NCBI RefSeq assembly: GCF_001677475.2
Contig: NZ_CP015229.1
Strand: one strand, 5' to 3'
Length of the DNA: 64,000 bases
From: Escherichia coli
GTDB lineage: Bacteria; Pseudomonadota; Gammaproteobacteria; Enterobacterales; Enterobacteriaceae
Both the position numbers and the translations under genes were made by a program. This document shows positions 1 through 64,000 of this stretch, in pieces. Numbering within the stretch: the first letter of the stretch is position 1; every line of letters starts with the position of its first letter. Below the pieces are notes generated by a model, which made no database searches, had not been told where the DNA came from, and worked only from the letters and a program-made list of their open reading frames with translations.

Positions 1-1
1 A

Positions 2-2104
2 TTGAGCCGTCGGGAGAAAACTGTCGACTCGCTGGTTCAGCAAACCGCGGAAGGGATCGCCATCAAGCCGCTGTATACCGAAGCCGATCTCGATAATCTG
101 GAGGTGACAGGTACCCTTCCTGGTTTGCCCCCCTACGTTCGTGGCCCGCGTGCCACTATGTATACCGCCCAACCGTGGACCATCCGTCAGTATGCTGGTT
201 TTTCAACAGCAAAAGAGTCCAACGCTTTTTATCGCCGTAACCTGGCCGCCGGGCAAAAAGGTCTTTCCGTTGCGTTTGACCTTGCCACCCACCGAGGCTA
301 CGACTCCGATAACCCGCGCGTGGCGGGCGACGTCGGCAAAGCGGGCGTTGCTATCGACACCGTGGAAGATATGAAAGTCCTGTTCGACCAGATCCCGCTG
401 GATAAAATGTCGGTTTCGATGACCATGAATGGCGCAGTACTACCAGTACTGGCGTTTTATATTGTCGCCGCAGAAGAGCAAGGTGTTACACCCGATAAAC
501 TGACCGGCACCATTCAAAACGATATCCTCAAAGAGTATCTTTGCCGCAACACCTATATTTACCCGCCAAAACCGTCAATGCGTATTATCGCAGACATCAT
601 CGCCTGGTGTTCCGGCAACATGCCGCGATTTAATACCATCAGTATCAGCGGTTACCATATGGGTGAAGCGGGTGCCAACTGCGTGCAGCAGGTAGCATTT
701 ACGCTCGCTGATGGGATTGAGTACATCAAAGCAGCAATCTCCGCCGGGCTGAAAATTGATGACTTCGCTCCTCGCCTGTCGTTCTTCTTCGGCATTGGCA
801 TGGATCTGTTTATGAACGTCGCCATGTTGCGTGCGGCACGTTATTTATGGAGCGAAGCGGTCAGTGGATTTGGCGCACAGGATCCGAAATCACTGGCGCT
901 GCGTACCCACTGCCAGACCTCAGGCTGGAGCCTGACTGAACAGGATCCGTATAACAACGTTATCCGCACCACCATTGAAGCACTGGCTGCAACGCTGGGC
1001 GGTACTCAGTCACTGCATACCAACGCCTTTGATGAAGCGCTTGGTTTGCCTACCGATTTCTCAGCACGCATTGCCCGCAATACCCAGATCATCATTCAGG
1101 AAGAATCAGAACTCTGCCGCACCGTCGATCCACTGGCCGGATCCTATTACGTTGAGTCGCTGACCGATCAAATCGTCAAACAAGCCAGAGCTATTATCCA
1201 ACAGATCGACGAAGCCGGTGGCATGGCGAAAGCGATCGAAGCAGGTCTGCCAAAACGAATGATCGAAGAGGCCTCAGCGCGCGAACAGTCGCTGATCGAC
1301 CAGGGCAAGCGTGTCATCGTTGGTGTCAACAAGTACAAACTGGATCACGAAGACGAAACCGATGTACTTGAGATCGACAACGTGATGGTGCGTAACGAGC
1401 AAATTGCTTCGCTGGAACGCATTCGCGCCACCCGTGATGATGCCGCCGTAACCGCCGCGTTGAACGCCCTGACTCACGCCGCACAGCATAACGAAAACCT
1501 GCTGGCTGCCGCTGTTAATGCCGCTCGCGTTCGCGCCACCCTGGGTGAAATTTCCGATGCGCTGGAAGCCGCTTTCGACCGTTATCTGGTGCCAAGCCAG
1601 TGTGTTACCGGCGTGATTGCGCAAAGCTATCATCAGTCTGAGAAATCGGCCTCCGAGTTCGATGCCATTGTTGCGCAAACGGAGCTGTTCCTTGCCGACA
1701 ATGGTCGTCGCCCGCGCATTCTGATCGCTAAAATGGGCCAGGATGGGCACGATCGCGGCGCAAAAGTGATCGCCAGCGCCTATTCCGATCTCGGTTTCGA
1801 CGTAGATTTAAGCCCGATGTTCTCTACACCTGAAGAGATCGCCCGCCTGGCAGTAGAAAACGACGTTCACGTAGTGGGCGCATCCTCACTGGCTGCCGGT
1901 CATAAAACGCTGATCCCGGAACTGGTCGAAGCGCTGAAAAAATGGGGACGCGAAGATATCTGCGTAGTCGCCGGTGGCGTCATTCCGCCGCAGGATTACG
2001 CCTTCCTGCAAGAGCGCGGCGTGGCGGCGATTTATGGTCCAGGTACACCTATGCTCGACAGCGTGCGCGACGTACTGAATCTGATAAGCCAGCATCATGA
2101 TTAA
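2..2104 (+). CDS. scpA: Methylmalonyl-CoA mutase (5' partial; window starts inside the gene)
   Basis: 700-aa ORF open to the window edge; translation reads as the B12-dependent methylmalonyl-CoA mutase; followed in operon order by argK, scpB, scpC. Confidence 0.9.
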
Positions 2105-3092
2105 TGAAGCCACGCTGGCAGAAAGTATTCGCCGCTTACGTCAGGGTGAGCGTGCCACGCTCGCCCAGGCCATGACGTTGGTGGAAAGCCGTCACCCGCG
2201 TCATCAGGCGCTAAGTACGCAGCTGCTTGATGCCATTATGCCGTTCTGTGGTAACGCCCTGCGACTGGGCGTTACCGGCACACCCGGCGCGGGGAAAAGT
2301 ACCTTTCTTGAAGCCTTTGGCATGTTGTTGATTCGTGATGGATTAAAGGTTGCGGTTATTGCGGTCGATCCCAGCAGCCCGGTCACTGGCGGTAGCATCC
2401 TCGGGGATAAAACCCGCATGAATGACCTTGCGCGTGCCGAGGCGGCGTTTATTCGCCCGGTACCCTCCTCCGGCCATCTGGGCGGTGCCAGTCAGCGAGC
2501 GCGGGAATTAATGCTGTTATGCGAAGCGGCGGGTTATGACGTAGTGATTGTCGAAACGGTTGGCGTCGGGCAGTCAGAAACGGAAGTCGCCCGCATGGTG
2601 GACTGTTTTATCTCGTTGCAAATTGCCGGTGGCGGCGATGATCTGCAGGGCATTAAAAAGGGGCTGATGGAAGTGGCAGATCTGATCGTTATCAACAAAG
2701 ACGATGGCGATAACCATACCAATGTCGCCATTGCCCGGCATATGTACGAGAGTGCCCTGCATATTCTGCGACGTAAATACGACGAATGGCAGCCACGGGT
2801 TCTGACTTGTAGCGCACTGGAAAAACGTGGAATCGATGAGATCTGGCACGCCATCATCGACTTCAAAACCGCGCTAACTGCCAGTGGTCGATTACAACAA
2901 GTGCGGCAACAACAATCGGTGGAATGGCTGCGTAAGCAGACCGAAGAAGAAGTACTGAATCGCCTGTTCGCGAATGAAGATTTCGATCGCTATTACCGCC
3001 AGACGCTTTTAGCGGTCAAAAACAATACGCTCTCACCGCGCACCGGCCTGCGGCAGCTCAGTGAATTTATCCAGACGCAATATTTTGATTAA
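2097..3092 (+). CDS. argK: Methylmalonyl-CoA mutase-associated GTPase (ArgK/MeaB)
   Basis: 331-aa ORF with P-loop [11 protein letters not shown]; overlaps scpA stop by 8 bp (translational coupling). Confidence 0.9.
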
Positions 3093-3102
3093 AGGAATTT
3101 TT

Positions 3103-3888
3103 ATGTCTTATCAGTATGTGAACGTTGCCACTATCAACAAAGTGGCGGTCATTGAGTTTAACTATGGCCGAAAACTTAATGCCTTAAGTAAAGTCTTTAT
3201 TGATGATCTTATGCAGGCATTAAGCGATCTCAACCGGCCGGAAATTCGCTGTATCATTTTGCGCGCGCCGAGTGGATCCAAAGTCTTCTCCGCAGGTCAC
3301 GATATTCACGAACTGCCGTCTGGCGGTCGCGATCCGCTCTCCTATGATGATCCGTTGCGTCAAATCACCCGCATGATCCAAAAATTCCAGAAACCGATCA
3401 TTTCGATGGTGGAAGGTAGTGTTTGGGGTGGCGCATTTGAAATGATCATGAGTTCCGATCTGATCATCGCCGCCAGTACCTCAACCTTCTCAATGACGCC
3501 TGTAAACCTCGGCGTCCCGTATAACCTGGTCGGCATTCACAACCTGACCCGCGACGCGGGCTTCCACATTGTCAAAGAGCTGATTTTTACCGCTTCGCCA
3601 ATCACCGCCCAGCGCGCGCTGGCTGTCGGCATCCTCAACCATGTTGTGGAAGTGGAAGAACTGGAAGATTTCACCTTACAAATGGCGCACCACATCTCTG
3701 AGAAAGCGCCGTTAGCCATTGCCGTTATCAAAGAAGAGCTGCGTGTACTGGGCGAAGCGCACACCATGAACTCCGATGAATTTGAACGTATTCAGGGGAT
3801 GCGCCGCGCGGTTTATGACAGCGAAGACTACCAGGAAGGGATGAACGCTTTCCTCGAAAAACGTAAACCTAATTTCGTTGGTCATTAA
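3103..3888 (+). CDS. scpB: Methylmalonyl-CoA decarboxylase (crotonase fold)
   Basis: ATG at 3103 preceded by AAAGGA; protein starts MSYQYVNV; the GTG-initiated 14-codon extension in the ORF track was not used. Confidence 0.85.
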   Translation: MSYQYVNVATINKVAVIEFNYGRKLNALSKVFIDDLMQALSDLNRPEIRCIILRAPSGSKVFSAGHDIHELPSGGRDPLSYDDPLRQITRMIQKFQKPIISMVEGSVWGGAFEMIMSSDLIIAASTSTFSMTPVNLGVPYNLVGIHNLTRDAGFHIVKELIFTASPITAQRALAVGILNHVVEVEELEDFTLQMAHHISEKAPLAIAVIKEELRVLGEAHTMNSDEFERIQGMRRAVYDSEDYQEGMNAFLEKRKPNFVGH

Positions 3889-3911
3889 TCCCTGCGAACG
3901 AAGGAGTTAAA

Positions 3912-5390
3912 ATGGAAACTCAGTGGACAAGGATGACCGCCGATGAAGCGGCAGAAATTATCCAGCATAACGACATGGTGGCATTTAGCGGCTTTACCCC
4001 AGCGGGTTCGCCGAAAGCCTTACCCACCGCGATTGCCCGCAGAGCTAACGAACAGCATGAGGCCAAAAAGCCGTATCAAATTCGCCTGCTGACGGGGGCG
4101 TCAATCAGCGCCGCCGCTGACGATGTACTTTCTGACGCCGATGCTGTTTCCTGGCGTGCGCCATATCAAACATCGTCCGGTTTACGTAAAAAGATCAATC
4201 AGGGCGCGGTGAGTTTCGTTGACCTGCATTTGAGCGAAGTGGCGCAAATGGTCAATTACGGTTTCTTCGGCGACATTGATGTTGCCGTCATTGAAGCATC
4301 GGCACTGGCACCGGATGGTCGAGTCTGGTTAACCAGCGGGATCGGTAATGCGCCTACCTGGCTGCTGCGGGCGAAGAAAGTGATCATTGAACTCAATCAC
4401 TATCACGATCCGCGCGTTGCAGAACTGGCAGATATTGTGATTCCTGGCGCGCCACCGCGGCGCAATAGCGTGTCGATCTTCCATGCAATGGATCGCGTCG
4501 GTACCCGCTATGTGCAAATCGATCCGAAAAAGATTGTCGCCGTCGTGGAAACCAATTTGCCCGACGCCGGTAATATGCTGGATAAGCAAAATCCCATGTG
4601 CCAGCAGATTGCCGATAACGTGGTCACGTTCTTGTTGCAGGAAATGGCGCATGGGCGTATTCCGCCGGAATTTCTGCCGCTGCAAAGTGGCGTGGGCAAT
4701 ATAAATAATGCAGTCATGGCGCGACTAGGGGAAAACCCGGAAATTCCTCCGTTCATGATGTATTCGGAAGTGCTACAGGAATCAGTGGTGCATTTACTGG
4801 AAACGGGCAAAATCAGCGGGGCCAGCGCCTCCAGCCTGACTATCTCGGCCGATTCCCTGCGCAAGATTTACGACAATATGGATTACTTTGCCAGCCGCAT
4901 TGTGTTGCGTCCGCAGGAAATTTCCAATAACCCGGAAATCATCCGTCGTCTGGGCGTCATCGCTCTGAACGTCGGCCTGGAGTTTGATATTTACGGGCAT
5001 GCCAACTCAACACACGTAGCCGGGGTCGATCTGATGAACGGCATCGGCGGCAGCGGTGATTTTGAACGCAACGCGTATCTGTCGATCTTTATGGCCCCGT
5101 CGATTGCTAAAGAAGGCAAGATCTCAACCGTCGTGCCAATGTGCAGCCATGTTGATCACAGCGAACACAGCGTCAAAGTGATCATCACCGAACAAGGGAT
5201 CGCCGATCTGCGCGGTCTTTCCCCGCTTCAACGCGCCCGCACGATCATTGATAATTGTGCACATCCTATGTATCGGGATTATCTGCATCGCTATCTGGAA
5301 AATGCGCCTGGCGGACATATTCACCACGATCTTAGCCACGTCTTCGACTTACACCGTAATTTAATTGCAACCGGCTCGATGCTGGGTTAA
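3912..5390 (+). CDS. scpC: Propionyl-CoA:succinate CoA transferase
   Basis: 492-aa ORF, GGAG RBS upstream, last gene of the scpA operon. Confidence 0.9.
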   Translation: METQWTRMTADEAAEIIQHNDMVAFSGFTPAGSPKALPTAIARRANEQHEAKKPYQIRLLTGASISAAADDVLSDADAVSWRAPYQTSSGLRKKINQGAVSFVDLHLSEVAQMVNYGFFGDIDVAVIEASALAPDGRVWLTSGIGNAPTWLLRAKKVIIELNHYHDPRVAELADIVIPGAPPRRNSVSIFHAMDRVGTRYVQIDPKKIVAVVETNLPDAGNMLDKQNPMCQQIADNVVTFLLQEMAHGRIPPEFLPLQSGVGNINNAVMARLGENPEIPPFMMYSEVLQESVVHLLETGKISGASASSLTISADSLRKIYDNMDYFASRIVLRPQEISNNPEIIRRLGVIALNVGLEFDIYGHANSTHVAGVDLMNGIGGSGDFERNAYLSIFMAPSIAKEGKISTVVPMCSHVDHSEHSVKVIITEQGIADLRGLSPLQRARTIIDNCAHPMYRDYLHRYLENAPGGHIHHDLSHVFDLHRNLIATGSMLG

Positions 5391-6283
5391 TGACTCGTCC
5401 CGTCACGATCTTCAGCAATATGCTGAAGCATCGTGGCGGTATAACGATGATTTCTGATTGAATAAAGATATTCCTGCATATACATCGGCCTGTGCGGTGC
5501 ATCAAAATATTTCAGCGTTGCCGGATTCACCAGTCGCCAGGCAAAATGCGGGATCACCGTCAGAAAATGTCCGCGCTCCACGGCGCTGATTTTGGCCATA
5601 AAACTGTAGGGACGATAAATAATGGTTGGATTGATCCCACAAGGTCGCATATTCGCATCAATCATTGCTTCGAAGTTGGCCCGGTTCTGAAAGCGCATTT
5701 GCAGCCAGGGCAGCTCCTGAAGCAGCTCTTGCTCTTGACGCTCTTCATAACGGCGAGAAACGAGAAAGCCCAATCGCAGCGGCGGTAGTTCACTGATAGT
5801 CAGGTTTTCCAGTTCCTGAACTCGTGAAGATACATGCTGTGGGGAGATAATAAAATCTAACTGACGGTCAAAAAGATTATCGATAACGCCGTTTTCGCTG
5901 AACTCAACTGGCTGGGCGGTCACGCCTTCATACTTATCTCCGAGACTAATCAACTGATCGAAAATAATTGTCGGATAAGTATTATCTATGCCAATCACAA
6001 TTTCTCGTGAACGACGCCCTGAGTTATGGATTTCATTATCAATCGCAGAAAGTCGTTGATAAACCGGGAACAGTTTTTGATACAGTTCCTGTCCGGCTTT
6101 ATTGAGGCTGATATTATTATCTTTGCGGGTAAATAGCGTATAGCCAATTTGTTCTTCCAGCGCGGCAATGCTTTTACCAAATGGCGAAGCCGTCATATGG
6201 ATTTTTTCTGCCGCCCGGGCAATATTATTGGTTTGCGCTAATAAAATGAAATTGCGCATCTTTTTCGAAATAAAAATGTCCAT
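5387..6283 (-). CDS. ygfI: LysR-family transcriptional regulator
   Basis: 298-aa ORF convergent with scpC; N-terminal HTH and LysR-type layout. Confidence 0.8.
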   Translation of the reverse strand: MDIFISKKMRNFILLAQTNNIARAAEKIHMTASPFGKSIAALEEQIGYTLFTRKDNNISLNKAGQELYQKLFPVYQRLSAIDNEIHNSGRRSREIVIGIDNTYPTIIFDQLISLGDKYEGVTAQPVEFSENGVIDNLFDRQLDFIISPQHVSSRVQELENLTISELPPLRLGFLVSRRYEERQEQELLQELPWLQMRFQNRANFEAMIDANMRPCGINPTIIYRPYSFMAKISAVERGHFLTVIPHFAWRLVNPATLKYFDAPHRPMYMQEYLYSIRNHRYTATMLQHIAEDRDGTSH

Positions 6284-6450
6284 ACCCCCTCCCCCGCATC
6301 CTTGTCCGCTTAACCGTTTCAGTCAGCCTATCCTTGATGAAACCGCGAGCAAAGATAGGTGATTACGTCATGGTTTTACAGAAAATTACAGAAAAAGGAG
6401 GCAATATCGGGTAAAGGCATTAGCCCGACGAATACGTCGGGCTACAAATA

Positions 6451-7191
6451 TTATTGTGCTGCAGGTGTTTTAGCGGGTTGTTGATCCACAGGTTCTAACT
6501 GGAAGACCACATCGACCTGATCATCAAACTGAATAGCGGCCTGCTCGTAAGTTTCCTGGGCGGACACCGGCGCGGCATCGGCTTTCATCATCCGCACCAT
6601 TGGGCTGGGCTGATAGTTGGAAACATGGTAGCGCACGCTATATACCGGCCCCAGTTTACGATGAAAGCCGTTCGCCAGTTCCTGCGCCTGATGAATCGCG
6701 TTATCAATCGCTGCCTTACGCGCTTTGTCTTTATAGGCATCCGGCTGCGCCACGCCCAGCGACACAGAACGAATTTCGTTAAGACCCGCCTTCAGCGCGC
6801 CATCCAGCAAGGAATTCAGTTTGTCTAACTGACGGAGCGTGACTTCCACCGTTCTCACAGCACGGTAGCCTTTCAGGATACTTTTACCATCCTGATAATC
6901 ATAATCTGGCTGGGTGCGTAAGTTCGCTGAGCTGATATCTTTTTTCGCGATCTGATTGAGTTCAAGGAAGGAAATGTATTGTGCGACGCGCTCATCCGCC
7001 TGTTTCTTGGCAGTAGCGGCATCCTTCGCGGCCACGTTGACTTCAATCGCAAGAGTGGCAATGTCTGGCACCGCATCCACGCTTGCCGTACCGGAGGTGA
7101 CAATATGCGGTCCATCCGGCAATTCGTTAGCCTGCGCTGCCATCCCGCTAATACCCATTAATGCCGCCAGGGCGATAACTTTGAACTTCAC
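6451..7191 (-). CDS. yggE: Periplasmic DUF541-family protein YggE
   Basis: 246-aa ORF with N-terminal signal peptide (MKFKVIALAALMGISGMAAQA). Confidence 0.8.
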   Translation of the reverse strand: MKFKVIALAALMGISGMAAQANELPDGPHIVTSGTASVDAVPDIATLAIEVNVAAKDAATAKKQADERVAQYISFLELNQIAKKDISSANLRTQPDYDYQDGKSILKGYRAVRTVEVTLRQLDKLNSLLDGALKAGLNEIRSVSLGVAQPDAYKDKARKAAIDNAIHQAQELANGFHRKLGPVYSVRYHVSNYQPSPMVRMMKADAAPVSAQETYEQAAIQFDDQVDVVFQLEPVDQQPAKTPAAQ

Positions 7192-7283
7192 GTTAGTCTC
7201 TCCGTGTTAATTGACTTGCCTAAAATTCAGGACCTCTGGAGGCAAGCTTAGCGCCTCTGTTTTATTTTTCCATCAGATAGCGC

Positions 7284-7919
7284 CTAACTGAACAAGGCTT
7301 GTGCATGAGCAATACCGTCTCTCGCCAGCTGCAAAGCAATAAACCACATAACACATCCCACTACCAGATTGATAATGCGCTGTGATTTTGCCGTGCGCAG
7401 GCGCGGTGCCAGCCAGGCTGCGAGAATAGCCAGACCAAAGAACCACAGGAAAGAGGCGCTAATTGTCCCGAGCGCAAACCAACGTTTTGGTTCCACATCA
7501 AGTTGCCCGCCAAGGCTGCCCAGCACAACAAAAGTATCCAGGTAAACATGCGGGTTCAGCCAGGTCACTGCCAACATGGTGGCGATAATTTTCCATCTGC
7601 CTTGCTTCAGGACTTCGGCACTGGCTAACTCAATGTTACTGCTCATTGCTGTTTTAAAAGCGCCAAAACCATACCACAGCAAGAAGGCTACGCCGCCCCA
7701 GGTGACCAGCGCCAGCAACCACGGCGACTGCATCAATAACGCGCTGCCACCAAAAATCCCCGCGCAAATCAGGACCAAATCGCTGATAGCACAAAGTAAG
7801 GCAATCATAATGTGGTACTGACGACGAATGCCCTGATTCATCACAAAAGCATTTTGTGGACCGAGCGGTAGGATCATAGCTGCGCCAAGCACAAGACCTT
7901 GAAAGTAATAAGAAAACAC
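7284..7919 (-). CDS. argO: Arginine exporter, LysE family
   Basis: 211-aa polytopic membrane ORF at the conserved position between yggE and mscS. Confidence 0.85.
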
Positions 7920-8008
7920 GTTGTATATTCCGAATTAAGTATCTGATGCAGAGACTATATCGCGGGATTGTTATTAGCGGAAATTGATAATATTAATTGG
8001 CAATCAGA

Positions 8009-8049
8009 AAAACTAATAAGAGAGAGGCCAGAGAGTATTATCTGGCCTC
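8009..8049 (-). terminator. Putative rho-independent terminator downstream of mscS
   Basis: 9-bp perfect stem gaggccaga/tctggcctc (8024-8032 / 8041-8049) followed by a T-rich run on the minus strand. Confidence 0.45.
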
Positions 8050-8057
8050 AGCGTTGA

Positions 8058-8918
<861 letters not shown>

Positions 8919-9099
8919 TCAATATTCCTTTTCAACTGACTCAAAATGGAGAAATACACTCCGCCGCCTTATGACGGGCAGTCTGACAAGGGTAAACAAT
9001 AAAGCATAATTTTGCCAAATAGATCACAGATTTCTCATCTGTATCACCTTGCTTTTGGCGAAAAATCCCCGCAGAGCGGGGCTCAGACAGATATCAATG

Positions 9100-9215
9100 T
9101 GCGCTTTGTCATGCCGGATGCGGCGTGAACGCCTTATCCGGCCTACAAAAACCTGCAAATTCAATATATTGCAGGATACGTGTAGGCCTGATAAGCGTAG
9201 CGCATCAGGCAACTT
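9100..9215. repeat. REP/BIME-type palindromic units in the mscS-fbaA intergenic region
   Basis: gccggatgcggcgtgaacgccttatccggcctac and gtaggcctgataagcgtagcgcatcaggca, the typical enterobacterial REP motif in inverted orientation. Confidence 0.65.
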
Positions 9216-9224
9216 TTCTTTTGG

Positions 9225-9256
9225 CGAAAAAAAGACCCGCAGAGCGGGCCTTGAGA
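9225..9256 (-). terminator. Rho-independent terminator of fbaA
   Basis: Minus strand reads ggcccgctctgcgggtc hairpin followed by TTTTTTT immediately after the fbaA stop. Confidence 0.6.
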
Positions 9257-9274
9257 TAAGCAGAAAGGAATATC

Positions 9275-10354
9275 TTACAGAACGTCGATCGCGTTCAGTT
9301 CCTGGAATGCTTTTTCCAGACGAGCGATCATCGAAGTCTGACCGGCACGCAGCCATACACGCGGATCGTAGTATTTCTTGTTCGGCTGATCTTCGCCTTT
9401 CGGGTTACCCAGCTGACCCTGCAGATAAGCTTCGTTTGCTTTGTAGTAGTTCAGAACGCCTTCCCAGGTTGCCCATTGGGTATCGGTATCGATGTTCATT
9501 TTAACTACGCCGTAGCTTACGGAGTCTTTGATTTCCTGAGCAGTAGAACCGGAACCACCGTGGAATACGAAGTTCAGGCTGTTGTGCGGCAGGTTGTGTT
9601 TCTTAGAAACATATTCCTGAGAATCACGCAGGATGGTCGGAGTCAGAACCACGTTACCCGGCTTGTAAACACCGTGTACGTTACCGAAGGACGCTGCGAT
9701 GGTGAAACGCGGGCTGATTTTGCTCAGCTCGGTATACGCATAATCAACGTCTTCCGGCTGGGTGTACAGTGCAGAAGCGTCCATGTGGCTGTTGTCCACG
9801 CCGTCTTCTTCACCACCGGTGCAACCCAGTTCGATTTCCAGAGTCATGCCGATTTTGGACATGCGCTCCAGGTATTTAGAGCAGATTTCGATGTTCTCTT
9901 GCAGAGATTCTTCAGACAGGTCGATCATGTGAGAAGAGAACAGCGGCTTGCCGGTAGCTGCGAAGTGTTTTTCACCCGCGTCCAGCAGACCGTCGATCCA
10001 CGGCAGCAGTTTCTTCGCGCAGTGGTCGGTGTGCAGGATAACCGGAACACCATAATGTTCAGCCATCTGGTGAACGTGATGCGCACCAGAGATCGCGCCC
10101 AGGATAGCAGCACCCTGCGGAACATCAGATTTCACGCCTTTACCAGCGATAAAGGAAGCACCACCGTTGGAGAACTGAACGATAACCGGCGCTTTAACTT
10201 TAGCAGCGGTTTCCAGTACGGCGTTGATGGAGTCAGTACCGACGCAGTTTACTGCTGGCAGTGCGAAGTTGTTTTCTTTTGCTACCTGGAAAACTTTCTG
10301 TACGTCATCACCAGTGATTACGCCAGGTTTTACGAAATCAAAAATCTTAGACAT
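9275..10354 (-). CDS. fbaA: Fructose-bisphosphate aldolase class II
   Basis: Protein starts MSKIFDFVKPGVITGDD (359 aa); the 28-codon upstream extension in the ORF track was not used. Confidence 0.95.
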   Translation of the reverse strand: MSKIFDFVKPGVITGDDVQKVFQVAKENNFALPAVNCVGTDSINAVLETAAKVKAPVIVQFSNGGASFIAGKGVKSDVPQGAAILGAISGAHHVHQMAEHYGVPVILHTDHCAKKLLPWIDGLLDAGEKHFAATGKPLFSSHMIDLSEESLQENIEICSKYLERMSKIGMTLEIELGCTGGEEDGVDNSHMDASALYTQPEDVDYAYTELSKISPRFTIAASFGNVHGVYKPGNVVLTPTILRDSQEYVSKKHNLPHNSLNFVFHGGSGSTAQEIKDSVSYGVVKMNIDTDTQWATWEGVLNYYKANEAYLQGQLGNPKGEDQPNKKYYDPRVWLRAGQTSMIARLEKAFQELNAIDVL

Positions 10355-10568
10355 GTCTCTTGTCCTGTATCGTCGGGCCTTATACTCGTCATACTTCAAG
10401 TTGCATGTGATGCGTCTGCGTTCGCTCACCCCAGTCACTTACTTATGTAAGCTCCTGGGGATTCACTCTCTTGTCGCCTTCCTGCAACTCGAATTATTTA
10501 GAGTATGAAAAAGTGCGTGCTTTAAAAGCGCGCTGCAACAAGGGCAGGTTTCCCTGCCCTGTGATTTT

Positions 10569-11732
10569 TTACTTCTTAGCGCGCTCTTCGAGCATCGCTA
10601 CTGCAGGCAGTACTTTACCTTCCACGAATTCGAGGAATGCGCCGCCGCCAGTGGAGATGTAGGAGATTTTGTCAGCAATGCCGAACAGGTCGATTGCTGC
10701 CAGAGTGTCGCCGCCGCCAGCGATGGAGAACGCTTCGCTGTCTGCGATAGCGTTAGCCACGATTTCAGTACCTTTGCGGAAGTTCGGGAATTCGAACACG
10801 CCAACCGGACCGTTCCACAGAATGGTTTTCGCATTCTTCAGGATTTCAGCCAGTTCCTGAGCGGAAGCATCACCGATATCCAGGATCTGCTCGTCAGCTT
10901 TCACATCGTTAACAGATTTCAGGGTAGCCGGTGCAGTTTCAGAGAACTCGGTTGCTACGCGAACATCAGACGGAACCGGGATGTTGCAGGTGGTCAGCAG
11001 ACGTTTAGCTTCGTCAACCAGGTCAGCTTCGTAAAGGGATTTACCCACATCGTGGCCTTGTGCCGCGATAAAGGTGTTAGCGATACCACCACCAACAATC
11101 AGCTGGTCAGCGATTTTAGACAAGGAGTCCAGAACGGTCAGTTTGGTAGATACTTTAGAACCACCAACGATAGCCACCATCGGGCGAGCAGGTTCTTTCA
11201 GTGCTTTACCCAGCGCGTCCAGTTCAGCTGCCAGCAGCGGGCCTGCGCACGCAACGTCAGCGAATTTACCGATACCGTGAGTAGAAGCCTGCGCGCGGTG
11301 AGCAGTACCGAATGCGTCCATTACGAACACGTCACACAGTGCAGCGTATTTTTTGGACAGGGTTTCGTCGTCTTTCTTCTCGCCTTTGTTGAAGCGAACG
11401 TTTTCCAGAACAACCAGTTCACCTTCAGCAACGTCAACGCCGTCGAGGTAATCTTTAACCAGACGAACCGGGTTAGACAGTTTGTCTTTCAGGTAGTTAA
11501 CAACCGGCAGCAGAGAGAATTCTTCGTTGTACTCGCCTTCGGTAGGACGACCCAGGTGGGAAGTTACCATCACTTTTGCGCCTTGTTTCAGGGCCAGTTC
11601 GATGGTCGGCAGAGAAGCACGGATACGCGCATCGCTGGTTACTTTCCCGTCTTTTACTGGTACGTTCAGATCCGCACGGATAAATACACGTTTCCCAGCA
11701 AGATCCAGATCGGTCATCTTAATTACAGACAT
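10569..11732 (-). CDS. pgk: Phosphoglycerate kinase
   Basis: Protein starts [25 protein letters not shown] (387 aa); the upstream extension was not used. Confidence 0.95.
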
Positions 11733-11781
11733 GGTGAATCCTCTCGTTGATTCTAAAAGTTTTGCAGACGCTGCTTGCGTC

Positions 11782-12801
11782 TTACCTGAAAGCAACAGTA
11801 GCCATAGCTAACGTCGTGTCGAGCATTCGGTTAGCAAAGCCCCATTCGTTATCGCACCAGACCAACGTTTTGATCAGGTGTGCACCACTGACCCGGGTTT
11901 GGGTGCCATCGACAATGGCACTGTGCGGATCGTGGTTAAAATCTACAGAGACCAACGGCAATTCCGTATAGTCAACTATACCATGAAATGCACCTTGTGC
12001 TGCTTTTTGCAGCAACAGGTTGACTTCATTGGCTTTTACAGGTTTCTTCACCGTCACGCTTAAATCGATTGCCGTCACATTTATGGTTGGCACACGTACC
12101 GCAATCGCCTCAAAGCGATCGTTAAATTGCGGAAAAAATCGTGTGATACCGGCGGCCAGTTTAGTATCGACCGGAATGATCGACTGGCTGGCTGCCCGGG
12201 TGCGACGCAGGTCAGGATGGTATGCATCAATAACCTGTTGATCGTGCATGGCGGAGTGAATTGTGGTCACAGTGCCGGACTCAATACCGTACGCATCATC
12301 TAACAATTTGATGACGGGAATTATGCAATTCGTGGTACAGGAAGCGTTAGAAACGATGCGGTGTTCCGCACGAAGTTGATCCTGATTGACGCCGTAAACA
12401 ACGGTCGCGTCGAGATCGTTACTGCCAGGATGTGAAAAGAGCACTTTTTTAGCCCCGGCGGCAATGTGCGCTTCGCCATGCTCGCGGGAGCCATATACGC
12501 CGGTGCAGTCGAGGACTACATCAACGCCAAGTTCACGCCAGGGGAGCGATTGCAGTGAACGTTCATGCAATACGCGGATGGCGTCATCACCAACAAAAAG
12601 TTGATCGCGTTCCTGTCGTACTTCCCATGCAAAACGGCCATGGCTGGTGTCATATTTCAACAAATGCGCCATGCCCGCAGCATCCGCCAGTTCGTTGATT
12701 GCCACCACGGTAATTTCCGCCCGACGTCCGGATTCATACAAAGCACGAACCACATTACGCCCGATGCGACCGAAGCCATTTATCGCTACGCGTACGGTCA
12801 T
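11782..12801 (-). CDS. epd: Erythrose-4-phosphate dehydrogenase
   Basis: Protein starts [17 protein letters not shown] (339 aa), GAPDH fold; upstream extension not used. Confidence 0.9.
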
Positions 12802-13172
12802 AGATCTCCTGCAAGGTTTTCCCTGAGCAAATTTGCCAGACAGAGTAATCCAGCAAATCGTCCGGGGAAACCTTACCTGTCGCAAACTGCGACTGATTGG
12901 TTAATTGTCGAACATTTAATCGACTGAAACGCTTCAGCTAGGATAAGCGAAACGTGGAATAAAAGGAATGATTGTCCAGTCAAAGAAGACAATTATCTGA
13001 CTTACGTCACGTTTTCAGCCCCGCCCCTGTGGAATTTATTCCACTTTGCAGAATCACGAATAAGCGTAGCAAAATCTTTTCGTTGTGCCGTCACAAACCC
13101 TGACTTATATCAGAATATGACTGATGCAGCGTCGATATTATCCGCAATACGTCCGAGTTTCGGAGTACTCCA

Positions 13173-13604
13173 ATGATGACATTGCCCTACCCATATTCTT
13201 CCTCCGCACGCTTTTACTCGCTGCGCCTGCTCCCCGGGCAGGAAGTTCTCTCCCAATTGCGCGCCTTCACGCAGCAACAACAACTCCACGCCGCGTGGAT
13301 TGCAGGTTGTACCGGCAGTCTGACTGACGTCGCCTTACGCTATGCCGGACAAGAAAACACGGCCCTACTAAGCGGTAAGTTCGAAGTCATCGCATTGAAC
13401 GGCACGCTGGAACAGAGTGGTGAACATCTTCATCTCTGCGTTTCCGATCCACACGGCACGATGCTTGGCGGTCATATGATGCCCGGCTGTACCGTGCGGA
13501 CCACGCTTGAACTGGTGATCGGCTGCCTTGAGGAACTGGCGTTTAGCCGCCAGTCTTGCGCGCTTTCTGGTTACGACGAGTTGCATATTTCCCCCGTTAA
13601 ATAA
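13173..13604 (+). CDS. PCC/DUF296-like small protein (COG1661-like pattern)
   Basis: 143-aa ORF; sequence pattern ...LRLLPGQEV...GSLTDVALRYA...GKFEVIALNGT...HLHLCVSDPHG...GGHMMPGCTV.TTLELVI fits the PCC-domain family as recalled. Confidence 0.5.
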   Translation: MMTLPYPYSSSARFYSLRLLPGQEVLSQLRAFTQQQQLHAAWIAGCTGSLTDVALRYAGQENTALLSGKFEVIALNGTLEQSGEHLHLCVSDPHGTMLGGHMMPGCTVRTTLELVIGCLEELAFSRQSCALSGYDELHISPVK

Positions 13605-13626
13605 CTACTTTCAGAGAGGTTTTCTT

Positions 13627-14205
13627 ATGGCGCGTCGCCACTTTTCCAGTCAGGCGTTGGTGTTGATCGTTATATCTATCGCCATCAATATGATCGGCGG
13701 GCAACTGGCCAGCATGGTCAAATTACCTATATTTCTCGACTCCATCGGCACACTTATTAGCGCGGTACTGCTTGGTCCGGTGATCGGGATGCTGACCGGC
13801 TTACTGACCAATTTACTCTGGGGATTGCTAACCGACCCGATCGCCGCCGCATTTGCGCCCGTCGCGATGGTCATCGGCCTGGTCGCCGGTTGGCTGGCGC
13901 GAGCGGGTTGGTTCCGCACCCTGCCAAAAGTTGTTGTCAGCGGCGTGATTATTACGCTTGTGGTAACGGTCGTCGCTGTACCGCTGCGTACTGCGCTGTT
14001 CGGCGGTGTCACCGGTAGCGGAGCCGATTTGTTCGTTGCCTGGATGCACTCAATGGGGCAAAACCTGGTGGAGTCGGTGGCGATTACGGTGATAGGCGCG
14101 AACCTGGTCGATAAAGTTCTCACAGCGGTGATTGTCTGGCTTTTACTGCGTCAGCTGCCGATTCGCACCACGCGCCATTTTCCGGCAATGGCAGCCGTGC
14201 GCTAA
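13627..14205 (+). CDS. ECF-type transporter substrate-capture (S) component, substrate unknown
   Basis: ATG at 13627 with AGAGAGG RBS; ~192-aa small integral membrane protein with multiple hydrophobic helices, directly upstream of T and A components. Confidence 0.55.
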   Translation: MARRHFSSQALVLIVISIAINMIGGQLASMVKLPIFLDSIGTLISAVLLGPVIGMLTGLLTNLLWGLLTDPIAAAFAPVAMVIGLVAGWLARAGWFRTLPKVVVSGVIITLVVTVVAVPLRTALFGGVTGSGADLFVAWMHSMGQNLVESVAITVIGANLVDKVLTAVIVWLLLRQLPIRTTRHFPAMAAVR

Positions 14206-14913
14206 ATGCATCCGTTTACCTCATTAACGCTGTGGGCGCTGGCAGCCTGCACCACGCTAATCCTGCCCGCGCAGACCATTTTGCCGGTCTATAGCGCGGC
14301 GACCTTTCTCTGCCTTATTGCGTTAAAGTCCACGCGGCGGCGAGCAAAATATGTCGTCTGGCTGATGTTCTCGCTGGGGGCTGGACTGTGGCTGGTACAC
14401 GGTGGCTGGCTGACAGAATGGCTAAGCGGCACGCCACGCTCGCCAGAACGGTGGGCGCATGCTATTACGCTCTGGTTGCGGATTCTGGCGATTGTTTCAA
14501 CCTCGCAGTTGTGGATGCAATTCGTCCCCGTGCAACGTTTTATCCGCGCTTTGTTTGCTTCTCGCCTGCCGCCAGGCGTCGCTTATCTGTTTGCCGGGCC
14601 GTTATTGGTCGTTGAGCAGTTAAAACGGCAATTAGCGATTATTCATGAAGCGCAGCGTGCCCGCGGCGTGCCTCTGGATGAGGGCTGGTATCAACGTTTA
14701 CATGCGATGCCCGCGTTAATTATTCCGCTAACACACAATGCGCTAAACGATCTTGCTGTCCGTGGTGCGGCGCTGGATATGCGGGCATTTCGGATCCACA
14801 GCCGACGAACAACGTTGTGGGCACCAGCCGATAGCCCCCTACAACGCGTAGCGCGTTACACCATGATCTTGCTGATGCTGGCAGAATTCGGAGCGTGGAT
14901 ATGGTTACGTTAG
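14206..14913 (+). CDS. ECF transporter transmembrane (T) component, EcfT/CbiQ-like
   Basis: 235-aa polytopic membrane ORF; start codon abuts the S-component stop (TAAATG). Confidence 0.55.
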   Translation: MHPFTSLTLWALAACTTLILPAQTILPVYSAATFLCLIALKSTRRRAKYVVWLMFSLGAGLWLVHGGWLTEWLSGTPRSPERWAHAITLWLRILAIVSTSQLWMQFVPVQRFIRALFASRLPPGVAYLFAGPLLVVEQLKRQLAIIHEAQRARGVPLDEGWYQRLHAMPALIIPLTHNALNDLAVRGAALDMRAFRIHSRRTTLWAPADSPLQRVARYTMILLMLAEFGAWIWLR

Positions 14914-15578
14914 AACAGTTTCGCTATTGCCCGACAAACTCAACGCATCCTCCGTTCTGTTATGACTTTCACTATGTCAAACCGGGGATAGTCGCCATCT
15001 TTGGTGACAACGGCAGTGGCAAAAGTACGCTGGCGCAACTGATGGCGGGCTGGTATCCAGACTTTCTACCAGGAGAGATAACCGGCACGGGGACACTTCT
15101 CGGTACGCCCATTGGGCATCTCCCGCTTAATGAACAATCCGCCACCATCCAGCTCGTCCAGCAATCGCCCTATTTGCAGCTCTCCGGCTGTACCTTTAGC
15201 GTGGAAGAAGAAGTTGCCTTTGGGCCAGAAAATCTGTGTCTTGCTGAAAAAGAGATTATGGCGAGGATTGATGCCGCCCTGACTCTGAGCGAGTGCCAGC
15301 CGTTGCGCCATCGACACCCGGCAACACTCTCCGGTGGAGAGACACAGCGCGTGGTCATCGCCTGCGCTATCGCGATGCAGCCAAAACTATTAATTCTTGA
15401 TGAAGCCTTTAGCCGCCTGACGCCGCAGGCCAGCGAAATGCTGTTGCAGCGCTTACAACACTGGGCGTTTGAACGTGGTTCGCTGATTATTCTTTTTGAA
15501 CGTCATCGCACACCTTTCCTGAACTACTGCCAGCAAGCGTGGCAACTGCAAAACGGAGCGCTCCAGCCACTATGTTAA
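14895..15578 (+). CDS. ABC/ECF transporter ATPase (A component)
   Basis: Walker A GDNGSGKST, ABC signature LSGGETQR, Walker B LLILDEAF. Confidence 0.75.
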   Translation: MDMVTLEQFRYCPTNSTHPPFCYDFHYVKPGIVAIFGDNGSGKSTLAQLMAGWYPDFLPGEITGTGTLLGTPIGHLPLNEQSATIQLVQQSPYLQLSGCTFSVEEEVAFGPENLCLAEKEIMARIDAALTLSECQPLRHRHPATLSGGETQRVVIACAIAMQPKLLILDEAFSRLTPQASEMLLQRLQHWAFERGSLIILFERHRTPFLNYCQQAWQLQNGALQPLC

Positions 15579-16249
15579 CGTTAAATCAGGTAACTTATCG
15601 CTGGCCTGGCGCGGCAACGGATTGTCTTTGCGACATTTCTCTGCAACTCAAACAAGGCGAATGGCTGGCGCTGACCGGCGACAATGGCGCAGGGAAATCG
15701 ACGCTGTTACGAGTAATGGCAGGTCTTCTTACGCCCACAGCCGGTACAGTTATGCTGCAACAACAGACGATGAAAAACCTGAAAAACCGCCAGCGCGCGG
15801 CAAAGATTGGCGTACTGTTTCAGGAAGCGGAAAACCAGCTTTTTCACAGCACCGTCGCTGACGAGATCGCATTTGGTTTGAAACTGCAAAAATGCCCGGC
15901 GGATGAAATCACTCAACGTACCCATGCTGCCCTGCAATGCTGTCAGTTAGCAGACACTGCCAGCGCGCACCCGTTGGATCTGCATAGTGCGCAGCGACGG
16001 ATGGTCGCCGTCGCCTGCCTGGAAGCACTCTCTCCGCCACTATTGCTGCTGGACGAGCCGAGTCGGGATTTTGACGAAAATTGGTTGAGCGTGTTTGAAA
16101 GCTGGCTGGAGAAGTGCCGCCAGCGAGGCTCGAGCGTCGTAGCAATCAGTCATGACGCCGCATTTACCCGGCGTCATTTCTCTCGTGTGGTGCGACTGGA
16201 AGATGGTGTAATCAGGAACGTTAATCCACCAGACGATATTCACCCGTAG
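15572..16249 (+). CDS. ABC/ECF transporter ATPase (A' component)
   Basis: Walker A GDNGAGKST, Walker B LLLLDEP; ATG at 15572 overlaps the upstream stop (ATGTTAA). Confidence 0.75.
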   Translation: MLTLNQVTYRWPGAATDCLCDISLQLKQGEWLALTGDNGAGKSTLLRVMAGLLTPTAGTVMLQQQTMKNLKNRQRAAKIGVLFQEAENQLFHSTVADEIAFGLKLQKCPADEITQRTHAALQCCQLADTASAHPLDLHSAQRRMVAVACLEALSPPLLLLDEPSRDFDENWLSVFESWLEKCRQRGSSVVAISHDAAFTRRHFSRVVRLEDGVIRNVNPPDDIHP

Positions 16250-16934
16250 CGGTCATCATTAAAGTCAAATTTGCAGGCAGACTCTCTTCCAGCACCCGGC
16301 GAACATTCGGCCCGTCGGTACGGTCATAAAAAGCTTCTGCGTCTGCCAGTGATAACCCTCCCGCCAGCTTGCGCCCCACCAGTCGTTCCCGCAACGCAGT
16401 AGCTGGCGCATTGATAAAGATCGAGAAATCACAAAATTGCGCAAGCTGGCACCACTTCTCGTCGTCCAGCAACAACCAGTTTCCTTCGACGATGACGAGT
16501 GGTGCGGTAACGTGCAACGCATCTTCAACAGGATCATGCTTTTGTCGATCATACTGCGGCCACGCACAATCCCCTTCCACTACCTGGCGCAGGTTTTCCG
16601 CCAGTTTCGCTACATCGAATGTCTCTGGTGCGCCTTTGAAGGGGCGCAATTGATGCGCATCCAGCCAGCTATTGTAATGGTGAAAACCATCCATCGGGAG
16701 TGTCTGAATAGCGGGTAGTTCCGGGTCTTGTTGCGCGAGATATTCCCAGAAGGTGGTTAGGGTAGATTTACCCGTCCCCGGCGGAGCGCAAAGAAAAACC
16801 ACCGTACGCCGCTGCGGATTTACCGTCTGTAAGGCCGCCAGCATACGCAGTAGCGTTTTATGAACATTCTCAATTTCATCATCAGAGTACTGCGCCTGTA
16901 CCTTTAGTCCATTCACCGTCAGTTCGATTTTCAC
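16221..16934 (-). CDS. yggC: P-loop kinase-like protein YggC
   Basis: 237-aa ORF with P-loop FLCAPPGTGKSTL. Confidence 0.8.
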   Translation of the reverse strand: MKIELTVNGLKVQAQYSDDEIENVHKTLLRMLAALQTVNPQRRTVVFLCAPPGTGKSTLTTFWEYLAQQDPELPAIQTLPMDGFHHYNSWLDAHQLRPFKGAPETFDVAKLAENLRQVVEGDCAWPQYDRQKHDPVEDALHVTAPLVIVEGNWLLLDDEKWCQLAQFCDFSIFINAPATALRERLVGRKLAGGLSLADAEAFYDRTDGPNVRRVLEESLPANLTLMMTATGEYRLVD

Positions 16935-17440
16935 GGCGTTAATTCCTTTAAGGTTGTCGTTACTGCCAGCGTCAGCGCCGTTTTGACCATCCCGCTAAAA
17001 CGCGCCTCTGACCAGACGGCGAAATCGGCGAACTTCATCGCTTTCAACGCGTCATAGAGCGTCGCATTGCGGATTATGCTATTGACGTTGCTGATAAAAT
17101 CCCAGGTCATGTCATCGGCAAATCCGGGCATTTCATCCTGTTCGTTCAGGTAATGCCAGAACTGGGAAAAATGCGTGATATCGGCGTACAGCCATTTATC
17201 CATTTTCCCCAGCGCATAAATCAAACGCAGTGCAACATCAATATCGTCAAGCGGGCCGCTTTGGGCGAGTAACGGCTTCACTGCATATTCGACGATCTCT
17301 TCATCATTATCGACAAACAGCGACGGCAGAAACTGGCGTATCCCCTGGAGCAAAATAGAATGCGCAGTTTTCATAAATGAAAATAAATTGTCCTGTGCCT
17401 CCAGTTGCTCAAGCACATCATCTTCTGTCAGCGTCGCCAT
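16931..17440 (-). CDS. yggD: MtlR-like protein YggD
   Basis: 169-aa ORF, overlaps yggC start by 4 bp. Confidence 0.75.
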   Translation of the reverse strand: MATLTEDDVLEQLEAQDNLFSFMKTAHSILLQGIRQFLPSLFVDNDEEIVEYAVKPLLAQSGPLDDIDVALRLIYALGKMDKWLYADITHFSQFWHYLNEQDEMPGFADDMTWDFISNVNSIIRNATLYDALKAMKFADFAVWSEARFSGMVKTALTLAVTTTLKELTP

Positions 17441-17461
17441 TGGTCTTCCGATAGATCACCA

Positions 17462-18427
17462 TCAATGCAGGGAGTCTATTATATTACACGTTTGGTCCGC
17501 GCCGCCGATCAGTAATGTCTGCGTCCGCACCCCATTCGCCGTCTGTTGGATTCCGTTCACCAACTCGCCGCCCGTCACGCCCGTAGCGCTAAAGAGGATA
17601 TCGTTCCCCCTCACCAGTTCATCGAGCGAGTACACACGGTTAACGTCAACGCCCATTTCCTTGCAACGCTTGCGCTCCTGCTCTGCAATCTGCCGATTTT
17701 CCGTGTAATCCCCTTTAGCCTGACAAAAGTCAATCAGCTCGGCCTGCATATCCCCGCCTAATGCTTTAACGGCACAGGCAGAAATCACGCCTTCTGGCGC
17801 ACCGCCGATGGTGTACATCACATCGTAAGGATTATCCTGCCAGCAGGTCAGCACGCTGGCGGCGACATCGCCATCCGGCAGGGCAAAAACCTTCACGCCC
17901 AGCTGTGTTGCTTCCTCAATTGCGGCACTCAGGCGCGGTTTATCCAGCGTAACCATACGCAGCTTGTCCAGCGGTTTGCCTAACGCTTTCGCCACGTTGC
18001 GCAAGTTGTCCGCCAGAGGCATGGACAGATCAATCGCGCCCGCCGCCAGCCGATTAACAACCAGTTTTTTCATATACATATCGGGCGCGTGTAACAGGCT
18101 ATCTCGAGGGGCGAAAGCCATGACCGCCAGCGCATTGCTCTGCCCCATCGCCACCATCCGCGTGCCTTCAATGGGATCGACCGCGATATCGACTTCTGGC
18201 CCATCGCCTTTGCCCACCTCTTCGCCAATCCACAGCATCGGCGCATGGTCAATTTCTCCCTCGCCGATAACCACTCGCCCACGAAAAGCGACGTCGTTCA
18301 ACGCCTGGCGCATCGCGGTGACCGCCAGGCCGTCGATTTTGTTTTTATCGCCACATCCGGTTTGCGGCCAGGCAGCCAACGCTGCCTGTTCCGTAACGCG
18401 AAATAATGGCCACGCCAGGGACATCAT
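17462..18427 (-). CDS. yggF: Fructose-1,6-bisphosphatase class II (GlpX-like)
   Basis: 321-aa ORF with GlpX-type layout. Confidence 0.8.
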   Translation of the reverse strand: MMSLAWPLFRVTEQAALAAWPQTGCGDKNKIDGLAVTAMRQALNDVAFRGRVVIGEGEIDHAPMLWIGEEVGKGDGPEVDIAVDPIEGTRMVAMGQSNALAVMAFAPRDSLLHAPDMYMKKLVVNRLAAGAIDLSMPLADNLRNVAKALGKPLDKLRMVTLDKPRLSAAIEEATQLGVKVFALPDGDVAASVLTCWQDNPYDVMYTIGGAPEGVISACAVKALGGDMQAELIDFCQAKGDYTENRQIAEQERKRCKEMGVDVNRVYSLDELVRGNDILFSATGVTGGELVNGIQQTANGVRTQTLLIGGADQTCNIIDSLH

Positions 18428-19701
18428 TGCGTGGTCTCCCCAATATCAACGCCAAATTGTGCCAGCAGATATTTCTCGGCCTGTTCATTCCAGATGCCGT
18501 GCGTTTCCTCAACCAACCGCGCCAGCTCTTTAAACAGCGGATCGGTTTTGCCTTTTTCGGCAAAATCGGCAATGGCAGTGAGCGGCATGGTCACGCCGTT
18601 ATAAATGAGTTTTTTACCGCCAGGGATATCCGGCAGATTGAGCACGGTTTCTGGCACCGCATCCAGGCCACCAATATGGGTCACCATAAACGACGGCTGT
18701 AACTGTCCTGTGGCGCTAAGGGCAATCGCCTCTTTCATGTCGTCCGTTGAACCGCCAGATGTACCGACGACGTGCGTGCTGTTGTAATGGACGTTGTAGA
18801 AATTAAACGGCACTTTGAAGTTTTTATCCGTCGGACCGGCAAAGAAGTTCAGACAGCCATCTTCCGCCAGTAATTCGTCAGCCATCTCAACGACAGCAGG
18901 CACCGCCGCATAAACAAAAATGTCATCGAACCCGGCATCTCCTGTAAGCGCCCGCAGCATCTGGACTGGATCGCTCATCCCTTTGGTATTCACATACACC
19001 AGCTCAATGCCTTTACTAGCCGCCAGTTCCACCGGCAGCAGCTTCTGTACCTGCGCCAGGCGTTTGTCGTCGATATCGACCACCACCACCCGCGACGGTT
19101 GTATGCCACCGTTAATGGCGTAATCGATAGCGCCAATGCCCATTGGACCAGCACAGGCCAGCAGTGCAATATTGCCGCCAGGTTTGACGCCCATGCGATG
19201 CTCATAAACATATTGCGTGGTGTGATAATTGGCATGATAAGCGCCAATAATGCAGCACATAGGCTCTGCCAGCGACGCAGCAGCAAAATAAGAGCCGTGA
19301 TACGGTAATACGCAGCCCAAATTAATGGCTACCTCTGGAATAATCATATAGGTGGCGTTACCGCCAAAATATTCGTAGCTGTAGCCCGCTGAATATCCGC
19401 TTGGTAACCCCATTGCCGGTTGCAATACAAAACGCTGGCCTTTTTTATATTTGCCGGTGAGATTTTTACCCACTTCAACAATAACCCCGGCACATTCATG
19501 TCCGGTAATGACCGGATGATTTTCTAAATCGTCGGATACGCGTTTATGTTCACTACCGAGTAACGCCGCTTTCCAGGTGGATAAACAGACGCTGTCAGAA
19601 ATTACACTCACTAACAGTTCATTATCGGTAATTTCTGGCAGTTCAAATTCGCGCAGACGGACATCCCGCTTGCCATAAATAGCAGCAACTTTGGTTTTCA
19701 T
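18424..19701 (-). CDS. yggP: Zn-dependent polyol dehydrogenase-like protein
   Basis: 425-aa ORF, medium-chain dehydrogenase-like with GxGxxG region. Confidence 0.75.
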   Translation of the reverse strand: MKTKVAAIYGKRDVRLREFELPEITDNELLVSVISDSVCLSTWKAALLGSEHKRVSDDLENHPVITGHECAGVIVEVGKNLTGKYKKGQRFVLQPAMGLPSGYSAGYSYEYFGGNATYMIIPEVAINLGCVLPYHGSYFAAASLAEPMCCIIGAYHANYHTTQYVYEHRMGVKPGGNIALLACAGPMGIGAIDYAINGGIQPSRVVVVDIDDKRLAQVQKLLPVELAASKGIELVYVNTKGMSDPVQMLRALTGDAGFDDIFVYAAVPAVVEMADELLAEDGCLNFFAGPTDKNFKVPFNFYNVHYNSTHVVGTSGGSTDDMKEAIALSATGQLQPSFMVTHIGGLDAVPETVLNLPDIPGGKKLIYNGVTMPLTAIADFAEKGKTDPLFKELARLVEETHGIWNEQAEKYLLAQFGVDIGETTQ

Positions 19702-19715
19702 TTTTACCTCTGTAA

Positions 19716-21104
19716 TCAGTGTTTATGTTCGGCGGTTAATTGATTAAATAAAGTGTCGAGTTTTGGATCGCCAATATAGTTACTAATCAATATCAGTGGT
19801 TTATCCGTCACACGTTTCACGCGCCCTTCCAGACTGGCATGAGTAACGACGATATCCGCATCCGCAGGCACGTTTTCTATCGCGTAATGTTTTACTTCAA
19901 TTGCCAGCCCCGCTTTTTCCAGGCGTTTACGGAAGGTGGTCGCGCCCATCGCACTGGAGCCCATCCCCGCATCGCAAACAAAGGCGATACGCTTAACCTT
20001 GCTTAACGAGAATGCACCTTCTTGTTTCATCGCCTTAACCGCATTGGCTGACTGAGCAAACTCATATTCGCTCTCCGTTTCCACCGTTTTTTCCATCTTC
20101 AGTATCAGCGAAGTGATAGCAAAGGACACCAGGGTACCTACCGTAACACCGGCAATTGTCGCCAGGAATGAGCCTTTCGGCGTCAGCGCCAGGTAAGCAA
20201 AGATAGACCCCGGACTTGGGCCAGCCACCAGACCACCGTCCAGTAAGTTAAACATCCAGGTGCCAGACATACCGCCCGCAATCATGGCAATAATGGTCAG
20301 CGGCTTCATCAGCACATATGGGAAATACAGTTCGTGGATCCCACCGAGGAAGTGAATAATCATCGCCCCGGGCGCAGAACGTTTACTCATCCCTTTACCA
20401 AACAAGGTAAACGCCAGCAGCAGCCCCAGGCCCGGACCTGGGTTAGAGGCCACCATAAAGAAGATGGATTTACCGTTAACCGAAGCCTGTTGCATTCCCA
20501 GCGGATAATAGACGCCCTGATCGATCGCGTTATTGAGGAAAAGCACTTTCGCCGGTTCATTGATGACTGACAGCAGAGGCAGATAACCCGCATGTACCAG
20601 CGCCTCAATACACTCTTTGACGAAAGTATTGGCAATTAACACCGCCGGGCCGATCACTTCAAAACCCAGCAGACAAAGGAGCATCCCCGCGATACCTAAT
20701 GAGAAGTTATTGATAACCATCTCAAAACCGGCAGGTATGCGTTTTTCCAGTGCCTTATCGACATATTTTATGACCAGACCACCGAGCGGCCCCATAATCA
20801 TCGAACCAAGGAACATCGGGATCTCTGCGCCGACGATCACACCAATAGTACCTATTCCGCCCATGACCGCCCCGCGTTTACCGCCGACCAGATGACCACC
20901 GGTAGAACCAATCATCACGGGCAATAAATAGGTAATCATCGGGCCGACAATTTTGGCGAAATGTTCATTCGGCAGCCAACCGGTGGGAATAAATAACGCA
21001 GTTATAAAACCCCAGGCAATAAAAGCACCGATATTGGGAATGACCATTGCAGTCAAAAAGCCCCCAAAAGCCTGGACCCTTGCACGAGCAGACTTGTTTT
21101 CCAT
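19716..21104 (-). CDS. cmtA: PTS mannitol-family EIICB component (cryptic)
   Basis: 462-aa polytopic membrane protein with C-terminal IIB domain. Confidence 0.85.
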   Translation of the reverse strand: MENKSARARVQAFGGFLTAMVIPNIGAFIAWGFITALFIPTGWLPNEHFAKIVGPMITYLLPVMIGSTGGHLVGGKRGAVMGGIGTIGVIVGAEIPMFLGSMIMGPLGGLVIKYVDKALEKRIPAGFEMVINNFSLGIAGMLLCLLGFEVIGPAVLIANTFVKECIEALVHAGYLPLLSVINEPAKVLFLNNAIDQGVYYPLGMQQASVNGKSIFFMVASNPGPGLGLLLAFTLFGKGMSKRSAPGAMIIHFLGGIHELYFPYVLMKPLTIIAMIAGGMSGTWMFNLLDGGLVAGPSPGSIFAYLALTPKGSFLATIAGVTVGTLVSFAITSLILKMEKTVETESEYEFAQSANAVKAMKQEGAFSLSKVKRIAFVCDAGMGSSAMGATTFRKRLEKAGLAIEVKHYAIENVPADADIVVTHASLEGRVKRVTDKPLILISNYIGDPKLDTLFNQLTAEHKH

Positions 21105-21131
21105 AATATTATCCTGTAGAGGAGAGAGTCA

Positions 21132-21575
21132 TTATCCGCGGCTGATTATGTCCGCTAATTGTTTTTCTGATGATGCTGTTAAGAGTTGTTCGAGTATTTC
21201 TTCTTCGCTCAGTAATTCACTTAACGCCTGAATAGCGCCAATGTGCGAATCGGCATCGGCAGCAGAAAGCCCGATGAGTAATTTAATCGGTTCGTCATTC
21301 CCCGGGAAATAAACGCCTTGTTTAAGTAACGTTAAAGACATCCCGGTTTTAAGCGCCCCACATTCCGGTCGAGCATGAGGCATTGCCACGCCTGGTGCGA
21401 GAATATAATAAGGACCATTGCTGATGGTGGAGTCTTTAATAGACTGAATGTAATTCTCGCTGATATAGTTTTTATCCAGCAATGATGCCATCGAGAAATC
21501 GATAGCTTCCTGCCAATCTTTTGCTGAATGTATAACTGAGATTGATGATTCTGGAAAATAATCAATAAGCCGCAT
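21132..21575 (-). CDS. cmtB: PTS mannitol-family EIIA component (cryptic)
   Basis: 147-aa ORF with EIIA-Mtl-type His region (GVAMPHARPE). Confidence 0.85.
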   Translation of the reverse strand: MRLIDYFPESSISVIHSAKDWQEAIDFSMASLLDKNYISENYIQSIKDSTISNGPYYILAPGVAMPHARPECGALKTGMSLTLLKQGVYFPGNDEPIKLLIGLSAADADSHIGAIQALSELLSEEEILEQLLTASSEKQLADIISRG

Positions 21576-21951
21576 AAATTATCCTTATTTTATTTTTAGG
21601 GTACCGTCCGGCGGTAAAAATAAAATACTCGTGCGGTTTAATGAAAGCAATTGGGTACGCGAGAAGAAAAACCCCATGAACAAAAATAATAAAACTTTAA
21701 ATAACAACAACATGAAATTGATATTTTTAAAGTCAACTTTGTATTTGTTATGTTTATCACAAAATCAACATTTTGATTGTTGTTGTATTTGTGATGCATA
21801 TCGCCATTTATTTATTGAATGTCCGAAAACATACTTTTTTAATGCAATGTTTTTTCGCTATACCCCTTTATAGATTCTGAATTCTCACCTGTCGGCTATT
21901 TTCTCCTCACCTCATGTGACATATTCCCCACTTTACTCAAGGAAGATTCAT

Positions 21952-22860
21952 ATGAAAGCACCTGTTTCATTAACCTCATTTCGCCCACAAAAATCTATTG
22001 CTATCGCCATTGGCGTGCTTGCCGTGGTTGTGCTGCCATTTCTCTCGTATTACACCGTTAATGAAGGTGAACGCGGCATTTTGCTGCGCTACGGAAAAAT
22101 CGTAAAAGTTGCCGAGCCGGGTCTGGGTTTTAAGATCCCTTTTATGGAAAGCGTGGAGAAAATTTCCACGCGTAATCAGGCTGTGGTTTATCAGGGATTA
22201 CAGGCCTACAGCCGCGACCAGCAACCGGCACAAATGACAGTATCAGTCAGCTTCCACATTAAACCTTCAGAAGCTGGCGCAGTTTATACAACCTACAACA
22301 CCATTGAATCTTTAAAAGAGCGTCTGATCGTCCGCCAGCTGCCAACCCAACTGGAGAACGTTTTCGGGCAATATACAGCCATCAGCGCGGTACAGGATCG
22401 TACAAAACTGGTTCAGGATCTGCAAAATGCCATGCGTAAAGCCGTTGTTGGCCCGGTGGTGATTGATGGTGTTCAGATTGAAAATATTGATTTTTCTGAC
22501 GCTTATGAAAAATCGATTGAAGATCGAATGAAAGCAGAAGTCGCCATTGCCACACGTAAGCAAAATCTGGAAACAGAGAAAATCCAGGCGCAAATAGCGG
22601 TAACTCAGGCCCAGGCAGAGGCAGACAGTAAACTGGCGGCAGCCAAAGCAGAAGCGGAAACTATTCGCGTAAGAGGCGCGGCAGAGGCTTAAACTATTCG
22701 TTTAAAAAGTGCGGCTGAAGCAGAAGCGATCCGCCTGCGCGGTGAAGCTCTGCGGGATAATCCCGGACTTGTTGCCCTCACCACTGCTGAGCGTTGGGAC
22801 GGTAAGCTACCCGATACCATGATCCCCGGCAGTACAGTTCCGTTTATCTCTACTAAGTAA
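21952..22860 (+). pseudogene. SPFH/band-7 (HflC/prohibitin-like) gene interrupted by an in-frame TAA at 22690-22692
   Basis: ATG at 21952 after AAGGA; N-terminal TM anchor and SPFH-like core; reading frame continues unchanged for 55 more codons after the TAA; near-duplicate codon block on either side of the stop. Confidence 0.5.
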
Positions 22861-22888
22861 AAAAAGGGCCGATTTCGCGGCCCTTCTC
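22861..22888 (-). terminator. Rho-independent terminator of tktA
   Basis: Stem aagggccg/cggccctt with a T-run on the minus strand directly downstream of the tktA stop. Confidence 0.65.
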
Positions 22889-22905
22889 ACAAAGCATCTT
22901 ACCGA

Positions 22906-24897
22906 TTACAGCAGCGCTTTGGCTTTCGCAACAACGTTGTCAACGGTGAAGCCGAACTCTTCAAACAGCAGTTCTGCCGGAGCAGATTCACCGAAGGTGG
23001 TCATGCCGACGATAGCACCGTTCAGGCCAACATACTTGTACCAGTAGTCAGCAATGCCAGCTTCCACCGCAACGCGTGCAGTAACCGCTTTCGGCAGTAC
23101 GGATTCACGGTAAGCCGCATCCTGCTTGTCGAATGCGTCGGTAGACGGCATGGAAACCACGCGCGCTTTCACGCCTTCGGCAGTCAGTTTTTCGTAGGCA
23201 GCAACCGCCAGTTCAACTTCAGAACCGGTAGCGATGAAGATCAGTTCCGGCTGACCGGCACAGTCTTTCAGCACATAACCACCGCGCGCGATGTTTGCCA
23301 GCTGCTCTTCAGTACGTTCCTGCTGCGCCAGGTTCTGACGGGAGAGGATAAGCGCAGTCGGGCCGTCCTGACGCTCAACGCCGTATTTCCACGCGACCGC
23401 GGATTCAACCTGGTCACACGGACGCCATGTGGACATGTTCGGGGTCACGCGCAGAGAAGCGACCTGCTCTACCGGCTGGTGAGTCGGGCCATCTTCGCCC
23501 AGACCGATGGAGTCGTGGGTGTAAACCATCACCTGACGCTGTTTCATCAGCGCAGCCATACGTACGGCGTTACGTGCGTATTCCACGAACATCAGGAAGG
23601 TGGAGGTGTACGGCAGGAAGCCACCGTGCAGGGAGATACCGTTAGCAATCGCGGTCATACCGAACTCGCGAACACCGTAGTGGATGTAGTTACCCGCAGC
23701 ATCTTCGTTGATTGCTTTAGAACCAGACCACAGGGTCAGGTTAGACGGTGCCAGGTCAGCAGAGCCGCCGAGGAATTCCGGCAACAGCGGACCGAACGCT
23801 TCAATCGCATTCTGAGACGCTTTACGGCTGGCGATTTTCGCCGGATTAGCCTGCAGTTTAGCGATGAATTCTTTCGCTTTGGCGTCGAAGTCAGACGGCA
23901 TTTCGCCTTTCATACGGCGGGTAAATTCAGCGGCTTCCTGCGGATAAGCTTTCGCGTAAGCCGCGAATTTCTCGTTCCATGCGGATTCTTTCGCCTGGCC
24001 TGCTTCTTTCGCATCCCACTGAGCATAGATTTCAGACGGGATTTCGAACGGTGCATATTTCCAGCCCAGCTGTTCGCGGGTCAGGGCGATTTCAGCGTCG
24101 CCCAGCGGCGCACCGTGGGAGTCGTGCGTACCGGCTTTGTTCGGGGAACCGAAACCGATGATGGTTTTGCACATCAGCAGGGACGGTTTGTCAGTCACTG
24201 CGCGCGCTTCTTCTACTGCGCGTTTGATGGATGCCGCGTCATGACCGTCGATGCCGCGAATAACGTGCCAGCCGTAAGCTTCGAAACGCATTGCGGTGTC
24301 GTCGGTGAACCAGCCTTCAACGTGGCCATCGATAGAGATACCGTTGTCATCGTAGAACGCAATCAGTTTACCCAGCTTCAGCGTACCCGCCAGAGAGCAA
24401 ACTTCGTGGGAGATACCTTCCATCATGCAGCCGTCGCCCATGAAGGCGTAGGTGTAGTGGTCGACGATGTCGTGGCCCGGACGGTTAAACTGCGCCGCCA
24501 GCGTTTTTTCTGCAATCGCCATACCGACTGCGTTGGCAATACCCTGACCCAGCGGACCAGTAGTGGTTTCCACACCAGCGGTGTAACCCACTTCCGGGTG
24601 ACCCGGAGTTTTAGAGTGCAGCTGACGGAAGTTTTTCAGTTCTTCCATCGGCAGATCGTAACCGGTGAGGTGCAGCAGGCTGTAGATCAGCATGGAGCCG
24701 TGGCCGTTGGACAGCACGAAGCGGTCACGGTCAGCCCAGGACGGATTCTGCGGGTTGTGTTTCAGGAAATCACGCCACAGGACTTCGGCAATGTCAGCCA
24801 TACCCATAGGGGCACCCGGGTGACCGGATTTGGCTTTCTGTACTGCGTCCATGCTCAGCGCACGAATAGCATTGGCAAGCTCTTTACGTGAGGACAT
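22906..24897 (-). CDS. tktA: Transketolase 1
   Basis: Protein starts [22 protein letters not shown] (663 aa); 10-codon upstream extension not used. Confidence 0.95.
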
Positions 24898-25174
24898 TTT
24901 GACTCCAGATCGGATGATGAAGGGCACGCCCTTAACGACTTGACGACAGCGCGTTTTGGGCTACGCCAGAAAATTTGCCAACAATTTACCGCAAGCCGCG
25001 CGTCATGTACATGGAACATCCTTTTGCCGCTTCAGAAATCTCTGGATCATGCTCGCATGTTGCGCAATCTGCTCGCCCGTCCGCTGCGCTTTTCCTTATA
25101 CTGAGACTGAGCGTCGATTCACCTGCAAACGGCGCATTTTTAGAATAATCCTGACCTTGTGCGGAAGAGAAAAC

Positions 25175-25933
25175 ATGAAAATTCGCGCCTTATTGGTAGC
25201 AATGAGCGTGGCAACGGTACTGACCGGTTGCCAGAATATGGACTCCAACGGACTGCTCTCATCAGGAGCGGAAGCTTTTCAGGCTTACAGTTTGAGTGAT
25301 GCGCAGGTGAAAACCCTGAGCGATCAGGCATGTCAGGAGATGGACAGCAAGGCGACGATTGCGCCAGCCAATAGCGAATACGCTAAACGTCTGACAACTA
25401 TTGCCAATGCGCTAGGCAACAATATCAACGGTCAGCCGGTGAATTACAAAGTGTATATGGCGAAGGATGTGAACGCCTTTGCAATGGCTAACGGCTGTAT
25501 CCGCGTCTATAGCGGGCTGATGGATATGATGACGGATAACGAAGTCGAAGCGGTGATCGGTCACGAGATGGGGCACGTGGCGTTAGGCCATGTGAAAAAA
25601 GGGATGCAGGTGGCGCTTGGTACAAATGCCGTGCGAGTAGCTGCGGCCTCTGCGGGCGGGATTGTCGGCAGTTTATCGCAATCACAACTTGGTGATCTGG
25701 GCGAGAAATTAGTCAATTCGCAATTCTCCCAGCGCCAGGAAGCAGAAGCCGATGATTACTCTTATGATCTTCTGCGCCAACGCGGCATCAGCCCGGCAGG
25801 TCTTGCCACCAGCTTTGAAAAACTGGCGAAACTGGAAGAAGGCCGCCAAAGCTCAATGTTTGACGACCACCCAGCATCCGCCGAACGCGCCCAGCATATT
25901 CGCGATCGTATGAGCGCGGATGGGGTTAAGTGA
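25175..25933 (+). CDS. loiP: M48-family Zn-metalloprotease lipoprotein LoiP
   Basis: ATG at 25175; lipobox VLTGC; HEMGH zinc motif; the 73-codon upstream extension in the ORF track was not used. Confidence 0.85.
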   Translation: MKIRALLVAMSVATVLTGCQNMDSNGLLSSGAEAFQAYSLSDAQVKTLSDQACQEMDSKATIAPANSEYAKRLTTIANALGNNINGQPVNYKVYMAKDVNAFAMANGCIRVYSGLMDMMTDNEVEAVIGHEMGHVALGHVKKGMQVALGTNAVRVAAASAGGIVGSLSQSQLGDLGEKLVNSQFSQRQEAEADDYSYDLLRQRGISPAGLATSFEKLAKLEEGRQSSMFDDHPASAERAQHIRDRMSADGVK

Positions 25934-26018
25934 TTTCATATTTCTCCGACAGGAATGTCGGAGAAATTTTCATTCAGGATCGGTCACAGTCATTAAACAA
26001 GCTCAATCATTGGGGGCA

Positions 26019-27581
26019 TCAATTCGCTTCGTAGATTGCTTTATCCGGTGTATCCGATTGCACCTCTACTACATCGGCAGTGCTTACGCCACAAGCCCAG
26101 GCAAAAGCCGTCTCTGTTCCTTCAGGTAATGGAGTATCCCAGGGTAAAGTACGCCACGGACTCCCCTGCTCTTTTAATAAAGATGTAATGGCTTTCTTAA
26201 AAAGAATATGGGTAATCAGGTGCCGTTTATCCGTTGCTTTCCAGTACCAACGGGCCAGCAAAAAATGTCCGGCCAATTCGCGCCAGCTTCTGTAATGTTG
26301 CTGTACGCGTCTGGCTGCCAGCATCGAAAAATCGACCATTTCACGCTGGGTAATGTATCCCACTTGCGCCCCGCTATTACATAGCATGACAAAGCGCACC
26401 ATATCCCAGGCACAAAAATCTATGTCGCATATTTTACGTCGATTTTTTCTGACCATCTGTAGCTGCCACAAACGCTCTTTCGCTTCGCTACTTAATTTCG
26501 CGTTCTGAGCTAATTGCTGAGCGAACGCGCTATATTCAGCATCCGGCATTTCGCTATCGTTTTTGATCTGTTCTTCATAAACTGAACGATGCCCTGCTAC
26601 AAACAAAGCTAAGAGTTGCTCAAGTAACGAATCCCGATCAAAGACGCCCCACATGTCAGCAAGGGACTCAACTTCACTTTTGCAATCATTCTCTGCTTCC
26701 ACGGAATCATCATTAACGACTCGTCGCGCCCAGTGATTGTTACCCGCAATGGCATAAGGCGCGCCGACTGCCATTGCCCAACGTTCGGCAGCAGGAATTT
26801 TTTGAATTGAGGGATCTTTACAGGATGCTTTGAAAAGGCGATGTCCGGCGAACACCAGGCCATAACCAATCCACAAAACAGCCACCAAGGCGAGAATAAG
26901 TATTATCGCTACCAGATAAAGGGCATATTTGCCTATTGTCAGTAAGACATCCAGCCAGGAAGAGTCTGGCTCCGTAACTGTTTGCTCCACCGATGTCAAA
27001 GGGGACTTACTGACCCGCTCTGGCGCGGTCCTCGTCAACAGAGGGAAATCCCTATGTTGCTTGAATGAGCGTTTTTTAAGCAAATCTATTTTTTTCTGCA
27101 CCTCATCAGTAACCCGACCGTTTTTTTCAAACTCATGTAACGATGCAAAATCAATCGCCGCAATCTTCCATTTACCATCCCCTTCACGGATTAATTCCAT
27201 TGGAATATCAATATAAGATTGGTGACCAAAAAAAGCACCAATCTGCGCCTTGTCGCCTTCGACGAAGGTCGCTAAAGGATCGCTATAACTGGGGAAACGT
27301 CGTTTACACGTTTTGGGTGACTCTTGCCAGTATTTCAGTACAGGCTCCATTAAAGCAGGCGTAAATACTTGCTGCATTTCCACAAGGCGATCGTGCGAAT
27401 CTGTGCTGGTGACAAACTCAGGGCCACATAATGCGCGATAACTCTTTTTGACGACAGAGGAAATAGCTTCTTTGTCTTGTTGCAGCTGTGCGGCAATTTT
27501 CTGTTTTTCTGCTCTATCGCAGCCAGTTGATAAAAGAAATAACAAACAAAGAAGAGGCTTCCAGGGAAGAGTGCGTTCCAT
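26019..27581 (-). CDS. Hypothetical membrane-anchored lipoprotein (520 aa)
   Basis: Signal peptide with lipobox LLSTGC; internal hydrophobic segment LLTIGKYALYLVAIILILALVAVLWIGYGLVFAG; no recognisable catalytic motif. Confidence 0.5.
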   Translation of the reverse strand: MERTLPWKPLLCLLFLLSTGCDRAEKQKIAAQLQQDKEAISSVVKKSYRALCGPEFVTSTDSHDRLVEMQQVFTPALMEPVLKYWQESPKTCKRRFPSYSDPLATFVEGDKAQIGAFFGHQSYIDIPMELIREGDGKWKIAAIDFASLHEFEKNGRVTDEVQKKIDLLKKRSFKQHRDFPLLTRTAPERVSKSPLTSVEQTVTEPDSSWLDVLLTIGKYALYLVAIILILALVAVLWIGYGLVFAGHRLFKASCKDPSIQKIPAAERWAMAVGAPYAIAGNNHWARRVVNDDSVEAENDCKSEVESLADMWGVFDRDSLLEQLLALFVAGHRSVYEEQIKNDSEMPDAEYSAFAQQLAQNAKLSSEAKERLWQLQMVRKNRRKICDIDFCAWDMVRFVMLCNSGAQVGYITQREMVDFSMLAARRVQQHYRSWRELAGHFLLARWYWKATDKRHLITHILFKKAITSLLKEQGSPWRTLPWDTPLPEGTETAFAWACGVSTADVVEVQSDTPDKAIYEAN

Positions 27582-27730
27582 CTATTTATTCCATTAAAAA
27601 CACGGTAATAACAATCCATTAAAAAACAGCAGTCAGGGTAAAGATGACTTAATTAACAGGATAGGTTTTAAATGATAAGTCCCTTGTGCCAGACAAGGGA
27701 CTGTGCAAAAAATTCGACCAGGCAGGTTAC

Positions 27731-28651
27731 TTACTCGCCCTTTTTCGCCGCCTGAATATACAGCATCTCCAGCGCCAGCGTTGCCGCTGCCAGAGCAGTG
27801 ATTTCCGACTGATCGTATGCCGGAGCCACTTCCACTACGTCCATCCCAACGATGTTGAGATCTTTCAGGCCGCGTACCAGTTTAATGGCGCGATCGGAGG
27901 TCAGGCCGCCAATTACCGGCGTACCGGTGCCTGGTGCAAAAGCAGGATCCAGGCAGTCGATATCAAAGGTCAGGTAAACCGGCATATCACCCACAATCTG
28001 TTTCACCTGGGCGATAACATCATCCACGCTGCGATCGTTCACCTGGCAGGCGTCCAGCACGGTAAAGCCGTTGTCTTTATCAAACTCGGTACGAATACCA
28101 ATCTGCACGGAATGATTCGGGTCAATCAGACCTTCTTTTGGCGCGGTATAGAACATCGTGCCGTGGTCAAATTCACAACCGTTCGCATAGGTATCGGTGT
28201 GAGCGTCAAAGTGTACCAGCGCCATTTTGCCGAAATGTTTTGCATGGGCGCGCAGCAGCGGCAGCGTAACAAAGTGGTCACCACCGAAGGAGAGCATACG
28301 CTTACCGGCAGCCAGCAGTTTCTCTGCGTGCGCCTGCAATTTCTCGCTCATCTCACGGGCATCGCCGAAGGCATATACCAGATCGCCGCAGTCCACGACG
28401 TTCAGGCGCTCGCGCATGTCGAAATTCCACGGGAAACGGTTGTGTTCCCAGGCCAGGTTAGTTGATACCTGACGGATAGCCGCCGGACCGTGACGACCAC
28501 CCGCACGACCAGAAGTGGCCATATCGAACGGTACGCCGGTAATCACCCAGTCAGCATCGCTGTCATACGGCTGGAAGTTCATCGGCAGGCGTAAAAAACC
28601 AAAGGCGTTGGAAACCAGTGAGTTATCGTATTGATGCCCTAAGGTGCTCAT
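27731..28651 (-). CDS. speB: Agmatinase
   Basis: 306-aa ORF, arginase-fold Mn-binding motifs (GGDHF, DAHTD). Confidence 0.9.
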
Positions 28652-28680
28652 GGATGGACTCCTATTACAAAGTCGATATA

Positions 28681-28730
28681 AAAAAACCCTTCCGCGTCGT
28701 TAGGCCCGACGAGGAAGGGTTGGATTTGCG
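28681..28730 (-). terminator. Rho-independent terminator downstream of the 243-aa lipoprotein gene
   Basis: Stem aacccttcc/ggaagggtt followed on the minus strand by TTTTTT. Confidence 0.55.
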
Positions 28731-28786
28731 AAACACAAGTTTGTGCTAATTATCGCCTTAAATGGGCGAGGCATCAAGCGAGGTTG

Positions 28787-29518
28787 CTATTTCCGACACG
28801 GTGGCGGCGCATAGCCATTGTTATCTGCTGGAAAAGCTTGTCCAGAGCACGGTGGCAGCGCGTTTTGCGCCGGGCCTTGTAATTCAAAGGCGGCAAAGCC
28901 GATTACCCCGGTATTACGCACATCGCCTTGCGCCGAATTGGCGGCGTAGGAATCAGCAACGTTGGCGAACTGAAAAGCCGCTTCGGTATGTTTATCTTTG
29001 CGGAATCCTTTAATCGCTAACGAATCTCCGGCATTCACAATATAACCGTTGTTATTCAGCGAACCTTGCTTGCCGTTCAGCACATCCAGGCCATCAACCG
29101 TAGCAACGATCTCGTAATTGGTGTTCCGGCTGTAGTTACGGACATATAATTGATAATTCATCCCCACTCTGGCATGAACAATATATCGCGGTTCATTATT
29201 TGATGAATCATAAACTCGCGTAATAGGTAGAGAATTAAAATTCGCATCACGAATAGCATATTCCAGTTCGTTAATACGAATGCTATAAACACGGTCGTAG
29301 CCGGAAGGAATATTTGTCGAATAATTAATAACGATCATCTCTGCCGGATCGCGCCAGGCGCGTTCAGCAGATACGCCCTGAACCGTTGAGTGCACATCTC
29401 CACCCCAGGCAGTGCCGACATTGCCCGATGCACTGCTATTATACTGCGCATTACTTGAGCAACCAGCCAACAACACGACTAATGCCACCAACGCGCTACG
29501 TACTTTCCATTTTTTCAT
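28787..29518 (-). CDS. Hypothetical lipoprotein (243 aa)
   Basis: Signal peptide MKKWKVRSALVALVVLLAGCSS with lipobox; Asn/Ser/Tyr-rich mature part. Confidence 0.5.
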   Translation of the reverse strand: MKKWKVRSALVALVVLLAGCSSNAQYNSSASGNVGTAWGGDVHSTVQGVSAERAWRDPAEMIVINYSTNIPSGYDRVYSIRINELEYAIRDANFNSLPITRVYDSSNNEPRYIVHARVGMNYQLYVRNYSRNTNYEIVATVDGLDVLNGKQGSLNNNGYIVNAGDSLAIKGFRKDKHTEAAFQFANVADSYAANSAQGDVRNTGVIGFAAFELQGPAQNALPPCSGQAFPADNNGYAPPPCRK

Positions 29519-29595
29519 TACCGTTCCCTCTATTTAATTAATACAGCGATTGTAGGGGGGTTATTTAATAATAAAAGCAGCCAAATTATTTTTAA

Positions 29596-29643
29596 GAATA
29601 TATAAAAAGAAAGCGGGCCGATTTACGTAAATAAATCGACCCG
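29596..29643 (-). terminator. Putative terminator of speA
   Basis: Imperfect hairpin gcgggccgattta / taaatcgacccgc followed on the minus strand by a T-rich run. Confidence 0.45.
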
Positions 29644-29661
29644 CCAGCGGAATAATCTTAA

Positions 29662-31638
29662 TTATTCATCTTCAAGATAGGTATATCCGTACAACCCTGC
29701 CTCGAACTCTTCAAGGAACTGTTGTTGCAATTCAGCATCAAGATCGGTTTTCTTCACTTGATCACGGAACTGAGTTAACAGCGTTTTCGGATCGAGCTGT
29801 ACATATTGCAGCATGTCCGCCACGGTATCGCCTTCGTCAGACAGTTCTACTTCTACGCTACCGTCAGGGAAGACGAACACGTCAACCGCTTCGGTATCAC
29901 CGAACAGGTTGTGCATATTGCCGAGGATCTCCTGATATGCGCCGACCATAAAGAAACCGAGCATCGGCGGATTCTCCGGATCGTACTCCGGCATTGGCAT
30001 TGTCGTGGCAATACCGTCACCATCAATATAGTGGTCGATAGCACCGTCAGAGTCACAGGTAATATCCAGCAACACAGCGCGGCGTTCCGGCACTTGATCC
30101 AGCCCTTCCAGCGGCAGAACCGGGAACAACTGGTCGATCCCCCATGCGTCCGGCATCGACTGGAACAGCGAGAAGTTGACGTACATTTTGTCCGCCATAC
30201 GTTCCTGCAGCTCGTCGATAATCGGGCGATGCGCACGGTTTTGCGGATCCAGTTGCTTCTGCACTTCATGGCACATGCTCAGATAGAGTTGTTCTGCCCA
30301 TGCACGTTCTTGCAGATTGTAAGTGCCCGAAGAGTATCCGATATGAATATCGTGCAGATCCATCTGGCTGTCATGCAGCCACTCACGCAGAGAACGGCGA
30401 GTCCCCGGTTCGTGCATTTCCTGCCAGGTTTCCCACATGCTTTGCAGGGCGCGCGGTGCGTCTTCTGCAGGTGCGGTCGGCACCGTGTATTCGTTACGTT
30501 CCACGCCGATGATATTTGACACCAGCACGGTGTGATGCGCAGTCACCGCACGACCCGACTCGGTGATTACCGTCGGATGCGGCAGACCATTTTCTTCACA
30601 CGCATCACCAATCGCCCAGATGATGTTGTTAGCGTATTCATTGAGGCCGTAGTTCACCGAACAGTCGGACTGCGAACGGGTGCCTTCATAATCCACGCCC
30701 AGGCCGCCGCCGACGTCGAAGCACTGAATATTGACGCCCAGCTTGTGCAGTTCCACATAGAAACGCGCGGATTCACGAACGCCTGTCGCGATATCGCGAA
30801 TATTCGCCATCTGCGAACCGAGGTGGAAGTGCAGCAGTTGCAGACTGTCGAGACGCCCGGCTTCACGCAGCGTTTCAACCAGTTGCAGTACCTGAGTCGC
30901 AGCCAGGCCGAACTTCGATTTTTCCCCGCCGGAGGACTGCCATTTACCGGAGCCCTGCGAAGCCAGACGTGCACGCACGCCCAGACGAGGAACGACATTC
31001 AGACGTTCTGCTTCATCCAGCACAATGGCAATTTCTGACATCTTCTCAATGACCAGATAGACCTTGTGGCCCATCTTCTCGCCAATTAATGCCAGGCGGA
31101 TATATTCGCGGTCCTTATAACCGTTGCAAACGATGACGCTACGGGTCATGCCAGCATGTGCCAGCACCGCCATCAACTCCGCTTTGGAACCGGCTTCCAG
31201 GCCCAGCGGTTCGCCCGAATGAATCAGGGACTCAATCACGCGGCGGTGCTGGTTAACTTTGATCGGATAAACGAGGAAGTAATCGCCGTTATAGCCGTAG
31301 GATTCCCGCGCACGTTTGAACGCGGCGTTAATAGAACGCAAACGGTGCTGCAGGATCTGTGGGAAACAGAACAGTGCAGGCAGACGCTGGCCCTGTGCTT
31401 CACGAGTTTTCACTAACTGCGCGAGATCGACGCGAGCTTCCGGGACGTCCGGGTCCGGGCACACGCTAATGTGGCCCAGCTCGTTAACGTCATAGTAGTT
31501 ATTGCCCCACCAGGCAATATTGTAAGTACGCAGCATCTTGCTGGCTTCCTGGGAGCTCATTGCAACCTCCTGCATGGAGCGTAGTACACCGTGTTCGCCC
31601 GCTGACGAAGGCAAACCCATAGACATGTCGTCAGACAT
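29662..31638 (-). CDS. speA: Biosynthetic arginine decarboxylase
   Basis: Protein starts [21 protein letters not shown] (658 aa); 4-codon upstream extension not used. Confidence 0.9.
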
Positions 31639-31646
31639 AGCGAACC

Positions 31647-31778
31647 TCAAATTATTTTATTAAGTGTAAAACAGTTAACGACTATCGCAGCCTGGAACTG
31701 CGATAACAACCCATAAGCACATGGATTTTCCAGCAGTGAATGCTGACGCTCCAACTGCGCAACCGGTTTCTTTTTCAT
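31647..31778 (-). CDS. yqgB: Small protein YqgB (43 aa) immediately upstream of speA
   Basis: Minus-strand translation by eye gives [43 protein letters not shown]; its stop lies 8 bp before the speA start; too short for the ORF track. Confidence 0.7.
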
Positions 31779-31913
31779 AACATTATTAAGCACATAACCG
31801 AACGTAAGTGTGACAGTTCGGCGAAACCACGAGAAAACTCTTGTTTTTACAAGAGCGCCCTTGTTCAGTCCTCAGTAACTGTAACCAGCTCTTGAATCCT
31901 GAGAAGCGCCGAG

Positions 31914-32129
31914 ATGGGTATAACATCGGCAGGTATGCAAAGCAGAGATGCAGAGTGCGGGGAACGAATCTTCACCAGAACGGTGAGACAGGTTAAGCAG
32001 CAGACAACGGTTCATTATTTCGTATCACCTCCACGGCCGCCTGTTAAGACGAACCCACAAGCCAAAACTCTGATTTCAACCCGGCTGGAAGTGGCAACAC
32101 GAAAGAAACGTCGTGTGCTTTTTATTTAA
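31914..32129 (+). CDS. Small ORF at the position of yqgC (71 aa), doubtful
   Basis: 71-aa ORF in the speA-metK intergenic region; length matches the annotated K-12 yqgC as recalled, sequence not verified. Confidence 0.25.
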
Positions 32130-32432
32130 GCCGCGCGCCGCGTTTTATACCCCACAATGGCAGAAAATTGCAAAAGATAAATACGCAGAATGCCGGCATT
32201 GTCAGGAAAAATTTCCAGCCACGTTTTTAACAGAATGAGACACGATTCAAAAAAAAGTGGAAATAGGGTGAAGAATTGACCTAAAATAGCCGTCCAGATG
32301 TTAATCCATCCATACCGATTAACACTCAGACTGCCAGTGTTTTTAACCTGCAGAGTCGTGGTAGGATCCGCTACCACAGAAAATCCACACAACAGTTTGA
32401 GCTAACCAAATTCTCTTTAGGTGATATTAAAT

Positions 32433-33587
32433 ATGGCAAAACACCTTTTTACGTCCGAGTCCGTCTCTGAAGGGCATCCTGACAAAATTGCTGACCAAAT
32501 CTCTGATGCCGTTTTAGACGCGATCCTCGAACAGGACCCGAAAGCACGCGTTGCTTGCGAAACCTACGTAAAAACCGGCATGGTTTTAGTTGGCGGCGAA
32601 ATCACCACCAGCGCCTGGGTAGACATCGAAGAGATCACCCGTAACACCGTTCGCGAAATTGGCTATGTACATTCCGACATGGGCTTTGACGCTAACTCCT
32701 GTGCGGTTCTGAGCGCTATCGGCAAACAGTCTCCTGACATCAACCAGGGCGTTGACCGTGCCGATCCGCTGGAACAGGGCGCGGGTGACCAGGGTCTGAT
32801 GTTTGGCTACGCAACTAATGAAACCGACGTGCTGATGCCAGCACCTATCACCTATGCACACCGTCTGGTACAGCGTCAGGCTGAAGTGCGTAAAAACGGC
32901 ACTCTGCCGTGGCTGCGCCCGGACGCGAAAAGCCAGGTGACTTTCCAGTATGACGACGGCAAAATCGTTGGTATTGATGCTGTCGTGCTTTCCACTCAGC
33001 ACTCTGAAGAGATCGACCAGAAATCGCTGCAAGAAGCGGTAATGGAAGAGATCATCAAGCCGATTCTGCCGGCTGAATGGCTGACTTCTGCCACCAAATT
33101 CTTCATCAACCCGACCGGTCGTTTCGTTATCGGTGGCCCAATGGGTGACTGCGGTCTGACTGGTCGTAAAATCATCGTTGATACCTACGGCGGCATGGCG
33201 CGTCACGGTGGCGGTGCATTCTCTGGTAAAGATCCATCAAAAGTGGACCGCTCCGCAGCCTACGCGGCACGTTATGTAGCGAAAAACATCGTTGCTGCAG
33301 GTCTGGCCGACCGTTGTGAAATTCAGGTTTCCTACGCGATCGGCGTGGCAGAACCGACCTCCATCATGGTCGAAACTTTCGGTACTGAGAAAGTACCTTC
33401 TGAACAGCTGACCCTGCTGGTACGTGAGTTCTTCGACCTGCGCCCATACGGTCTGATTCAGATGCTGGATCTGCTGCACCCGATCTACAAAGAAACCGCA
33501 GCATACGGTCACTTTGGTCGTGAACATTTCCCGTGGGAAAAAACCGACAAAGCGCAGCTGCTGCGCGATGCTGCCGGTCTGAAGTAA
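32433..33587 (+). CDS. metK: S-adenosylmethionine synthetase
   Basis: Protein starts [32 protein letters not shown] (384 aa); 4-codon upstream extension not used. Confidence 0.95.
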
Positions 33588-33606
33588 TCTTTCTTCACCT
33601 GCTTTC

Positions 33607-33638
33607 AAAGGCCAGCCTCGCGCTGGCCTTTTTCTTTT
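33607..33638 (+). terminator. Rho-independent terminator of metK
   Basis: 10-bp stem aaaggccagc/gctggccttt, loop ctcgc, followed by TTCTTTT. Confidence 0.7.
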
Positions 33639-34022
33639 ACCTCACCGCGGTGGATAGGCGTTCACGCCGCATCCGGCAAAAAGCTGCCCGCACAATAATA
33701 TCATTCTTCCTGAACACGTTTTATCGCAAATTATCATCACTACTGAAACCGATTACACCAACAACACCAGCAAAATATTTGTAATATTTTCATATTATTA
33801 TTCAGTTTTCACAGTTGTTACATTTCTTTTCAGTAAAGTCTTAATTGCAGATAACAGCGTTTAATCTATGATGATATAACTCAATTATTTTCATGCACTT
33901 AAACCATAACTAAGATAAATGTTAGTGTAAGCGATTACACTGATGTGATTTGCTTCACATCTTTTTACGTCGTACTCACCTATCTTAATTCACAATAAAA
34001 AATAACCATATTGGAGGGCATC

Positions 34023-45921: not shown

Positions 45922-46511
45922 TGGATAGTTATATCGCGCTTACACTGTTTGGCTGTTTTTTTGTGCTGGTCTTTATTGGTGTGCCCATTTCGTTCTCAAT
46001 CGGTATTGCCACTGTAGCTTCAATGCTGTTGATGTTTCCCTGGGATATCGCGGCAATCACTGTTTCGCAGCGACTGGCTAATGGACTGGATAACTTTGCC
46101 CTATTGGCAATCCCCTTTTTCATCTTTGCCGGAACGCTGATGAACAGCGGCGGTATTGCGATACGTTTGATTAACCTCGCCCAGGTAATGGTTGGCCGCG
46201 TTCCTGGTTCGCTTGGTCATGTGAACGTCCTGGCGAATATGATGTTTGGTTCCATTTCTGGTTCAGCCGTTGCGGCAGCTGCTGCCGTTGGTGGCACACT
46301 GAATCCCATTCAGACCAAAGAAGGTTATGATCCGGCATTTTCTACCGCTGTAAACGTCTCATCCTGTATTACTGGATTACTGATACCGCCCTCAAACGTG
46401 TTAATTGTGTTTTCCCTGACAGCTGGCGGCGTTTCTGTAGCATCGCTATTTATGGCGGGATATTTGCCAGGGATCTTAATGGGTCTCGCGGTAATGGTTG
46501 TCTGCGCGTAA
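45921..46511 (+). pseudogene. TRAP transporter large permease (DctM family), N-terminal fragment cut by IS66 insertion
   Basis: Only ~196 codons of a normally ~430-aa permease; the frame runs into the IS66 left inverted repeat and stops at a TAA inside it (46509-46511). Confidence 0.7.
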
Positions 46512-46592
46512 GCGTAAACCGACCGCCGTATGTAGCCATTAGACAAGAATTGGTAACTTAGACGCCCATCTGACACAGACGGACATCTAAGT

Positions 46593-47012
46593 ATGGAATT
46601 ACAGGACTGGCGAAAAGAACCTCGTAAAAAGTATTCGAATGAATTCAAACTTCGTATGGTTGAACTGGCATCACAACCCGGTGCTTGTGTGGCTCAGATT
46701 GCACGAGAAAATGGCGTCAATGATAATGTTATTTTCAAATGGCTCAGACTCTGGCAAAACGAAGGGCGTATATCACGGCGTCTTCCGGTGACAACCACTT
46801 CTGATGCAGGCCTTGAATTATTACCTGTAGAGATAACCTCTGATGAGCCGAAAGAACCGATGGCTGCTCTTACTCCGCCCTTATCCACTCAGACTACTGT
46901 CAGTGCCAGCTCCTGCAAGGTGGAGTTCCGTCACGGTAACATGACGCTGGAAAATCCTTCACCAGAGCTGCTCACTGTATTGATTCGTGAACTGACCGGG
47001 AGGGGAAGATGA
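46593..47012 (+). CDS. IS66-family accessory protein (orf1, HTH)
   Basis: 139-aa first ORF of the IS66 triplet. Confidence 0.75.
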   Translation: MELQDWRKEPRKKYSNEFKLRMVELASQPGACVAQIARENGVNDNVIFKWLRLWQNEGRISRRLPVTTTSDAGLELLPVEITSDEPKEPMAALTPPLSTQTTVSASSCKVEFRHGNMTLENPSPELLTVLIRELTGRGR

Positions 47013-47359
47013 TCTCACTCCCATCCGGTACCCGTATCTGGCTCGTTGCCGGGATAACCGATATGCGTAAGTCTTTCAACGGGCTGGGTGAACAGGTACA
47101 GCATGTGTTAAATGTTAATCCCTTCTCCGGTCACCTGTTTATCTTCCGTGGCCGACGGGGTGACACCGTTAAAATTCTTTGGGCTGATGCTGATGGTCTG
47201 TGCCTGTTCACCAAACGCCTGGAGGAAGGCCAGTTTATCTGGCCTGCGGTGCGTGACGGTAAGGTATCCATTACCCGCTCGCAACTGGCAATGCTCCTCG
47301 ATAAGCTGGACTGGCGTCAGCCAAAAACATCCCGCCTTAACGCCCTGACAATGTTGTAA
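47009..47359 (+). CDS. IS66-family accessory protein (orf2)
   Basis: 116-aa ORF overlapping orf1 by 4 bp. Confidence 0.75.
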   Translation: MISLPSGTRIWLVAGITDMRKSFNGLGEQVQHVLNVNPFSGHLFIFRGRRGDTVKILWADADGLCLFTKRLEEGQFIWPAVRDGKVSITRSQLAMLLDKLDWRQPKTSRLNALTML

Positions 47360-47389
47360 AAAACGCCTGGCCGCATTATAAAAACGGCC

Positions 47390-48982
47390 ATGAGTCAGAA
47401 ATACCTCATTCGCATTGCAGAACTGGAAAGCCAGCTCCGTCAGAAAGACCAGCAACTGAGTCTGGTTGAAGAGACGGAGGCCTTCCTGCGCTCTGCACTG
47501 GCACGTGCCGAAGAAAAGATCGAAGAAGATGAACGGGAAATAGAACATCTGCGGGCTCAGATAGAAAAACTGCGCCGGATGCTGTTCGGTACCCGTTCTG
47601 AAAAACTGCGTCGTGAAGTTGAACAGGCTGAGGCCCTGCTGAAACAACGCGAACAGGACAGCGATCGTTACAGTGGGCGGGAAGACGATCCACAGGTTCC
47701 CCGCCAGTTGCGACAGTCGCGCCATCGTCGTCCGTTACCGGCACACCTTCCCCGTGAAATACACCGTCTGGAGTCTGAAGAAAGTTGTTGCCCGGAATGT
47801 GGCGGCGAGCTGGATTATCTGGGGGAAGTCAGTACTGAGCAGCTGGAACTGGTGAGCAGCGCCCTGAAAGTGATCCGCACAGAACGGGTAAAAAAAGCCT
47901 GTACAAAATGTGACTGCATCATTGAAGCACCGGCGCCGTCCCGCCCGATAGAGCGTGGTATCGCGGGCCCCGGATTACTTGCCCGCGTGTTAACGGGAAA
48001 ATACTGCGAACACCTGCCACTGTATCGTCAGAGTGAAATCTTTGCCCGACAGGGTGTCGAACTGAGCCGTGCATTACTCTCCAACTGGGTTGACGCGTGC
48101 TGCCAGTTAATGATGCCGCTGAATGATGCCCTGTACCGTTATGTGATGAATACCCGCAAGCTTCACACTGACGACACACCGGTAAAGGTACTGGCACCGG
48201 GCTTGAAAAAGACGAAAACAGGGCGCATCTGGACGTATGTCCGGGATGATCGCAATGCGGGTTCGTCATCTCCTCCGGCGGTCTGGTTCGCGTACTCACC
48301 GAACCGGCAGGGGAAACACCCGGAGCAACACCTCCGCCCCTTCCGGGGTATCCTGCAGGCGGATGCGTTCACAGGTTATGACAGGCTGTTCAGTGCAGAA
48401 CGTGAAGGTGGTGCGCTGACAGAAGTTGCGTGCTGGGCCCATGCCCGGAGAAAAATCCACGATGTATACATCAGCAGCAAAAGTGCGACGGCAGAAGAAG
48501 CCCTGAAGCGAATCAGTGAACTGTACGCCATCGAGGATGAAATACGGGGATTACCAGAGTCAGAGCGTCTTGCAGTCAGACAGCAGCGAAGCAAAGCGTT
48601 ACTGACGTCGCTGCATGAATGGATGGTGGAGAAGAATGGCACGCTGTCGAAAAAATCCAGACTGGGCGAAGCGTTCAGCTATGTACTGAATCAGTGGGAC
48701 GCCCTCTGTTATTACAGTGATGACGGACTGGCGGAGACGGACAATAACACAGCGGAAAGAGCGCTTCGTGCAGTCTGTCTTGGAAAGAAAAATTACGTGT
48801 TCTTCGGTAGCGATCACGGTGGCGAGCGTGGTGCACTGCTATACGGGCTGATCGGCACCTGCCGTCTGAACGGTATCGATCCGGAAGCGTATCTGCGCCA
48901 TATTCTGAGCGTACTGCCGGAATGGCCCTCCAACCGTGTTGACGAACTCCTGCCATGGAACGTGGTTCTCACCAATAAATAA
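47390..48982 (+). CDS. IS66-family transposase (orf3)
   Basis: 530-aa ORF with N-terminal coiled coil, CxxC zinc region and DDE-type core. Confidence 0.8.
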   Translation: MSQKYLIRIAELESQLRQKDQQLSLVEETEAFLRSALARAEEKIEEDEREIEHLRAQIEKLRRMLFGTRSEKLRREVEQAEALLKQREQDSDRYSGREDDPQVPRQLRQSRHRRPLPAHLPREIHRLESEESCCPECGGELDYLGEVSTEQLELVSSALKVIRTERVKKACTKCDCIIEAPAPSRPIERGIAGPGLLARVLTGKYCEHLPLYRQSEIFARQGVELSRALLSNWVDACCQLMMPLNDALYRYVMNTRKLHTDDTPVKVLAPGLKKTKTGRIWTYVRDDRNAGSSSPPAVWFAYSPNRQGKHPEQHLRPFRGILQADAFTGYDRLFSAEREGGALTEVACWAHARRKIHDVYISSKSATAEEALKRISELYAIEDEIRGLPESERLAVRQQRSKALLTSLHEWMVEKNGTLSKKSRLGEAFSYVLNQWDALCYYSDDGLAETDNNTAERALRAVCLGKKNYVFFGSDHGGERGALLYGLIGTCRLNGIDPEAYLRHILSVLPEWPSNRVDELLPWNVVLTNK

Positions 48983-49012
48983 GCGTCAATACGGTGCTCC
49001 GTTGACGCTTAC

Positions 49013-49624
49013 GGCCAGCGATACATACTGAGAACCTTTATCACTGTGATGGATTGTGCCGGACGGCCGACGGGCCCACAACGCCTGCTCCAGTGCATCC
49101 AGCACGAATGTTGTTTCCATGGATGATGAGACCTGCCATCCCACGATGTATCCGGCGAACACATCAATGATGAACGCCACATAAACGAAGCCCTGCCATG
49201 TGCTTACCCAGGTAAAATCAGCCACCCACAACTGGTCTGGACGTTCTGCCACGAACTGACGGTTTACGCGGTCGCATGCGGCAACGGCTTTCCGGCTGAC
49301 GGTAGTGCGGACCTTTTTACCCCGGAGAACACCGGCAAGTCCCATAACTGCCATGAGACGTGCCACAGTGCATCTGGCCACTCTGATACCTTCCCGTAAC
49401 AACTGACGCCAGACTTTACGCACACCGTATACCTGGTGATTTTCATCGTATACGCGCTGTATCTCTTTCTTCAGCCAGTCATCGTGCTGCGCACGGGCAC
49501 TGCGTTTATCCGGATGATGTCGCTGTTGCTGACAATGGTAATACGTTGACGGGGCAATATGCAGTTCGCTGCATACCGGTCCGACCCCGTACTGCTCACG
49601 CAGCTTATCCAGCAGTGGCATCAT
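49013..49624 (-). pseudogene. IS3-family transposase OrfB, 3'-truncated
   Basis: About 200 of ~296 expected codons; the frame terminates inside the abutting IS66 sequence. Confidence 0.7.
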
Positions 49625-49947
49625 TTTTTCCAGAGGCGGTCGAACTCCGCCTTCGCAAAATAAGCGGAAGCCTGGCGAAGGATATCGTTACTGCGGCGCA
49701 GTTCACGATTTTCACGTTCCAGCTCTTTCAGACGCTGACGTTCAGCGCTGGTGAGCCCACCATCACCGCCCCCGGTATCCCGCTCATGCTGGCGAACCCA
49801 GACACGCAGAGTCTCCGGCGTACAGCCAATCTTTGGGGCAATGGAACAAATTGCCGCCCACTGTGAGTCATATTCATCCTGACTTTCCAGAACCATACGA
49901 ATCGCCCGCTGACGGACTTCGGGGGAAAAACGAGTATTTTTAGTCAT
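49621..49947 (-). CDS. IS3-family transposase OrfA (IS629-like)
   Basis: 108-aa HTH/leucine-zipper OrfA starting [22 protein letters not shown]. Confidence 0.8.
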
Positions 49948-50040
49948 CCTGTTTACCTCTTTCTCAGGGAGTTTAGTCTCCAGGATTTCCGGGGCGGTTC
50001 AGAGCAGCAACTCAGGGCGCTGCTGACACCCTCACCGGAT

Positions 50041-50550
50041 GTGCTTTCAGCAGACCAGATGATGCAGCTCAGCAGAACACTGTTAAATCATGCGTCAGAG
50101 TGGATAACCCTTTCCGGTCAGCAGATAACGCGACTGACAGAATTCCCCCCGGCATACAACCTGCAACGCAGTGTGCAATTGCTGCAGCAACTGATGGTAC
50201 TTTTCCCCGACAATCCTCGTGTTCAGGAAATGGTGGATAACTGGCAGAAGAGTGCAAGGAGTCGTGCGCTCCCGGAAGAGGCGATGACTGGCTGGAACGA
50301 AGGCATGACCCGCTTACAGCTGTTGGCTGAGCGCCTGAACCGTCCAGATGAACAGCGGGGAAAATACATGACGGTCAGTGAGCTGAAAACGGAGGTGTCT
50401 GGCATCATGCAGGCTTTTAACCGGCATATCCTGGCAGAAGAACAGTTGTGTCACTATGGTGAAGTCCGCAACCAGAATGGAAGCGAGCAGCAGCAAAAAC
50501 AAATGAAAGATGCATTTGTTAAGCTGATTCATTTTTACTGTTTTATATAA
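50041..50550 (+). CDS. Hypothetical protein, possibly the 3' remnant of a gene disrupted by the IS3-family element
   Basis: 169-aa ORF from a GTG; the same frame stays open upstream across the IS boundary at 50001. Confidence 0.3.
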   Translation: MLSADQMMQLSRTLLNHASEWITLSGQQITRLTEFPPAYNLQRSVQLLQQLMVLFPDNPRVQEMVDNWQKSARSRALPEEAMTGWNEGMTRLQLLAERLNRPDEQRGKYMTVSELKTEVSGIMQAFNRHILAEEQLCHYGEVRNQNGSEQQQKQMKDAFVKLIHFYCFI

Positions 50551-50603
50551 AGCCTTTAGGATGTGGGGTAAGGGGAGTGTTGCAATTTATTCGGTGAGAT
50601 AGT

Positions 50604-51311
50604 TTGTTTGTGGAGTGTTTAAGCGCTTTTGGATGTTCGTCTGTTGTTTCGAATAGTATGGTGAATATGAATGGTAAATATAATGTCAGGAGTGAATTGT
50701 TAGCTCGTTGTATCGGAACTGGTAGATTGAAAGGAGATGTGAGAAGTGATTTTATTGGGTTTAATGGTAGTAAACAGGTAGGTTATGTTTTATTAACTTT
50801 ATTCTTAACGAAAGTAACAAATTCTGATTTGCTCTCTCATTATCGTATATTTAATCGTTTTTTGCATTATGAGAGAAAAGTTATGGACATATATAATTCT
50901 TTGAGTGATATAGAAGTTGATTGTATTTGCCAGGAAGTGATGGCTATATATGAACATACTCAGCGATGCTGCAACGAAAAGAAAATCACAACTATCCAGT
51001 TAGGCAGGAAACTTAATGGCAGGTATGCAGATACGATTGCTGAGTTAAAAGAAACAGCAGAGATAAGAGGGGAGGATGTGATTTCTTTTGAGATGGATAT
51101 ATTGAATTCTTTTAATGATGCGGATGAATATCACGGACGTGTTAAACTGGAGTTGGATATACCTGCTTCAGATATATTATATTGCCATGATTTTATTGAT
51201 TCAAAACATGTAAACTCCTGGTTGGTTGAACCACATGAGTGGGTGGTTATAAATCGTTCTCTCAATGGGATTGTTACAGTGCCAGTATCATCAATAAAGA
51301 TTCTTTATTGA
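50604..51311 (+). CDS. Hypothetical protein (AT-rich gene)
   Basis: 235-aa ORF in a markedly AT-rich stretch; no recognisable motif. Confidence 0.35.
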   Translation: MFVECLSAFGCSSVVSNSMVNMNGKYNVRSELLARCIGTGRLKGDVRSDFIGFNGSKQVGYVLLTLFLTKVTNSDLLSHYRIFNRFLHYERKVMDIYNSLSDIEVDCICQEVMAIYEHTQRCCNEKKITTIQLGRKLNGRYADTIAELKETAEIRGEDVISFEMDILNSFNDADEYHGRVKLELDIPASDILYCHDFIDSKHVNSWLVEPHEWVVINRSLNGIVTVPVSSIKILY

Positions 51312-51451
51312 TAAATATGTTTGTAATATGTTTTATATGTTCATCAGGATGAAAGTAAGCAATTTTAGTAGTGGCTAATTAAACGTCATTTAATGTTTGT
51401 TGCTATATGTTGAAAGCATAAACAGGTTTCTTTTGCATAAAGTAAAAATAA

Positions 51452-52684
51452 ATGAATGATAATTTTTTAACGGAGAAAGTCCTTACTGGAGAGAATGTTC
51501 TGCGTGCAGCAATTGCTCGTATTGAGTGGATTTTTGAAACATTTCCATCAGTTTGTCTCTCTTTTTCCGGTGGTAAAGATTCCACCGTGCTTTTCCATCT
51601 TGTGGCTGATGTGGCCCGCAGGAAAAGACGTCGTTTCTCTGTACTGTTCATTGACTGGGAGGCTCAGTACCAGTGCACCATTGAACATATTCAGAAGATG
51701 CGGGAAATGTACTATGATGTGACGGAAACCTTTTACTGGGTGGCGCTTCCCCTGACCACGGTAAACGGTGTCTCGCAGTTTCAACCGGAGTGGATATGCT
51801 GGGAGCCTCGTGTGACCTGGGTTCGCCAGCCACCGGAAGAGGCCATTACGGATATGGCGTATTTTCCCTTTTACCGGTATGCCATGGCGTTTGAAGAATT
51901 TGTTCCGGCATTTTCTTCCTGGTTTGCTGGCAACCGGTGTGGAGTGGCAGTGCTGACCGGTGTCCGGGCGGATGAATCCCTCAACCGCTTTATGGGACTG
52001 GTGTCCCAGCGCAAACTGAGATATGCCAATGATAAGCCTTGGACCACGGCATCGCCTGAAGGGTTTTACTACACTATGTATCCGCTGTATGACTGGAAAA
52101 CTCGTGATATCTGGATATATCACACCAGAACCCGTGCCATCTACAATCCCCTGTATGATCTGATGTACCGTGCCGGCGTACCGTTACGCAACATGCGTGT
52201 CTGTGAACCTTTTGGTCCTGAACAACGTAAGGGACTGTGGCTTTACCATGTTCTGGAACCGGAAACCTGGGCCAGGATGTGTGAGCGGGTGTCAGGGGCT
52301 GCCAGCGGGGCACTTTATGCCAATGAAAGCGGGGCTTATTTTGCCCTGCGTAAGCGCATATCAAAACCAGCCCATCATACCTGGCGCAGCTATGCGATGT
52401 TTCTGCTGGATGTGATGCCGGAAAGAACGGCAGAACATTACCGCAACAAGATAGCTGTCTATCTGCGCTGGTATCAGACGCGGGGCTTCCCGGATGACAT
52501 CCCGGATGAACAGGAGAATGACCTGGGGAGCCGGGATATTCCGTCCTGGCGACGTATCTGTAAGACTCTCATAAAGAATGATTTCTGGTGCCGTACCCTC
52601 TCCTTCAGTCCGAACAAACCCCGGCACTATGAACGTTATCTGCAGCGTATGAAAGAAAGGAGGAAGGAATGGGGGATTCTGTGA
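51452..52684 (+). CDS. PAPS-reductase-family PP-loop protein (IbrA-like)
   Basis: 410-aa ORF with PP-loop SFSGGKDS near the N-terminus; overlaps the following ParB-like gene. Confidence 0.7.
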   Translation: MNDNFLTEKVLTGENVLRAAIARIEWIFETFPSVCLSFSGGKDSTVLFHLVADVARRKRRRFSVLFIDWEAQYQCTIEHIQKMREMYYDVTETFYWVALPLTTVNGVSQFQPEWICWEPRVTWVRQPPEEAITDMAYFPFYRYAMAFEEFVPAFSSWFAGNRCGVAVLTGVRADESLNRFMGLVSQRKLRYANDKPWTTASPEGFYYTMYPLYDWKTRDIWIYHTRTRAIYNPLYDLMYRAGVPLRNMRVCEPFGPEQRKGLWLYHVLEPETWARMCERVSGAASGALYANESGAYFALRKRISKPAHHTWRSYAMFLLDVMPERTAEHYRNKIAVYLRWYQTRGFPDDIPDEQENDLGSRDIPSWRRICKTLIKNDFWCRTLSFSPNKPRHYERYLQRMKERRKEWGIL

Positions 52685-53307
52685 CACCGGAGATACTGAG
52701 CAACATGATTCGTCAGTACTTCAGCCAGGAACGACCAGAAGAAGAGGCCATACAGGCCCTGAATCATCTGCGCAGGGTGCTTCATGAGGTCAGTCCATTT
52801 GCACAGGAGCCTGTGGACTGTGTGCTGTGGGTGAAAGCAGATGAGGTGGTGGCCAACGATTATAACCCCAATGTCATGGCGCCGGGTGAGAAGAAACTGC
52901 TGAAACATTCACTGGAGCAGGATGGGTTCACGCAGCCTGTGGTTGTCTCGGAAGAGAAGGAGCATTATCTGGTCGTGGATGGTTTTCATCGTCAATTACT
53001 GGGCAGGGAAGCAGGTACGGGAAAACGCCTGAAGGGCTGGTTGCCAGTGACCTGTATTAATCCGGAAAGAAAGGGACAGGCCTCACGTATTGCTGCAACC
53101 ATTAGACATAACCGGGCCAGGGGGAAGCACCAGATAACTTCAATGTCTGATATTGTCAGGGACCTGTCGCGGCTGGGCTGGACGGATGAACGTATTGGTA
53201 CGGAGCTGGGTATGGACCAGGATGAAGTTCTCAGGTTGAAACAGATTAGCGGGCTGACGGAGCTGTTTCTGGAAGAGGATTTCAGTCCGGCATGGACGGT
53301 TCGCTGA
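52669..53307 (+). CDS. ParB/sulfiredoxin-domain protein (IbrB-like)
   Basis: 212-aa ORF containing VVVDGFHRQ (ParB N-terminal DGxHR-type motif); 16-bp overlap with the upstream gene. Confidence 0.65.
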   Translation: MGDSVTPEILSNMIRQYFSQERPEEEAIQALNHLRRVLHEVSPFAQEPVDCVLWVKADEVVANDYNPNVMAPGEKKLLKHSLEQDGFTQPVVVSEEKEHYLVVDGFHRQLLGREAGTGKRLKGWLPVTCINPERKGQASRIAATIRHNRARGKHQITSMSDIVRDLSRLGWTDERIGTELGMDQDEVLRLKQISGLTELFLEEDFSPAWTVR

Positions 53308-53385
53308 GACCGTCATATATGTATATTATTTCAGTGAGTTAATGTTTTGAGCAGGAAAAAGAGTACCCCGGAAGTCGTGGAAGAC

Positions 53386-53655
53386 ATGGTTGCACAGAAG
53401 CTGGAGGCTGCGGGTTGCTGGCGCAGAGCTTCCGCCCGCTGGCTTTTTGTTATGGGAAATGTTGAATGTACAGAAGCACAACGGGAGTGGTTGTTGTTGC
53501 GCAGGAATTATTGCCTGGCGCAGATATCGTCCCCGCCGCTACCTGAAAAGCTGGATATCAGCGAAGTGGCGAAAGCTGCAGATGCCACGCTGAGGCGAAT
53601 GGGGATTGCCAGTCCGTCCGGGGAGGTATTCAGAAAAGGTACACCGGTCTGTTGA
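53386..53655 (+). CDS. PerC-family-like small transcriptional activator (tentative)
   Basis: 89 aa from ATG at 53386; GCWRRASARW...REWLLLRRNYCLAQ resembles PerC/Pch-type regulators as recalled; the ORF track starts it at an upstream TTG (53347). Confidence 0.4.
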   Translation: MVAQKLEAAGCWRRASARWLFVMGNVECTEAQREWLLLRRNYCLAQISSPPLPEKLDISEVAKAADATLRRMGIASPSGEVFRKGTPVC

Positions 53656-53675
53656 TATTCAGGTAACAGGTATTA

Positions 53676-54320
53676 ATGATAAAGAAAGGAATGGCAAACA
53701 GTATATCAATGACATGGCAACTTTTATGCGATGATCATGGTTTTACCCGGGAGCACTACAATCAGCTGAAGAAATTCAGCCCGGAGGCATTACGTGAAAT
53801 TATTGCTGAAATAGCCTGCTGCCATCCGTCAACCAGTATATTGCTCAGGAATAAGTGGCTGACACCGCCGGAGGATATTCCGGAGCAGGTTACCCGTGAA
53901 TACGAACGAAGAATACAGAACTGTCCATCTTTCAGGAGCGAGAAAGAGGCGGAATCCTGGCTAAATGAACTGTTTTTTGCTGTGATTGCGCCGCTATACC
54001 GGGTTGTCCCCGGACAATCAGAACAGGTTGAATCCTTTGTTCTGCAGCTTATTGCCGAACAGGAGCGGGTTTGGGAGCTTATTCTAACCAATGATGGTTA
54101 TTCATGGCATTGCGCACTTTATGATATATTATTTCATCTGGTTTTACGAAATATGGAAGACCAGCCTGAACATCAGAGACAGCGAATAACAAAAATACTT
54201 AATGAGTCCGATACAAGGCGGGTTGCAGAAGAGATTAAATTCCGGATTCAATATCTTCAGGATGAAGAACAAAAGAGAGTTTTAAGTGAGTTGGTAAATG
54301 TCCTGATTTCAAAAAGATAA
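53676..54320 (+). CDS. Hypothetical protein
   Basis: 214-aa ORF, no recognisable motif. Confidence 0.4.
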   Translation: MIKKGMANSISMTWQLLCDDHGFTREHYNQLKKFSPEALREIIAEIACCHPSTSILLRNKWLTPPEDIPEQVTREYERRIQNCPSFRSEKEAESWLNELFFAVIAPLYRVVPGQSEQVESFVLQLIAEQERVWELILTNDGYSWHCALYDILFHLVLRNMEDQPEHQRQRITKILNESDTRRVAEEIKFRIQYLQDEEQKRVLSELVNVLISKR

Positions 54321-54384
54321 AACATGTCGGAGTAATTTTTCTATATATTAAAAAAACAGGTTCGTATTACCATAAAGGAGATCG

Positions 54385-54708
54385 GTGAGTAACCGTTATT
54401 GGATGATCTCCTTCCATAAAAATACGCGCAATCTAACGGTTTGCTCTGTGCCAAAAAAAGACATTGCTCACAATATCGAGTTAATCATTCGGCCGTTGAA
54501 CATTCCCATTGAAAAATTTCTCAGTATAGAATATACCAATGTTGAGGGCATTCCTCTTACATCTCGAAGGATAACTATCATGGGTCTAAAACCAGGTCCA
54601 AAACCAATTGCTAAGTCAACAGGAAAACCGGATCAACGCCGACGCGATAATAAAGATACTCCTGGCAATACTCCGGGATTAAAGCCAAGTAAGTCCACAG
54701 GTAAGTAA
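54385..54708 (+). CDS. Hypothetical small protein, doubtful
   Basis: 107-aa ORF with Pro/Lys/Gly-rich C-terminus; convergent with the helicase gene. Confidence 0.25.
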   Translation: MSNRYWMISFHKNTRNLTVCSVPKKDIAHNIELIIRPLNIPIEKFLSIEYTNVEGIPLTSRRITIMGLKPGPKPIAKSTGKPDQRRRDNKDTPGNTPGLKPSKSTGK

Positions 54709-54715
54709 AAAATAA

Positions 54716-54740
54716 GGGTATAAATACTTATTTATACCCT
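54716..54740. terminator. Hairpin between convergent genes
   Basis: 11-bp perfect stem gggtataaata/tatttataccc with loop ctt, placed between the 54385-54708 ORF and the helicase gene stop. Confidence 0.5.
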
Positions 54741-54755
54741 GACTACATATCCAGT

Positions 54756-56954
54756 CTACTGAAGGTGTTTCTGCAGCCAGATGCACGTTCCTTTTATATC
54801 ATACGCCTGTGCCCCATACCCTTTAGCAAGCAAAGTCTCTGGTAAATACTCGTCATATTTATCCAGATACTTGTCGGGAACAACTGCAGCAAGCTCAAAC
54901 TCTGAAGGTAGCCCCGACAATAGCATTTTCTTAAGTGCACGCTGGACAGAGGCAACGCCTGAGTCCTCTACCTCTATCACACCTGCAAATGAACTGGCTT
55001 TAAAGCCACAACGTATAATCAGGGACGTAATTGTATTGACAATTTTATCCCCCATCCACGGGATCACGTAGCAGTTCTGACCACTGGCAATAAAACAGTC
55101 ATTTTGTAGATTGTAGCGTTGGAAGTTGTCACTTCCTTCCGCGAAGAGGCTTCTGGCTGCGGCATCAGCATAATCGACTCTCTTGTTGCCTACCGCGATA
55201 CGGTAATCATTTTCCCTGTAGATAGTGAGCATTTCCTGGCGAACAACATCATGAACAGACATCCCGGTACCACTGAATAGTGGCGGCTGACCGCCTTTAG
55301 TCGTCTCAACATAGATAACCTTTTTTTCAACCTCGATCTCTGTCACTTTCCAGCGCCGTCCGCCGAAGATGATGTGCTGCTCCGGCAAAAGTGGGGAGTC
55401 TACAGGCACTGTGCCAAGAGTTCGGTTTCCCGTTACAATGCGAAACTCCTCAGGTGTATTGAATACGGCATAAAACGTGTAGTGATTAGTCAGCTTCTCC
55501 CCCTCAGCCCCGACAACTATTTCACCGCTGGTTAGTTGAGTGAGCAGGCCACATGTCCCCATATGTTTAAGCAGACTTTTGAAGTCATTTATATCCACAT
55601 TCCGGAACGGACCTGTCTGGCAAAGTTGTGACCAGAGCTGATCGGCACGAACACCTCCCCATTGCGCAGTAATAGCCAGGATCTGGTGTAGTAGTGTGGA
55701 GTAATGTTTCTGCCGGATATCTGCAGGCTCGAACCAGCGCTTAGAGATCATCAACCTGATCATTGCCATCGCCTGAACCAACTGCAGCCGTAAATGATCC
55801 ACAATGCTGCTGGTTGCGGTAAGTTCAGGTTCAGTAATTAACATTCTCAGCACCGATGGGGAATCGCGCCGCCCTGAACGTCCCATGCGTTGACGCAGAC
55901 TGGAAACAGAATGCGGAGGTGTCACTTGTATGACAGACTGCACCTTACCAATATCAATACCCAGCTCCAGCGTCATTGTACAAACAGCGGTTGTGGGCAA
56001 ATTCCCTTTCTGCAGTCGGGCTTCAAGCGCCTCACGCAACTCCCTTGCAAGGGAACCATGATGAGGAAAGAATTCATTAGGAACGACATTTGCTTCACAC
56101 ATGTCGCTCAGTGTTGCCGCTATGCTTTCAGTACGCTTTCGACTGTTAGCAAAGACCAGGTGGGAATCGCCACGGCAGAGCCTGAAAATATCCGCGCAGA
56201 CGAGCTGTTCAGCAGAGCTCTGGAGCTCTTCTCCTTTTTCGGGCACCCGCTCAAGATAACCTTTAACCTGAACCTGTAGTGTGGCTTTGCTATTACTGTC
56301 TGTTACCGTTTCACAAGGTAATCTCTTATCCGGGCGCAATAGTTCTGGTACTTTTTCCAGCTCTCCCAGCGTGGCACTCAACGCGACACGGGGAACTGGA
56401 TTCAACTGGCGTCCCAGCACATGGTCAATTCTGTTAAGCAGAGAAAGCAGCTGTATACCACGCTCTGAGCCAATAAAAGCATGGAACTCATCAATAACAA
56501 TGTATGCCACAGAAGAAAACGCCTGTTTGAGCCAACCCAATGAGTTTATGAGCAAAGACTCAAGTGATTCAGGTGTGATAAGTAAGATGCCAGAAGGGGT
56601 TGTCCGTGCTTTCTTCTTTTTGCTTTGTGGTACATCCCCGTGCCAGGGCGTCACTTGCATTTCCAGGGCTTCACCAAGACTCTCAAGACGACGGTGTTGA
56701 TCGTTAATTAATGCCTTCAATGGACTGATATAGATAATGCCAAATCCACCAGTGAGATCTGCAATCGCTGAACAGGCAGGAAGAAAGAAAGCCTCTGTTT
56801 TACCCGCAGCTGTACCTGCACTAATTAGTACATCACGATCACGGGCTAAAATTGCCGGAATAGAGCTTTCCTGCAAGGGCCTTAAGGATGACCAGCCCTG
56901 CTTATAAACCCACTTACGGACACGGGGATCAAGACTATTGTAGGCACTACTCAT
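54756..56954 (-). CDS. DEAD/DEAH-box (Lhr-like) helicase; third gene of the candidate defence operon (SngC-like)
   Basis: 732-aa ORF with helicase motifs: Q (LRPLQ), I (AGTAAGKTEAF), II (DEFHAF), III (SAT), VI (QRMGRSGRR); overlaps the upstream ATPase gene by 4 bp. Confidence 0.8.
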   Translation of the reverse strand: MSSAYNSLDPRVRKWVYKQGWSSLRPLQESSIPAILARDRDVLISAGTAAGKTEAFFLPACSAIADLTGGFGIIYISPLKALINDQHRRLESLGEALEMQVTPWHGDVPQSKKKKARTTPSGILLITPESLESLLINSLGWLKQAFSSVAYIVIDEFHAFIGSERGIQLLSLLNRIDHVLGRQLNPVPRVALSATLGELEKVPELLRPDKRLPCETVTDSNSKATLQVQVKGYLERVPEKGEELQSSAEQLVCADIFRLCRGDSHLVFANSRKRTESIAATLSDMCEANVVPNEFFPHHGSLARELREALEARLQKGNLPTTAVCTMTLELGIDIGKVQSVIQVTPPHSVSSLRQRMGRSGRRDSPSVLRMLITEPELTATSSIVDHLRLQLVQAMAMIRLMISKRWFEPADIRQKHYSTLLHQILAITAQWGGVRADQLWSQLCQTGPFRNVDINDFKSLLKHMGTCGLLTQLTSGEIVVGAEGEKLTNHYTFYAVFNTPEEFRIVTGNRTLGTVPVDSPLLPEQHIIFGGRRWKVTEIEVEKKVIYVETTKGGQPPLFSGTGMSVHDVVRQEMLTIYRENDYRIAVGNKRVDYADAAARSLFAEGSDNFQRYNLQNDCFIASGQNCYVIPWMGDKIVNTITSLIIRCGFKASSFAGVIEVEDSGVASVQRALKKMLLSGLPSEFELAAVVPDKYLDKYDEYLPETLLAKGYGAQAYDIKGTCIWLQKHLQ

Positions 56955-58267
56955 AATCTGAAATTCGCCAGGCCATCATCGTCATCACTTTCCTCCACAA
57001 TGGCATCATCCATATCGCTGAGCTTGTCTTCTTCAATCGCCACCCCCTCAATGAGGGTTTGCCAGTTCATCGTTCTGTTTTGTTCCAGCACAGCCAGCAT
57101 ATCCAGAAAACCTTTTATGGTATTGCGGGGAGTTCGAAAGTAAGCATCTCCGATGGTTTTGCTGCAGTGATGCAGAAACCCGGTCAGAGCATCATCTGGC
57201 ACCAGATAATTTGCGGGATCTCCACCAGCATAAACATGACGAAGGTTTTTCAGTAAAATATACAGTTCCTCAGGAGTGAGGCTGGCAAGATGCAGCGTGG
57301 GGGACGAGTAGTCAATCACGCCAGCTTTCTGTGCGAATCGGTTTTCTGCCAGACGCGACTGGAGCGCTTCATAGCTGTAGAGCCCCTTACGTGGATCGAA
57401 AAGAAATTCTGGCGTCCCCCCGAGGATAAAACCAATATTTTCGGCGGAGCCTTGCAGGCAGTCATTCAGGATCCGCAAAATTTGTTCGTAGTTGGCCGTT
57501 CTCGCTTGCGTATTATTCAACTTGAAGAGGTTCACCATCTCGTCGAGGCTAACTAAAAGTCCGGCATAGCCTGCCTGACGGACAAAAAGGCTCATCAACT
57601 TCAAAGAATCATAGAACGAGGCGTCTGAGATAATCGTTCGGACGTCAAGATCATTACGGGCATCAGTTTTTGTGGTGTACTCGCCCCGCAACCAGCGAAT
57701 AGCATTGGATTTTAAGGTTTCGTTATCCTGCTCATGCCCGCGCCAGAATGCGTCAATGACCTTCGCAAAGTCATATCCTCCCACCATATCTGACAAAGCA
57801 GCAAGGCGTTTATGAATAACGGATGAGACCAGGGAGCCGTTCGCATCAGCTTCCTTCCTTGCCTCAGTAACAAACCTTTCCACAACGCTAAGTAATGCAT
57901 TGCCATCTGGTTTGTTTCTGGTGGACATATTTTTCATAAGCTCTGAGTAGAGATTACGAGCCTGACCTCCCGATGAGTGGATACGTCTGTCGGGAGAAAG
58001 GTCTGCACTGACCGTGACCAGCTTCTTCTCTAACGCAATAGACCGTACAACACTTAAAAAGAATGTTTTCCCGGAACCGTACTCACCAATGATAAGTCTG
58101 AAGCTTGCCCCGCCATCAGCAATCCGTTCAATATCCTGATGGAGGGCGGTTATCTCATTCACGCGGCCAACCTGGATATGCTGAATACCTATTCTTGGCG
58201 TTACTCCCGACTTAAGTGACTGAATGATAGCGTCGCGCTCTTTCACTCTTATACGTGTTACAGACAT
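56951..58267 (-). CDS. P-loop ATPase; second gene of the candidate defence operon (SngB-like)
   Basis: 438-aa ORF with Walker A GEYGSGKT and Walker B-like LLVSLDE; 3 bp from the upstream gene stop. Confidence 0.75.
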   Translation of the reverse strand: MSVTRIRVKERDAIIQSLKSGVTPRIGIQHIQVGRVNEITALHQDIERIADGGASFRLIIGEYGSGKTFFLSVVRSIALEKKLVTVSADLSPDRRIHSSGGQARNLYSELMKNMSTRNKPDGNALLSVVERFVTEARKEADANGSLVSSVIHKRLAALSDMVGGYDFAKVIDAFWRGHEQDNETLKSNAIRWLRGEYTTKTDARNDLDVRTIISDASFYDSLKLMSLFVRQAGYAGLLVSLDEMVNLFKLNNTQARTANYEQILRILNDCLQGSAENIGFILGGTPEFLFDPRKGLYSYEALQSRLAENRFAQKAGVIDYSSPTLHLASLTPEELYILLKNLRHVYAGGDPANYLVPDDALTGFLHHCSKTIGDAYFRTPRNTIKGFLDMLAVLEQNRTMNWQTLIEGVAIEEDKLSDMDDAIVEESDDDDGLANFRL

Positions 58268-58270
58268 TCA

Positions 58271-60580
58271 CTAACCCTCTAATTCTTTGGCTATTTCCAG
58301 GTCAATCCAAATGTGATCATCAGCATCTTCCAGCACTGGTGCATCAACCACCGCATAGGACCAATCGTTAATCACCTCAAGCGCACCGCCGAGCATCAGG
58401 TTCCAGTTACTACACAACTCTGTCGCCTCTTTTCTGGACCATTGTTCTTTCTCCAGCAACCTGCGATAAAGTTGGCTATGAGCGGAGTCAAGTCCCCCTT
58501 CCCCGGTTAATGAGGCTGGAGCGCTTTCTGGTTGTTCTGGTTCTTCTTCAGTGAAAATTGAGTTCAGTAATTTACGAACATCATCAGTGGCAGATTCGTG
58601 GCGGGCAAGTACGTTGGCATCCAGCGTAAACCCTGCCGTCGACTGATTAGCTGGTACAGATGAAACGAGAGCAGTTTCAGTTGCGGAATGCTGATGGATA
58701 TTGCTTGATACGGATGAGGGATCCAGTCCCAGGCTTGTATAAATCTTCTCAAGCTGTTTGATTTCGGCAGGCGTAATTCTGCCGTCAGAGCAAGCGACAC
58801 TAACGATAACCTTACCCACAGCTGATTTTTCCGCTGCACCGAGTAATTCAATCCGGCTTTTCATTCCCGTCATATTCGCCGGAGTATGAAGCTGCCACGT
58901 TAAATATGCGTGCAGAGAGCGCTTTTCATCATCGCTGAAGCTGGCATTGTTGTTGATGGCATTCTCAAGCACTTTCTGTTCGGCTTGATCGAGAGAATTG
59001 TCAATCAAGGCGACTACCGAACCTAATCGGAGCGTCAATACAGCTGTGATAAATTCAGGAGAAGGTGAGAAACGTCCTCTTTCACCAGCAGGGAATAAAA
59101 CAAGTACACCATCGACATCTGCCTTTACGTGGTGGTGATAGGGGTCAGGAGCCAGACAGTATCCCATTTTCTGTGCAAAGGCTTGCATTAAGTCGGCCTC
59201 TTTTTTATTGATCTTCGCCGGACAGGTGGCATTCATATGTGACCAGTAGTCAGCAACTGAAACTATCCCACCCTTACTGCGGATTGCGTCATCAGCCCAG
59301 TGTTTGAATGTACTTAATATTTTTTCTGCGCTTTCGTTAACGATTTCTGAAGGCAGCAACAAAATTGCAGCGGTATCATTTGCTGAAGTACCTTTTCTAC
59401 CAAGGTAACGACTGTAAGCATCCAGTTCACCTGTGCATATATCGGCAATGGCCATAAGCTTCTGAACAGGGCCTTTCAATGCACCTGGATCAGGCAAGTC
59501 GGGAACAGGAAGCCGAATACCTCGCAAACTGGGACTTGCAGGCGTGTAATCTAAACGCAGACGCGCTTTATTCGGCTTCACTACCATCCCTTCACCGTAT
59601 TTAAGGGTGTAACGCCGTTTAAATAGTGCAGCAAATTCTTTCGCACAGCGGCGGGCGGGGGTTCGTAATGAGTATTCAGCATGGTTTGTCACCCACGTCA
59701 GAGCCAGATCCGCTGGAACCGGGGCTCCTGTATCAACAGTCTTTGCCAGGATTAACCTGAACTGCATGCTATTGCTGAACTCCGAATCATCGTTGAGAGC
59801 TGCTGCAAGATTTTCGTTCGGACGAAGAATGGACATCGCTTCAAGTAACTGGGATGAGTAATTCCGGAAAGATCGGTTTTCATTGAAAACCGATCTGAGA
59901 CGGCAGATCTCTTTGAAAAGAGAATAGAACTCATCGTCGGATATATTGTTGTCCCTGCTGTCAACAAGCGCCCTTCTTTCCAGACCATACAGATAAATGA
60001 AAACGTAACCAATTGGGCAGGAAGTGTCGCATCTGTCGCTGGCAAGCCAACTCAGGTACGCACCACGAGCTTCAGGTGAAAGTGAGGAAAAACTGGGCCA
60101 ATACCCTAATGAACTATCTTCGTAAATGTAAGGTGTGGGGGATATTTTAAGCGTGTCGTCAACTAGCGATGCCTCGTTATTGCCATCATAATAACCGCCT
60201 GAGTTATGCCCGGCAGGTTTCATACGCTGCCCAAGATAGAAGTGACCGCCGGTAACCTCTATCCCACTGACTGTGATCATCTCTCCCGGAAAAATCCAAC
60301 GAGCCAAAGCACCGGTAGTTTTTGAGAAATTCTGGCGTTGAGTGGCTGTTATGCTGTATTCGACATTCCGCCCGCCACTTAGTGTAAACGTAGCCAGATT
60401 GTCATCTTCGCTGTCCTCGTTTTGCATTACAGACTGATTTTTTTTGTTGTTAGCAAGCCATTCTTTAGGTGGTGCTTTCACAGGAGCGGAAGTATAAGAG
60501 CCCGCGGACTTAGTTTTCTTCTTTTTGAAAAAAAGAATATAAATCAAATAAATAGCTACTATAAATATCCATAACTCCAT
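58271..60580 (-). CDS. Membrane-anchored protein with TerB-like motif; first gene of the candidate defence operon (SngA-like)
   Basis: 769-aa ORF; N-terminal hydrophobic helix (ELWIFIVAIYLIYILFF) then KKKK; internal segment VIVSVACSDGRITPAEIKQLEKI resembles the TerB-type xxADGxxxxxExxxL helix. Confidence 0.6.
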   Translation of the reverse strand: MELWIFIVAIYLIYILFFKKKKTKSAGSYTSAPVKAPPKEWLANNKKNQSVMQNEDSEDDNLATFTLSGGRNVEYSITATQRQNFSKTTGALARWIFPGEMITVSGIEVTGGHFYLGQRMKPAGHNSGGYYDGNNEASLVDDTLKISPTPYIYEDSSLGYWPSFSSLSPEARGAYLSWLASDRCDTSCPIGYVFIYLYGLERRALVDSRDNNISDDEFYSLFKEICRLRSVFNENRSFRNYSSQLLEAMSILRPNENLAAALNDDSEFSNSMQFRLILAKTVDTGAPVPADLALTWVTNHAEYSLRTPARRCAKEFAALFKRRYTLKYGEGMVVKPNKARLRLDYTPASPSLRGIRLPVPDLPDPGALKGPVQKLMAIADICTGELDAYSRYLGRKGTSANDTAAILLLPSEIVNESAEKILSTFKHWADDAIRSKGGIVSVADYWSHMNATCPAKINKKEADLMQAFAQKMGYCLAPDPYHHHVKADVDGVLVLFPAGERGRFSPSPEFITAVLTLRLGSVVALIDNSLDQAEQKVLENAINNNASFSDDEKRSLHAYLTWQLHTPANMTGMKSRIELLGAAEKSAVGKVIVSVACSDGRITPAEIKQLEKIYTSLGLDPSSVSSNIHQHSATETALVSSVPANQSTAGFTLDANVLARHESATDDVRKLLNSIFTEEEPEQPESAPASLTGEGGLDSAHSQLYRRLLEKEQWSRKEATELCSNWNLMLGGALEVINDWSYAVVDAPVLEDADDHIWIDLEIAKELEG

Positions 60581-60780
60581 GAGGCAGTAACCTTAAAAAT
60601 AGCTTTTCACGCACACCAAAAAGGATGACGATGGGAAGTGGATTAATCTCAAAATAATACTTCTAAATTAAAAAGGTTAAAAGCAAATCACAACCTTCCT
60701 GAGCTTCCGCTTTTCTCTTTCAGAGGGCTGAAGTCGTTATCTGTAACCAGAGGAGATCAGTAGCCCGTTATGCCAGCTAA

Positions 60781-60881
60781 AGCACTCCGGGCAGATTGCC
60801 CGGAGTGCTTAATATTTTAATGGATTGTTAATCTTCGCATACTCAAAGGGGCTGGTATTTTCTTTCGAGTTTGTATCCAGA
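60781..60881 (-). repeat. Hairpin plus remnant of a gene 3' end, homologous to the sequence at 63904-64000
   Basis: 13-bp perfect stem agcactccgggca/tgcccggagtgct; the following 67 bp align at ~75-80% identity with 63934-64000; minus-strand translation ...SPFEYAKINNPLKY* versus ...SPFEYAKINNPLKQ*. Confidence 0.5.
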
Positions 60882-61100
60882 AAATCCCCCCACCACTGTA
60901 GCATCAACCGACGCTATTCCAGGTGTTCTGTTTTATGGATATAAGCCGCCCTTAATGAATTACGTTCCATGTGGCTCATCTGACGTTCAGCCGCTTTATC
61001 TCGTGCTGTTTTGGTCTTAATACTTCCATGCCGCTGCGATTACCTCTTAAACCCGCCCTTACCATTTTTATGGGTACGATAAGAAAACTTTATCGGGCAC

Positions 61101-61126
61101 GATCGATTTTATCGATCGATTCGATC
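61101..61126. promoter_or_regulatory. Cluster of three GATC (Dam) sites in a palindromic tract upstream of the outer-membrane protein gene
   Basis: cacGATCgattttatcGATCgattcGATCgaaaac; GATC at 61101, 61114, 61123; ~95-115 bp upstream of the ATG at 61218. Confidence 0.3.
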
Positions 61127-61217
61127 GAAAACATTCCTTTTACCCTATCTTTTGCATGGTTTTAGAATGAGCAACCCCATTTATCGTTCGGGGAAAGTGA
61201 TAGCGGAGATGATTGAA

Positions 61218-61958
61218 ATGAATAAGGTTATTGCGGTTTCAGCGCTTGCCATGGCAGGCATGTTTTCGACCCAGGCTCTGGCTGATGAGAGCAAAACAGG
61301 CTTTTATGTGACCGGTAAAGCAGGTGCTTCTGTTATGTCACTTGCAGACGAGCGTTTCCTGTCGGGTGATGGAGAGGAAACATCAAAATATAAAGGCGGT
61401 GATGGCCATGATACGGTATTCAGTGGCGGTATCGCGGCCGGTTATGATTTTTACCCGCAGTTCAGTATTCCGGTTCGTACGGAACTGGAGTTTTACGCTC
61501 GTGGAAAAGCTGATTCGAAGTATAACGTAGATAAAGACAGCTGGTCAGGCGGTTACTGGCGTGATGACCTGAAGAATGAGGTGTCAGTCAACACACTGAT
61601 GCTGAATGCGTACTATGACTTCCGGAATGACAGTGCATTCACACCATGGGTATCTGCAGGGATTGGCTACGCCAGAATTCACCAGAAAACAACCGGTATC
61701 AGTACCTGGGATTATGGGTACGGAAGCAGTGGTCGCGAATCGTTGTCACGTTCAGGCTCTGCTGACAACTTCGCATGGAGCCTTGGCGCGGGTGTCCGCT
61801 ATGACGTAACCCCGGATATCGCTCTGGACCTCAGCTATCGCTATCTTGATGCAGGTGACAGCAGTGTGAGTTACAAGGACGAGTGGGGCGATAAATATAA
61901 ATCAGAAGTTGATGTTAAAAGTCATGACATCATGCTTGGTGTGACTTATAACTTCTGA
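61218..61958 (+). CDS. Outer-membrane beta-barrel protein (family unassigned)
   Basis: ATG at 61218; signal peptide MNKVIAVSALAMAGMFSTQALA; alternating aromatic/hydrophobic strands; C-terminal ...VTYNF. Confidence 0.6.
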   Translation: MNKVIAVSALAMAGMFSTQALADESKTGFYVTGKAGASVMSLADERFLSGDGEETSKYKGGDGHDTVFSGGIAAGYDFYPQFSIPVRTELEFYARGKADSKYNVDKDSWSGGYWRDDLKNEVSVNTLMLNAYYDFRNDSAFTPWVSAGIGYARIHQKTTGISTWDYGYGSSGRESLSRSGSADNFAWSLGAGVRYDVTPDIALDLSYRYLDAGDSSVSYKDEWGDKYKSEVDVKSHDIMLGVTYNF

Positions 61959-62109
61959 CAAAACTGCTCCTGAAAGATAATAATTACCCATCTTCTGTAA
62001 TTAAACGAAGACTCCCTGCAGTAATTATACTGCAGGGTTGTTTGTTATCTGTTTCACAGGAGACTTCTGATTTTTATTCTCTTCACAATAATGTTGTCGA
62101 TATACTCCG

Positions 62110-63609
62110 ATGAATATCAGAAAGCTGTTTTATACGGACAATATATCCCGGATTTTATTGTTTTTATTCTTCCCGGGCATGTGTGTAATAACCACTGCCG
62201 CATGCGGATACACTGAGAAGAATGCCACCGGGAATGTGTTGCTGCTGTTTCTCCTTCTGATTCTTGCACACAGAAATACCCTTACATCCATTACAGCTCT
62301 GTTATTTCTGTTCTGTTGTGCACTGTATGCACCTGTCGGTATGACGTACGGAAAAATCAACAACAGTTTTATTGTCGCGTTGTTGCAGACCACGGCGGAT
62401 GAGGCTGCGGAGTTTACCGGGATGATTCCTGTTTATCATTTTCTGGTCAGTGCCGCGATTCTGGTGTTCATGGTTATTTTCTGGCGGACACACCACCGTG
62501 GTCAACGTAACGCGATGGCTCTGTTGTTATTCGTATTATGCTCTGTAAACAGCTGGCCGTTACGGATGGTTAAAGGAACAGTTGTGGGGACAACTGACAC
62601 ATTGCGTGAAATGCAGCGTTATGAACAACTGAGTCGGCACGGTGCTGACAGCTGGAAAATCCTGCCGGGAGCACCATTATATGACACGATTGTTATTGTT
62701 ACTGGTGAGAGTGTCCGCAGGGATTATATGTCGGTATATGGTTATCCCGAGCCAACCACACCATGGCTGAATACGGCTCCCGGTTTATTTATTGACGGTT
62801 ATACATCGGCAGCAGCCAGCACCGTGCCTTCCCTGAGCCGGACACTGATTTATGACTATGAGCAGAACCCTGATTCCGGCAACAACGTGGTGGCGCTGGC
62901 AGCAAAAGCAGGATACAGCACATGGTGGATATCCAATCAGGGAAAACTGGGAGAGCATGACACACGCATCTCTGTTATTGCTTCTGATGCGGACCATACT
63001 GTTTTCCTCAAGAAAGGCAGCTTTGCTTCCCGTAAAACGGATGACATGTTGTTGTTACAGGAAACAGAACGTGCGCTGGCAGATACATCCACTCCGAAGG
63101 TGATTTTCCTGCACATGATGGGGTCTCATCCGAACCCGTGTGATCGGCTTCACTCCTGGCAGAATAATTACCTGGAGCAGTATTCCCGAAAAATTGCCTG
63201 TTATCTTGCCAGCATCAGTAAACTGGATAACTTTCTTGGTCAGCTTGATGGTATCCTTCGCCGACACTCACGTCATTTCGCCATGCTTTACTTTTCTGAC
63301 CATGGGCTGTCGGTCAGCGACAGTGCTAATCCTGTTCATCATGATGGTCATGTGCAGGGAGGCTACAGCGTGCCCCTGATTATTACCGCCAGTGATATAA
63401 CCTCTCATCAGTCCCTCAGCAGAAAAATCAGTGCCCGTCATTTCACAGGTATTTTTCAGTGGCTGACCGGTATTCGTACCGAAAATATACCGCCATTCAA
63501 TCCACTGACAGACGAAGATAATGAACGCATTATGGTTTTTAACGGAGAGAGGTATGTACAGGAAGACAGTCTGAAACCGCAGCCGCTTATTCTTCCGGAC
63601 CACAGGTAA
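62110..63609 (+). CDS. Phosphoethanolamine-transferase-like membrane protein (sulfatase / alkaline-phosphatase superfamily)
   Basis: 499-aa ORF with N-terminal TM helices and the sulfatase-type segment IVIVTGESVRRDYMSVYGYP. Confidence 0.6.
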   Translation: MNIRKLFYTDNISRILLFLFFPGMCVITTAACGYTEKNATGNVLLLFLLLILAHRNTLTSITALLFLFCCALYAPVGMTYGKINNSFIVALLQTTADEAAEFTGMIPVYHFLVSAAILVFMVIFWRTHHRGQRNAMALLLFVLCSVNSWPLRMVKGTVVGTTDTLREMQRYEQLSRHGADSWKILPGAPLYDTIVIVTGESVRRDYMSVYGYPEPTTPWLNTAPGLFIDGYTSAAASTVPSLSRTLIYDYEQNPDSGNNVVALAAKAGYSTWWISNQGKLGEHDTRISVIASDADHTVFLKKGSFASRKTDDMLLLQETERALADTSTPKVIFLHMMGSHPNPCDRLHSWQNNYLEQYSRKIACYLASISKLDNFLGQLDGILRRHSRHFAMLYFSDHGLSVSDSANPVHHDGHVQGGYSVPLIITASDITSHQSLSRKISARHFTGIFQWLTGIRTENIPPFNPLTDEDNERIMVFNGERYVQEDSLKPQPLILPDHR

Positions 63610-63930
63610 TCATATATGGCAAACTGTAATACAGTTGCTTGTACTGAAAAGTATTCTGTATAAAACAGAATCCGTATTCATATCAGCACAAGGGACCACC
63701 AAATCCCGGCAGTATTCCTTACGTCAGTTATCCCGCATCACTCTGTGAGTGAGTTTTTTTATGAGGTTACTTTTTCATTGAATATAAATAATGAATAACC
63801 GCAGATTCTGATAATCCTCCTCCAGGGAACAATCAGGTAAACAGTAAATACATCAGTTAATACCATTTTGTCTTTTTAACAAAGAAAATATTCATGGAGT
63901 AAGTTCCCGGGCATTTGCCCGGGATGATTA

Positions 63931-64000: not shown

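Follow-up and report, generated by a model that had tools for sequence, protein, structure and literature searches.

A strain-variable gene between loiP and speB of Escherichia coli encodes a predicted inner-membrane lipoprotein carrying a DUF1266 domain

We analysed a stretch of Escherichia coli DNA of 64,000 nucleotides (contig NZ_CP015229.1 of assembly GCF_001677475.2; hereafter, the window) and found between loiP and speB an open reading frame of 520 codons that is intact and represents a genuine accessory gene of Escherichia as a genus. A chance ORF is argued against by its match to the Pfam family DUF1266, by homologues in several enterobacterial genera and by a dN/dS well below 1. The anatomy of the product is well supported as that of a bitopic inner-membrane protein, with a periplasmic NTF2-like domain, probably lipid-anchored, and a cytoplasmic DUF1266 domain. 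Taken as a whole, the protein is best read as an accessory, bitopic protein of the inner membrane that serves as a tether or relay and displays a DUF1266 protein-interaction module at the membrane's inner face, a reading to which we give about even odds (a probability of roughly 0.5). The gene itself is an ordinary strain-variable one, uncharacterised and already labelled in RefSeq, where the same ORF in carrier genomes is annotated as "DUF1266 domain-containing protein"; the family is likewise known but uncharacterised.

An extra gene in the loiP-speB interval

The coding sequence of this DUF1266 domain-containing inner-membrane (lipo)protein occupies positions 26019-27581 of the window on the minus strand, stop codon included. 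It starts with ATG, and the N-terminus of its product reads MERTLPWKPLLCLLFLLSTGCDRAEK in the ORF list. The gene is convergent with loiP (25175-25933, plus strand), upstream of which lies tktA (22906-24927, minus strand); on the other side it neighbours speB (27731-28651, minus strand), with speA (29662-31650, minus strand) beyond.

From the loiP stop to the speB stop we measured 1,797 bp in the window versus 205 bp in K-12 MG1655, in line with the roughly 1.8 and 0.2 kb given in a preliminary description made from the sequence by eye. When the K-12 locus was compared with the window by blastn, the tktA-loiP and speB-speA regions aligned at ~96-98% identity, and window positions 25932-27729 and the K-12 spacer stayed unaligned. 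The K-12 spacer consists of palindromic REP/BIME-type repeats and shows no homology to the window's segment or to its ends. There is no gene in the MG1655 interval, and the preliminary description was thus right to call the gene extra relative to K-12. The additional DNA replaces the REP spacer; it was not simply inserted. We looked for scars of an insertion, namely direct or inverted repeats at the segment ends and homology to the spacers of K-12 or of strain N3, and found none, and the loiP-speB interval contains no Rfam elements.

The window resembles E. coli, and over the tktA-loiP region no complete E. coli genome exceeds 99.3% identity to it. Its closest relative there is strain N3, whose loiP-speB spacer is 47 bp long, contains one REP-like hairpin and is unrelated to the window's segment. 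The slot occurs in three states: the 1.8-kb gene-bearing segment (window 25934-27730), the 205-bp REP/BIME array (locus L001, 5673-5877) and the 47-bp single REP (locus L049, 10029-10075). These states are mutually unrelated in sequence, and all switch exactly at both stop codons.

The 149 bp upstream of the DUF1266 gene are 36% GC. The AT-rich upstream region at 27582-27677 (minus strand; about 36% GC) carries a weak GGAA Shine-Dalgarno-like element, and a promoter scan of the upstream region returned no sigma-70 consensus. Directly past the speB stop, a terminator-like hairpin with a weak T tract (27678-27702, minus strand) separates speB from the gene. At the other end, a hairpin with a 12-bp stem (25940-25967) lies between the convergent loiP and DUF1266 genes and probably acts as a shared bidirectional terminator.

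Other parts of the region also differ from K-12. A second extra gene lies between speB and speA (28787-29518, minus strand). Its product, a predicted lipoprotein of 243 aa that begins MKKWKVRSALVALVVLLAGC, matches no Pfam family; of 5,426 complete E. coli genomes about 3,550 carry the gene, under the labels hypothetical protein, lipoprotein or membrane protein, and no complete genome exceeds 95.6% identity to the allele of the window. Between cmtB and tktA, an ORF of the SPFH/Band_7 (prohibitin) family (21916-22692, plus strand) is not in K-12 and is found in strain N3 and in E. albertii. It is 258 aa long here, with a GTG start, versus 302 aa as annotated elsewhere; either the start codon is called wrongly or the gene may be truncated here.

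Predicted architecture of the protein

The protein begins with a lipoprotein-type signal peptide (aa 1-20) and a lipobox Cys21 (27519-27581, minus strand), reading MERTLPWKPLLCLLFLLSTG followed by CD. The n-region is MERTLPWKP and the h-region LLCLLFLL, after which come S, T, G, C21 and D22. In an alignment of ten family sequences T19, C21 and D22 are invariant, and more distant members of the family have a canonical L-T-A-C-D. The E. coli lipobox, L-S-T-G-C, fits a relaxed PROSITE-type (PS51257-type) pattern, with the Ser at -3 falling outside the strict [LVI]. In E. coli, an Asp that directly follows the lipidated Cys (position +2) keeps a lipoprotein in the inner membrane (the Lol-avoidance rule), and all ten family members have Asp at this position. 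Lipid anchoring and retention in the inner membrane are accordingly what we would predict from the sequence.

The signal peptide is followed by the ectodomain (aa 22-178; 27048-27518, minus strand), which we modelled as aa 22-216 from a nine-sequence alignment. The model (mean pLDDT 81, core above 90) runs from helices through a four-stranded sheet and two further helices to a disordered linker (about aa 185-207), and shows the alpha+beta cone fold of the NTF2-like (cystatin-like) superfamily. No Pfam family, NTF2-type families included, matched the ectodomain, and its sequence identity to the NTF2-like comparators, namely 2rfr, the RsgI9 anti-sigma sensor domain 7sjy, VirB8/CagV, Tai3 and the Ttg2D/MlaC-like 8dte, is only 7-21%. 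Two cysteines, C52 and C92, are nearly invariant across the family and fit a candidate periplasmic disulfide. No sigma factor, secretion-system or Mla genes were found near the window's gene. An RsgI-like membrane anti-sigma factor was considered and set aside: the cytoplasmic domain is DUF1266 and not an anti-sigma domain, and the neighbourhood has no sigma-factor gene.

A hydropathy scan (Kyte-Doolittle) revealed a single strongly hydrophobic internal segment spanning roughly aa 209-250 and centred on a core of about aa 216-246 (26844-26936, minus strand), where 19-residue window means reach up to 3.07. The putative transmembrane (TM) helix is flanked by acidic residues on its N side (EPDSSWLD) and by basic residues on its C side (HRLFKASCK), a positive-inside pattern; the NTF2-like domain would face the periplasm and the DUF1266 domain the cytoplasm. 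Overall, the protein's anatomy agreed well with the preliminary description, which had proposed a lipobox signal peptide, a periplasmic N-domain and one internal TM helix. Indeed, Cys21 and Asp22 are invariant throughout the family, the N-domain has a predicted NTF2-like fold and a pair of almost invariant cysteines, which is what a periplasmic location would lead one to expect, and the helix is single, with basic residues C-terminal to it. The further suggestion that such a topology points to signalling or anchoring is plausible and is our best guess.

The DUF1266 domain and its relatives

The cytoplasmic part of the protein is an all-alpha domain (aa 247-512; 26046-26843, minus strand). A domain search, proposed in the preliminary description, assigned it to a recognised Pfam family, PF06889 (DUF1266), with a score of 103.9 bits, where the gathering threshold is 27, and an E of 1.5e-29, over profile positions 1-175 of 175 and a core of aa 306-481. 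The AF2 model, built from a 112-sequence alignment, is all-alpha with pLDDT 94 and pTM 0.91. This model has no fold neighbours in the PDB or among viral predicted structures, PDB sequence searches with the protein and with the family profile returned nothing except a spurious C-type lectin match (E 0.015), and NCBIfam gave no informative match. Across the 112 homologues D393 and R396 are invariant, and W311, G330, H331, R332, W392, G404, G408, E414, W433, R444 and W447 are kept in at least 90%, yielding the family signature GHR, WDxxR, GY..E, SW, RxxW. The domain had been described as large, rich in Trp and Arg, and devoid of a recognisable catalytic motif. The enrichment holds for Trp (4.0% of the C-terminal part) and is only marginal for Arg (6.9%); as described, we recognised no catalytic motif of a known kind. 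The domain also lacks structural relatives, and it has a conserved polar signature of its own (GHR, WDxxR, E).

By sequence comparison, the domain is a distant paralogue of K-12 YbeR and YbeU, which share PF06889. Identity is 21-24% (BLASTP E 1e-8 for YbeR and 7e-10 for YbeU), and both proteins retain the GH, WDxxR, E, SW and RxxW positions of the signature. YbeR and YbeU are soluble proteins of 235 aa without signal peptides, whereas the window's protein has 520 aa, is membrane-embedded, carries a lipoprotein NTF2-like ectodomain and is encoded by a solitary gene elsewhere on the chromosome. In the K-12 cluster (locus L006, 3712-8664), the DUF1266 genes of the pairs ybeR-djlB and ybeU-djlC overlap the following J-protein gene by 4 nt, and a Sel1 / DUF1266 / J-domain module (Sel1 genes ybeQ and ybeT) is duplicated beside the Hsp70 gene hscC. 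Sensitivity to Cd2+ is a known hscC/djlBC phenotype. DjlB and DjlC belong to the tail-anchored J-proteins of the plasma membrane, and HscC has been proposed to act on the cytosolic domains of membrane proteins (PMC8215388). In contrast, the window's gene lacks this coupling to a J-domain co-chaperone gene: it neighbours loiP and speB, and no J-domain, Hsp70 or Sel1 gene stands beside any orthologue or TM+DUF1266 relative examined. At loci L007 and L008, the genes that overlap the DUF1266 stop are cut by contig ends, and no J-domain was found in these partial ORFs.

An exhaustive HMMER search with the DUF1266 part returned 1,230 cluster representatives; among the 150 matches listed, the ectodomain was covered only by the closest relatives. 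The NTF2-like lipoprotein ectodomain was found only in a small enterobacterial clade comprising Escherichia, Klebsiella spallanzanii, Hafnia and further relatives. The closest proteins outside Enterobacterales (for example, P0017-P0047) come from Actinomycetota, where they are concentrated, and other bacteria, and are 30-38% identical over aa 255-490. In most of them, one TM helix at the N-terminus leads through a basic stretch into DUF1266; they share these elements and a solitary gene with the window's protein but have almost no extracytoplasmic part. A few DUF1266 relatives (P0029 and P0053) carry apparent Sec signal peptides, and the domain may not always be cytoplasmic across relatives.

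ORF clustering at 36 TM+DUF1266 loci brought up only housekeeping neighbours (topA, an aminotransferase, ABC-F ATPases, hydrolases), which reflect synteny and not partnership. A pertactin-type autotransporter gene lies directly upstream of the TM+DUF1266 gene, on the same strand, in two genomes that are not related, Leminorella grimontii (L003, 5069-7804; L010, 2703-5438) and the 7-Mb genome CP195076 (L009, 3222-5921). We rejected it as a partner because the autotransporters are only generically related (26% identity, in the beta-domain) and other contexts are without them; the adjacency may be coincidence. In L009, a run of three genes beside the DUF1266 gene (7555-12631, minus strand) encodes a tyrosine recombinase of 410 aa, a protein of 589 aa that weakly matches an integrase and one of 692 aa with no Pfam match, and looks like a mobile element of the recombinase-trio type. 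In other proteins, the fusion partners of DUF1266 are long TPR arrays, Sel1 repeats, DUF4240, a beta-helix or further DUF1266 copies, and in one case the gene of a soluble DUF1266 protein adjoins a 953-aa TPR gene.

The conserved residues also bear on the main rival to the tether or relay reading, in which DUF1266 is an enzyme: a membrane-bound catalyst at the cytoplasmic face, acting for example on a lipid-linked or envelope precursor, with the NTF2-like ectodomain handling the periplasmic substrate or product. The near-invariant positions of the 112 diverse homologues are polar or aromatic (G-H-R, W-D-x-x-R, E, R-x-x-W), are retained in YbeU and YbeR, and sit at helix ends in the confident AF2 model; such a His/Asp/Arg/Glu constellation fits an enzyme as well as it fits a binding site, and NTF2-like folds include many enzymes and small-molecule binders. 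However, the domain shows no sequence or fold similarity to any enzyme, and its fusions are to repeat scaffolds (TPR, Sel1) and not to enzymatic or transport domains. We consider an enzyme unlikely; the remaining alternatives, a remnant, a conflict system and a link to polyamines, are weaker still.

Distribution and selection

Presence/absence mapping, also suggested in the preliminary description, placed the segment in 210 of 5,426 complete E. coli genomes (~4%), always as a single chromosomal copy between loiP and speB; no plasmid copies were found. O103:H2 strain 12009 is one of the carriers. The gene is dispensable; about 96% of complete E. coli genomes lack it. The K-12-type REP spacer was present at >=80% coverage in 3,748 genomes. 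Carriers fall into about three allele groups, with roughly 98.8%, 97.9% and 97.0% identity to the window: the gene is intact in the 97.9% group and split into ORFs of 89 aa and 393 aa in the 97.0% group. The same slot is occupied in E. albertii (L046), in which many entries are truncated or fragmented, and in a divergent Escherichia lineage (L047) that encodes an 87%-identical protein. Beyond the genus, orthologues of the same architecture occur in Klebsiella spallanzanii (51% identity), Hafnia alvei/paralvei (39%) and further relatives, and the Leminorella grimontii version is without the ectodomain. These orthologues reside in unrelated contexts (marC-MFS, adh-selA, a PTS operon). The loiP-speB spacer, as a multi-state slot, could serve as a lineage marker.

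Divergence around the slot is uneven. The window's speB is unusually distant from that of K-12 and TUM18781 (dS about 0.20, 95.6-95.9% nucleotide identity), whereas loiP is 97.9-98.5% identical to the same genomes (dS 0.06-0.09), a contrast that suggests a recombination mosaic around variable slots. Between E. coli and E. albertii (L046, CP043262, gene at 5001-6563), the DUF1266 gene has a dS of 0.18, lower than speB (0.33) and loiP (0.47), which hints that it was exchanged between the two species after their split.

To quantify selection, we compared the window, TUM18781, E. albertii and the 87% variant, all four with 520 codons. The dN/dS was 0.24-0.35 for the whole gene, 0.15-0.24 for the DUF1266 domain, 0.23-0.54 for the ectodomain and 0.34-0.64 for the TM helix, versus 0-0.06 for the flanking speB and loiP, placing the DUF1266 gene 5-50 times above its flanks. 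Its GC content is 46.4% and its GC3 44%, compared with a GC3 of 57-63% in the flanks. The gene is under purifying selection, yet it has been lost or split in some lineages, and the split in one allele group together with the fragmentation in many E. albertii indicates that selection for it is weak. Together, the selection and composition data point to a gene that is functional, weakly constrained, compositionally foreign and frequently lost.

Several of these properties would also suit a dispensable remnant, an old horizontal acquisition that is drifting to loss and does little or nothing in this strain today. The gene's absence from about 96% of complete genomes, the unrelated REP spacers (205 bp or 47 bp) of other strains, the 89-aa and 393-aa ORFs and the E. 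albertii truncations, the low GC3, the missing sigma-70 consensus and the raised dN/dS are all compatible with decay. Yet the full 520 codons persist in all four genomes compared despite a dS of about 0.18-0.23, dN/dS is clearly below 1, especially in DUF1266, and the lipobox Cys, the Asp at +2, the Cys pair and the DUF1266 motif are strictly conserved out to Hafnia, at 39% identity. Decay is a rather improbable account of the gene.

The patchy distribution, low GC and polymorphic intergenic slot could also indicate that a variable site in the chromosome harbours a component of a conflict system, for instance a protein of anti-phage defence or immunity, and in some DUF1266 proteins the domain is joined to TPR arrays of great length, with a weak TPR-S (sensor) match. 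However, we found no PADLOC (PADLOC-DB) match at E<=1, no meaningful PHROG match, no plasmid copy and no viral fold match; the gene stands single, without effector-like neighbours or mobility genes, and in other genera it lies among housekeeping genes. We regard such a role as very unlikely. A link to polyamine metabolism, through the position directly downstream of speB in the orientation shared with speA and speB and behind only a weak terminator-like hairpin, is more doubtful than any of the above, given the unrelated contexts of the orthologues in Klebsiella spallanzanii, Hafnia, Leminorella and related bacteria and the fact that most E. coli run speAB without the DUF1266 gene.

Discussion

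Our preferred reading is that the protein acts as a transmembrane tether or one-component relay. The pocket of the NTF2-like domain would bind a periplasmic ligand or partner, and the DUF1266 module at the inner face of the membrane would bind a cytoplasmic protein partner. Candidates for the latter are TPR/Sel1-type scaffolds or the tail-anchored J-domain co-chaperones DjlB and DjlC of the Hsp70 HscC, which we put forward because partners of these kinds are seen with other DUF1266 proteins. The partner's identity is a guess, since no partner gene is conserved beside this gene or its TM+DUF1266 relatives.

A bolder proposal, which we regard as a long shot, gives DUF1266 a so far unrecognised role in the HscC-DjlB/DjlC system, as the module that selects clients or regulates. 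The 520-aa protein would then be its transmembrane version, in which the NTF2-like lipoprotein domain couples a periplasmic signal to the membrane-associated chaperone machine. If true, this would constitute a one-component relay from the envelope to a chaperone, based on a fold without a solved relative. In the literature searched, no publication discusses a role of DUF1266 in the HscC/J-protein system; the sole mention of "DUF1266" was in a transcriptome table for strain 042, where the locus-tag number suggests a different locus, and "PF06889" and "DUF4240" returned nothing.

The combination of an NTF2-like lipoprotein domain, a TM helix and DUF1266 is a variant confined to one clade, and the searchable literature contains no description of it. 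Its architecture and predicted topology place the orphan-fold DUF1266 domain on the cytoplasmic side of the inner membrane. The confidently modelled domain (pLDDT 94), with no PDB neighbour and a His/Asp/Arg/Glu signature, together with the recurrent pairing of the family with TPR/Sel1 proteins and the membrane-anchored J-proteins of HscC, offers a way of probing, by experiment, an Hsp70 system that is poorly understood.

Follow-up and report, generated by a model that had tools for sequence, protein, structure and literature searches.

A lipoprotein gene between speA and speB of Escherichia coli is probably a long-standing resident, and the hairpin upstream of speB probably belongs with speB

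Introduction

In Escherichia coli K-12, speA and speB are adjacent; in the DNA considered here, a lipoprotein gene lies between them. Is such a gene a strain-specific arrival that uncouples its neighbors, or an established part of the locus that K-12 lacks? The first-pass annotation of the window (the whole stretch of 64,000 nucleotides that was analysed, from contig NZ_CP015229.1) leaned to the former view: a lipoprotein gene with a terminator of its own, whose position between speA and speB may uncouple their transcription in this strain relative to K-12. We prefer a different reading, to which we give a probability of roughly 0.8. It holds that the interval probably comprises three transcription units around a lipoprotein gene long resident in Enterobacteriaceae, that the K-12 layout is derived, and that the hairpin closest to speB (T2) goes with speB.

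Layout of the speA-speB interval

The order of elements in the gene-bearing layout, read along the minus strand, is speA, a first hairpin (T1), a promoter region, the lipoprotein gene, a promoter-like site, a second hairpin (T2), and speB (Table 1). The SpeB encoded in the window is 100% identical to the RefSeq speB product, and SpeA is ~100% identical to the RefSeq-annotated speA product of K-12 and EDL933. That a lipoprotein gene occupies the space between them, as had been proposed, is confirmed by the list of open reading frames and by the lipobox (see below). Its ATG has a GAGGGAA ribosome-binding site 5 nt to its 5' side.

Table 1. Features of the speA-speB interval. Positions are those of the window; an empty cell means that no entry applies.
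Feature	Position	Strand	Details	Source
speB, agmatinase	27731..28651	minus	306 aa	ORF list
T2, hairpin and T-run	28680..28721	minus	hairpin 28721-28685; T-run 28686-28680	
Promoter-like site, TTGATG-17 nt-GATAAT	28749..28777	minus	9 nt after the lipoprotein stop codon	scan
Lipoprotein gene	28787..29518	minus	243 aa, ATG start	ORF list
AT-rich upstream region of the lipoprotein gene	29549..29595	minus	TTAAAA-16-TATTAT, 29595-29568; TACAAT, 29554-29549	consensus scan
T1, intrinsic-terminator-like hairpin	29602..29645	minus	hairpin 29645-29612, then TTCTTTTTAT	terminator scan
speA, biosynthetic arginine decarboxylase	29662..31638	minus	658 aa from ATG 31638; mechanical ORF of the ORF list from TTG 31650	

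In K-12 (MC1061) the lipoprotein gene is missing, and speB and speA are separated by a 137-nt intergenic region. After the speA stop codon come a 67-nt spacer, the T2 hairpin, and speB, so that the order reduces to speA, promoter-like site, T2, speB. A three-way alignment of the window, K-12, and EDL933 indicates exactly what differs. The two layouts share the flanking genes, T2 and the speB ribosome-binding site (both 100% identical in K-12), and the -35 and -10 elements of the promoter-like site at the same spacing. T1, the AT-rich region upstream of the lipoprotein gene, and the whole ORF all fall within the segment that is missing from the K-12 row, and the 67-nt spacer is only ~51% identical to the homologous segment of the window.

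Two alleles in E. coli

Comparison with K-12 and other E. coli had been proposed as the check on this locus. The gene is absent at the K-12 position and is present in E. coli O157:H7 EDL933 (P7249_RS04220), where it occupies the equivalent site, with speB and speA on either side; its product (WP_000758914.1, annotated in RefSeq as "lipoprotein") is 98% identical to that of the window, and the 1.1-kb region is 95.5% identical. Of the 5426 complete RefSeq genomes of E. coli, 3550 (65%) contain the lipoprotein region, where presence means at least 80% of the 1.1-kb query. The intact K-12 junction (at least 98.5% identity) occurs in 1863 (34%). This count, together with the MC1061 region, bears out the earlier statement that in K-12 the gene is absent and speA and speB are adjacent. 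The two classes account for all but ~13 of the 5426 genomes, and the remainder likely carry partial copies or copies disrupted by IS elements (H15 and H20 are examples). E. coli is cleanly polymorphic for two alleles at this site, and K-12 represents the minority, a single shared gene-less allele.

The window allele is more divergent than the EDL933-type records. Its best matches among the complete E. coli genomes are 96.0% for the lipoprotein region (full-length nucleotide match), 97.9% for speA, and 98.8% for the loiP-speB interval, which points to a divergent Escherichia lineage as the source of the window. The exact window protein is recorded as E. coli ANO90762.1. Other E. coli records of the gene, which number in the thousands of genomes, carry the labels "hypothetical protein" or "membrane protein," and none has an assigned function.

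The hairpin upstream of speB

The strong hairpin terminator that had been placed at 28685-28721 is indeed there, with exactly that span. T2 consists of 14 pairs around one mismatch (dG -24.4 kcal/mol, z = -4.6; 0 of 200 shuffles fold as well), and then come seven T residues, two of them in pairs. This is a G+C-rich stem-loop directly before a U-tract, i.e., the form of an intrinsic terminator. The structure is strongly conserved: in an alignment of 12 sequences from six genera, each sequence retains all 14 pairs (100% of cells pair). Ten of the pairs never vary and two vary with compensation, and no changes are seen in the inner stem or in most of the loop. The spacer just upstream of T2 is, by comparison, only 40%-70% identical between genera. 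In Phytobacter and Kosakonia, this position is occupied by a different sequence.

The part of the earlier claim that fails concerns ownership. T2 had been described as the lipoprotein gene's own terminator, yet it is identical in K-12, which has no lipoprotein gene, and it stays with speB in Salmonella. There, a 7.6-kb island lies between the lipoprotein gene and speB, and the hairpin (AAACCCTTCCTCGTCGGGCCTAACGACGCGGGAGGG plus a T-run) is found at the far end of that island, 7.6 kb from the lipoprotein gene and ~35 nt upstream of the speB ATG. In the Salmonella sequence that follows the lipoprotein stop codon, no hairpin comparable to T2 was found. In published Term-seq data for MG1655 (PMC7815308, supplementary files 1 and 3), a transcript 3' end maps to 3083827(-), which is 30 nt before the speB ORF, and the sequence context printed for this end is exactly T2; the end corresponds to window position 28681, within the T-run. 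Because of the identity in K-12, the retention next to speB in Salmonella, and the MG1655 3' end, T2 is best assigned to speB and not to the lipoprotein gene.

The promoter-like site that follows the lipoprotein stop codon is relevant here. In 12 sequences from six genera, including K-12, the TTG of the -35 element and the GATAAT are invariant and the spacing is kept. According to the Methods of the Term-seq study, its table drops 3' ends that have no mapped transcription start site (TSS) upstream (within 200 bp, or farther if there is no intervening stop codon) as well as those with a TSS 20 bp or less upstream, and the speB -30 end was kept (PMC7815308). The retained end fits, and does not prove, a speB start at the promoter-like site, which would be predicted ~57 nt upstream of the 3' end. 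We consider TTGATG-17-GATAAT to be probably the speB promoter. T2 would then lie in the speB leader, and speB expression could depend on polymerase reading through T2, either partially or under regulation (antitermination), or on a weak promoter that overlaps T2 and its T-run.

Compatible with the preferred reading, and going a step beyond it, is the possibility that T2 and the promoter make up a regulated speB leader (an attenuator) or yield an RNA of ~60 nt with a U-tail. The invariance of the inner stem and most of the loop across six genera, set against the 40%-70% identity of the spacer, counts in favor of such a role, as do the location of the promoter-like site 27 nt upstream of the hairpin, the classification of the K-12 3' end as upstream of an ORF (a class that requires a TSS upstream), and the retention of the hairpin by speB after the Salmonella rearrangement. 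However, an Rfam scan of 27500-32500 at E <= 1 returned no family, reading of the sequence revealed neither an upstream antiterminator segment able to pair with the 5' arm of T2 nor a leader ORF, and Phytobacter and Kosakonia differ at this place. A plain, good terminator that insulates speB could also explain the conservation. Overall, we view a regulatory leader or small RNA as conceivable and somewhat doubtful.

A 13-nt complementarity between the 3' end of speA and the 5' arm of T2 was considered as an antiterminator and dropped, as it is weaker in K-12 and EDL933 and is at chance level.

A predicted terminator after speA and three candidate transcription units

T1 begins 16 nt after the speA stop codon and has 15 pairs (dG -23.4 kcal/mol, z -5.4). 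Its pairing is conserved by covariation: across 13 enterobacterial loci, 92% of cells pair and eight of the 15 pairs have changed on both sides, with slid controls all far lower. A stem-loop of conserved structure followed by a U-tract has the form of an intrinsic terminator, and T1 is on these grounds a predicted conserved terminator of speA. Incidentally, T1 went unmentioned in the first-pass annotation, and it is the terminator element that differs from K-12.

Downstream of T1, the lipoprotein gene appears to have its own AT-rich promoter region. Direct reading of the Salmonella, Klebsiella, and Citrobacter sequences shows a -10 box of the TAC-A-T type in the corresponding position. We regard this region as a putative promoter.

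Taken together, these elements suggest a model of three tandem transcription units on the minus strand, for speA, the lipoprotein gene, and speB. The speA unit would end at its own terminator, T1. The lipoprotein gene would be monocistronic and transcribed from its own AT-rich promoter region, and the speB unit would start at the promoter-like site and pass through T2 in its leader. In K-12, speA would run straight into the speB promoter region and T2. Judged from sequence only, the lipoprotein gene does not look like a member of a speAB operon, with T1 upstream of it and the promoter-like site and T2 downstream. The use of T1, of the lipoprotein promoter, and of the speB promoter is predicted in this model.

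How much does the gene matter for the coupling of speA and speB? The idea of an insertion that uncouples them draws on two facts, namely that K-12 does not have the gene and that, in the gene-bearing layout, two hairpin terminators and 0.9 kb lie between speA and speB. But 65% of complete E. coli genomes have the gene, as does every sampled enterobacterial genus with an ortholog; T2, the terminator invoked, has an identical copy in K-12, where it already gives a 3' end, and it stays with speB in Salmonella; and the promoter-like site precedes speB in both layouts. An insertion of this kind is therefore largely refuted on polarity and on terminator ownership, and we consider it improbable. The gene-bearing layout would add 0.9 kb and, in T1, one further barrier to read-through from speA; it would not create the separation, because T2 already yields an RNA 3' end in K-12. 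Any extra uncoupling due to the lipoprotein gene is likely small or modest, since speB probably has its own start in both layouts, given that the promoter-like site is conserved, K-12 included.

Ancestry of the locus

The order speA-lipoprotein gene-speB was found in Klebsiella and in 14 further loci, representing nine genera: Escherichia, Citrobacter, Kluyvera, Klebsiella, Intestinirhabdus, Phytobacter, Kosakonia, Entomohabitans, and an Enterobacter sp. The sample includes four other Escherichia species-level genomes, three Citrobacter species, and two Klebsiella species, and the order was seen at every enterobacterial ortholog locus for which both flanks are in the sequence, apart from the Salmonella arrangement described below. 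In E. albertii (L022), where the sequence ends at a contig end, the gene-speB part of the order was seen. Orthologs in the conserved order are 54%-97% identical at the protein level. In Salmonella, the lipoprotein gene follows speA, and the 7.6-kb island that then separates it from speB carries sugar-metabolism genes.

The ORF list contains no integrase, IS element, or tRNA at the lipoprotein locus, and a search for flanking direct repeats there gave chance-level matches only. The gene itself is constrained, with a dN/dS of 0.035-0.062 (versus Escherichia alleles). It is a real gene rather than a chance ORF, and it is under strong purifying selection. Because the gene has the same position across genera, because mobility genes are absent and flanking repeats are at chance level, and because of the low dN/dS, we consider it probably ancestral at this site and functional, and the gene-less layout derived. 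The reading of the locus as an insertion does not survive this comparison, as 3550 of 5426 E. coli genomes and nine genera share the speA-gene-speB order.

It should be noted that the composition of the gene is atypical for its neighborhood (GC 48% versus 54.5%, and GC3 45% versus 62%). This atypical composition, along with the patchy presence in E. coli, is what might lead one to propose that the gene is foreign cargo, a horizontally acquired islet between speA and speB. We find this very unlikely: position and orientation are the same in at least nine genera and divergence tracks the host (54%-97% identity), the locus has no integrase, IS element, or tRNA and its repeats are at chance level, dN/dS is 0.04, and the absence in E. 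coli amounts to one allele. Given the conserved synteny, weak expression fits the lower GC content better than recent import does.

How, then, did the K-12 allele arise from an ancestral, gene-bearing one? Over its full length, its 67-nt spacer can be aligned to the sequence that follows the lipoprotein gene, yet the identity is only ~51% whether compared with the window, E. coli L017, or E. albertii; these three are mutually 85%-97% identical. In contrast to the spacer, the flanks of the gene-less allele are 97%-99% identical to gene-bearing Escherichia, and those of K-12 and EDL933 differ by only 1%-2%. So divergent a spacer between such similar flanks does not look like the product of a simple recent deletion. 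The last two K-12 differences at the speA end (GAG and ACT) match Salmonella, and the GAG codon is also found in Klebsiella and Citrobacter. Import or remodelling, and not simple deletion, may thus account for the gene-less allele. One specific route was considered, in which the TTTTTATAT tails of T1 and T2, being similar, would have recombined and deleted the DNA between them; it was rejected, as K-12 keeps the promoter segment as well as T2.

The lipoprotein and its family

The N-terminus of the predicted protein reads MKKWKVRSALVALVVLLAG and then CSS, with a basic n-region, a hydrophobic core, and an L-A-G-C lipobox. The n- and h-regions (MKKWKVR, then SALVALVVLLAG) are those of a type II signal peptide. 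The lipobox occupies residues 17-20 and fits the pattern [LVI][ASTVI][GAS]C, and its cysteine, Cys20, is invariant in an alignment of 66 homologs. The signal peptide thus spans residues 1-19, and the codon for Cys20, the predicted lipidation site, lies at 29461-29459. By established E. coli lipoprotein rules, the protein would be processed at Cys20 by Lgt, LspA, and Lnt. In E. coli, under the +2 rule, lipoproteins without Asp at position +2 go to the outer membrane. Here the +2 residue is Ser (C-S-S), so sorting to the outer membrane via the Lol pathway is expected. In its type II signal peptide, LAGC lipobox, and non-Asp +2 residue the protein resembles classical Gram-negative outer-membrane lipoproteins with Lpp/Pal-type maturation (Lgt, LspA, Lnt, Lol); it differs from characterised lipoproteins in that no sequence or fold kinship to them was found (Pfam, NCBIfam, PDB, Foldseek). 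The earlier description of the protein as rich in Asn, Ser, and Tyr is partly right: Asn (10.3%) and Tyr (5.8%) are enriched and Ser stands at 8.2%, but Ala is the commonest residue (11.9%).

An initial homolog search gave 289 matches. At E <= 0.001, the family comprises 4205 clusters (50% identity), 561 of them at or below 1e-30, and extends over Enterobacteriaceae, Morganellaceae, Gilliamella, Neisseria, Kingella, P. aeruginosa PA7, Burkholderiales, and Rhodobacterales. Members are single-domain proteins of 230-385 aa, most with a lipobox. Family-invariant positions include C20, R53, Y66, Y122, N128, E136, a VDGLDV motif, GFRK, and the C-terminal AFPxD..YAPPP tail. Beside E136 and Y122, further invariant acidic or aromatic residues are D142, Y159, Y191, F172, and F182. 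The AlphaFold2 model (mean pLDDT 81, pTM 0.80) has a confidently predicted all-beta domain at residues 34-215, after which comes the conserved tail QAFPADNNGYAPPPC.

Attempts to connect the family to something better known gave little. Pfam and NCBIfam scans of the lipoprotein, and Pfam scans of ten distant relatives, yielded no usable family; a PDB sequence profile search returned zero matches; and the best Foldseek hit of the model to the PDB had an E-value of 0.05, thus no close solved fold. No catalytic motif was found in the mature part (the all-beta domain of ~180 residues). A literature search found no paper on the gene, and most of its matches concerned Streptococcus speB.

Gene neighborhoods were compared for the same family. 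In 35 loci outside Enterobacteriaceae and Comamonadaceae, no neighbor gene is common across genera. The sole apparent multi-genus neighbor cluster was rejected after it proved to be an antisense ORF within the lipoprotein gene itself. In Comamonadaceae (Variovorax, Acidovorax, Xenophilus, Comamonas), homologs with 36%-40% identity over the whole mature domain and the AFPxD..YAPPP tail lie inside the his operon between hisD and hisC, so that they too are placed between two genes of one biosynthetic pathway. They differ in that the host pathway is histidine and, in most loci, a small uncharacterised ORF of ~115 aa comes next; their N-terminal linkers are also longer, and these homologs are without the two C-terminal cysteines.

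We put at about even odds the proposal that the protein is a nonenzymatic envelope binding or scaffold protein, dispensable under many conditions. The dispensability would follow from the fact that one third of E. coli genomes are without the gene. A functional link could nonetheless underlie the conserved location of the gene, flanked as it is by two polyamine genes. Such a link would tie the lipoprotein to the agmatine/putrescine pathway (e.g., polyamine binding or handling at the envelope), and leakiness of T1 and T2 would allow the gene to be co-regulated with speA and speB. Acidic and aromatic residues occur in polyamine-binding sites, and the invariant E136, D142, Y122, Y159, Y191, F172, and F182 are of these kinds. 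The gene is also held between speA and speB across Enterobacteriaceae, and Trabulsiella has a 40%-identical paralog located two genes away from a speG-like acetyltransferase. However, a terminator and its own promoter region bracket the lipoprotein gene, and 34% of E. coli genomes have lost it without visible compensation, including K-12, in which polyamine synthesis is normal. Moreover, the Comamonadaceae homologs are in the his operon and others are in unrelated contexts, and the separation of the gene from speB by a 7.6-kb island is tolerated in Salmonella. On balance we think a polyamine role unlikely, and continue to prefer an envelope protein of binding or scaffold type encoded by a long-resident and probably separately transcribed gene.

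Discussion

Several of the more speculative possibilities can be combined: that the lipoprotein founds a large unnamed envelope family (at least 4200 clusters at 50% identity), that its position reflects a real link between polyamine or agmatine and the cell surface, that T2 and the promoter form a regulated leader or small RNA of speB, and that the loss of T1 and of the gene rewired the control of putrescine synthesis in K-12. Taken jointly, this seems to us quite improbable. If it were true, the T2 leader or small RNA might be the basis of the unexplained agmatine response of speB.

The preferred reading, i.e., three units with a long-resident lipoprotein gene and T2 in the company of speB, is more ordinary in kind. 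Thousands of genomes already carry an annotation for the gene, and its presence or absence is visible in any pan-genome. What is worth recording, and will not surprise a specialist, is that the K-12 state is probably derived, that T2 is probably a conserved feature of speB, and that there is a T1. The very strong conservation of T2, a hairpin in the probable speB leader, is noteworthy. The lipoprotein family, sizeable and with neither a name, a domain model, nor an informative structural relative, is a reasonable target for functional genomics. Finally, the reference K-12 speA-speB layout appears to be a derived, minority state (34% of complete genomes), and models of speA and speB regulation that come from K-12 should be read with this in mind, given that in most E. 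coli, and in other enterics, a further predicted terminator and a further gene lie between the two.

The gene-less speA-speB allele of K-12

The spacer between speA and speB in K-12, which lacks the lipoprotein gene, was compared with the homologous segment that accompanies the gene (K-12 locus L001, 4130-4192, vs. window 28722-28790). This 67-nt spacer is only ~51% identical to its counterpart in gene-bearing Escherichia, whereas the flanks are 97-99% identical, and K-12 speA shows the Salmonella state at its two final synonymous sites (one of them is shared also with Klebsiella and Citrobacter). Because of this combination, the sequences suggest that the K-12 allele was imported or remodelled, rather than generated by simple deletion of the gene.

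As judged from its sequence, the source of the window is not mainstream E. coli. Against 5426 complete RefSeq genomes, the best nucleotide identity is 96.0% for window 28600-29700, 97.9% for speA, and 98.8% for window 25900-27760. The lipoprotein allele groups with those of E. albertii, and the identical protein sequence (ANO90762.1) is recorded in 47 contigs labelled E. coli. Incidentally, the mechanical speA ORF begins at a TTG four codons 5' of the annotated ATG (window 31639-31650); the annotated start (MSDDMSMGL..., 658 aa) is consistent with RefSeq.

Conserved and variable elements around speB

The terminator hairpin upstream of speB (T2) is nearly invariant in the alignment, being kept across six genera, K-12 included, and it is still present after the rearrangement that separates the lipoprotein gene from speB in Salmonella. 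The promoter-like site of the speB leader is likewise conserved, paired with T2, and a Term-seq 3' end in MG1655 coincides with the hairpin. An Rfam scan of the leader with T2 returned no match to any family. T2 might act as a regulated attenuator, or give rise to a ~60-nt U-tailed RNA.

Insertions of ~140 nt with internal palindromes, REP- or ERIC-like, separate the promoter-like site from T2 in Citrobacter gillenii (L018, 2700-2850), and T2 from the ribosome-binding site of speB in Intestinirhabdus alba (L026, 4760-4920). T2 itself is intact in both despite these insertions.

A second strain-variable gene of the region, located between loiP and speB, encodes a DUF1266 protein whose N-terminus resembles that of a lipoprotein (LLSTG|CD, Asp at +2) and which has a hydrophobic segment in its central part. 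The GC content of the gene is 46%; of the 5426 complete E. coli genomes, only 210 carry it, and it is missing from K-12 and EDL933.

Features near speB in the window
Feature	Window position	Strand	Basis or location
speB leader: promoter-like site and T2	28680-28777	minus	conservation, Term-seq
520-aa DUF1266 protein gene	26019-27581	minus	Pfam E = 1.5e-29
Terminator-like hairpin	27702-27678	minus	upstream of DUF1266 gene, just past speB stop codon

The lipoprotein family in other gene contexts

Trabulsiella guamensis (L013/L039, 5001-5759) carries a 40% identical paralogue flanked by ynfD-like (DUF1161) and ynfC-like (UPF0257) genes, with a 185-aa speG-like acetyltransferase two genes away; this may be a second, coincidental association with a polyamine gene.

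In Comamonadaceae, lipoprotein homologues with 36-40% identity separate hisD from hisC within the histidine operon (L007, 6001-7171; L009, 6001-7233; and ~25 more loci among L049-L092). In the majority of these genomes they are followed by a conserved small ORF of ~115 aa, for which there was no Pfam match. The histidine operon is a second case of this lipoprotein family within a biosynthetic gene cluster.

Follow-up and report, generated by a model that had tools for sequence, protein, structure and literature searches.

The 43-codon gene yqgB upstream of speA in Escherichia coli: an annotated small gene that may act mainly as an upstream open reading frame

The 43-codon open reading frame (ORF) that lies directly upstream of the arginine decarboxylase gene speA, in the 64,000-nucleotide stretch of Escherichia coli DNA analysed here (contig NZ_CP015229.1, hereafter the window), is the known and already annotated E. 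coli gene yqgB. We judge it somewhat probable that yqgB acts chiefly in cis, as a translated upstream ORF (uORF) coupled to speA within the leader of about 500 nt of the yqgG-yqgB-speAB transcript. The ORF itself is an ordinary, annotated small gene; what is new is the account of how yqgB evolves in 79 Enterobacteriaceae and eight species of other families, and these comparative data bear on the database label of YqgB and on its use as a drug target.

Introduction

The leader of speA has been described in some detail. Adams et al. (eLife 2021) cloned the speA 5' UTR, with a 5' end that lies 498 nt before the speA ATG, and deduced that yqgG-yqgB-speAB forms one transcript. The same study reported a Rho-dependent RNA 3' end (Rho score 3.09) lying 57 nt past the speA ATG, at speA +58, counted yqgB-speA among the candidate sites of uORF-dependent regulation, and included yqgB in its list of experimentally validated small ORFs. 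By INRI-seq, the yqgB start codon was detected in vitro and not in vivo; in that study the in vivo ribosome-profiling signal at this codon was undetectable.

The product of yqgB is known under two functional names: RefSeq calls it an "acid stress response protein", a name that goes back to Hobbs et al. (2010) according to a paper citing them, and the corresponding Pfam family is named "virulence promoting factor". In a 2026 study, deletion of yqgB in Salmonella lowered speA and speB mRNA, arginine decarboxylase and spermidine, and sensitised the cells to colistin at low pH, an effect reversed by added polyamines. The authors described drug binding to the YqgB protein, reported H2 antagonists as YqgB inhibitors and treated YqgB as a trans-acting target; complementation of the deletion in trans is not apparent in the main text of that study. 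In a proteome screen for arrest peptides, overexpression of YqgB induced heat-shock proteins of the aggregation type and not the cold-shock-like signature of arrest peptides.

Materials and methods

Loci containing speA were fetched for 80 Enterobacteriaceae species, of which 79 had enough upstream sequence, and for eight species of Erwiniaceae, Yersiniaceae and Pectobacteriaceae. Searches of protein databases with YqgB found few relatives: a word-indexed search returned only Escherichia and Shigella entries, plus one Klebsiella-labelled fragment, and an exhaustive phmmer search returned 14 hits only. Since hits were few and small ORFs are evidently under-called, the DNA upstream of speA was read directly.

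Consensus structures were predicted with RNAalifold on 65 sequences, from -205 to +65 relative to the speA ATG, and dN and dS were estimated by the Nei-Gojobori method (NG86). The 5' end of the speA 5' UTR was located in the window through the primer sequence given in the supplement of Adams et al., and the Rho-dependent 3' end was placed at window position 31581 via the speA ATG lying 57 nt upstream.

Identity and position of yqgB

A 43-aa protein had originally been predicted on the minus strand by eye, with its stop 8 bp before the start of speA. Direct translation of 31778..31647 (minus strand) gives the same residues, encoded by ATG, 42 further codons and TGA, and reveals no frameshift. 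The TGA stop (31649..31647) is followed by GGTTCGCT, which is exactly 8 nt long (31646..31639), and then by the speA ATG (31638..31636). The features of the locus are as follows.

32136, minus strand: 5' end of the speA 5' UTR, from the primer sequence of Adams et al. (supplement)
31872..32015, minus strand: yqgG, a 47-codon upstream ORF in the same leader as yqgB (130 bits on PF23505; annotated)
31791..31793, minus strand: in-frame GTG five codons 5' of the yqgB ATG, a candidate alternative start (start of the listed 48-aa version)
31647..31778, minus strand: yqgB coding sequence, ATG, 43 codons, TGA (K-12 identity, family models and RefSeq annotation)
31645..31649, minus strand: TGAGG, formed by the yqgB stop and the overlapping Shine-Dalgarno sequence of speA, whose GAGG stands 6 nt ahead of the ATG (read from the sequence)
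29662..31638, minus strand: speA, biosynthetic arginine decarboxylase, immediately downstream of yqgB (ORF list and annotation)
31581, minus strand: RNA 3' end mapped by Term-seq to K-12 coordinate 3085854, dependent on Rho and carrying the tag "uORF" (supplementary file 3 of Adams et al. 2021)

Compared with the annotated YqgB of K-12 MG1655 (b2939; CDS in NZ_CP032667.1), the product is 100% identical (43/43 residues), and it passes both family models, with 90.1 bits on NCBIfam NF033844 (cutoff 35) and 113.3 bits on Pfam PF11036 (cutoff 24). Of 5426 complete E. coli genomes, 5425 contain the region with an identity of at least 95%. All 12 E. coli records listed annotate yqgB, in the order yqgD, yqgG, yqgB ("acid stress response protein YqgB"), speA, metK. 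The gene lies between metK and speA, on the same strand as speA and directly 5' of it, an arrangement shared by the 79 of 80 fetched Enterobacteriaceae loci whose upstream sequence was long enough. With 80 ORFs of at least 20 aa in the 5-kb stretch around yqgB, an ORF of such size is unremarkable; it is because of homology and conservation, not of ORF length, that yqgB is considered a gene.

The sequence TGAGGTTCGCTATG, which spans the yqgB stop and the speA Shine-Dalgarno sequence, is invariant in the 65 aligned Enterobacteriaceae sequences. The box GTGTTTTACA at the upstream GTG is likewise conserved in the alignment; in Dickeya and Pectobacterium the yqgB ATG is absent and the ORF begins at this GTG.

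A scan of window positions 31000..33000 on both strands against Rfam 15 (E-value up to 1) returned zero matches and hence assigned the region to no Rfam family. The promoter and terminator scan proposed a sigma-70-like site inside yqgB (TTAACT-16-AATAAT, 31678..31651), which we attribute to chance: it falls in the species-variable tail, and 3 hits were obtained where 1.7 were expected from shuffles. Inspection by eye of the surroundings of a conserved TTTACA box 5' of the yqgB ATG, as a possible promoter, found no plausible -10 element.

The ORF length cutoff

It had further been claimed that yqgB was missing from the ORF track and that the length cutoff of this track hides genuine small genes. 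The gene is indeed unlisted at the default cutoff of 60 aa, and appears as its 48-aa GTG-start version (31647..31793) when the minimum is lowered to 20 aa; at 60 aa both yqgB and the annotated 47-aa yqgG are dropped. In the intergenic stretch only one ORF reaches 60 aa, the old yqgC, a 71-aa plus-strand ORF (31914..32129) antisense to yqgG. It is unannotated in the RefSeq K-12 record, and Weaver et al. observed no ribosome density on it and could not detect its tagged protein. The 60-aa filter here retains one probable non-gene (old yqgC) and loses two real genes (yqgB and yqgG). As for yqgB being a genuine small gene, the description stands as regards translation, which the literature supports, whereas the evolutionary signature detailed below points to a cis-acting uORF in an RNA leader rather than to a conserved protein.

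Maintenance of the open frame and of its stop

Each of the 79 Enterobacteriaceae loci has a yqgB-like ORF 5' of speA. In 59 loci its stop is a UGA at -11..-9 from the speA ATG, with the same 8-nt gap; most of these ORFs start with an ATG at -140 and are 43 codons long, other lengths being found in four Kosakonia-type loci and a few more. The remaining 20 loci have a tail indel or an insertion that brings the ORF into a second frame, which ends at a UGA at +6..+8:

31631..31633, minus strand: alternative yqgB stop UGA within ATGTCTGA (speA codons 2-3), which serves in loci whose yqgB frame is shifted by a tail indel

Whether the tail indel is of -1, -4 or +2 nt, the result is this second frame, and the speA frame is never used. 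One or the other UGA ends the ORF in 79/79 Enterobacteriaceae and in 6/8 species of other Enterobacterales families, even where peptide similarity is lacking. The six species with the overlapping stop belong to Serratia, Rahnella, Mixta, Dickeya, Pectobacterium and Erwinia. In the first three an ATG-start ORF of 47-51 codons ends there; Dickeya and Pectobacterium have a 52-codon GTG-start ORF whose peptide similarity to YqgB is almost nil, and in Erwinia the frame is open and has no ATG. In Yersinia ruckeri and Y. aldovae, where the corresponding stretch runs from about -135 to +8 relative to the speA ATG, CTG stands in place of the yqgB ATG and the frame meets a stop within 8-12 codons, so coupling to speA would not be universal; these two species retain at the DNA level the 3' half (GCTGCGATAGTGGCTGAC...) and the overlapping stop, and their yqgG is intact.

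The yqgB ATG is invariant among the 65 aligned sequences, and no in-frame stop occurs in the yqgB frame of any of them; the other two frames contain 15 and 13 polymorphic stop sites in the same sequences. Insertions of 12 to about 48 codons, located between the last conserved YqgB motif and the stop, have been acquired in several lineages. The frame stays open through a 36-nt insertion in Atlantibacter and a 51-nt insertion in Kosakonia, and it also continues across the ERIC-like elements, about 130 nt in size, that two Enterobacter species have in the yqgB tail. Intestinirhabdus has an insertion of similar size with no ERIC match; in Enterobacter and Intestinirhabdus the whole ORF has 87-91 codons. 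All insertion-bearing ORFs end at either of the two UGA codons next to the speA AUG.

The ERIC-like elements were recognised by matches to the ERIC1R/ERIC2 primers with 3-5 mismatches, at about -116..-72 (locus L055) and -113..-69 (L078) from the speA ATG. The two ORFs that contain them have 90 and 91 codons, and their stop is still in speA codons 2-3.

Read across these alignments, the pattern indicates that the open yqgB frame itself is under selection. The ORF could instead be functionless, open only through conservation of the leader RNA and translated incidentally. Such a view would draw on the nucleotide invariance of most of yqgB, from which its openness is largely inherited, on the undetectable in vivo ribosome-profiling signal at the start codon, and on the loss of the ATG and gain of a stop in Yersinia. 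We hold it to be very improbable. No stop has arisen in the variable columns or in the independent insertions, against 28 polymorphic stop sites in the other frames; the tail indels select only frames whose stop is no more than 8 nt away from the speA AUG; open frames run to the same overlapping stop in distant families with unrelated sequence; and initiation at the ATG was detected in vitro.

Predicted RNA structure of the leader

For the aligned region RNAalifold predicts ten helices, with 99.1% of cells paired. The most relevant of them, and a terminator-like hairpin further upstream, are given below in the direction of transcription.

31831..31856, minus strand: terminator-like hairpin GCUCUUG-loop-CAAGAG followed by UUUUCUC, between yqgG and yqgB (terminator scan)
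31764..31829, minus strand: predicted helix UGGUUUC (31829..31823) / GAAACCG (yqgB codons 3-5, 31770..31764) (RNAalifold helices 2 and 3)
31730..31746, minus strand: small predicted hairpin UCAGC / GCUGG in yqgB codons 12-16 (RNAalifold helix 5), kept in Mixta
31673..31711, minus strand: predicted hairpin within yqgB (GGUUGUUAUCGC / GCGAUAG..UAACU) (RNAalifold helices 6 and 7)
31663..31668, minus strand: UACACU in yqgB codons 38-39, 5' arm of a predicted domain-closing helix, inside which the hairpin of the speA start region lies (RNAalifold helix 9)
31593..31645, minus strand: predicted hairpin around the speA start region (GUUCGCUAUGUCUGACGA / UCGUCAGCGGGCGAAC), about -21 kcal/mol (RNAalifold helix 10)
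31585..31590, minus strand: GGUGUA in speA codons 17-18, 3' arm of the predicted domain-closing helix (RNAalifold helix 9)

The predicted start-region hairpin would bury the speA AUG and part of the Shine-Dalgarno sequence, for which the unpaired probability in the predicted E. coli fold is at most 0.1, and the yqgB stop sits at its foot. Of its 16 pairs, 12 never vary, and compensatory changes number none in the 65 sequences, so far as this predicted structure goes. In the domain-closing helix all six pairs are invariant, together with the synonymous positions of the speA arm, and an ACACTT-like box is retained beside the Shine-Dalgarno sequence in most insertion-bearing species. The published 3' end (31581) lies 4 nt after this helix.

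In the predicted hairpin within yqgB, the arms correspond to GLLS and AIVVN of the peptide and the loop to the variable residues 27-30. These arms are nucleotide-invariant, third positions included, the only changes being GC to GU or UA to UG. Further 5', the UGGUUUC/GAAACCG helix, whose UGGUUUC arm is invariant, encloses the yqgB start codon and the hairpin CCGAAC/GUUCGG (31821..31798, helix 3). The latter shows compensatory changes, with CG replaced by UA in 4 sequences and AU by GC in 9. Compensatory changes are confined to helix 3 and to the upstream terminator-like stem, which varies between species from CTCTTG/CAAGAG to CTCCTG/CAGGAG. Because most pairs are invariant, covariation is uninformative on the structure except at helix 3 and at the upstream stem. 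The predicted structures would instead draw their support from synonymous sites that are invariant in yqgB as well as in speA, and from the preservation of pairing by the few changes observed; invariance of the pairs could equally mean binding sites for a protein or an sRNA.

Within speA, the first 30 codons have a third-position pairwise identity of 0.84, against 0.64 further in. The conserved synonymous sites of codons 1-26 (31561..31638, minus strand) coincide with the predicted start-region hairpin and precede Met27, the published internal start that gives a shorter SpeA isoform.

Constraint on the YqgB peptide

Pairwise identity of yqgB at codon positions 1, 2 and 3 is 0.80, 0.75 and 0.76, with no third-position excess of change; the corresponding values for speA codons 61-200 are 0.98 at positions 1 and 2 and 0.64 at position 3. 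Among codons with a single difference, the synonymous share is 35% in the yqgB frame; the two alternative frames give 19% and 27%, and speA gives 97.6%. The Nei-Gojobori dN/dS is 0.77 for yqgB (dN 0.24, dS 0.31) and 0.014 for speA (dN 0.012, dS 0.86); compared with speA, yqgB thus changes its amino acids about 20 times faster and its synonymous sites at about one third of the rate. This low dS points to constraint on the synonymous sites of yqgB. Purifying selection at the amino-acid level, in the form of a dN/dS well below 1 with a third-position excess, is not what yqgB displays.

Three motifs of YqgB (MxKKPVA, YGLLS and AIVVNCFTL) are conserved in Enterobacteriaceae, and this conservation extends to the nucleotides, third positions included. 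The residues between the motifs take 7-12 different amino acids, and the last four residues 5-7 per position. Variation at codons 7, 13, 33, 34 and 39 is synonymous only, and within Escherichia dN is lower than dS in most pairs; some constraint at the peptide level is possible. Taken as a whole, the comparison suggests that the peptide is almost unconstrained and matters mainly as an ORF translated up to the start of speA.

These rates bear on the more usual conception of YqgB, that of a small trans-acting protein which helps cells to withstand acid stress, for instance through more polyamine synthesis or a changed envelope, and whose adjacency to speA is a matter of operon organisation. The RefSeq and Pfam names speak for it, as do the colistin sensitivity of the Salmonella deletion at low pH, the reported inhibition by H2 antagonists, the conservation of the three motifs and the few motif sites with synonymous-only variation. 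We nevertheless consider it rather unlikely. A dN/dS of 0.77 with no third-position excess is not expected under this conception; the motifs are conserved as nucleotides and coincide with predicted helix arms, and the residues between them vary widely; the peptide is unrecognisable in Pectobacteriaceae though the ORF persists; and the insertions of 12 to about 48 codons are tolerated. Published experiments add to this: the deletion lowers speA and speB mRNA and is rescued by polyamines, with no complementation apparent in the main text, and overexpression of YqgB produces an aggregation-type heat-shock response.

The peptide could also act while still on the ribosome, as a metabolite-sensing arrest peptide whose AIVVNCFTL nascent chain stalls the ribosome on polyamine, arginine or agmatine and thereby sets the access of Rho and the expression of speA. 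Polyamine genes of E. coli use such logic (speFL-speF, mdtU-mdtJI), and Adams et al. list yqgB-speA beside them; the conserved motif is near the C-terminus, and codons 33, 34 and 39 vary only synonymously. This role nonetheless appears improbable to us, since the last four residues are variable and the motif keeps no fixed distance to the C-terminus, insertions of 12-48 codons separating it from the stop in several lineages. The motif is moreover invariant at the nucleotide level, which is not required of a peptide sensor, and is absent in Dickeya and Pectobacterium, and the proteome screen grouped YqgB overexpression with aggregation-type heat-shock inducers.

Proposed mechanism and related systems

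The coupling of yqgB to speA could operate as follows. Ribosomes would load at the yqgB AUG, which stands in an A/U-rich stretch and has no Shine-Dalgarno sequence, and would read the 43 codons, melting on their way the helix whose 5' arm is in codons 38-39. Termination would take place where the hairpin predicted to bury the speA AUG has its foot, on the UGA that overlaps the Shine-Dalgarno sequence of speA. The terminating ribosome may open this hairpin, so that speA would be translated by re-initiation or facilitated initiation, and the unbroken ribosome cover would keep Rho off the early speA RNA. If yqgB were not translated, the speA start would stay closed and Rho would end the transcript, giving the 3' end 58 nt into speA. 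The selected trait would accordingly be the loading of ribosomes at the yqgB AUG and their run to within 8 nt of the speA AUG, the sequence of the YqgB peptide being largely a by-product of constraints at the RNA level.

This coupling fits both the fall of speA mRNA in the yqgB deletion and the Rho data. The deletion also removes RNA elements, and its effect on speA mRNA therefore does not separate translation from structure.

Two leaders of polyamine genes can be set beside that of speA. The mdtU-mdtJI system, in which a uORF and Rho termination control a spermidine exporter operon, resembles it in having a small translated ORF in a long 5' UTR before a polyamine gene and a Rho-dependent 3' end just inside the downstream gene, reported in the same study (Adams et al.). 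The two differ in that the mdtU stop is 106 nt upstream of mdtJ and the MdtU C-terminus is conserved, whereas the yqgB stop abuts the speA start and its tail is variable. In speFL-speF, too, a leader ORF precedes a decarboxylase of the putrescine pathway, with Rho and mRNA structure involved. The ornithine-sensing SpeFL, however, stalls immediately before its own stop; YqgB has no sequence hallmarks of such stalling and, unlike this arrest peptide, did not behave as one in the published overexpression screen.

In terms of geometry, the closest counterparts may lie elsewhere. The trpE-trpD pair and the coat and replicase genes of phage MS2 are classical cases of stop/start translational coupling with a structured downstream start. 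They share with yqgB-speA a stop that lies within a few nucleotides of the next start or overlaps it, and a Shine-Dalgarno sequence and AUG buried in a hairpin, here a predicted one. They differ from it in that the yqgB cistron has apparently no conserved protein product and that its leader contains a second uORF and a terminator-like hairpin. By analogy, yqgB would work most like classical stop/start coupling placed in the leader of a polyamine gene. If so, control by uORFs and Rho, as in speF and mdtJI, would extend to speA as a further polyamine gene.

The upstream part of the leader

Upstream of yqgB, the terminator-like hairpin lies about 17 nt after the stop of yqgG, whose translation was demonstrated by Weaver et al. 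Judging from their arrangement, yqgG and this hairpin look like a classical leader-peptide attenuator placed 5' of yqgB.

A wider reading can then be put forward, which we regard as a substantial possibility without giving it our preference: YqgB may be no functional protein, and yqgG, yqgB and the intervening sequence may together form an undescribed structured leader of about 500 nt with two uORFs, conserved across Enterobacterales and absent from Rfam. Such a leader would set the expression of speA, and of speB, by means of attenuation, translational coupling and termination by Rho, perhaps with polyamines or arginine as the signal. The acid and colistin sensitivities of yqgB deletions would then be cis effects on the expression of arginine decarboxylase, and drug screening on the YqgB peptide would aim at the wrong molecule. 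With respect to the YqgB of K-12, we are dealing with the same gene, the same 43 residues and the same 8-nt position, and only the label "acid stress response protein" is questioned.

The coding signature of yqgG is weak, with identities of 0.80, 0.80 and 0.75 at the three codon positions and a synonymous fraction of 0.43. Its C-terminal ...GA(S/T)QDSRAG is kept in Serratia, Yersinia, Dickeya and Pectobacterium, and these residues are exactly the last ones of the ORF there. A second RNA 3' end of Adams et al. (K-12 coordinate 3086295) maps to window position 32022 on the minus strand, in the Shine-Dalgarno region of yqgG and about 114 nt after the 5' end of the leader.

Finally, the consensus leader contains two copies of the box TGTTTTACA, one shortly before the yqgB ATG and the other within yqgB codons 36-38 (alignment columns 59-67 and 179-195, about -158 and -36 from the speA ATG). 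The second copy is at about 31672..31664 of the window, and in E. coli the first has diverged to GTGCTTAAT.

Follow-up and report, generated by a model that had tools for sequence, protein, structure and literature searches.

Given an open reading frame (ORF) that runs up to the very end of an insertion sequence (IS), one may ask whether it encodes a protein in its own right or whether it is what remains of a larger gene into which the element inserted, and, in the latter case, whether it was the insertion that put an end to that gene. The ORF that raises this question lies in a stretch of 64,000 nucleotides of Escherichia coli DNA (contig NZ_CP015229.1; hereafter "the window"), the features of which are collected in Table 1. 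An earlier inspection of the letters alone (the sequence-only reading) had described a 169-aa ORF called from a GTG at 50041, with its frame open in the 5' direction as far as an IS3-family terminus at 50001. The ORF listing, the translation and a comparison of the junction confirm this description: the frame is stop-free from 50002 to the TAA at 50548-50550, without internal stop or frameshift, and its peptide starts with EQQLRALLTPSPDVLSADQMMQ. Considering the evidence below, we regard it as highly probable that 50002-50550 is a non-functional 3' remnant of tagA (vasL), which would have been lost in the sequence of events that we propose. The openness of the frame is in itself weak evidence for this and acquires meaning only through homology, because the 13 stop-free codons upstream of the GTG have a chance probability of ~0.49 at the local base composition and because the same frame stays open for 45 further codons inside the IS, back to 49867, a part that cannot be ancestral coding sequence.

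Table 1. Features of the window around the tagA remnant, with strand and basis of the assignment
Feature	Coordinates	Strand	Basis or remark
TRAP-transporter large permease (dctM family), 5' part, 196 codons	45921..46507	+	Pfam; ORF runs into IS66 end
IS66-family element, complete, 2,507 bp	46508..49014	+	ORFs; identity to annotated IS66/ISEc23-family copies
IS66 tnpA	46593-47012	+	ORF, 139 aa
IS66 tnpB	47009-47359	+	ORF, 116 aa
IS66 tnpC	47390-48982	+	ORF, 530 aa
IS629/IS1203-like IS3-family fragment, 987 bp	49015..50001	-	Terminal sequence, junction, ORFs, transposase matches
tagA/vasL-type T6SS accessory gene, 3' remnant	50002..50550	+	182 codons + stop; whole VasL domain kept
Mechanically called 169-aa ORF	50041-50550	+	GTG start; ORF listing
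Shango SngC (DEAD-box helicase)	54756-56954	-	PADLOC
Shango SngB (BrxC/D-type ATPase)	56951-58267	-	PADLOC
Shango SngA (TerB_N/TerB/TerB_C)	58271-60580	-	PADLOC

Homology of the remnant to TagA-class proteins

The 182-codon frame matches the Pfam family VasL (PF12486) with an E-value of 6.4e-30 and a score of 104.5 bits against a cutoff of 27.3 bits, such that residues 39-177 cover positions 2-141 of the 147 positions of the profile. Full-length relatives of the remnant also carry an ImpA_N domain (PF06812), which Pfam does not detect in the window ORF, and the 5' part of tagA is found nowhere else in the window. A protein search with the remnant returned mostly E. coli fragments of 100-317 aa. 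When a full-length relative served as the query, over 100 proteins of 430-465 aa were recovered that possess both ImpA_N and VasL. It is to residues 266-455 of these proteins, composed of ImpA_N, a hydrophobic segment and VasL, that the remnant aligns, corresponding to their C-terminal 40%; with the 455-aa protein encoded at the sci-1 cluster of EAEC 042, residues 266-449 align at 82.6% amino acid identity. In a 455-aa relative the Kyte-Doolittle maximum falls on residues 235-253, upstream of the IS cut after residue 265; the hydrophobic or transmembrane segment is lost from the remnant, which begins ten residues past it.

The proposal that the ORF is the 3' remnant of a larger gene is borne out by this colinearity with more than 100 longer proteins, and aligning the 169-aa ORF with related proteins, as the sequence-only reading had suggested, places it in the C-terminal part of proteins of 430-465 aa. 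Nor are its homologues all of ~170 aa with a start corresponding to 50041, the outcome that would have spoken for a gene of this size, and the VasL proteins of ~170-184 aa in other E. coli are truncation products as well. The 163-aa ORF of EAEC 042-type strains is the portion 3' of a frameshift in a full-length gene, and the VasL copy of UPEC 536 is flagged "missing N-terminus" in its annotation (a pseudogene in PGAP).

The TagA class consists of TssA-like T6SS accessory proteins with ImpA_N followed by a hydrophobic region (PMC6745524). What the class does is known from work on the full-length protein only: TagA of EAEC is described as a membrane-associated, TssA-binding protein that stops the extended sheath and holds it (PMC6745524, PMC6450956, PMC6730261), and a tagA mutant has a residual antibacterial activity of ~12% (PMC6730261, PMC6450956). 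The final position in a tssF-tssG-tssJ-vgrG...tssE cluster is occupied by the intact homologue P0114. T6SS genes are absent from the window, where the neighbors of the remnant are IS elements, ibrA/ibrB-like genes, perC, Shango and an eptA-like gene. Judged by its domain content and surroundings, the window sequence is best classed as a fragment of a TagA-family gene and not as a family member in its own right. A PADLOC scan of the remnant gave no match, and when a full-length relative was searched against PDB sequences, only weak ImpA_N/TssA matches and no solved VasL domain came up.

IS629, IS66 and the junction with the core genome

The IS end at 50001 can be fixed from both sides. On the + strand the IS terminus reads ...CCGGGGCGGTTCA and is followed directly by GAGCAGCAAC; at the same site, IS-free alleles (L001, L002 and L004) read ...TCACCGGCG, again followed by GAGCAGCAAC, and are colinear across the insertion point, which lies between tagA codons 265 and 266. 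IS1203/IS629 copies from elsewhere (L005 and L006) are identical up to ...GGTTCA and diverge beyond it. By megablast, IS1203 matches end at 50001-50003 and matches to the IS-free locus begin at 50002, L005 2414-3407 being 96.2% identical to window 49013-50007. Some IS1203 matches (O26 and other strains) reach 16-26 nt past 50001; since their extended flanks are unrelated prophage/effector loci with chance similarity, the IS end stays at 50001. Membership in the IS3 family is seen in the terminal inverted repeat TGAACCGCCCCGG... and in a terminus identical to that of annotated IS1203 copies, and the fragment as a whole is 96-99% identical to annotated IS1203-family elements. In IS629/IS1203-like elements, orfA and orfB are joined via a programmed frameshift. 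The copy in the window retains its left inverted repeat, ending at 50001, and an intact orfA (49621-49947; 108 aa) that is overlapped by orfB; orfB is truncated, and ~320 bp including the other terminus are missing, the second IS629 end and its flank, next to which a short target-site duplication of 3-4 bp would be expected, being absent from the window. None of 5,426 complete E. coli genomes covers the junction between IS629 and tagA, the exact 44-nt junction has no match in 100,044 GTDB species-representative genomes, and the exact 169-aa protein has no record in the assembly collection.

The element that truncates orfB belongs to the IS66 family, as seen from its tnpA-tnpB-tnpC genes and its GTAAGCG... 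terminal repeats, and is 93-96% identical to copies annotated as TnpA, TnpB and IS66 transposase (IS66/ISEc23-family). Its ends read GTAAGCGTAAAC... and ...GTTGACGCTTAC; the left end interrupts dctM and the right end IS629. No 8-bp target-site duplication surrounds it, the flanking 8-mers being different (GTCTGCGC versus GGCCAGCG); a related IS66 copy (L002, AREA_492) has the perfect 8-bp duplication GGTTTTCA on both sides. Since the flanks differ, the present junctions arose by rearrangement and not by simple insertion, and the missing duplication indicates a rearrangement after insertion, not that the element falls outside the family. The idea of a simple IS insertion into a larger gene thus holds for the insertion and fails for its simplicity, with an IS629 copy cut by an IS66-family element that abuts core dctM.

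On the core-genome side of this junction, the dctM fragment matches positions 1-186 of the 413 in the Pfam DctM profile (PF06808) with an E-value of 2e-52. With EAEC 042 as the reference, the core part (2346-44073) proves colinear, and the island part (50002-64000) is inverted and runs toward the integrase and pheV; the window ends within the pheV-island integrase. A repeat search across the whole window revealed no second copy of IS66 or IS629. Most simply, a single inversion of ~30 kb with its endpoints in dctM and in the IS629 copy within tagA would explain this arrangement, as the orientation of the two parts suggests. As the mark of a likely chromosomal inversion, the IS66 junction could confuse synteny-based comparison of the strain.

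Four short non-IS segments of the window (13010-16290, 21653-22905, 25931-27730 and 28728-29662) have no counterpart in the colinear core region of EAEC 042; among their products are a PCC-domain protein with a transporter set of the ECF/ABC type, an SPFH/Band 7 protein and a DUF1266 protein, and one ORF has no family match.

The pheV-island copy and a proposed order of events

The remnant is 99.3-99.6% identical at the nucleotide level to IS-free alleles on pheV islands, and the 14 kb that follow on its right match an orphan module on these islands at 99.4-99.8% identity, with EAEC 042, JE86-ST05, SLK172, H3, SA31-1, BEC1 and Bongo among the carriers. Complete genomes that cover the region number about 320. 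The order on the islands is exonuclease, tagA, hypothetical, ibrA, ibrB, perC, two hypotheticals, Shango sngCBA, an outer-membrane protein gene, an eptA-like gene, integrase and tRNA-Phe. This shows that the remnant belongs to the orphan pheV-island copy of tagA, within a module that duplicates the one ending the sci-1 T6SS cluster. On a wider scale, none of 5,426 complete E. coli genomes exceeds 98.2% identity to the core part 30000-46507 of the window, and several reach 99.8% with the island part (50002-64000); it seems that the host belongs to a sparsely sampled lineage, or to an Escherichia other than E. coli or to Shigella, and that its pheV island was recently shared.

What was the state of this copy when IS629 arrived? 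All eight sampled genomes with the window-type 3' allele (99.3-99.6% nucleotide identity) carry, with no IS, a frameshift caused by a 16-nt indel, with the sequence GATCTCCTTCCATGAAAATACGCAGGCTTGGCACG in place of the in-frame form GTGACACACTGGCCCGGCACG. The frameshifted form is terminated after codon 146; in AREA_492 the stop comes earlier, after codon 72, and the VasL part there contains a nonsense codon as well. In the protein database search, proteins with at least 99% identity to the remnant do not exceed 288 aa, and the pheV-island tagA copy adjoins no T6SS core genes. Because the frameshift is present in each of the eight sampled carriers and no near-identical protein exceeds that length, we regard the pheV-island copy as a pseudogene that is fixed in the lineage to which this allele belongs. 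The gene was thus probably dead before the IS arrived, a statement about the window that draws on its relatives, given that the relevant 5' region is missing here and that tagA alleles are mosaic (P0002 and P0005 combine segments of both allele types).

Taken together, these observations suggest a history in four steps. First, the pheV-island tagA would have gained the 16-nt indel frameshift after approximately codon 142, a change that we infer to have been present in the ancestor of the window. Second, the IS629/IS1203-like element inserted between codons 265 and 266, and third, the IS66-family element inserted into orfB of IS629, two insertions that can be read directly from their junctions, while their place in the series is the one that we propose. 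Fourth, an IS66-mediated rearrangement would have joined the IS66 copy to core dctM; its junctions and the inverted orientation are visible in the window, and its form would most simply be the ~30 kb inversion, spanning dctM, pheV and tagA and arising either by IS66 recombination or by intramolecular transposition. Such an inversion would have moved the 5' part of tagA, along with the remainder of IS629, beyond the window, and it predicts a reciprocal junction outside the window with the flanking 8-mers GCGCAGAC and CGCTGGCC.

The sequence-only reading had assumed that the IS destroyed an intact gene and its function. The status as a remnant stands; the killing of an intact gene probably does not, given the frameshift in all eight sampled carriers. 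That IS629 itself inactivated an intact, functioning tagA is unlikely in our estimation: the insertion does lie inside a coding sequence with an undamaged remnant frame, intact 455-aa copies occur in other contexts and, as alleles recombine (P0002, P0005), this 3' allele may conceivably have had an intact 5' half, but the frameshifted 5' half of every sampled carrier, the upper length of the near-identical proteins and the location of the pheV-island copy away from T6SS core genes all argue against it.

It is very unlikely that the fragment has been retained as a stand-alone VasL protein of ~165-180 aa, starting at GTG 50041 or ATG 50059, for a function of its own. In RefSeq, the relatives begin at the ATG matching window 50059 and are listed as ordinary proteins of 163 aa, yet homology extends 5' of both starts, across the hydrophobic segment and as far as codon 1 of the 455-aa proteins, and neither GTG 50041 nor ATG 50059 or ATG 50062 is preceded by a Shine-Dalgarno-like sequence. 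No promoter-like site was found on the + strand within 49800-50750, and IS629 orfA and orfB lie on the strand opposite to the remnant and thus direct transcription away from it. The intact frame in the window, the many E. coli in which RefSeq lists 163-184-aa "VasL domain-containing proteins" as ordinary genes, and the persistence of a C-terminal fragment behind differing truncations (by IS629 in the window, by what is left of a transposase in UPEC 536, and in POTRA or TssK fusions) could be taken as signs of retention; against them stand the nonsense codon within the fragment of AREA_492 and the pseudogene status of the UPEC 536 copy in PGAP. Moreover, dN/dS is 0.32 between the remnant and functional copies versus 0.36 between functional copies in the same region, which would place the divergence before the truncation and offers no indication of separate constraint; two synonymous differences are all that is seen within the allele. 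Without ImpA_N, membrane segment, recognizable promoter or ribosome-binding site, the remnant would be expected to do nothing. One may still speculate, with hardly any confidence, that a VasL fragment made by read-through or IS-derived transcription competes, for instance, as a soluble protein with full-length TagA and alters the stopping of the T6SS sheath, a thought motivated by the VasL fragments with intact frames that lie behind several independent 5' truncations in E. coli islands. Lastly, an ORF that arose by chance without coding ancestry has practically no probability left, for although 13 open codons are expected about half of the time and the frame continues for 45 codons into the IS, 182 open codons have P ~4e-5, and the reading is refuted by the VasL match and by 83-85% amino acid identity to full-length T6SS proteins.

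Annotation, island neighbors and known tagA loci

In our reading of the ORF as a dead tagA remnant, its proper label is tagA/vasL pseudogene fragment and not "VasL domain-containing protein". Its biological weight is small: it is one more IS-disrupted relic in the mosaic pheV pathogenicity island, of a gene that was very probably already dead.

The annotation of its full-length counterpart raises a point of its own. RefSeq/PGAP divides the sci-1 tagA-type gene (L013:14070-15437; L004:4206-5573) into three pseudogene pieces, namely an ImpA_N part "missing C-terminus", a POTRA domain fragment and a VasL part "missing N-terminus", over a frame that is open across all 455 codons. This looks like an artefact, and one that affects an experimentally studied gene. 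We considered whether the "POTRA/ShlB fragment" of PGAP reflects an older chimera and rejected this, as it lies in the tagA frame, inside the continuous 455-codon ORF of EAEC 042 and MLI114. Separately, chimeric ORFs do occur in other E. coli, combining POTRA_2/POTRA_3 or TssK with VasL (P0076, P0190), and UPEC 536 has a VasL remnant directly 3' of cdiBAI (L003:4508-5465). It seems that island recombination often has its junction at this tagA/vasL 3' end of the T6SS cluster.

Several neighbors of the remnant deserve mention. PADLOC identifies a complete Shango anti-phage system at 54756-60580 (- strand), with E-values of 2.5e-99 for SngA, 8.7e-187 for SngB and 4.6e-278 for SngC. The ibrA-like protein has weak PADLOC matches to BrxP and DndC (E 3e-7 to 9e-4). 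Just 3' of the remnant, a 235-aa ORF (50604-51311, + strand), AT-rich by eye, has no Pfam or PADLOC match and is conserved, under the name "hypothetical protein", in all pheV-island relatives. The module of exonuclease (3'-5'), tagA, hypothetical(s), ibrA-like (PAPS-reductase/DUF3440), ibrB-like (ParB_N) and perC, to which window 51452-53307 belongs, occurs twice in EAEC 042, after sci-1 and in the pheV island.

The closest known counterpart of the remnant is the tagA pseudogene on EAEC 042-type pheV islands, represented in RefSeq by WP_001403216.1 (the ImpA_N ORF) and WP_306308238.1 (the VasL ORF). The two share the allele and the neighbors (hypothetical, ibrA/ibrB-like, perC, Shango, eptA-like, integrase and pheV). 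In the EAEC 042-type pseudogene, however, all of the ~1,350 bp are kept, split by the 16-nt frameshift at an IS-free site, whereas in the window IS629 and IS66 sequence takes the place of the entire part 5' of codon 266.

The second comparison is with TagA of the EAEC sci-1 (T6SS-1) cluster, a 455-aa ORF at NC_017626.1 4884070-4885437 that is identical in MLI114. In EAEC 042, the uninterrupted 455-codon ORF at the end of sci-1 is followed by two hypotheticals, ibrA-like, ibrB-like and perC. We identify this ORF with the TagA of the published experiments because no other ORF beside the sci-1 core genes has both ImpA_N and VasL, and from its locus tag, which we take to be EC042_4550. The remnant is colinear with it at 82.6-84.9% amino acid identity and 89.8% nucleotide identity over the VasL part, and both have the downstream module ibrA-ibrB-perC. 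Unlike the remnant, which comprises residues 266-455 only, sci-1 TagA is full length and lies beside T6SS core genes.

More distant is TagA of Vibrio cholerae (VCA0121), a class B TssA-like protein with ImpA_N followed by a hydrophobic region, as in the ancestral gene of the remnant (PMC6745524). In sequence the two are far apart, V. cholerae and E. coli TagA sharing 19.3% identity (PMC6745524). The VasL remnant beside cdiBAI in UPEC 536 resembles ours in being 5'-truncated at an island junction, with 91.8% nucleotide identity over 401 bp; it differs in being truncated at the equivalent of window position 50101, in the transposase fragment that lies after cdiI upstream of it and in its downstream genes. 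In this comparison, the remnant is a relic that EAEC 042-type pheV islands possess as well, annotated there piecemeal, and to it the window adds a strain-specific truncation by IS629 and IS66.

Follow-up and report, generated by a model that had tools for sequence, protein, structure and literature searches.

The IbrA/IbrB gene pair of Escherichia coli: an ATP-type PP-loop enzyme with a ParB-like partner and a possible role in DNA marking

What does a PP-loop enzyme do when its gene overlaps that of a ParB-like protein, and is the position of the two beside a defence operon meaningful? These questions are raised by a locus in the stretch of E. coli DNA analysed here (64,000 nucleotides of contig NZ_CP015229.1, called the window below). 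An initial annotation had placed an overlapping PP-loop/ParB gene pair at 51452-53307, and both open reading frames were found at exactly those coordinates (Table 1). It had also likened the pair to IbrA/IbrB, which is borne out by the RefSeq name of the second protein, "IbrB-like domain-containing protein", and by the first protein, which shares 90.8% identity with its counterpart named IbrA in phage PhiR5_2; in that phage the two genes carry the description "co-activator of prophage gene expression".

Table 1 Features of the ibrAB locus and its neighbourhood in the window.
Feature	Coordinates	Strand	Remarks
ibrA	51452..52684	+	410 aa, ATG start; PP-loop ATP-pyrophosphatase-type enzyme
SGGKDS PP-loop codons (IbrA residues 39-44)	51566..51583	+	ATP beta/gamma-phosphate-binding loop
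ibrA/ibrB coupling junction	52659..52684	+	Read from sequence
ibrB	52669..53307	+	212 aa, ATG start; ParB/Srx-fold and C-terminal HTH
perC-family transcriptional activator gene	53347..53655 (RefSeq start 53386)	+	Pfam PerC E 6e-36; RefSeq name
214-aa ORF after perC	53676..54320	+	Conserved in O157:H7
Perfect 12+12 nt palindrome then T-run	54715..54740	.	Between the + block and the convergent Shango operon
SngC, SngB, SngA (Shango)	54756-60580	opposite	E 5e-278, 9e-187, 3e-99

A translationally coupled, strictly co-inherited gene pair

Translation of ibrA and ibrB is coupled, and the two genes are strictly inherited together. Their reading frames share 16 nt, and the ibrB Shine-Dalgarno sequence, GGAGG at 52659-52663, falls within the terminal part of ibrA, upstream of the ibrB ATG at 52669. 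We collected 79 genomic loci from Proteobacteria, Firmicutes, Bacteroidota, Verrucomicrobiota, Actinomycetota and one Asgard MAG, and all 79 carry an IbrB homologue on the same strand at most 420 nt from IbrA, usually with overlapping or abutting junctions. The pair is thus linked across many phyla rather than confined to a single lineage. The seven phage loci examined all carry an IbrB homologue as well, on the same strand and within 1 kb of IbrA. Among 150 representatives IbrA and IbrB were never fused, and the only additions seen were insertions, a single intein and a UvrA-like piece in what is probably an assembly chimera. Several thousand homologues of each protein are available in all.

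IbrA/IbrB are already known: they have a name and RefSeq annotation and occur very commonly, and the exact window sequences are already in public databases. The window pair shares with IbrA/IbrB the two-gene operon and the domain architecture, PAPS_reduct plus DUF3440 with ParB-like plus HTH, and it likewise lies on an E. coli island; orthology of the window copy to the exact ECOR-9 ibrAB allele rests on database names. The window pair was found in 2029 of the 5426 complete E. coli genomes, and 445 genomes have this 4.75-kb block. YbdN/YbdM of K-12, encoded in 5419 of the 5426, have the same gene order and architecture, and the IbrA-type proteins are ~60% identical. However, ybdNM is chromosomal and core, in a fixed context beside ybdO, dsbG and ahpCF, whereas the window pair is accessory and occurs in several contexts and on plasmids. 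The locus contains an IbrA/IbrB operon copy that is accessory and horizontally mobile, a paralogue of the core ybdN/ybdM; the layout with perC behind it and Shango at its flank is one of several island variants.

Elsewhere the pair is found alone, on a virulence plasmid and in phages, whose hosts are Proteobacteria, Firmicutes, Actinomycetota and Bacteroidota, with an Asgard archaeal virus also reported. In phages, including strictly lytic-looking ones, ibrAB is housed in replication or packaging modules, and in some phages it lies far from the terminase. Carriers include Flavobacterium phage FCL-2, Streptococcus phage PY1 and mycobacteriophage Gaia. In 18 loci, three of them in phages, the gene directly upstream of ibrA encodes an SNF2-like helicase.

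IbrB boosts expression of the prophage eib genes, according to Sandt 2002 as cited in two later papers (PMC7649339, PMC4541368). In STEC, ibrB is induced together with perC and the gene that follows (PMC7649339), and ibrA is up 73-fold upon carbadox prophage induction (PMC5550749). The ybdNM operon of K-12 is repressed by the LysR regulator YbdO/CitR (PMC9068703), and Listeria has a core pair, lmo1309/1310 (PMC7020466). The literature searched contained no biochemical or structural work on IbrA, IbrB, YbdN, YbdM or DUF3440.

IbrA and the sulfur-enzyme readings

Among PP-loop enzymes, IbrA belongs to the PAPS-reductase/CysD/FAD-synthase family, and it keeps the canonical ATP-binding loop and the nucleotide-binding motifs. 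Its N-terminal domain (residues ~1-240) is matched by Pfam PAPS_reduct (PF01507) in two pieces (34-89 and 165-240), with the PP-loop family also among the Pfam matches, and its C-terminal domain (~242-410) is the helical DUF3440 (PF11922; 242-345, E 1.5e-24, and 359-390). PHROG 2302, "PAPS reductase", matches it with an E-value of 1.5e-83. The SGGKDS motif noticed in the initial annotation sits at the expected position in the alignment to solved relatives, and in a profile of 84 homologues, at least 90% of which conserve it, it lines up with SIGKDS of CysD and NGGKDC of human FAD synthase. The other family residues (D68, E70, R172, E175/S176, R179, D214/W215, D219, Y231/N232 and Y235/D236) are all present in the window protein and are likewise invariant or at least 90% conserved in this set.

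The enzymes structurally nearest to IbrA, FAD synthase and CysD, transfer adenylyl groups and are sulfur-free. About 165 residues align with CysD or with the PAPS-reductase-like domain of eukaryotic FAD synthase, at 21-23% identity; unlike these enzymes, IbrA has an additional helical domain of 170 residues and an obligate ParB-like partner. A search of solved structures returned no close relative of either protein (best sequence E-values 5.7e-4 for IbrA and 0.03 for IbrB). No conserved cysteine was found among the 84 IbrA homologues, and even in the richest column (82% Cys) the window protein has Ala, which leaves IbrA without a ligand for an Fe-S cluster and without a catalytic thiol.

RefSeq nevertheless calls IbrA a phosphoadenosine phosphosulfate reductase, which in phages would make it a sulfur auxiliary metabolic gene. 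The family-level Pfam match and the RefSeq and PHROG names speak for this, yet the scores against the specific models fall far below the cut-offs (36.0 versus 254.2 bits for TIGR02057, 30.5 versus 165.1 for cysH TIGR00434 and 36.3 versus 154 for NF002537). The catalytic cysteine of CysH lies in a C-terminal ECGLH-type motif; IbrA lacks a C-terminal catalytic cysteine, and past its YNxLYD motif the chain runs into the helical DUF3440. Its PP-loop is of the canonical ATP type, where the aligned PAPS reductase reads SSSFG, and its partner is always a presumed DNA-binding, ParB-like protein. Such an activity is barely credible, and a true PAPS reductase was rejected as a candidate on HMM cut-offs, PP-loop type and the missing cysteine. 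The lack of a conserved cysteine, the ATP-type loop and the constant ParB-like partner together argue against both the "PAPS reductase" and the "auxiliary metabolic gene" labels, and the sulfur-enzyme label on IbrA is without good reason.

The initial annotation had also compared the pair to DndC with DndB, which would make it a Dnd/Ssp-like DNA sulfur modification module writing a phosphorothioate or another thio-mark. At the superfamily level the parallel stands: a PP-loop PAPS-reductase-like protein is paired with a ParB/Srx protein bearing a DGxHR motif, and IbrA gives weak local matches to DndC (19.5 and 16.3 bits in PADLOC, 14.9 bits in NCBIfam) and to BrxP (26.9 bits). Beyond that level it fails in scores, cysteines and partners. 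The cut-off of the DndC model behind the 14.9 bits (TIGR03183) is 290.4, and only residues 165-228 align; IbrA lacks conserved Cys for a [4Fe-4S] cluster or a persulfide relay, bears the C-terminal DUF3440 that sets it apart from DndC, and has sulfur-free adenylyltransferases as its closest structures. IbrB gave no match to DndB (E ≤ 0.01, NCBIfam/PADLOC) or SspB. Neither a cysteine desulfurase gene (dndA/iscS) nor dndD or dndE was found nearby, and none of them recurs in the 79 loci. Membership in Dnd/Ssp was ruled out on the HMM cut-offs, the missing conserved Cys and the missing partner genes, and a thio-mark of this kind appears highly improbable.

IbrB and its ParB-like pocket

IbrB consists of an N-terminal helical segment, a ParB/Srx-fold domain (residues ~48-150) and a C-terminal HTH (~156-200). 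The Pfam family ParB_N matches it weakly (E 0.013), while PHROG 2159, "ParB-like", matches with an E-value of 1.4e-81, and its ParB-like region also matches PHROG 498, "DNA methyltransferase" (residues 54-188 on positions 37-161 of a 633-position profile, E 7.6e-8). The three boxes of the ParB NTP pocket are present in variant form, as NxYNPN / LLxxSIxxDGxTxP, DGFHR and RHNRARG, and window IbrB has the NxYNPN, DGFHR and RHNRARGxH motifs together with all invariant IbrB columns. The DGFHR motif pointed out earlier occupies residues 104-108 and corresponds to ParB box II, aligned where expected, opposite GERR in H. pylori ParB and in Noc; D104, G105 and R108 are invariant among 31 IbrB homologues. 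Both SGGKDS and DGFHR are thus clearly present on alignment, and their conservation is far beyond chance.

Structural matches of IbrB include KorB, PadC, pNOB8 ParB and sigma4/LuxR-type HTH domains, and IbrB has the layout of a CTP-dependent clamp, with a ParB N-domain fold followed by an HTH. In the KorB, ParB and Noc clamps, however, box II (GERRxRA) contacts CTP, whereas the aligned stretch of IbrB, VDGFHRY, has a single Arg. The IbrB pocket may accept a different nucleotide. Compared with KorB, ParB, Noc and VirB, IbrB also has just 212 residues and no recognisable C-terminal dimerisation domain. We grouped DpdB, a ParB-like ATPase that assists DpdA in placing preQ0 in DNA, with these proteins as a comparator for IbrB. 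The fold further matches sulfiredoxin and small-molecule kinases (SbnI and free serine kinase), which keeps a non-DNA substrate among the possibilities.

A search for a parS-like or operator palindrome near the operon gave nothing convincing, the only perfect palindrome being the terminator-like one downstream of the 214-aa ORF.

Genomic neighbourhood and a possible role at DNA

The neighbours of the pair in the window are a hypothetical gene, perC, a second hypothetical gene and Shango. The order ibrA-ibrB-perC-ORF214 is also found in O157:H7, and perC is probably co-transcribed with ibrAB. The 214-aa ORF had no match in Pfam, NCBIfam, PADLOC or PHROGs. The 54715-54740 palindrome is probably a terminator marking the end of the ibrAB-perC block, and the promoter and terminator scans gave nothing above shuffled expectation.

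The adjoining operon, earlier taken for a candidate defence operon, is a genuine defence system, Shango SngABC. The pair could then be a functional accessory of Shango, for instance a self-marking module, as its position 1.4 kb off on the opposite strand might suggest. Two other E. coli strains have a helicase shortly before the pair: in O157:H7 a Mokosh-like (MkoA) helicase with a PADLOC match lies 0.5 kb upstream of the pair on the same strand, and in JE86-ST05 a NERD+UvrD protein, also with a PADLOC match, lies 2.6 kb upstream. These defence-type helicases amount to weak guilt by association.

Against a Shango accessory, the two operons are convergent with the terminator-like palindrome between them, and the junction from IbrB-PerC to SngC was found in 266 genomes only, whereas 2029 carry the pair, which is therefore not tied to Shango. 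No recurrent Shango neighbour was seen in the 79 loci from other taxa, IbrA and IbrB did not match the Sng models, and the pair is also found on its own, in phages and on a virulence plasmid. The link to defence that the initial annotation had raised is accordingly weak, Shango coupling as a general feature was rejected on the rarity of the junction and the lack of recurrence elsewhere, and an accessory role is very improbable. IbrAB is neither an enzyme of sulfate assimilation nor a module for Dnd phosphorothioation, and it does not form part of Shango.

Tentatively, and with somewhat less than even confidence, we infer that IbrB brings an ATP-adenylating IbrA to DNA. The HTH of IbrB would contact DNA, probably under nucleotide control of the kind seen in KorB, ParB and VirB, and IbrB would recruit IbrA. 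IbrA would split ATP at the alpha-beta phosphate bond and move AMP to an oxygen of a DNA-associated substrate, which could be a phosphate or base of the DNA or else a bound nucleotide. This AMP would either be retained on the substrate or activate it for substitution. The resulting mark would alter how the DNA is read, which would explain the activation of silent prophage eib genes, and in phages the same mark would be placed on replicating or packaged phage DNA.

Several observations were counted for a DNA-directed IbrAB: the KorB, PadC, pNOB8 ParB and HTH matches, the alignment of DGFHR with GERR, the PHROG 498 match, the SNF2-like helicase neighbours, the placement in phage replication or packaging modules, and the intein, which in one homologue sits within the conserved YN..YD motif. 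Counted against the mechanism were the absence from IbrB of the GERR arginine pair and of an obvious C-terminal dimerisation domain, the lack of a parS-like palindrome by the operon, and the fact that the sole reported phenotype is transcriptional, for which a ParB-type regulator could suffice without DNA chemistry. We also know of no orphan DNA modification reported in E. coli K-12, a ybdNM carrier, although ybdNM is repressed there by YbdO.

That transcriptional phenotype could be accounted for by a switch of the VirB/KorB type, in which IbrB loads, spreads or slides and unsilences AT-rich acquired genes such as eib with no DNA chemistry, while IbrA produces, uses up or senses the nucleotide that IbrB binds, or adenylylates IbrB itself. 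Such a switch is possible but doubtful. It leaves unexplained a full PP-loop enzyme co-inherited in 79/79 loci, the lytic-looking phages that keep the pair in replication or packaging modules, and the frequent SNF2-like helicase companion; IbrB moreover lacks the GERR arginine pair, and no palindromic site was found.

The placement in phage modules might alternatively reflect packaging or partition, the ParB-like protein being a small-terminase-like or partition factor and the island copies decaying, functionless remnants. This is quite unlikely, as the pair is intact in the 2029 E. coli genomes, ybdNM is core in E. coli, and Listeria keeps a core pair (PMC7020466); in addition, there is no ParA partner, the pair is far from the terminase in other phages, and the PP-loop enzyme is left without a role.

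Recruitment of an adenylating IbrA to DNA by IbrB is the reading that we prefer. Its fullest version is more speculative, and we put it forward as an outside prospect: IbrAB/YbdNM may be an undescribed two-component DNA-marking system, in which a nucleotide-gated ParB-like loader would deliver to DNA a cysteine-free PP-loop adenylyltransferase that writes a novel covalent mark. The mark would be an adenylylated intermediate or else a group introduced by way of such an intermediate. With it, phages from five or more bacterial phyla and from Asgard archaea would evade host defences, and resident copies would turn on foreign genes that had been silenced. With a small, separable pair that K-12 also carries, DNA-directed adenylation is directly testable.

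Virome surveys that score these genes as sulfur metabolism probably miscount them. The ibrAB module is core in E. coli, as ybdNM, and in Listeria, and accessory in over one third of complete E. coli genomes.

Identity of the gene pair and its copies in E. coli

The initial annotation had described an overlapping pair of genes for a PP-loop and a ParB-like protein, and this description held: both ORFs were recovered and share 16 nt, with SGGKDS at residues 39-44 of IbrA and DGFHR at residues 104-108 of IbrB. The overlap and the ribosome-binding site inside ibrA (see table) form an arrangement typical of translational coupling. Judged by sequence, the pair is IbrA/IbrB, as its first reading had proposed. 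For genes with identical coordinates in other strains, RefSeq gives the names 'phosphoadenosine phosphosulfate reductase' (ibrA) and 'IbrB-like domain-containing protein' (ibrB), the next gene being a 'PerC family transcriptional regulator', and the IbrA of Escherichia phage PhiR5_2, where the genes are labelled 'Co-activator of prophage gene expression IbrA / IbrB', is 90.8% identical to that of the window.

With a presence threshold of at least 80% of the pair covered, 2029 of the 5426 complete E. coli genomes contained ibrAB. A genome had as many as four such places, and 78 of the places were on plasmids. Three further E. coli contexts were viewed: an O157:H7 island that shares the ibrA-ibrB-perC-ORF214 block (ORF214 being the 214-aa ORF after perC), strain DA33135, where ibrAB is solitary, and a fec/iro virulence plasmid. 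Scanning one genome per species revealed an enterobacterial subgroup of the family at a fixed chromosomal site beside genes for a LysR regulator, dsbG, ahpCF and an aminotransferase. This subgroup is the K-12 ybdN/ybdM pair, so named by RefSeq, and is present in 5419 of the 5426 E. coli genomes; in our comparison loci of this type (L015-L026), the neighbours are ybdO, dsbG and ahpCF. The window pair is therefore an accessory paralogue (~60% identity) of this core pair, and most ibrAB-bearing E. coli have at least two copies of the module. The sole study found on ybdNM reports its repression by YbdO/CitR (PMC9068703). Listeria monocytogenes has a core ParB/DUF3440 pair, lmo1309/lmo1310 (PMC7020466).

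The window pair is a member of the IbrAB/YbdNM family, and every sequence-level feature that defines the family was tested and found in it. The exact IbrA and IbrB sequences are already public, that of IbrB on at least 1000 contigs. The locus holds nothing new, its genes, names, pairing and phage occurrence all being on record, and the finding is correct yet ordinary.

Features of the window and of comparison loci (L-numbers, genomic or phage; coordinates within each locus)
Feature	Position	Strand	Remark
Rfam ES036 (CssrF) small RNA	9147-9189	+	47.3 bits, gathering score 37.6; unrelated to ibrAB
DctP (TRAP transporter operon, low G+C)	44387-45373		
TRAP small permease	45409-45921		
TRAP large permease	stops at 46511		about half length; IS66 begins there
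IS66 (tnpA, tnpB, transposase)	46593-48982		
Truncated IS3	48986-49947		
Frameshift pseudoknot, Rfam ALIL	49550-49666		within truncated IS3
VasL-domain fragment	50041-50550		type VI secretion remnant, just upstream of ibrA
Orphan gene	50604-51311		235 aa, just upstream of ibrA
ibrA	51452-52684	+	410 aa
Ribosome-binding site GGAGG for ibrB	52659-52663	+	within 3' end of ibrA
ibrB	52669-53307	+	212 aa
Shango, complete	54756-60580	-	three genes
SngC helicase	54756-56954	-	PADLOC E 5e-278
SngB ATPase	56951-58267	-	PADLOC E 9e-187
SngA TerB-domain protein	58271-60580	-	PADLOC E 3e-99
Mokosh-like helicase gene, O157:H7	L088:4332-6500		
NERD+UvrD gene, JE86-ST05	L001:11063-12808		
SNF2-type gene	L003:3856-5024		
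SNF2-type gene	L004:3842-5011		
SNF2-type gene	L006:3243-4454		
Phage Gaia gp104	L005:5296-6195		
IbrB homologue, Cellvibrionaceae MAG	L031:4820-6010		
ybdN/ybdM-type locus, example	L020:5923-7790		

Domains and predicted chemistry

IbrA matched Pfam PAPS_reduct in two pieces, DUF3440 (E 1.5e-24) and the PP-loop family, as well as PHROG 2302 (E 1.5e-83). AlphaFold2 predicted its structure with high confidence (mean pLDDT 92.4, pTM 0.90), with a PP-loop alpha/beta domain at residues ~1-240 and a helical domain (DUF3440) at ~242-410. In a profile of 84 IbrA homologues, the PP-loop aligned with SIGKDS of CysD and NGGKDC of human FAD synthase. Despite the RefSeq name and the Pfam match, a true PAPS reductase is unlikely. 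Curated NCBIfam models confirm, at the level of sequence scores, a position outside the named families, IbrA reaching 36 bits against a cut-off of 254 for PAPS reductase, 30.5 against 165 for cysH, 31 against 195 for CysD and 14.9 against 290 for DndC. It differs from PAPS reductases in retaining the canonical ATP-type SGGKDS loop, and from CysH, APS reductase, DndC and thiolases in having no conserved cysteine: among 84 diverse homologues, the top column was 82% Cys (Ala in the window protein) and the others at most 54%. We infer an ATP-binding enzyme that would cleave between the alpha and beta phosphates and pass AMP to an acceptor, with no thiol or Fe-S chemistry. Its chemistry is probably nearest to that of CysD or FAD synthase, and the common label 'PAPS reductase / auxiliary metabolic gene' is probably wrong. 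The DndC/DndB-like pairing claimed earlier survives in the superfamilies, which the two pairs have in common, but not in family membership, as the DndC score indicates; a Dnd-like sulfur modification of DNA is unlikely for an enzyme without conserved thiol or Fe-S residues.

IbrB matched Pfam ParB_N marginally (E 0.013) and PHROG 2159, 'ParB-like partition protein', strongly (E 1.4e-81). In a profile of 31 homologues, VDGFHR aligned with the AGERR box of H. pylori ParB and Noc, NxYNPN with NPxQPR of the same proteins, and LLxxSIxxDGxTQPIVV with ParB box I, so that proper alignment put both signature motifs of the pair at the expected positions. In the IbrB model (pLDDT 85.3), a helical hairpin at the N-terminus precedes a ParB/Srx-fold domain, which is followed by a three-helix HTH and a short disordered tail. 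The invariant residues (N63/N66-P67-N68; D104-G105/R108; R146-H-N-R-A-R-G152/H154) group in the three boxes lining the ParB nucleotide pocket. IbrB has a single Arg where the CTP-binding GERR box of ParB has two, and so likely binds a nucleotide that is not necessarily CTP.

The ParB-like region also matched PHROG 498, annotated 'DNA methyltransferase', which we take to include ParB-methyltransferase fusions. Among DNA-binding partners, IbrB comes nearest to KorB/ParB or DpdB. Together with the PHROG 498 match, DpdB, a ParB-like helper of the DNA-modifying enzyme DpdA (PMC12839542), gives precedent to a helper role in DNA modification.

Linkage and spread of the module

The pairing held in each of the 79 loci drawn from species-representative genomes: an IbrB homologue (E 1e-25 to 1e-99) was encoded in the orientation of ibrA and within 420 nt of it, in most cases following it directly with an overlap. 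These loci cover Enterobacterales, Alphaproteobacteria, Xanthomonadales, Helicobacter, Clostridia, Bacilli, Mollicutes, Bacteroidota, Verrucomicrobiota, Lentisphaerota, Coriobacteriia and one Asgard MAG; the linkage is completely conserved, across many taxa rather than within a single lineage. At E <= 0.001, 1866 IbrA relatives were found among 50% cluster representatives. Relatives also occur in 224 phage genomes (INPHARED set), with Flavobacterium, Mycobacterium, Streptococcus, Arthrobacter, Bacillus, Lactobacillus, Listeria, Faecalibacterium and others as hosts, and a ParB-like gene was adjacent to, or at most three genes from, the enzyme gene in 7/7 phage loci examined. The IbrB core motifs of E. 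coli are 40-45% identical to those of Streptococcus, Lactobacillus, Mycobacterium and Flavobacterium phages.

Published work on Flavobacterium phages, glacial viromes and Heimdallarchaeal virus HeimV2 mentions the pair briefly. The pair on a 27-kb Candidatus Prometheoarchaeum MAG contig from an Asgard bin (L027; 42% identity to the window IbrA) agrees with the published HeimV2 occurrence (PMC8813620). Variants were also observed. Gp104 of mycobacteriophage Gaia, annotated 'ectoine synthase/ParB multidomain protein', is an IbrB homologue with an N-terminal extension of ~125 residues, and in a Cellvibrionaceae MAG an IbrB of ~390 aa is encoded upstream of ibrA instead of downstream. The metagenomic IbrA homologue P0390 (631 aa) matched the IbrA profile at residues 6-217 and 455-568 and carries, within the conserved YN..YD motif, an insertion of ~240 residues that by eye resembles an intein.

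Neighbourhood and possible mechanism

The window pair sits in a mosaic island with reduced G+C, which runs from a TRAP transporter operon cut by IS66, an IS3 fragment, type VI secretion remnants and a 235-aa orphan gene (no match in Pfam, NCBIfam, PADLOC or PHROGs) to ibrA-ibrB-perC-ORF214-ORF107, the convergent Shango, an outer-membrane protein gene and a phosphoethanolamine transferase gene. The adjoining defence operon suspected at first is present as this complete Shango (the SngABC anti-phage system), but the adjacency is no general feature: IbrB-PerC ran contiguously into SngC/SngB in 266 genomes versus 2029 with ibrAB, and no Shango gene was recurrent near the pair in other taxa. A functional part of Shango is an unlikely role for the pair. 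In O157:H7, a gene whose 722-aa product resembles the helicase region of Mokosh MkoA (149 bits) lies close upstream of the pair, occupying the place of the VasL fragment and orphan gene, and in JE86-ST05 a NERD+UvrD protein (PADLOC C3a187, E 2.5e-137) is likewise encoded close upstream. The association with defence-type helicases in these two strains is weak; there are hints that the ibrAB-perC block tends toward defence-rich islands. A 2026 preprint describes PANGU-like defence clusters 8 and 9 as candidate operons of a nucleoid-associated protein and a PAPS reductase, one of them adding Arc- and ParBc-domain proteins (bioRxiv 10.64898/2026.04.06.716658).

More informative on function than such neighbours are a helicase-like gene, the positions in phages and the homologue with the intein-like insertion. 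An SNF2-related gene of ~400 aa directly precedes ibrA, in the same orientation, in 18 loci that span several phyla and include three phages (L003, L004, L006, L028, L029, L032, L034, L035, L038, L041-L044, L046, L051, L053, L054 and L077); in phage PY1 it is split into two ORFs. It matches PHROG 62, Pfam SNF2-rel_dom and, weakly, DrmD and ZorD. Its presence suggests that the module also exists in a three-gene form; the window has no such gene. The pair lies between large terminase and portal in phage FCL-2 and beside the terminase in Daisy; a packaging or partition role is nevertheless unlikely for a pair found also among replication genes in Gaia, and right after the lysis genes and before early genes in Streptococcus PY1 and Lactobacillus AQ113. 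Its contexts are those of mobile elements and DNA metabolism.

The favoured, though tentative, reading is that of a DNA-directed two-component module. IbrB would sit on DNA through its HTH, its ParB-type pocket serving as a nucleotide-dependent switch, and would recruit IbrA into a putative complex, the two being made in step by translational coupling. With DNA as the presumed target, IbrA would adenylylate, at the cost of ATP, a group on the DNA or on a ligand bound there, and the resulting mark may change how the DNA is read or recognized.

The main rival, judged somewhat less likely, casts IbrB as a KorB/VirB-like transcriptional switch and IbrA as an accessory. This would suit the perC neighbour and the eib phenotype: the sole functional statement found in the literature, through citations of Sandt 2002 in PMC7649339 and PMC4541368, credits ibrB with increasing Eib expression from prophage eib genes. 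However, it does not account for why a full enzyme is universally co-inherited or why lytic-type phages carry the pair. As to expression, ibrB, perC and the next gene are jointly induced in STEC upon epithelial-cell contact (PMC7649339), and ibrA transcripts rose 73-fold in the pig gut upon carbadox prophage induction (PMC5550749).

It is rather doubtful that a ParB-delivered adenylyltransferase writes a new kind of DNA mark. The interest that remains lies in the biochemical function of a very widespread, strictly paired module.

What the first reader, a model, noticed from the sequence alone, without database searches (positions are those of the whole stretch)
53347..54708. PerC-like small regulator and two unannotatable ORFs between the IbrAB-like pair and the defence operon
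The 89-aa ORF (GCWRRASARW...REWLLLRRNYCLAQ) resembles PerC/Pch-type activators that control virulence loci in pathogenic E. coli. It is followed by a 214-aa and a 107-aa ORF with no recognisable motif. Together with the IbrAB-like pair this could be a small horizontally acquired regulatory module, or additional components of the neighbouring system.
Basis: partly seen in the sequence, partly recalled or inferred. Interest (0 to 1): 0.4.

Follow-up and report, generated by a model that had tools for sequence, protein, structure and literature searches.

The report
PchD regulator pair plus hidden micro-gene
The interval holds a known E. coli PerC-type regulator gene (a PchD allele) with an uncharacterised helical-repeat partner gene, and a mis-called third ORF that hides a 42-codon gene for a very basic peptide, strongly conserved across bacterial phyla and linked in enterobacteria to the neighbouring Shango anti-phage operon.

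Summary
The PerC call is correct. ORF 53386-53655 matches Pfam PerC over its full length (E 5e-36) and is 97% identical to PchD of E. coli O157:H7 Sakai. The 214-aa ORF (53676-54320) is a real, conserved gene: 88% identical to Sakai ECs_1389, all-alpha solenoid-like, and a remote homologue of the N-terminal third of DUF6880 proteins. ibrA-ibrB-pchD-ECs_1389 is a known four-gene island module. The PerC+214 pair sits in about 19% of complete E. coli genomes, with or without Shango, so it is not part of Shango. Published RNA-seq shows ibrB, perC and the next hypothetical gene co-induced.

The 107-aa ORF is not a real unit. It straddles a synteny breakpoint near 54447. Only its last 42 codons (54580-54708) are conserved, and they have their own promoter-like site, Shine-Dalgarno sequence, ATG and terminator hairpin. 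That micro-gene is under strong purifying selection (dN/dS about 0.03-0.07). Its peptide is 76-100% identical in the best-scoring of about 1,500 protein clusters, across several phyla, and matches no known family. In about 94% of E. coli genomes that carry the end of sngC it lies directly beside it, convergently. It also occurs without Shango. Its function is unknown.

The parts
51452..52684 (+). ibrA-like gene (PAPS-reductase domain plus DUF3440), first gene of the module
   Evidence: Pfam PAPS_reduct 4e-17 and DUF3440 1e-33. Annotated ibrA (ECs_1386) in the syntenic Sakai locus. pN/pS 0.10 against Sakai.
52669..53307 (+). ibrB-like gene (ParB_N-like), overlaps ibrA by 16 nt
   Evidence: Weak ParB_N match, E 0.002, below the Pfam cut-off. 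RefSeq names it 'IbrB-like domain-containing protein'; it is ybdM/ECs_1387 in Sakai.
53386..53655 (+). PerC-family gene, a PchD (group 2 Pch) allele, 89 aa; an alternative TTG start at 53347 gives 102 aa
   Evidence: Pfam PerC E 5e-36. 97% amino-acid identity to Sakai PchD. pN/pS 0.11-0.14. Starts 78 nt after ibrB.
53676..54320 (+). ECs_1389-family gene, 214 aa, all-alpha solenoid-like, homologous to the N-terminal region of DUF6880 proteins; proposed partner of PchD
54360..54447 (.). Junction segment between the ibrAB-pchD-214 module and the Shango cassette; the spurious 107-aa ORF starts here, at the GTG at 54385
   Evidence: Homology to the O157 module ends at 54360. Homology to Shango loci that lack ibrAB (E. 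coli L012, L032; a second set of loci, L046-L055) starts at 54447-54461 in most of them; L046 starts at 54547.
54509..54537 (+). Promoter-like site of the micro-gene: TTGAAA, 17 nt, TATACC
   Evidence: Conserved as TTGAAA-17-TATA(C/T)C in the Shango-linked copies of both E. coli and the L046-L055 set. An overlapping match was also found by the consensus scan. Inferred, not mapped.
54544..54571 (+). 5' leader with a small hairpin (GAGG-N5-CCTC, 54544-54556) and a Shine-Dalgarno sequence AAGGA (54567-54571)
   Evidence: The hairpin is retained with a two-sided change in Vibrio (GAGAG/CTCTC). Predicted energy is -7.0 kcal/mol. A Shine-Dalgarno-like sequence (AAGGA, GGAG or GAGG) lies 6-8 nt before the ATG in most lineages examined.
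54580..54708 (+). 42-codon micro-gene encoding MGLKPGPKPIAKSTGKPDQRRRDNKDTPGNTPGLKPSKSTGK (4.4 kDa, pI 10.8)
   Evidence: Third-codon-position variation pattern. dN/dS 0.03-0.07; 26 synonymous and 3 non-synonymous differences against L036. 1,488 protein clusters across phyla. 861 E. coli genomes and 1,424 plasmids. No family or PDB match.
54715..54740 (.). 11-bp stem hairpin between the convergent micro-gene and sngC; the T-tract is on the sngC (minus) side
   Evidence: Terminator scan and fold energies of -15.5 and -17.2 kcal/mol.
54756..60580 (-). Shango operon: sngC 54756-56954, sngB 56951-58267, sngA 58271-60580
   Evidence: PADLOC SngC 5e-278, SngB 9e-187, SngA 2.5e-99.

Best explanation
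The interval contains parts of two independent units that happen to abut. Unit 1 is the 3' half of a horizontally acquired, operon-like four-gene module, ibrA-ibrB-pchD-ECs_1389. Its third gene encodes a PerC-family small regulator of the PchD subgroup. Its fourth encodes a 214-aa helical-repeat protein. I infer that this protein is PchD's binding partner or co-regulator, made in step with it from the same transcript. The module is a regulatory cassette carried on E. coli genomic islands, not part of Shango. Unit 2 begins at about 54447. It is the outer edge of the Shango cassette and carries a free-standing 42-codon gene, convergent with sngC, with a promoter-like site, leader hairpin, Shine-Dalgarno sequence and shared terminator hairpin. 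Its product is a strongly conserved, very basic, proline/glycine/lysine-rich and probably disordered peptide. I infer that it acts by binding a conserved cellular or nucleic-acid target, and in enterobacteria possibly as an accessory to Shango. The annotated 107-aa ORF is an artefact: an upstream in-frame start in junction DNA that reads into the micro-gene. Shown: identities, boundaries, selection patterns, linkage statistics, and co-induction of ibrB-perC-hyp3 in the literature. Inferred: the single transcript, the PchD-partner interaction, and any function of the peptide.
For: PerC identity. The four-gene synteny in O157 Sakai SpLE1 and other islands. The block is mostly complete in 962 genomes and the PerC+214 pair is adjacent in 1,033 of 5,426. 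Gene spacing is a 16-nt overlap, then 78-nt and 20-nt gaps, with no terminator-like site on the + strand downstream of 51858. The consecutive loci ibrB, perC and hyp3 are co-upregulated in STEC RNA-seq (PMC7649339), and pchD is induced on lettuce (PMC6891304). A PerC gene (58% identical) and a 214-family gene (43% identical) are again adjacent in L003/L004, in reversed order, overlapping by 4 nt and without ibrAB. ibrAB also occurs alone. The solenoid-type fold is typical of protein-binding scaffolds. For the micro-gene: the breakpoint at 54447-54461; the coding signature and dN/dS; conserved promoter-like site, Shine-Dalgarno sequence and terminator; 10 of 10 distinct places with sngC on one side and a different neighbour on the other; the same arrangement on IncF plasmids; 753 E. 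coli genomes with the micro-gene/sngC junction against 802 with the sngC end; about 1,500 clusters across phyla.
Against: No direct transcript map exists for this strain. PchD has shown no clear phenotype in published tests, so 'regulator' rests on family membership. The PerC-214 pairing is absent around other distant 214-family members (L005, L007, L009, L017). The fused AlphaFold model cannot be read for an interface. The micro-gene occurs without Shango: next to umuDC-like genes, in a Vibrio cassette array, after a CBASS-like system, and on a 7-kb plasmid. Shango is published as a functional three-gene system (bioRxiv 10.1101/2022.11.11.516204), so the peptide need not be a Shango subunit. 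There is no expression evidence for the peptide.
Confidence: 0.7

Rival explanations
1. PerC, the 214-aa protein and the third ORF are all accessory or regulatory components of the adjacent Shango defence operon.
For: They are immediate neighbours in this window and in hundreds of E. coli genomes with at least 99% identity. Defence systems often carry small regulators.
Against: O157 Sakai has ibrAB-pchD-214 with no Shango. E. coli CRE1540, the L046-L055 loci and IncF plasmids have Shango plus the micro-gene with no ibrAB, PerC or 214. The synteny breakpoint at about 54447 separates them. No PADLOC hit for PerC or the 214-aa protein.
Confidence: 0.05
2. The 107-aa ORF is a genuine protein in this island lineage, a long isoform with a lineage-specific N-terminal domain.
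For: A strong Shine-Dalgarno-like AAGGAG lies 4 nt upstream of the GTG at 54385. The frame is open and annotated in RefSeq, and L013 has an ATG at that position.
Against: The N-terminal 65 codons show 5 synonymous and 9 non-synonymous differences, against 4 and 0 for the last 42 codons. The N-terminal part is absent from other Shango-linked copies and unrelated in all other genera. The internal Shine-Dalgarno sequence and ATG are conserved in the lineages examined. Frameshifted variants exist (P0084 and P0094).
Confidence: 0.1
3. The conserved 129-nt element works as an RNA or a DNA site (for example a recombination site or small RNA), and the peptide reading frame is incidental.
For: It sits at cassette junctions and at an apparent insertion point: Septu-like genes lie between it and sngC in Klebsiella. 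It also occurs inside a Vibrio cassette array.
Against: All 36 third codon positions vary, against 19 of 36 first and 19 of 36 second positions. Synonymous sites are saturated while the amino acids are kept (mean pS 0.67, pN 0.115). Conservation starts at the Shine-Dalgarno sequence and stops at the stop codon. No Rfam match.
Confidence: 0.05
4. ibrA-ibrB(-pchD-214) is itself a DNA-modification or defence-type system (PAPS-reductase plus ParB-like, resembling DndC/DndB or BrxP) sitting in a defence island, with PchD and the 214-aa protein as its regulators.
For: IbrA has weak hits to BrxP (3e-7) and DndC (1e-4). Its neighbours across island variants include a 3'-5' exonuclease, an ATP-dependent nuclease, Shango and type I restriction-modification genes.
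Against: The hits are far below family level. ibrAB also occurs alone next to non-defence genes. The K-12 paralogues ybdNM are under CitR control beside the citrate lyase genes (PMC9068703). The published role of IbrAB is activation of eib expression (Sandt et al. 2002, as cited in PMC7649339).
Confidence: 0.15
5. pchD and the 214-aa gene are functionally inert passengers that merely persist on the island.
For: PchD showed no LEE, curli or clear biofilm effect. The 214-aa gene is under relaxed constraint, pN/pS up to 0.39.
Against: Both are intact and adjacent in 1,033 genomes across divergent island variants. pN/pS is well below 1. They are induced on host-cell contact. The pair recurs at 43-58% identity in another lineage.
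Confidence: 0.15

Closest known systems
PchD (ECs_1388) of E. coli O157:H7 Sakai, group 2 of the Pch (PerC homologue) proteins
   Same: 97% amino-acid identity, 89 aa. Same neighbours: ibrA and ybdM/ibrB upstream, ECs_1389 downstream. Located on a horizontally acquired island.
   Different: A different island and flanks: here next to Shango, in Sakai within SpLE1 next to IS elements. Effectively an allele.
PerC of EPEC (EAF plasmid) and PchA/B/C of EHEC prophages
   Same: Same Pfam family, PF06069; small helical proteins encoded on mobile elements.
   Different: PerC and PchABC activate ler/LEE1. PchD did not in the published tests (PMC6265319). No 214-aa partner gene has been described for them, and none was looked for here.
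IbrAB genetic island of E. coli ECOR-9 (activators of eib immunoglobulin-binding protein genes)
   Same: The upstream pair has the same domains and is named ibrA/IbrB-like by RefSeq.
   Different: An eib link was not examined. In over a thousand E. coli genomes the megablast match covers only the ibrAB half, and the two such loci inspected (L014, L015) have no PerC or 214 gene.
DUF6880 (PF21810) proteins, about 460 aa, function unknown
   Same: The 214-aa family aligns with their N-terminal ~190 residues (hhalign 99%, E 3.8e-18), sharing the motif LL(R/K)NKWLTxPxDIL / LiNGyLsxPxDxLK.
   Different: It lacks the C-terminal ~270 residues that carry the Pfam-scoring region. It gives no direct Pfam hit. 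Contexts are unrelated.
Shango (SngA/SngB/SngC) anti-phage system
   Same: The micro-gene lies 47-66 bp beyond the sngC stop codon, convergent, in E. coli, the L046-L055 loci and Klebsiella/Salmonella plasmids.
   Different: Shango is defined and was shown functional as three genes. PADLOC has no model for a fourth. The micro-gene also exists without Shango.
Small basic stress- or ribosome-associated peptides such as E. coli Sra (from general knowledge, compositional analogy only)
   Same: About 40-45 aa, highly basic, low complexity, probably unstructured.
   Different: No sequence similarity was detected to any family or solved structure. No evidence for ribosome binding.

Membership tests
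PerC family (Pfam PF06069) | Full-length match to the family profile above the curated cut-off | tested here: met
   123.2 bits against a cut-off of 22.6, E 5.2e-36, profile positions 2-89 of 90.
PerC family (Pfam PF06069) | Transcriptional activation of ler/LEE1 or another defined target | not testable with these tools
   The literature reports no LEE effect for the PchD subgroup (PMC6265319).
Pch group 2 (PchD) | Near-identity to Sakai PchD and the synteny ibrA-ybdM-pchD-ECs_1389 | tested here: met
   97% amino-acid identity. The four-gene block aligns at 92.7% nucleotide identity.
DUF6880 (PF21810) | Match to the Pfam profile at its cut-off, with the full ~470-position architecture | tested here: not met
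   No Pfam hit at E <= 0.1 for the 214-aa protein. Only the N-terminal ~190 residues are homologous, by profile-profile comparison. It is therefore a stand-alone relative of the N-terminal region, not a family member.
Shango system | SngA (TerB), SngB (ATPase) and SngC (helicase) in one operon | tested here: met
   PADLOC E-values of 2.5e-99, 9e-187 and 5e-278 for the three minus-strand genes. This applies to the neighbouring operon, not to the finding's ORFs.
Shango system | Obligate co-occurrence of a candidate extra gene with sngABC | tested here: not met
   PerC and the 214-aa gene occur without Shango and vice versa.
Shango system | Co-occurrence of the 42-codon micro-gene with sngC | tested here: inconclusive
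   About 94% of E. coli genomes with the sngC end have it adjacent, as do 10 of 10 places examined for P0210. It also occurs without Shango. A functional requirement was not tested.
IbrAB pair | PAPS-reductase/DUF3440 protein followed by a ParB-like protein, with overlapping genes | tested here: met
   (the ParB_N match is weak, below the cut-off); RefSeq 'IbrB-like domain'; 16-nt overlap.
ANR (AraC negative regulator) family | Match to NCBIfam NF033650 at its cut-off | tested here: not met
   13.6 bits against a cut-off of 32, E 0.045; treated as noise.

The most novel reading that the evidence does not exclude
The 42-residue basic peptide (54580-54708) is an unrecognised functional gene of mobile elements. 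It is under very strong purifying selection from Enterobacterales to Bacteroidota, Chlorobiota and Campylobacterota, and in enterobacteria it serves as a fourth, so far overlooked, component or modulator of the Shango anti-phage cassette. Separately, PchD-type PerC proteins may work as a two-protein regulator with a dedicated helical-repeat partner, which could explain why PchD expressed alone has shown no phenotype.
Probability: 0.3. Interest if true: 0.65.

Novelty: new member of a known kind. Interest (0 to 1): 0.42.

Why it matters
Most of the finding is ordinary: a known PchD allele in its known island module. Two points are useful. First, PchD has no assigned function. A co-transcribed, co-diverging partner gene suggests that earlier tests expressing pchD alone may have missed a two-protein unit. 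Second, genome annotation either extends the 42-codon gene into a 107-aa artefact or omits it altogether, yet it is among the most conserved genes in this region. It is found in about 16% of complete E. coli genomes and 2% of PLSDB plasmids, and it is tightly linked to Shango, a defence system whose mechanism is unknown. Including or deleting it in Shango constructs is a cheap experiment that could change how that system is defined.

Tried and rejected
- **Family searches.** Pfam, NCBIfam, PADLOC and PHROGs gave nothing for the 214-aa protein, the 107-aa ORF or the 42-mer. A PDB sequence search with the 42-mer also found nothing.
- **Weak hits treated as noise.** The ANR-family hit of PerC (E 0.045) and the sub-threshold Arm-DNA-bind_4 and Crr6 hits of the 214-aa protein.
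- **Rfam.** Over 53200-54900 there was only an isrN match at E 0.85, treated as chance.
- **Species-representative genome scan for the 214-aa family.** Only two loci were found: one E. coli-like contig filed under a Collinsella MAG, and one Pantoea locus without PerC.
- **PerC search near distant 214-family genes.** A PerC HMM over all fetched loci found no PerC near the distant members in L005, L007, L009 and L017.
- **Literature.** Searches for the peptide motif and for DUF3440, DUF6880 or IbrB-like defence roles found nothing relevant. Sandt et al. 2002 is not held.
- **Neighbour clustering.** Across 56 micro-gene loci, no recurrent partner other than Shango was found.

Full report
**What is at the coordinates.**
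ORF listing confirms three plus-strand ORFs: 53347-53655 (102 aa from TTG, 89 aa from the ATG at 53386), 53676-54320 (214 aa) and 54385-54708 (107 aa from GTG). Upstream lie an ibrA-like gene (51452-52684; PAPS_reduct plus DUF3440) and an ibrB-like gene (52669-53307; weak ParB_N match). Downstream on the minus strand are three genes that PADLOC identifies as Shango: SngC 5e-278, SngB 9e-187, SngA 2.5e-99. The window is nearly identical (99.8%) to a chromosomal island of several E. coli strains. RefSeq annotates the three ORFs there as 'PerC family transcriptional regulator' and two hypothetical proteins.

**The PerC-like ORF.**
- The Pfam PerC match is full length and far above threshold: 123 bits against 22.6, E 5e-36.
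- The protein is 97% identical to PchD (ECs_1388) of O157:H7 Sakai.
- The whole block ibrA-ybdM(ibrB)-pchD-ECs_1389 is syntenic with Sakai SpLE1 at 92.7% nucleotide identity.
[quoted passage not shown] It states that PchD has little effect on LEE and that its function is elusive (PMC6265319).

So the family call is right, but the implied virulence-locus activation is not established for this paralogue.

**The 214-aa ORF.**
- It is a real gene: 88% identical to Sakai ECs_1389, with homologues down to 52% identity in Escherichia and pN/pS of 0.22-0.39.
- The family is very narrow. An exhaustive profile search of 1.84 billion representatives found 38 clusters. A scan of one genome per species found only two loci.
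- It has no direct Pfam, NCBIfam, PADLOC or PHROG hit.
- Its profile does hit the N-terminal ~150 residues of ~460-aa proteins that carry DUF6880. hhalign confirms homology over 183 columns (99%, E 3.8e-18).

**Is it tied to PerC, to IbrAB or to Shango?**
- In complete E. coli genomes the PerC+214 pair is adjacent in 1,033 of 5,426, and the four-gene block is mostly complete in 962.
- In over a thousand further genomes the match covers only the ibrAB half. The two such loci inspected carry ibrAB with no PerC or 214 gene.
- O157 has the block without Shango.
- Shango occurs without the block in E. coli CRE1540, in the L046-L055 loci and on IncF plasmids.
- A distant 214-family member (43% identical) in L003/L004 sits directly beside a PerC gene 58% identical to this one. 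The order is reversed, the genes overlap by 4 nt, and there is no ibrAB.
- Other distant 214-family members have no PerC nearby.

I conclude that PerC and the 214-aa gene form a separable two-gene unit, appended to ibrAB in Escherichia and unrelated to Shango.

**Operon evidence.**
Gene spacing is a 16-nt overlap, then 78-nt and 20-nt gaps. There is no terminator-like site on the plus strand downstream of 51858, and promoter-like matches are at chance level. A published STEC RNA-seq table lists three consecutive loci (ibrB, perC, hypothetical 'hyp3') as co-upregulated on contact with epithelial cells (PMC7649339). pchD is also induced on lettuce (PMC6891304).

**The 107-aa ORF is an artefact that hides a real micro-gene.**
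- Its homologues are short proteins from many genera. They share only the last 42 residues, starting at an internal Met, and their N-termini are unrelated.
- A DNA alignment across E. coli, Klebsiella, Vibrio, Pseudomonas and Xanthomonas shows conservation that begins at a Shine-Dalgarno sequence, continues with third-position wobble, ends at the stop codon, and is followed by a different hairpin in each lineage.
- Among 28 distinct DNA versions, all 36 third codon positions vary, against 19 of 36 first and 19 of 36 second positions.
- dN/dS is 0.03-0.07 where synonymous sites are not saturated. One pair has 26 synonymous and 3 non-synonymous differences.
- Within the 107-aa frame, the first 65 codons show 5 synonymous and 9 non-synonymous differences against a 93%-identical variant. 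The last 42 show 4 and 0.
- Homology to Shango loci that lack ibrAB starts inside the ORF at 54447-54461 in all but one of them, while homology to the O157 module ends at 54360.
- Shango-linked copies conserve a TTGAAA-17-TATA(C/T)C promoter-like site, a small leader hairpin and an AAGGA Shine-Dalgarno sequence.

The real gene is therefore 54580-54708. It encodes a 4.4-kDa peptide with pI 10.8, 11 Lys/Arg, 7 Pro and 6 Gly.

**Distribution and linkage of the micro-gene.**
- A profile of the peptide finds 1,488 protein clusters. The 120 best-scoring ones are 76-100% identical to the window peptide. Named sources include Escherichia, Pectobacterium, Pantoea, Vibrio, Pseudomonas, Acidovorax, Aliarcobacter, Aquimarina and Chlorobium; the earlier searches added Salmonella, Klebsiella and Xanthomonas.
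- It is in 861 of 5,426 complete E. coli genomes and on 1,424 of 72,556 plasmids, mostly Klebsiella. It is in only 1 of 50,697 phage records.
- It is usually unannotated on plasmids and in part of the E. coli genomes.
- In E. coli, 753 genomes carry the micro-gene/sngC junction, against 802 that carry the sngC 3' end.
- In 10 of 10 distinct places for the variant P0210 it lies 62-66 bp from sngC, convergent, with a different left neighbour each time. IncF plasmids show the same arrangement.
- One island variant (L013) keeps the micro-gene and a truncated sngC remnant next to an IS66 fragment and a type I restriction-modification system.
- It also occurs without Shango: convergent with umuDC-like genes, in a Vibrio cassette array, after a BrxR-regulated E2/ThiF/JAB system (probably CBASS) in Xanthomonas, beside a RES-Xre toxin-antitoxin pair in Pseudomonas, and on a 7-kb Proteus plasmid with SIR2 and ParE genes.
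- Clustering of neighbours over 56 loci found no recurrent partner other than Shango.
- Shango is described as a three-gene system in the literature I could read, and PADLOC has no model for a fourth gene.

**Mechanism, with its limits.**
For unit 1, the supported picture is an island-borne, co-expressed regulatory cassette. That PchD acts together with the solenoid protein is an inference from adjacency, co-divergence and fold, not a demonstrated interaction. For unit 2, protein-level function is strongly supported by the selection pattern. What the peptide does is not known. Its composition suggests binding to nucleic acid or to a conserved cellular machine, and its position suggests a link to Shango in enterobacteria. 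I put about 0.3 on it being a functional Shango accessory.

**Verdict.**
The PerC gene and its module are already known, so that part is ordinary. The added value is a corrected gene model for the third ORF and the recognition of a widespread, unannotated micro-protein family at the edge of the Shango cassette.

Noticed in passing
window 54580-54708: A 42-codon gene for a very basic P/G/K-rich peptide. It is 76-100% identical in the best-scoring of ~1,500 protein clusters from several phyla, is present on 2% of PLSDB plasmids and is almost absent from phages. It belongs to no known family.
   Followed up: yes
L018-L023 (Klebsiella tmRNA-adjacent island) 6001-12225; L031: In Klebsiella the micro-gene and sngC are separated by about 3.9 kb carrying a Septu-like pair (AAA_15/21 ATPase plus HNH), and the peptide frame is broken after codon 35. 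The micro-gene/sngC gap therefore looks like an insertion point for other defence cargo.
   Followed up: partly
L013 (E. coli E200086) 10334-17265: An island variant in which Shango is reduced to a ~150-nt sngC 3' remnant next to an IS66 fragment and replaced by a type I restriction-modification system. This shows defence cargo turnover beside a constant ibrAB-pchD-214 block.
   Followed up: partly
window 50604-51311: An AT-rich (33% GC) 235-aa ORF just upstream of ibrA, conserved in the island variants (L001 11368-12012, L013 6294-6938), with no family match. It could carry the module's promoter region or be a further module gene.
   Followed up: no
window 48986-49947 and 50041-50550: An IS3-family element (orfA 49621-49947, orfB-like 48986-49624, minus strand) followed by a stand-alone VasL-domain fragment of a type VI secretion gene (Pfam VasL 7e-30). 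These look like island debris.
   Followed up: no
L003/L004 1-6917: The distant PerC/214 pair follows a 1,953-aa DUF4011/AAA_11/AAA_12/DUF3320 helicase and a PRiA4_ORF3-domain gene, and precedes NA37 and RelA_SpoT genes. This is a different island context for the pair.
   Followed up: no
L016 (contig filed under a Collinsella MAG): A 1.8-kb contig 96-98% identical to this E. coli region is assigned to a Collinsella metagenome-assembled genome. This is most likely binning contamination.
   Followed up: no

Follow-up and report, generated by a model that had tools for sequence, protein, structure and literature searches.

What does the three-gene operon at positions 54756-60580 encode, and how might its products act? 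The locus lies in the window, the whole 64,000-nucleotide stretch of Escherichia coli DNA that was analysed, and RefSeq gives its genes only the generic names that the preliminary description had foreseen: 'TerB N-terminal domain-containing protein', 'ATP-binding protein' and 'DEAD/DEAH box helicase'. That description proposed a Shango-like candidate anti-phage system. The Shango assignment stands, and the word candidate falls away, since the system is known and catalogued. The locus is almost certainly an intact sngABC operon encoding the Shango anti-phage defence system, and it sits within a genomic island of E. coli type. Its features are as follows.

58271..60580, minus strand: sngA, 769 aa (ORF list)
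56951..58267, minus strand: sngB, 438 aa (ORF list)
54756..56954, minus strand: sngC, 732 aa (ORF list)
54715..54740, minus strand: terminator-like hairpin with a T run, 16 nt past the sngC stop (pattern scan and sequence read)
60581..60719, minus strand: upstream non-coding leader, probable promoter region, a 5' flank partly common to the cloned KTE113 fragment

All three genes are intact, and the ORF list agrees exactly with the coordinates and tight coupling first proposed for them. Reading of the sequence places a 3-nt spacer between the TAG stop of sngA and the ATG of sngB, while the stop of sngB and the start of sngC share four nucleotides, ATGA. The operon likely ends at the hairpin at 54740-54715, a match to the terminator consensus only. 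A simple scan of 60581..60719 gave no match to the sigma-70 consensus, and so the promoter is placed in this leader only putatively.

The surroundings bear out the proposal of a mobile-element island. An IS66-family transposase lies at 47390-48982 of the window, a 99.9%-identical E. coli locus carries an annotated integrase remnant immediately upstream, and GC content at the locus is 45-48%, as compared to 51-55% in the core of the window. Nearby genes encode an IbrA-like PAPS reductase, an IbrB/ParB-like protein, PerC, hypothetical proteins, an outer-membrane protein and a PEtN transferase. Among the neighbouring genes, in the window ORFs and in the 99.9%-identical locus, there is no methyltransferase, PglZ or restriction gene, in keeping with the earlier view that this is neither a standard restriction-modification nor a standard BREX layout.

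Identification as Shango rests on profile matches and on near-identity to a tested operon. For all three proteins, the PADLOC Shango models outscore every other family by far (SngA, 2.5e-99; SngB, 8.7e-187, residues 1-438 against 1-439 and hence full length; SngC, 4.6e-278, also full length), and gene content and order are those of Shango, as proposed. The protein lengths equal those of E. coli KTE113 Shango (769/438/732 aa), and over the first 399 residues of each protein the identities to it are 92% for SngA, 99% for SngB and 97.7% for SngC. The KTE113 operon is SG206, cloned and tested by Millman et al. 2022 (bioRxiv 10.1101/2022.05.11.491447, supplement file 11; Cell Host Microbe), who reported the anti-phage activity of Shango. 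E. coli Shango inhibits two coliphages ~10-fold, seen as reduced plating, and that of Pseudomonas aeruginosa PA14 inhibits several phage families (Johnson et al. 2023, NAR, PMC10250203). Phage resistance upon expression is thus on record for KTE113 Shango and its PA14 homologue, and for the window allele it is a prediction.

The profile searches proposed at the outset found the expected domains in each protein. SngA matches Pfam TerB_N at residues 98-309 (1.4e-48), TerB at 519-624 (9.9e-06) and TerB_C at 644-768 (3.3e-27), which places the 769-aa protein in the TerB family; the TerB-like helix picked out from the sequence, ACSDGRITPAEIKQLEKI, is SngA 596-613 and falls inside the TerB match. 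The N-terminal transmembrane (TM) helix and poly-lysine run were likewise located: residues 1-19, MELWIFIVAIYLIYILFFK, form the most hydrophobic 19-residue window of the protein (Kyte-Doolittle 2.07) and are directly followed by KKKKTK. Both helix and lysine run are kept in 40 enterobacterial homologues. This helix is a putative membrane anchor, and the position of the lysine run after it suggests that the TerB_N/TerB/TerB_C body is cytoplasmic. The structural model of SngA has a mean pLDDT of 65, with residues 18-192 below 50 and low confidence across the linker between KKKK and TerB_N; it gives poor support to any predicted topology or contacts with SngB or SngC.

The SngA N-terminus is variable, with the predicted TM anchor in the window operon and, in other lineages, an FHA domain in place of the helix. 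Membrane anchoring is therefore not universal.

SngB is, by its sequence matches, a BrxD-like P-loop ATPase of the ORC/Cdc6 AAA+ type. It matches Pfam BrxC_BrxD (PF10923, formerly DUF2791) at 1.3e-150 and the PADLOC BrxD model at 8.7e-44, and the Walker A motif noted earlier, GEYGSGKT, occupies residues 61-68.

SngC carries Pfam DEAD and Helicase_C domains and the DExH helicase motifs attributed to it, with DEFH at 155, SAT at 193 and QRMGRSGR at 355. In a 109-sequence alignment, motifs I, II, III and VI are invariant (G51 K52; D155 E156 H158; S193 A194 T195; Q355 G358 R359 G361 R362). The AlphaFold2 model (pLDDT 93.9) has two RecA domains, a winged helix, a beta-barrel and a C-terminal domain, an Lhr-core/BrxHI-like SF2 DExH architecture with no nuclease domain in the SngC of the window. 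In Foldseek it matches best to Lhr 5v9x (E 4.3e-30, TMq 0.69) and to MrfA 6znp (2.1e-26, TMq 0.61), and the PADLOC BrxHI model matches at 1.7e-115. In NCBIfam the best match is the ligase-associated DNA-damage-response DEXH helicase (TIGR04121; 2.3e-70). Membership of either that family or Lhr (PRK09751) is rejected, at 237.3 bits against a cut-off of 850 and 103.5 against 1496, respectively. Because the folds resemble each other, SngC is probably similar in action to an Lhr-core helicase, though it falls outside the family by these cut-offs. Its 3'-to-5' direction of movement and its substrate are predicted from fold similarity to Lhr, at ~20% identity, together with the biochemistry of Lhr.

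Analysis of SngC relatives points to a possible effector step. C-terminal extensions are present on 18 of 150 SngC-family representatives; they are nuclease-like and of about four kinds, two of these weakly identified. One extension is common to 14 representatives and is a DEDDh/RNase_T exonuclease in all five scanned, the other nine being grouped with these by BLAST similarity of the extensions. PDDEXK_1 is fused to one representative, a DUF2779/RecB-like domain to two and a beta-CASP RNase J-like domain to one. Where the context of a fused SngC was examined (4/4), it lies in a TerB_N...TerB_C -> BrxC_BrxD -> helicase operon. These repeated fusions suggest that nucleic acid is the target and, at the level of sequence, support a role for SngC in nucleic acid degradation. 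The remaining 132 representatives have no nuclease, and the window operon encodes none, so the fusion argument may not carry over to it.

No mechanism for Shango is given in the literature, research papers and reviews alike, through February 2026; all steps considered here are proposals. SngA would be anchored in the inner membrane via its N-terminal helix, with its TerB_N/TerB/TerB_C body in the cytoplasm, and would serve as a membrane-proximal scaffold or sensor that holds SngB. SngB, as an ORC/Cdc6-type AAA+ ATPase and BrxD homologue, would load or activate SngC. This role is suggested by analogy, since SngB and SngC are homologous over their full lengths to BrxD and BrxHI, respectively. 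In type-2 BREX those two occur as a tightly linked pair, and BrxD, assigned to the ORC/Cdc6 AAA+ ATPases, has been proposed as the loader or activator of BrxHI (PMC12839542). The Lhr/BrxHI-like SngC could then move 3'-to-5' near the entry site, either along phage DNA or along intermediates of replication or recombination. This action would expose nucleic acid or feed it to a nuclease, in some Shango variants one that SngC itself carries as a fusion; the nucleolytic step is suggested by the fusion partners (DEDDh exonuclease, PD-(D/E)xK, DUF2779/RecB-like and beta-CASP). For the window operon, the host may supply the nuclease, or the helicase may suffice by itself; the absence of a nuclease from the operon could explain the modest protection reported. 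On a more speculative reading, less likely than not, Shango would be at heart a helicase-loader machine with a nuclease coupled to it; the common enterobacterial form, to which the window operon belongs, would use a host nuclease, and the SngA N-terminus would set where or when the machine is triggered. This combination was not found stated in the papers searched and may stand in others, e.g. Anantharaman, Iyer & Aravind 2012.

A different role for the membrane anchor is conceivable, if rather unlikely: Shango may monitor the membrane or envelope and act by abortive infection. SngA would then sense membrane perturbation, or the ion or metal flux that accompanies phage DNA injection or late lysis functions, and the ATPase and helicase would halt host growth rather than attack phage DNA. 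The conserved SngA anchor is consistent with this proposal, and a similar idea has been put forward for Dionysus DinB. However, no toxic effector, be it a pore, an NADase, a protease or a nuclease, can be recognised in the operon, the anchor gives way to the FHA domain in other lineages, and the SngC fusions point instead to nucleic acid.

The distribution of the operon bears on a less probable reading, in which it serves mainly in mobile-element conflict (anti-plasmid activity or plasmid-phage competition) and its modest anti-phage effect is secondary. The same 6.3 kb occurs in 442 of 5,426 complete E. coli genomes (8%) and on 603 plasmid records, mostly from Klebsiella and Salmonella, of which 537 are predicted to be conjugative. 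This stretch is also found in tRNA-Phe islands beside integrases, and E. coli islands with the anti-plasmid system ApsAB also carry Shango (PMC11096173). Against this, defence systems generally are typically carried on mobile elements, measurements in two species show anti-phage activity, and anti-plasmid activity of Shango was not reported in the papers searched. The genes also travel together: the A-B-C order is kept in Pantoea cypripedii, where the operon adjoins Hachiman and AbiEii, in Dickeya solani and on four metagenomic contigs, and Shango gene ids are consecutive across phyla (Millman et al. 2022 Table S19, bioRxiv 10.1101/2022.05.11.491447). The linkage on which the original proposal depended thus recurs in other genomes.

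That the operon is a stress-response or DNA-repair module akin to tellurite resistance (Ter) and Lhr-type repair helicases, rather than dedicated immunity, is very improbable: the TerB domain was first known from a tellurite-resistance cassette and the best NCBIfam match of SngC is to a DNA-damage-response family, but that match is far below its cut-off, terC, terD, terZ and ligase genes are all absent nearby, the operon is accessory, island- and plasmid-borne and adjacent to Hachiman and AbiE in Pantoea, and phage phenotypes are reported for close and distant homologues.

The identification is correct but ordinary, as Shango was described in 2022-2023 and is in PADLOC and DefenseFinder. The locus brings nothing new in kind, and both E. 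coli genomes and plasmids of Klebsiella and Salmonella commonly carry its allele. The gain is one of annotation: sngA, sngB and sngC can replace the generic RefSeq labels, and the island can be listed as a defence-system carrier. The remaining interest lies in the SngC nuclease fusions and the TM/FHA swap in SngA, which provide concrete, testable hypotheses on an unsolved mechanism, and for these the E. coli allele in the window would be a convenient system.

Among known systems, the closest is KTE113 Shango, which has the same three genes, order, N-terminal TM helix and KKKK. Its differences from the window allele lie mostly in SngA, with 33 substitutions in the first 399 aa (~8%). Upstream, the end of the first 399 nt of the cloned KTE113 fragment aligns to 60653-60719 at 89.6% identity and diverges farther out; the two operons share the ~70 nt of upstream region nearest to them, and beyond ~140 nt upstream their flanking DNA is unrelated. 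PA14 Shango (PA14_RS11735-RS11745), likened here by description and by PADLOC/DefenseFinder family, likewise comprises a TerB-like protein, an ATPase and a DEAD/DEAH helicase, but belongs to another host and sits in the core chromosomal defence hotspot cDHS1 rather than in a tRNA-Phe island.

Bunzi and Dionysus are other TerB-containing defence systems. Both resemble Shango in a TerB-domain protein and a proposed membrane link, but lack a BrxD-like ATPase and an Lhr-like helicase; the partners in Dionysus are a pore-forming toxin and a MAEBL-domain protein. A tellurite-resistance (ter) operon is rejected as an identity for the locus, the TerB domain alone being in common: terC, terD and terZ are absent within 15 kb by the annotation of the 99.9%-identical locus, and from the window ORFs scanned.

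Lhr-core (Mycobacterium smegmatis Lhr, PDB 5v9x) and MrfA/YprA (PDB 6znp) share with SngC the predicted whole-protein fold and the DExH motifs. Their identity to it is only 17-20%, and unlike SngC they are solo repair enzymes with no TerB or BrxD partner. Type-2 BREX (Pgl) is likewise rejected as an identity, with no PglX, PglZ, BrxC or PglW nearby and SngB scoring 143.9 bits against the NCBIfam BrxD cut-off of 350. In that system, BrxD aligns end to end with SngB, and BrxHI with SngC, and each system has its ATPase gene next to its helicase gene in tight linkage; in place of the PglX methyltransferase, PglZ, BrxC and PglW, the window operon has a TerB-domain protein.

The three minus-strand genes that the preliminary description put forward as a Shango-like candidate anti-phage operon are Shango, a system already known, validated and common. 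The six-frame ORF list returns them at exactly the positions claimed, and a pattern scan adds a hairpin beyond the last gene:

58271-60580, minus strand: sngA, 769 aa
56951-58267, minus strand: sngB, 438 aa
54756-56954, minus strand: sngC, 732 aa
54740-54715: hairpin followed by a T run, after sngC, the last gene

The tight coupling of the genes can be read from the sequence: the TAG of sngA is followed by a 3-nt spacer and the ATG of sngB, and sngB and sngC overlap at ATGA. At 45-48%, the GC content at the operon is below the 51-55% of the window's core part. Upstream of sngA, a promoter scan gave no match to the sigma-70 consensus.

Identification as Shango is carried by profile matches. The PADLOC models for SngA (2.5e-99), SngB (8.7e-187) and SngC (4.6e-278) are all matched, those for SngB and SngC end to end, and the next-best families, BrxD (8.7e-44) and BrxHI (1.7e-115), are far behind. 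Pfam assigns TerB_N (98-309), TerB (519-624) and TerB_C (644-768) to the 769-aa SngA, which thus has the TerB-family membership on which the proposal depended; SngB matches BrxC_BrxD (PF10923, 1.3e-150), and SngC contains DEAD and Helicase_C. No NCBIfam model is passed by any of the three proteins, and the RefSeq names are therefore as generic as had been predicted: 'TerB N-terminal domain-containing protein', 'ATP-binding protein' and 'DEAD/DEAH box helicase'. Membership of a BREX system was considered and rejected, as PglX, PglZ, BrxC and PglW are absent from the locus.

The features initially noticed in SngA are present. The protein begins MELWIFIVAIYLIYILFFK, its most hydrophobic 19-residue window, followed by KKKKTK, in keeping with an N-terminal TM helix and poly-Lys run, and residues 596-613 are the TerB-like helix ACSDGRITPAEIKQLEKI. 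Forty homologues (51-95% identity) retain both the N-terminal helix and the Lys run. The AlphaFold2 model of SngA is poor (pLDDT 65) and retrieves in Foldseek only small TerB-like proteins with non-significant E-values, and therefore adds nothing new on the TerB_N and middle regions. In two loci with fused SngC proteins (L006:2318-4756 and L007:2297-4756), SngA starts with FHA and Yop-YscD_cpl domains, in the position that the TM helix takes in the enterobacterial form, and there is no Pfam TerB match between TerB_N and TerB_C. Judging by this apparent substitution, the N-terminal module seems exchangeable. Residues 592-653 of SngA (window ~58622-58807, the TerB region) weakly match the PADLOC candidate PDC-S48 (E 3.4e-4).

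The motifs attributed to the other two proteins are likewise in place: Walker A, GEYGSGKT, at residues 61-68 of SngB, and DEFH at 155, SAT at 193 and QRMGRSGR at 355 of SngC. Across 109 aligned full-length homologues, a diverse set with 36-55% identity, the ATPase and helicase motifs of SngC are invariant. Its AlphaFold2 model (mean pLDDT 93.9) has as top Foldseek matches in the PDB the M. smegmatis Lhr core 5v9x (E 4.3e-30, TMq 0.69) and MrfA 6znp; these cover the whole chain, and the search revealed no extra nuclease fold. A sequence search of solved structures gave no match for SngA and only noise for SngB (E 0.34), and found no Shango structure.

The window SngC is without a nuclease-type extension, as are 132 of the best 150 cluster representatives of its family. 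The other 18 (P0127, P0128, P0130, P0134, P0136, P0137, P0145, P0154, P0157, P0167, P0186, P0191, P0194, P0201, P0204, P0215, P0219 and P0265) are extended at the C-terminus by apparent nucleases of roughly four types, as follows:

14 representatives: a shared extension, DEDDh/RNase_T exonuclease in five scanned members (assigned by PADLOC on P0127, P0128, P0134 and P0145 and by Pfam on P0145), the other nine joined by mutual BLAST similarity
P0130: PD-(D/E)xK domain (PDDEXK_1, Cas4-like)
P0204 and P0136: DUF2779/RecB-like region, weak matches
P0219: beta-CASP metallo-beta-lactamase, RNase J-like (1.4e-13)

All four fused sngC genes whose context was looked up lie downstream of a TerB_N...TerB_C gene and a BrxC_BrxD gene; two of these four loci are those described above in which SngA begins with FHA and lacks a Pfam TerB match. 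The repeated, independent fusion of apparently unrelated nucleases to the same helicase suggests that nucleic acid is what Shango acts on, by way of a nuclease step. In fused SngC proteins the DEDDh exonuclease matches fall where the N-terminal part of the PDC-S48 profile does, and since P0145, a SngC-exonuclease fusion, matches this profile over its whole length, a relation between PDC-S48 and the nuclease module of variant Shango systems is possible.

Papers and reviews to February 2026 list the Shango mechanism as unsolved. In the favoured scheme, membrane-tethered SngA would serve as a scaffold or sensor, SngB would load or activate SngC, and SngC would unwind or travel along invading DNA. 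Degradation would then occur in cis in the fused variants, whereas the operon in the window would rely on host enzymes or on none. Three rival readings have weaker support than this scheme: that Shango surveys the membrane and acts by abortive infection, that its main role is against plasmids, and that it serves in stress or repair in a Ter/Lhr-like way. As Shango is already known, validated and common, the locus itself is of low interest; what it still offers is the unsolved mechanism and the nuclease hypothesis drawn from the fusions.

The 6.3-kb operon segment is found at coverage of at least 80% in 442 of 5,426 complete E. coli genomes, and some part of it in 831. Plasmid records that carry it number 603. 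Sorted by organism, most of the 649 matching records come from Klebsiella (469) and Salmonella (144), and 537 are predicted to be conjugative; no phage record contains most of the segment. SngA homologues of ~769 aa are found across Enterobacterales. Linkage of the genes, which the proposal required, extends to other genomes: the A-B-C order is retained in Pantoea cypripedii, where the operon adjoins HamA/HamB, AbiEii and an HD-domain gene, and in Dickeya solani, and the gene ids of SngA, SngB and SngC are consecutive in several phyla in Table S19 of Millman et al. In D. solani sngB and sngC are separated by an IS element (L003:11752-12789, a DDE_3 transposase), which probably disrupts the operon in that lineage. 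Truncated SngA entries are numerous in E. coli (e.g. P0090, P0092, P0094), which also suggests frequent inactivation.

In E. coli IBS28 the operon (99.9% identical) lies in an island adjoining a tyrosine integrase and tRNA-Phe, beside dsbD and cutA. The window contains no tRNA gene. An IS66-family element (~46500-49650, transposase 47390-48982) marks its core/island boundary, with galP...hemW, 98.2% identical to E. coli, on the core side. Since collinearity across this junction was found in no complete E. coli genome and the matching IBS28 segment sits at tRNA-Phe near dsbD, an IS-mediated rearrangement in the source genome is suggested. At 60780-60810, between an integrase remnant and the region upstream of Shango, AAGCACTCCGGGCA GAT TGCCCGGAGTGCTT makes up a perfect stem of 14 bp closed by a 3-nt loop and flanked by A/T-rich sequence; the Salmonella plasmid copies are homologous to the window only up to 60779, just before this stem.

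Several neighbouring genes accompany the operon. On the plus strand (51452-53307), overlapping genes encode an IbrA-like PAPS reductase of 410 aa and an IbrB/ParB-like protein of 212 aa. The pair, behind which come a PerC-family regulator and small hypothetical genes, converges on the 3' end of the operon and could be a module of a DNA-modification type. PADLOC connects the IbrA-like gene with BrxP and DndC only by weak cross-hits of the PAPS-reductase kind. It was rejected as a Shango component, as were the other neighbours, since these genes are missing from other Shango loci. Upstream of Shango the island cargo includes a 268-aa beta-barrel outer-membrane protein (61152-61958, plus strand; Adr/OmpW-like) and a 499-aa CptA/EptA-like phosphoethanolamine transferase (62110-63609, plus strand), the latter with distant, sub-threshold matches to MCR families. 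In IBS28, a gene annotated '3'-5' exonuclease' lies 6 kb from Shango (L001:7464-9209). It encodes a NERD+UvrD-type protein (PADLOC C3a187, 2.6e-137) absent from the window, where the IS66-family element occupies its position, and was rejected as a nuclease acting in trans; within the same family of islands it is one more candidate for a defence gene.

Shango was named as a TerB-domain system by Millman et al. 2022, who noted a parallel discovery in P. aeruginosa. Several phage families are inhibited by PA14 Shango, and an E. coli Shango is reported to inhibit two phages about 10-fold (Johnson et al. 2023). The tested system SG206, from E. coli KTE113, has proteins of 769 (SngA), 438 (SngB) and 732 aa (SngC) (Millman preprint, supplement file 11). 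Over the first 399 residues of each protein, KTE113 and window Shango are 92% (SngA), 99% (SngB) and 97.7% (SngC) identical. Within the first 399 nt of the KTE113 cloned fragment, all upstream, the last 67 nt align to window 60653-60719 at 89.6%, and the exact upstream flank has no match in the window; similarity is lost upstream of this stretch, and the shared cassette therefore begins ~140 nt upstream of sngA. Beyond Shango, SngB and SngC are full-length homologues, by PADLOC, of BrxD and BrxHI. A 2026 comparative study (PMC12839542) describes these as a tightly linked pair in type-2 BREX and assigns BrxD to the ORC/Cdc6 AAA+ ATPases, with a possible part in loading or activating the helicase; BrxHI is, in its description, a helicase of the Ski2-like kind that combines a winged helix and a beta-barrel with an Lhr-like C-terminal DNA-binding domain.
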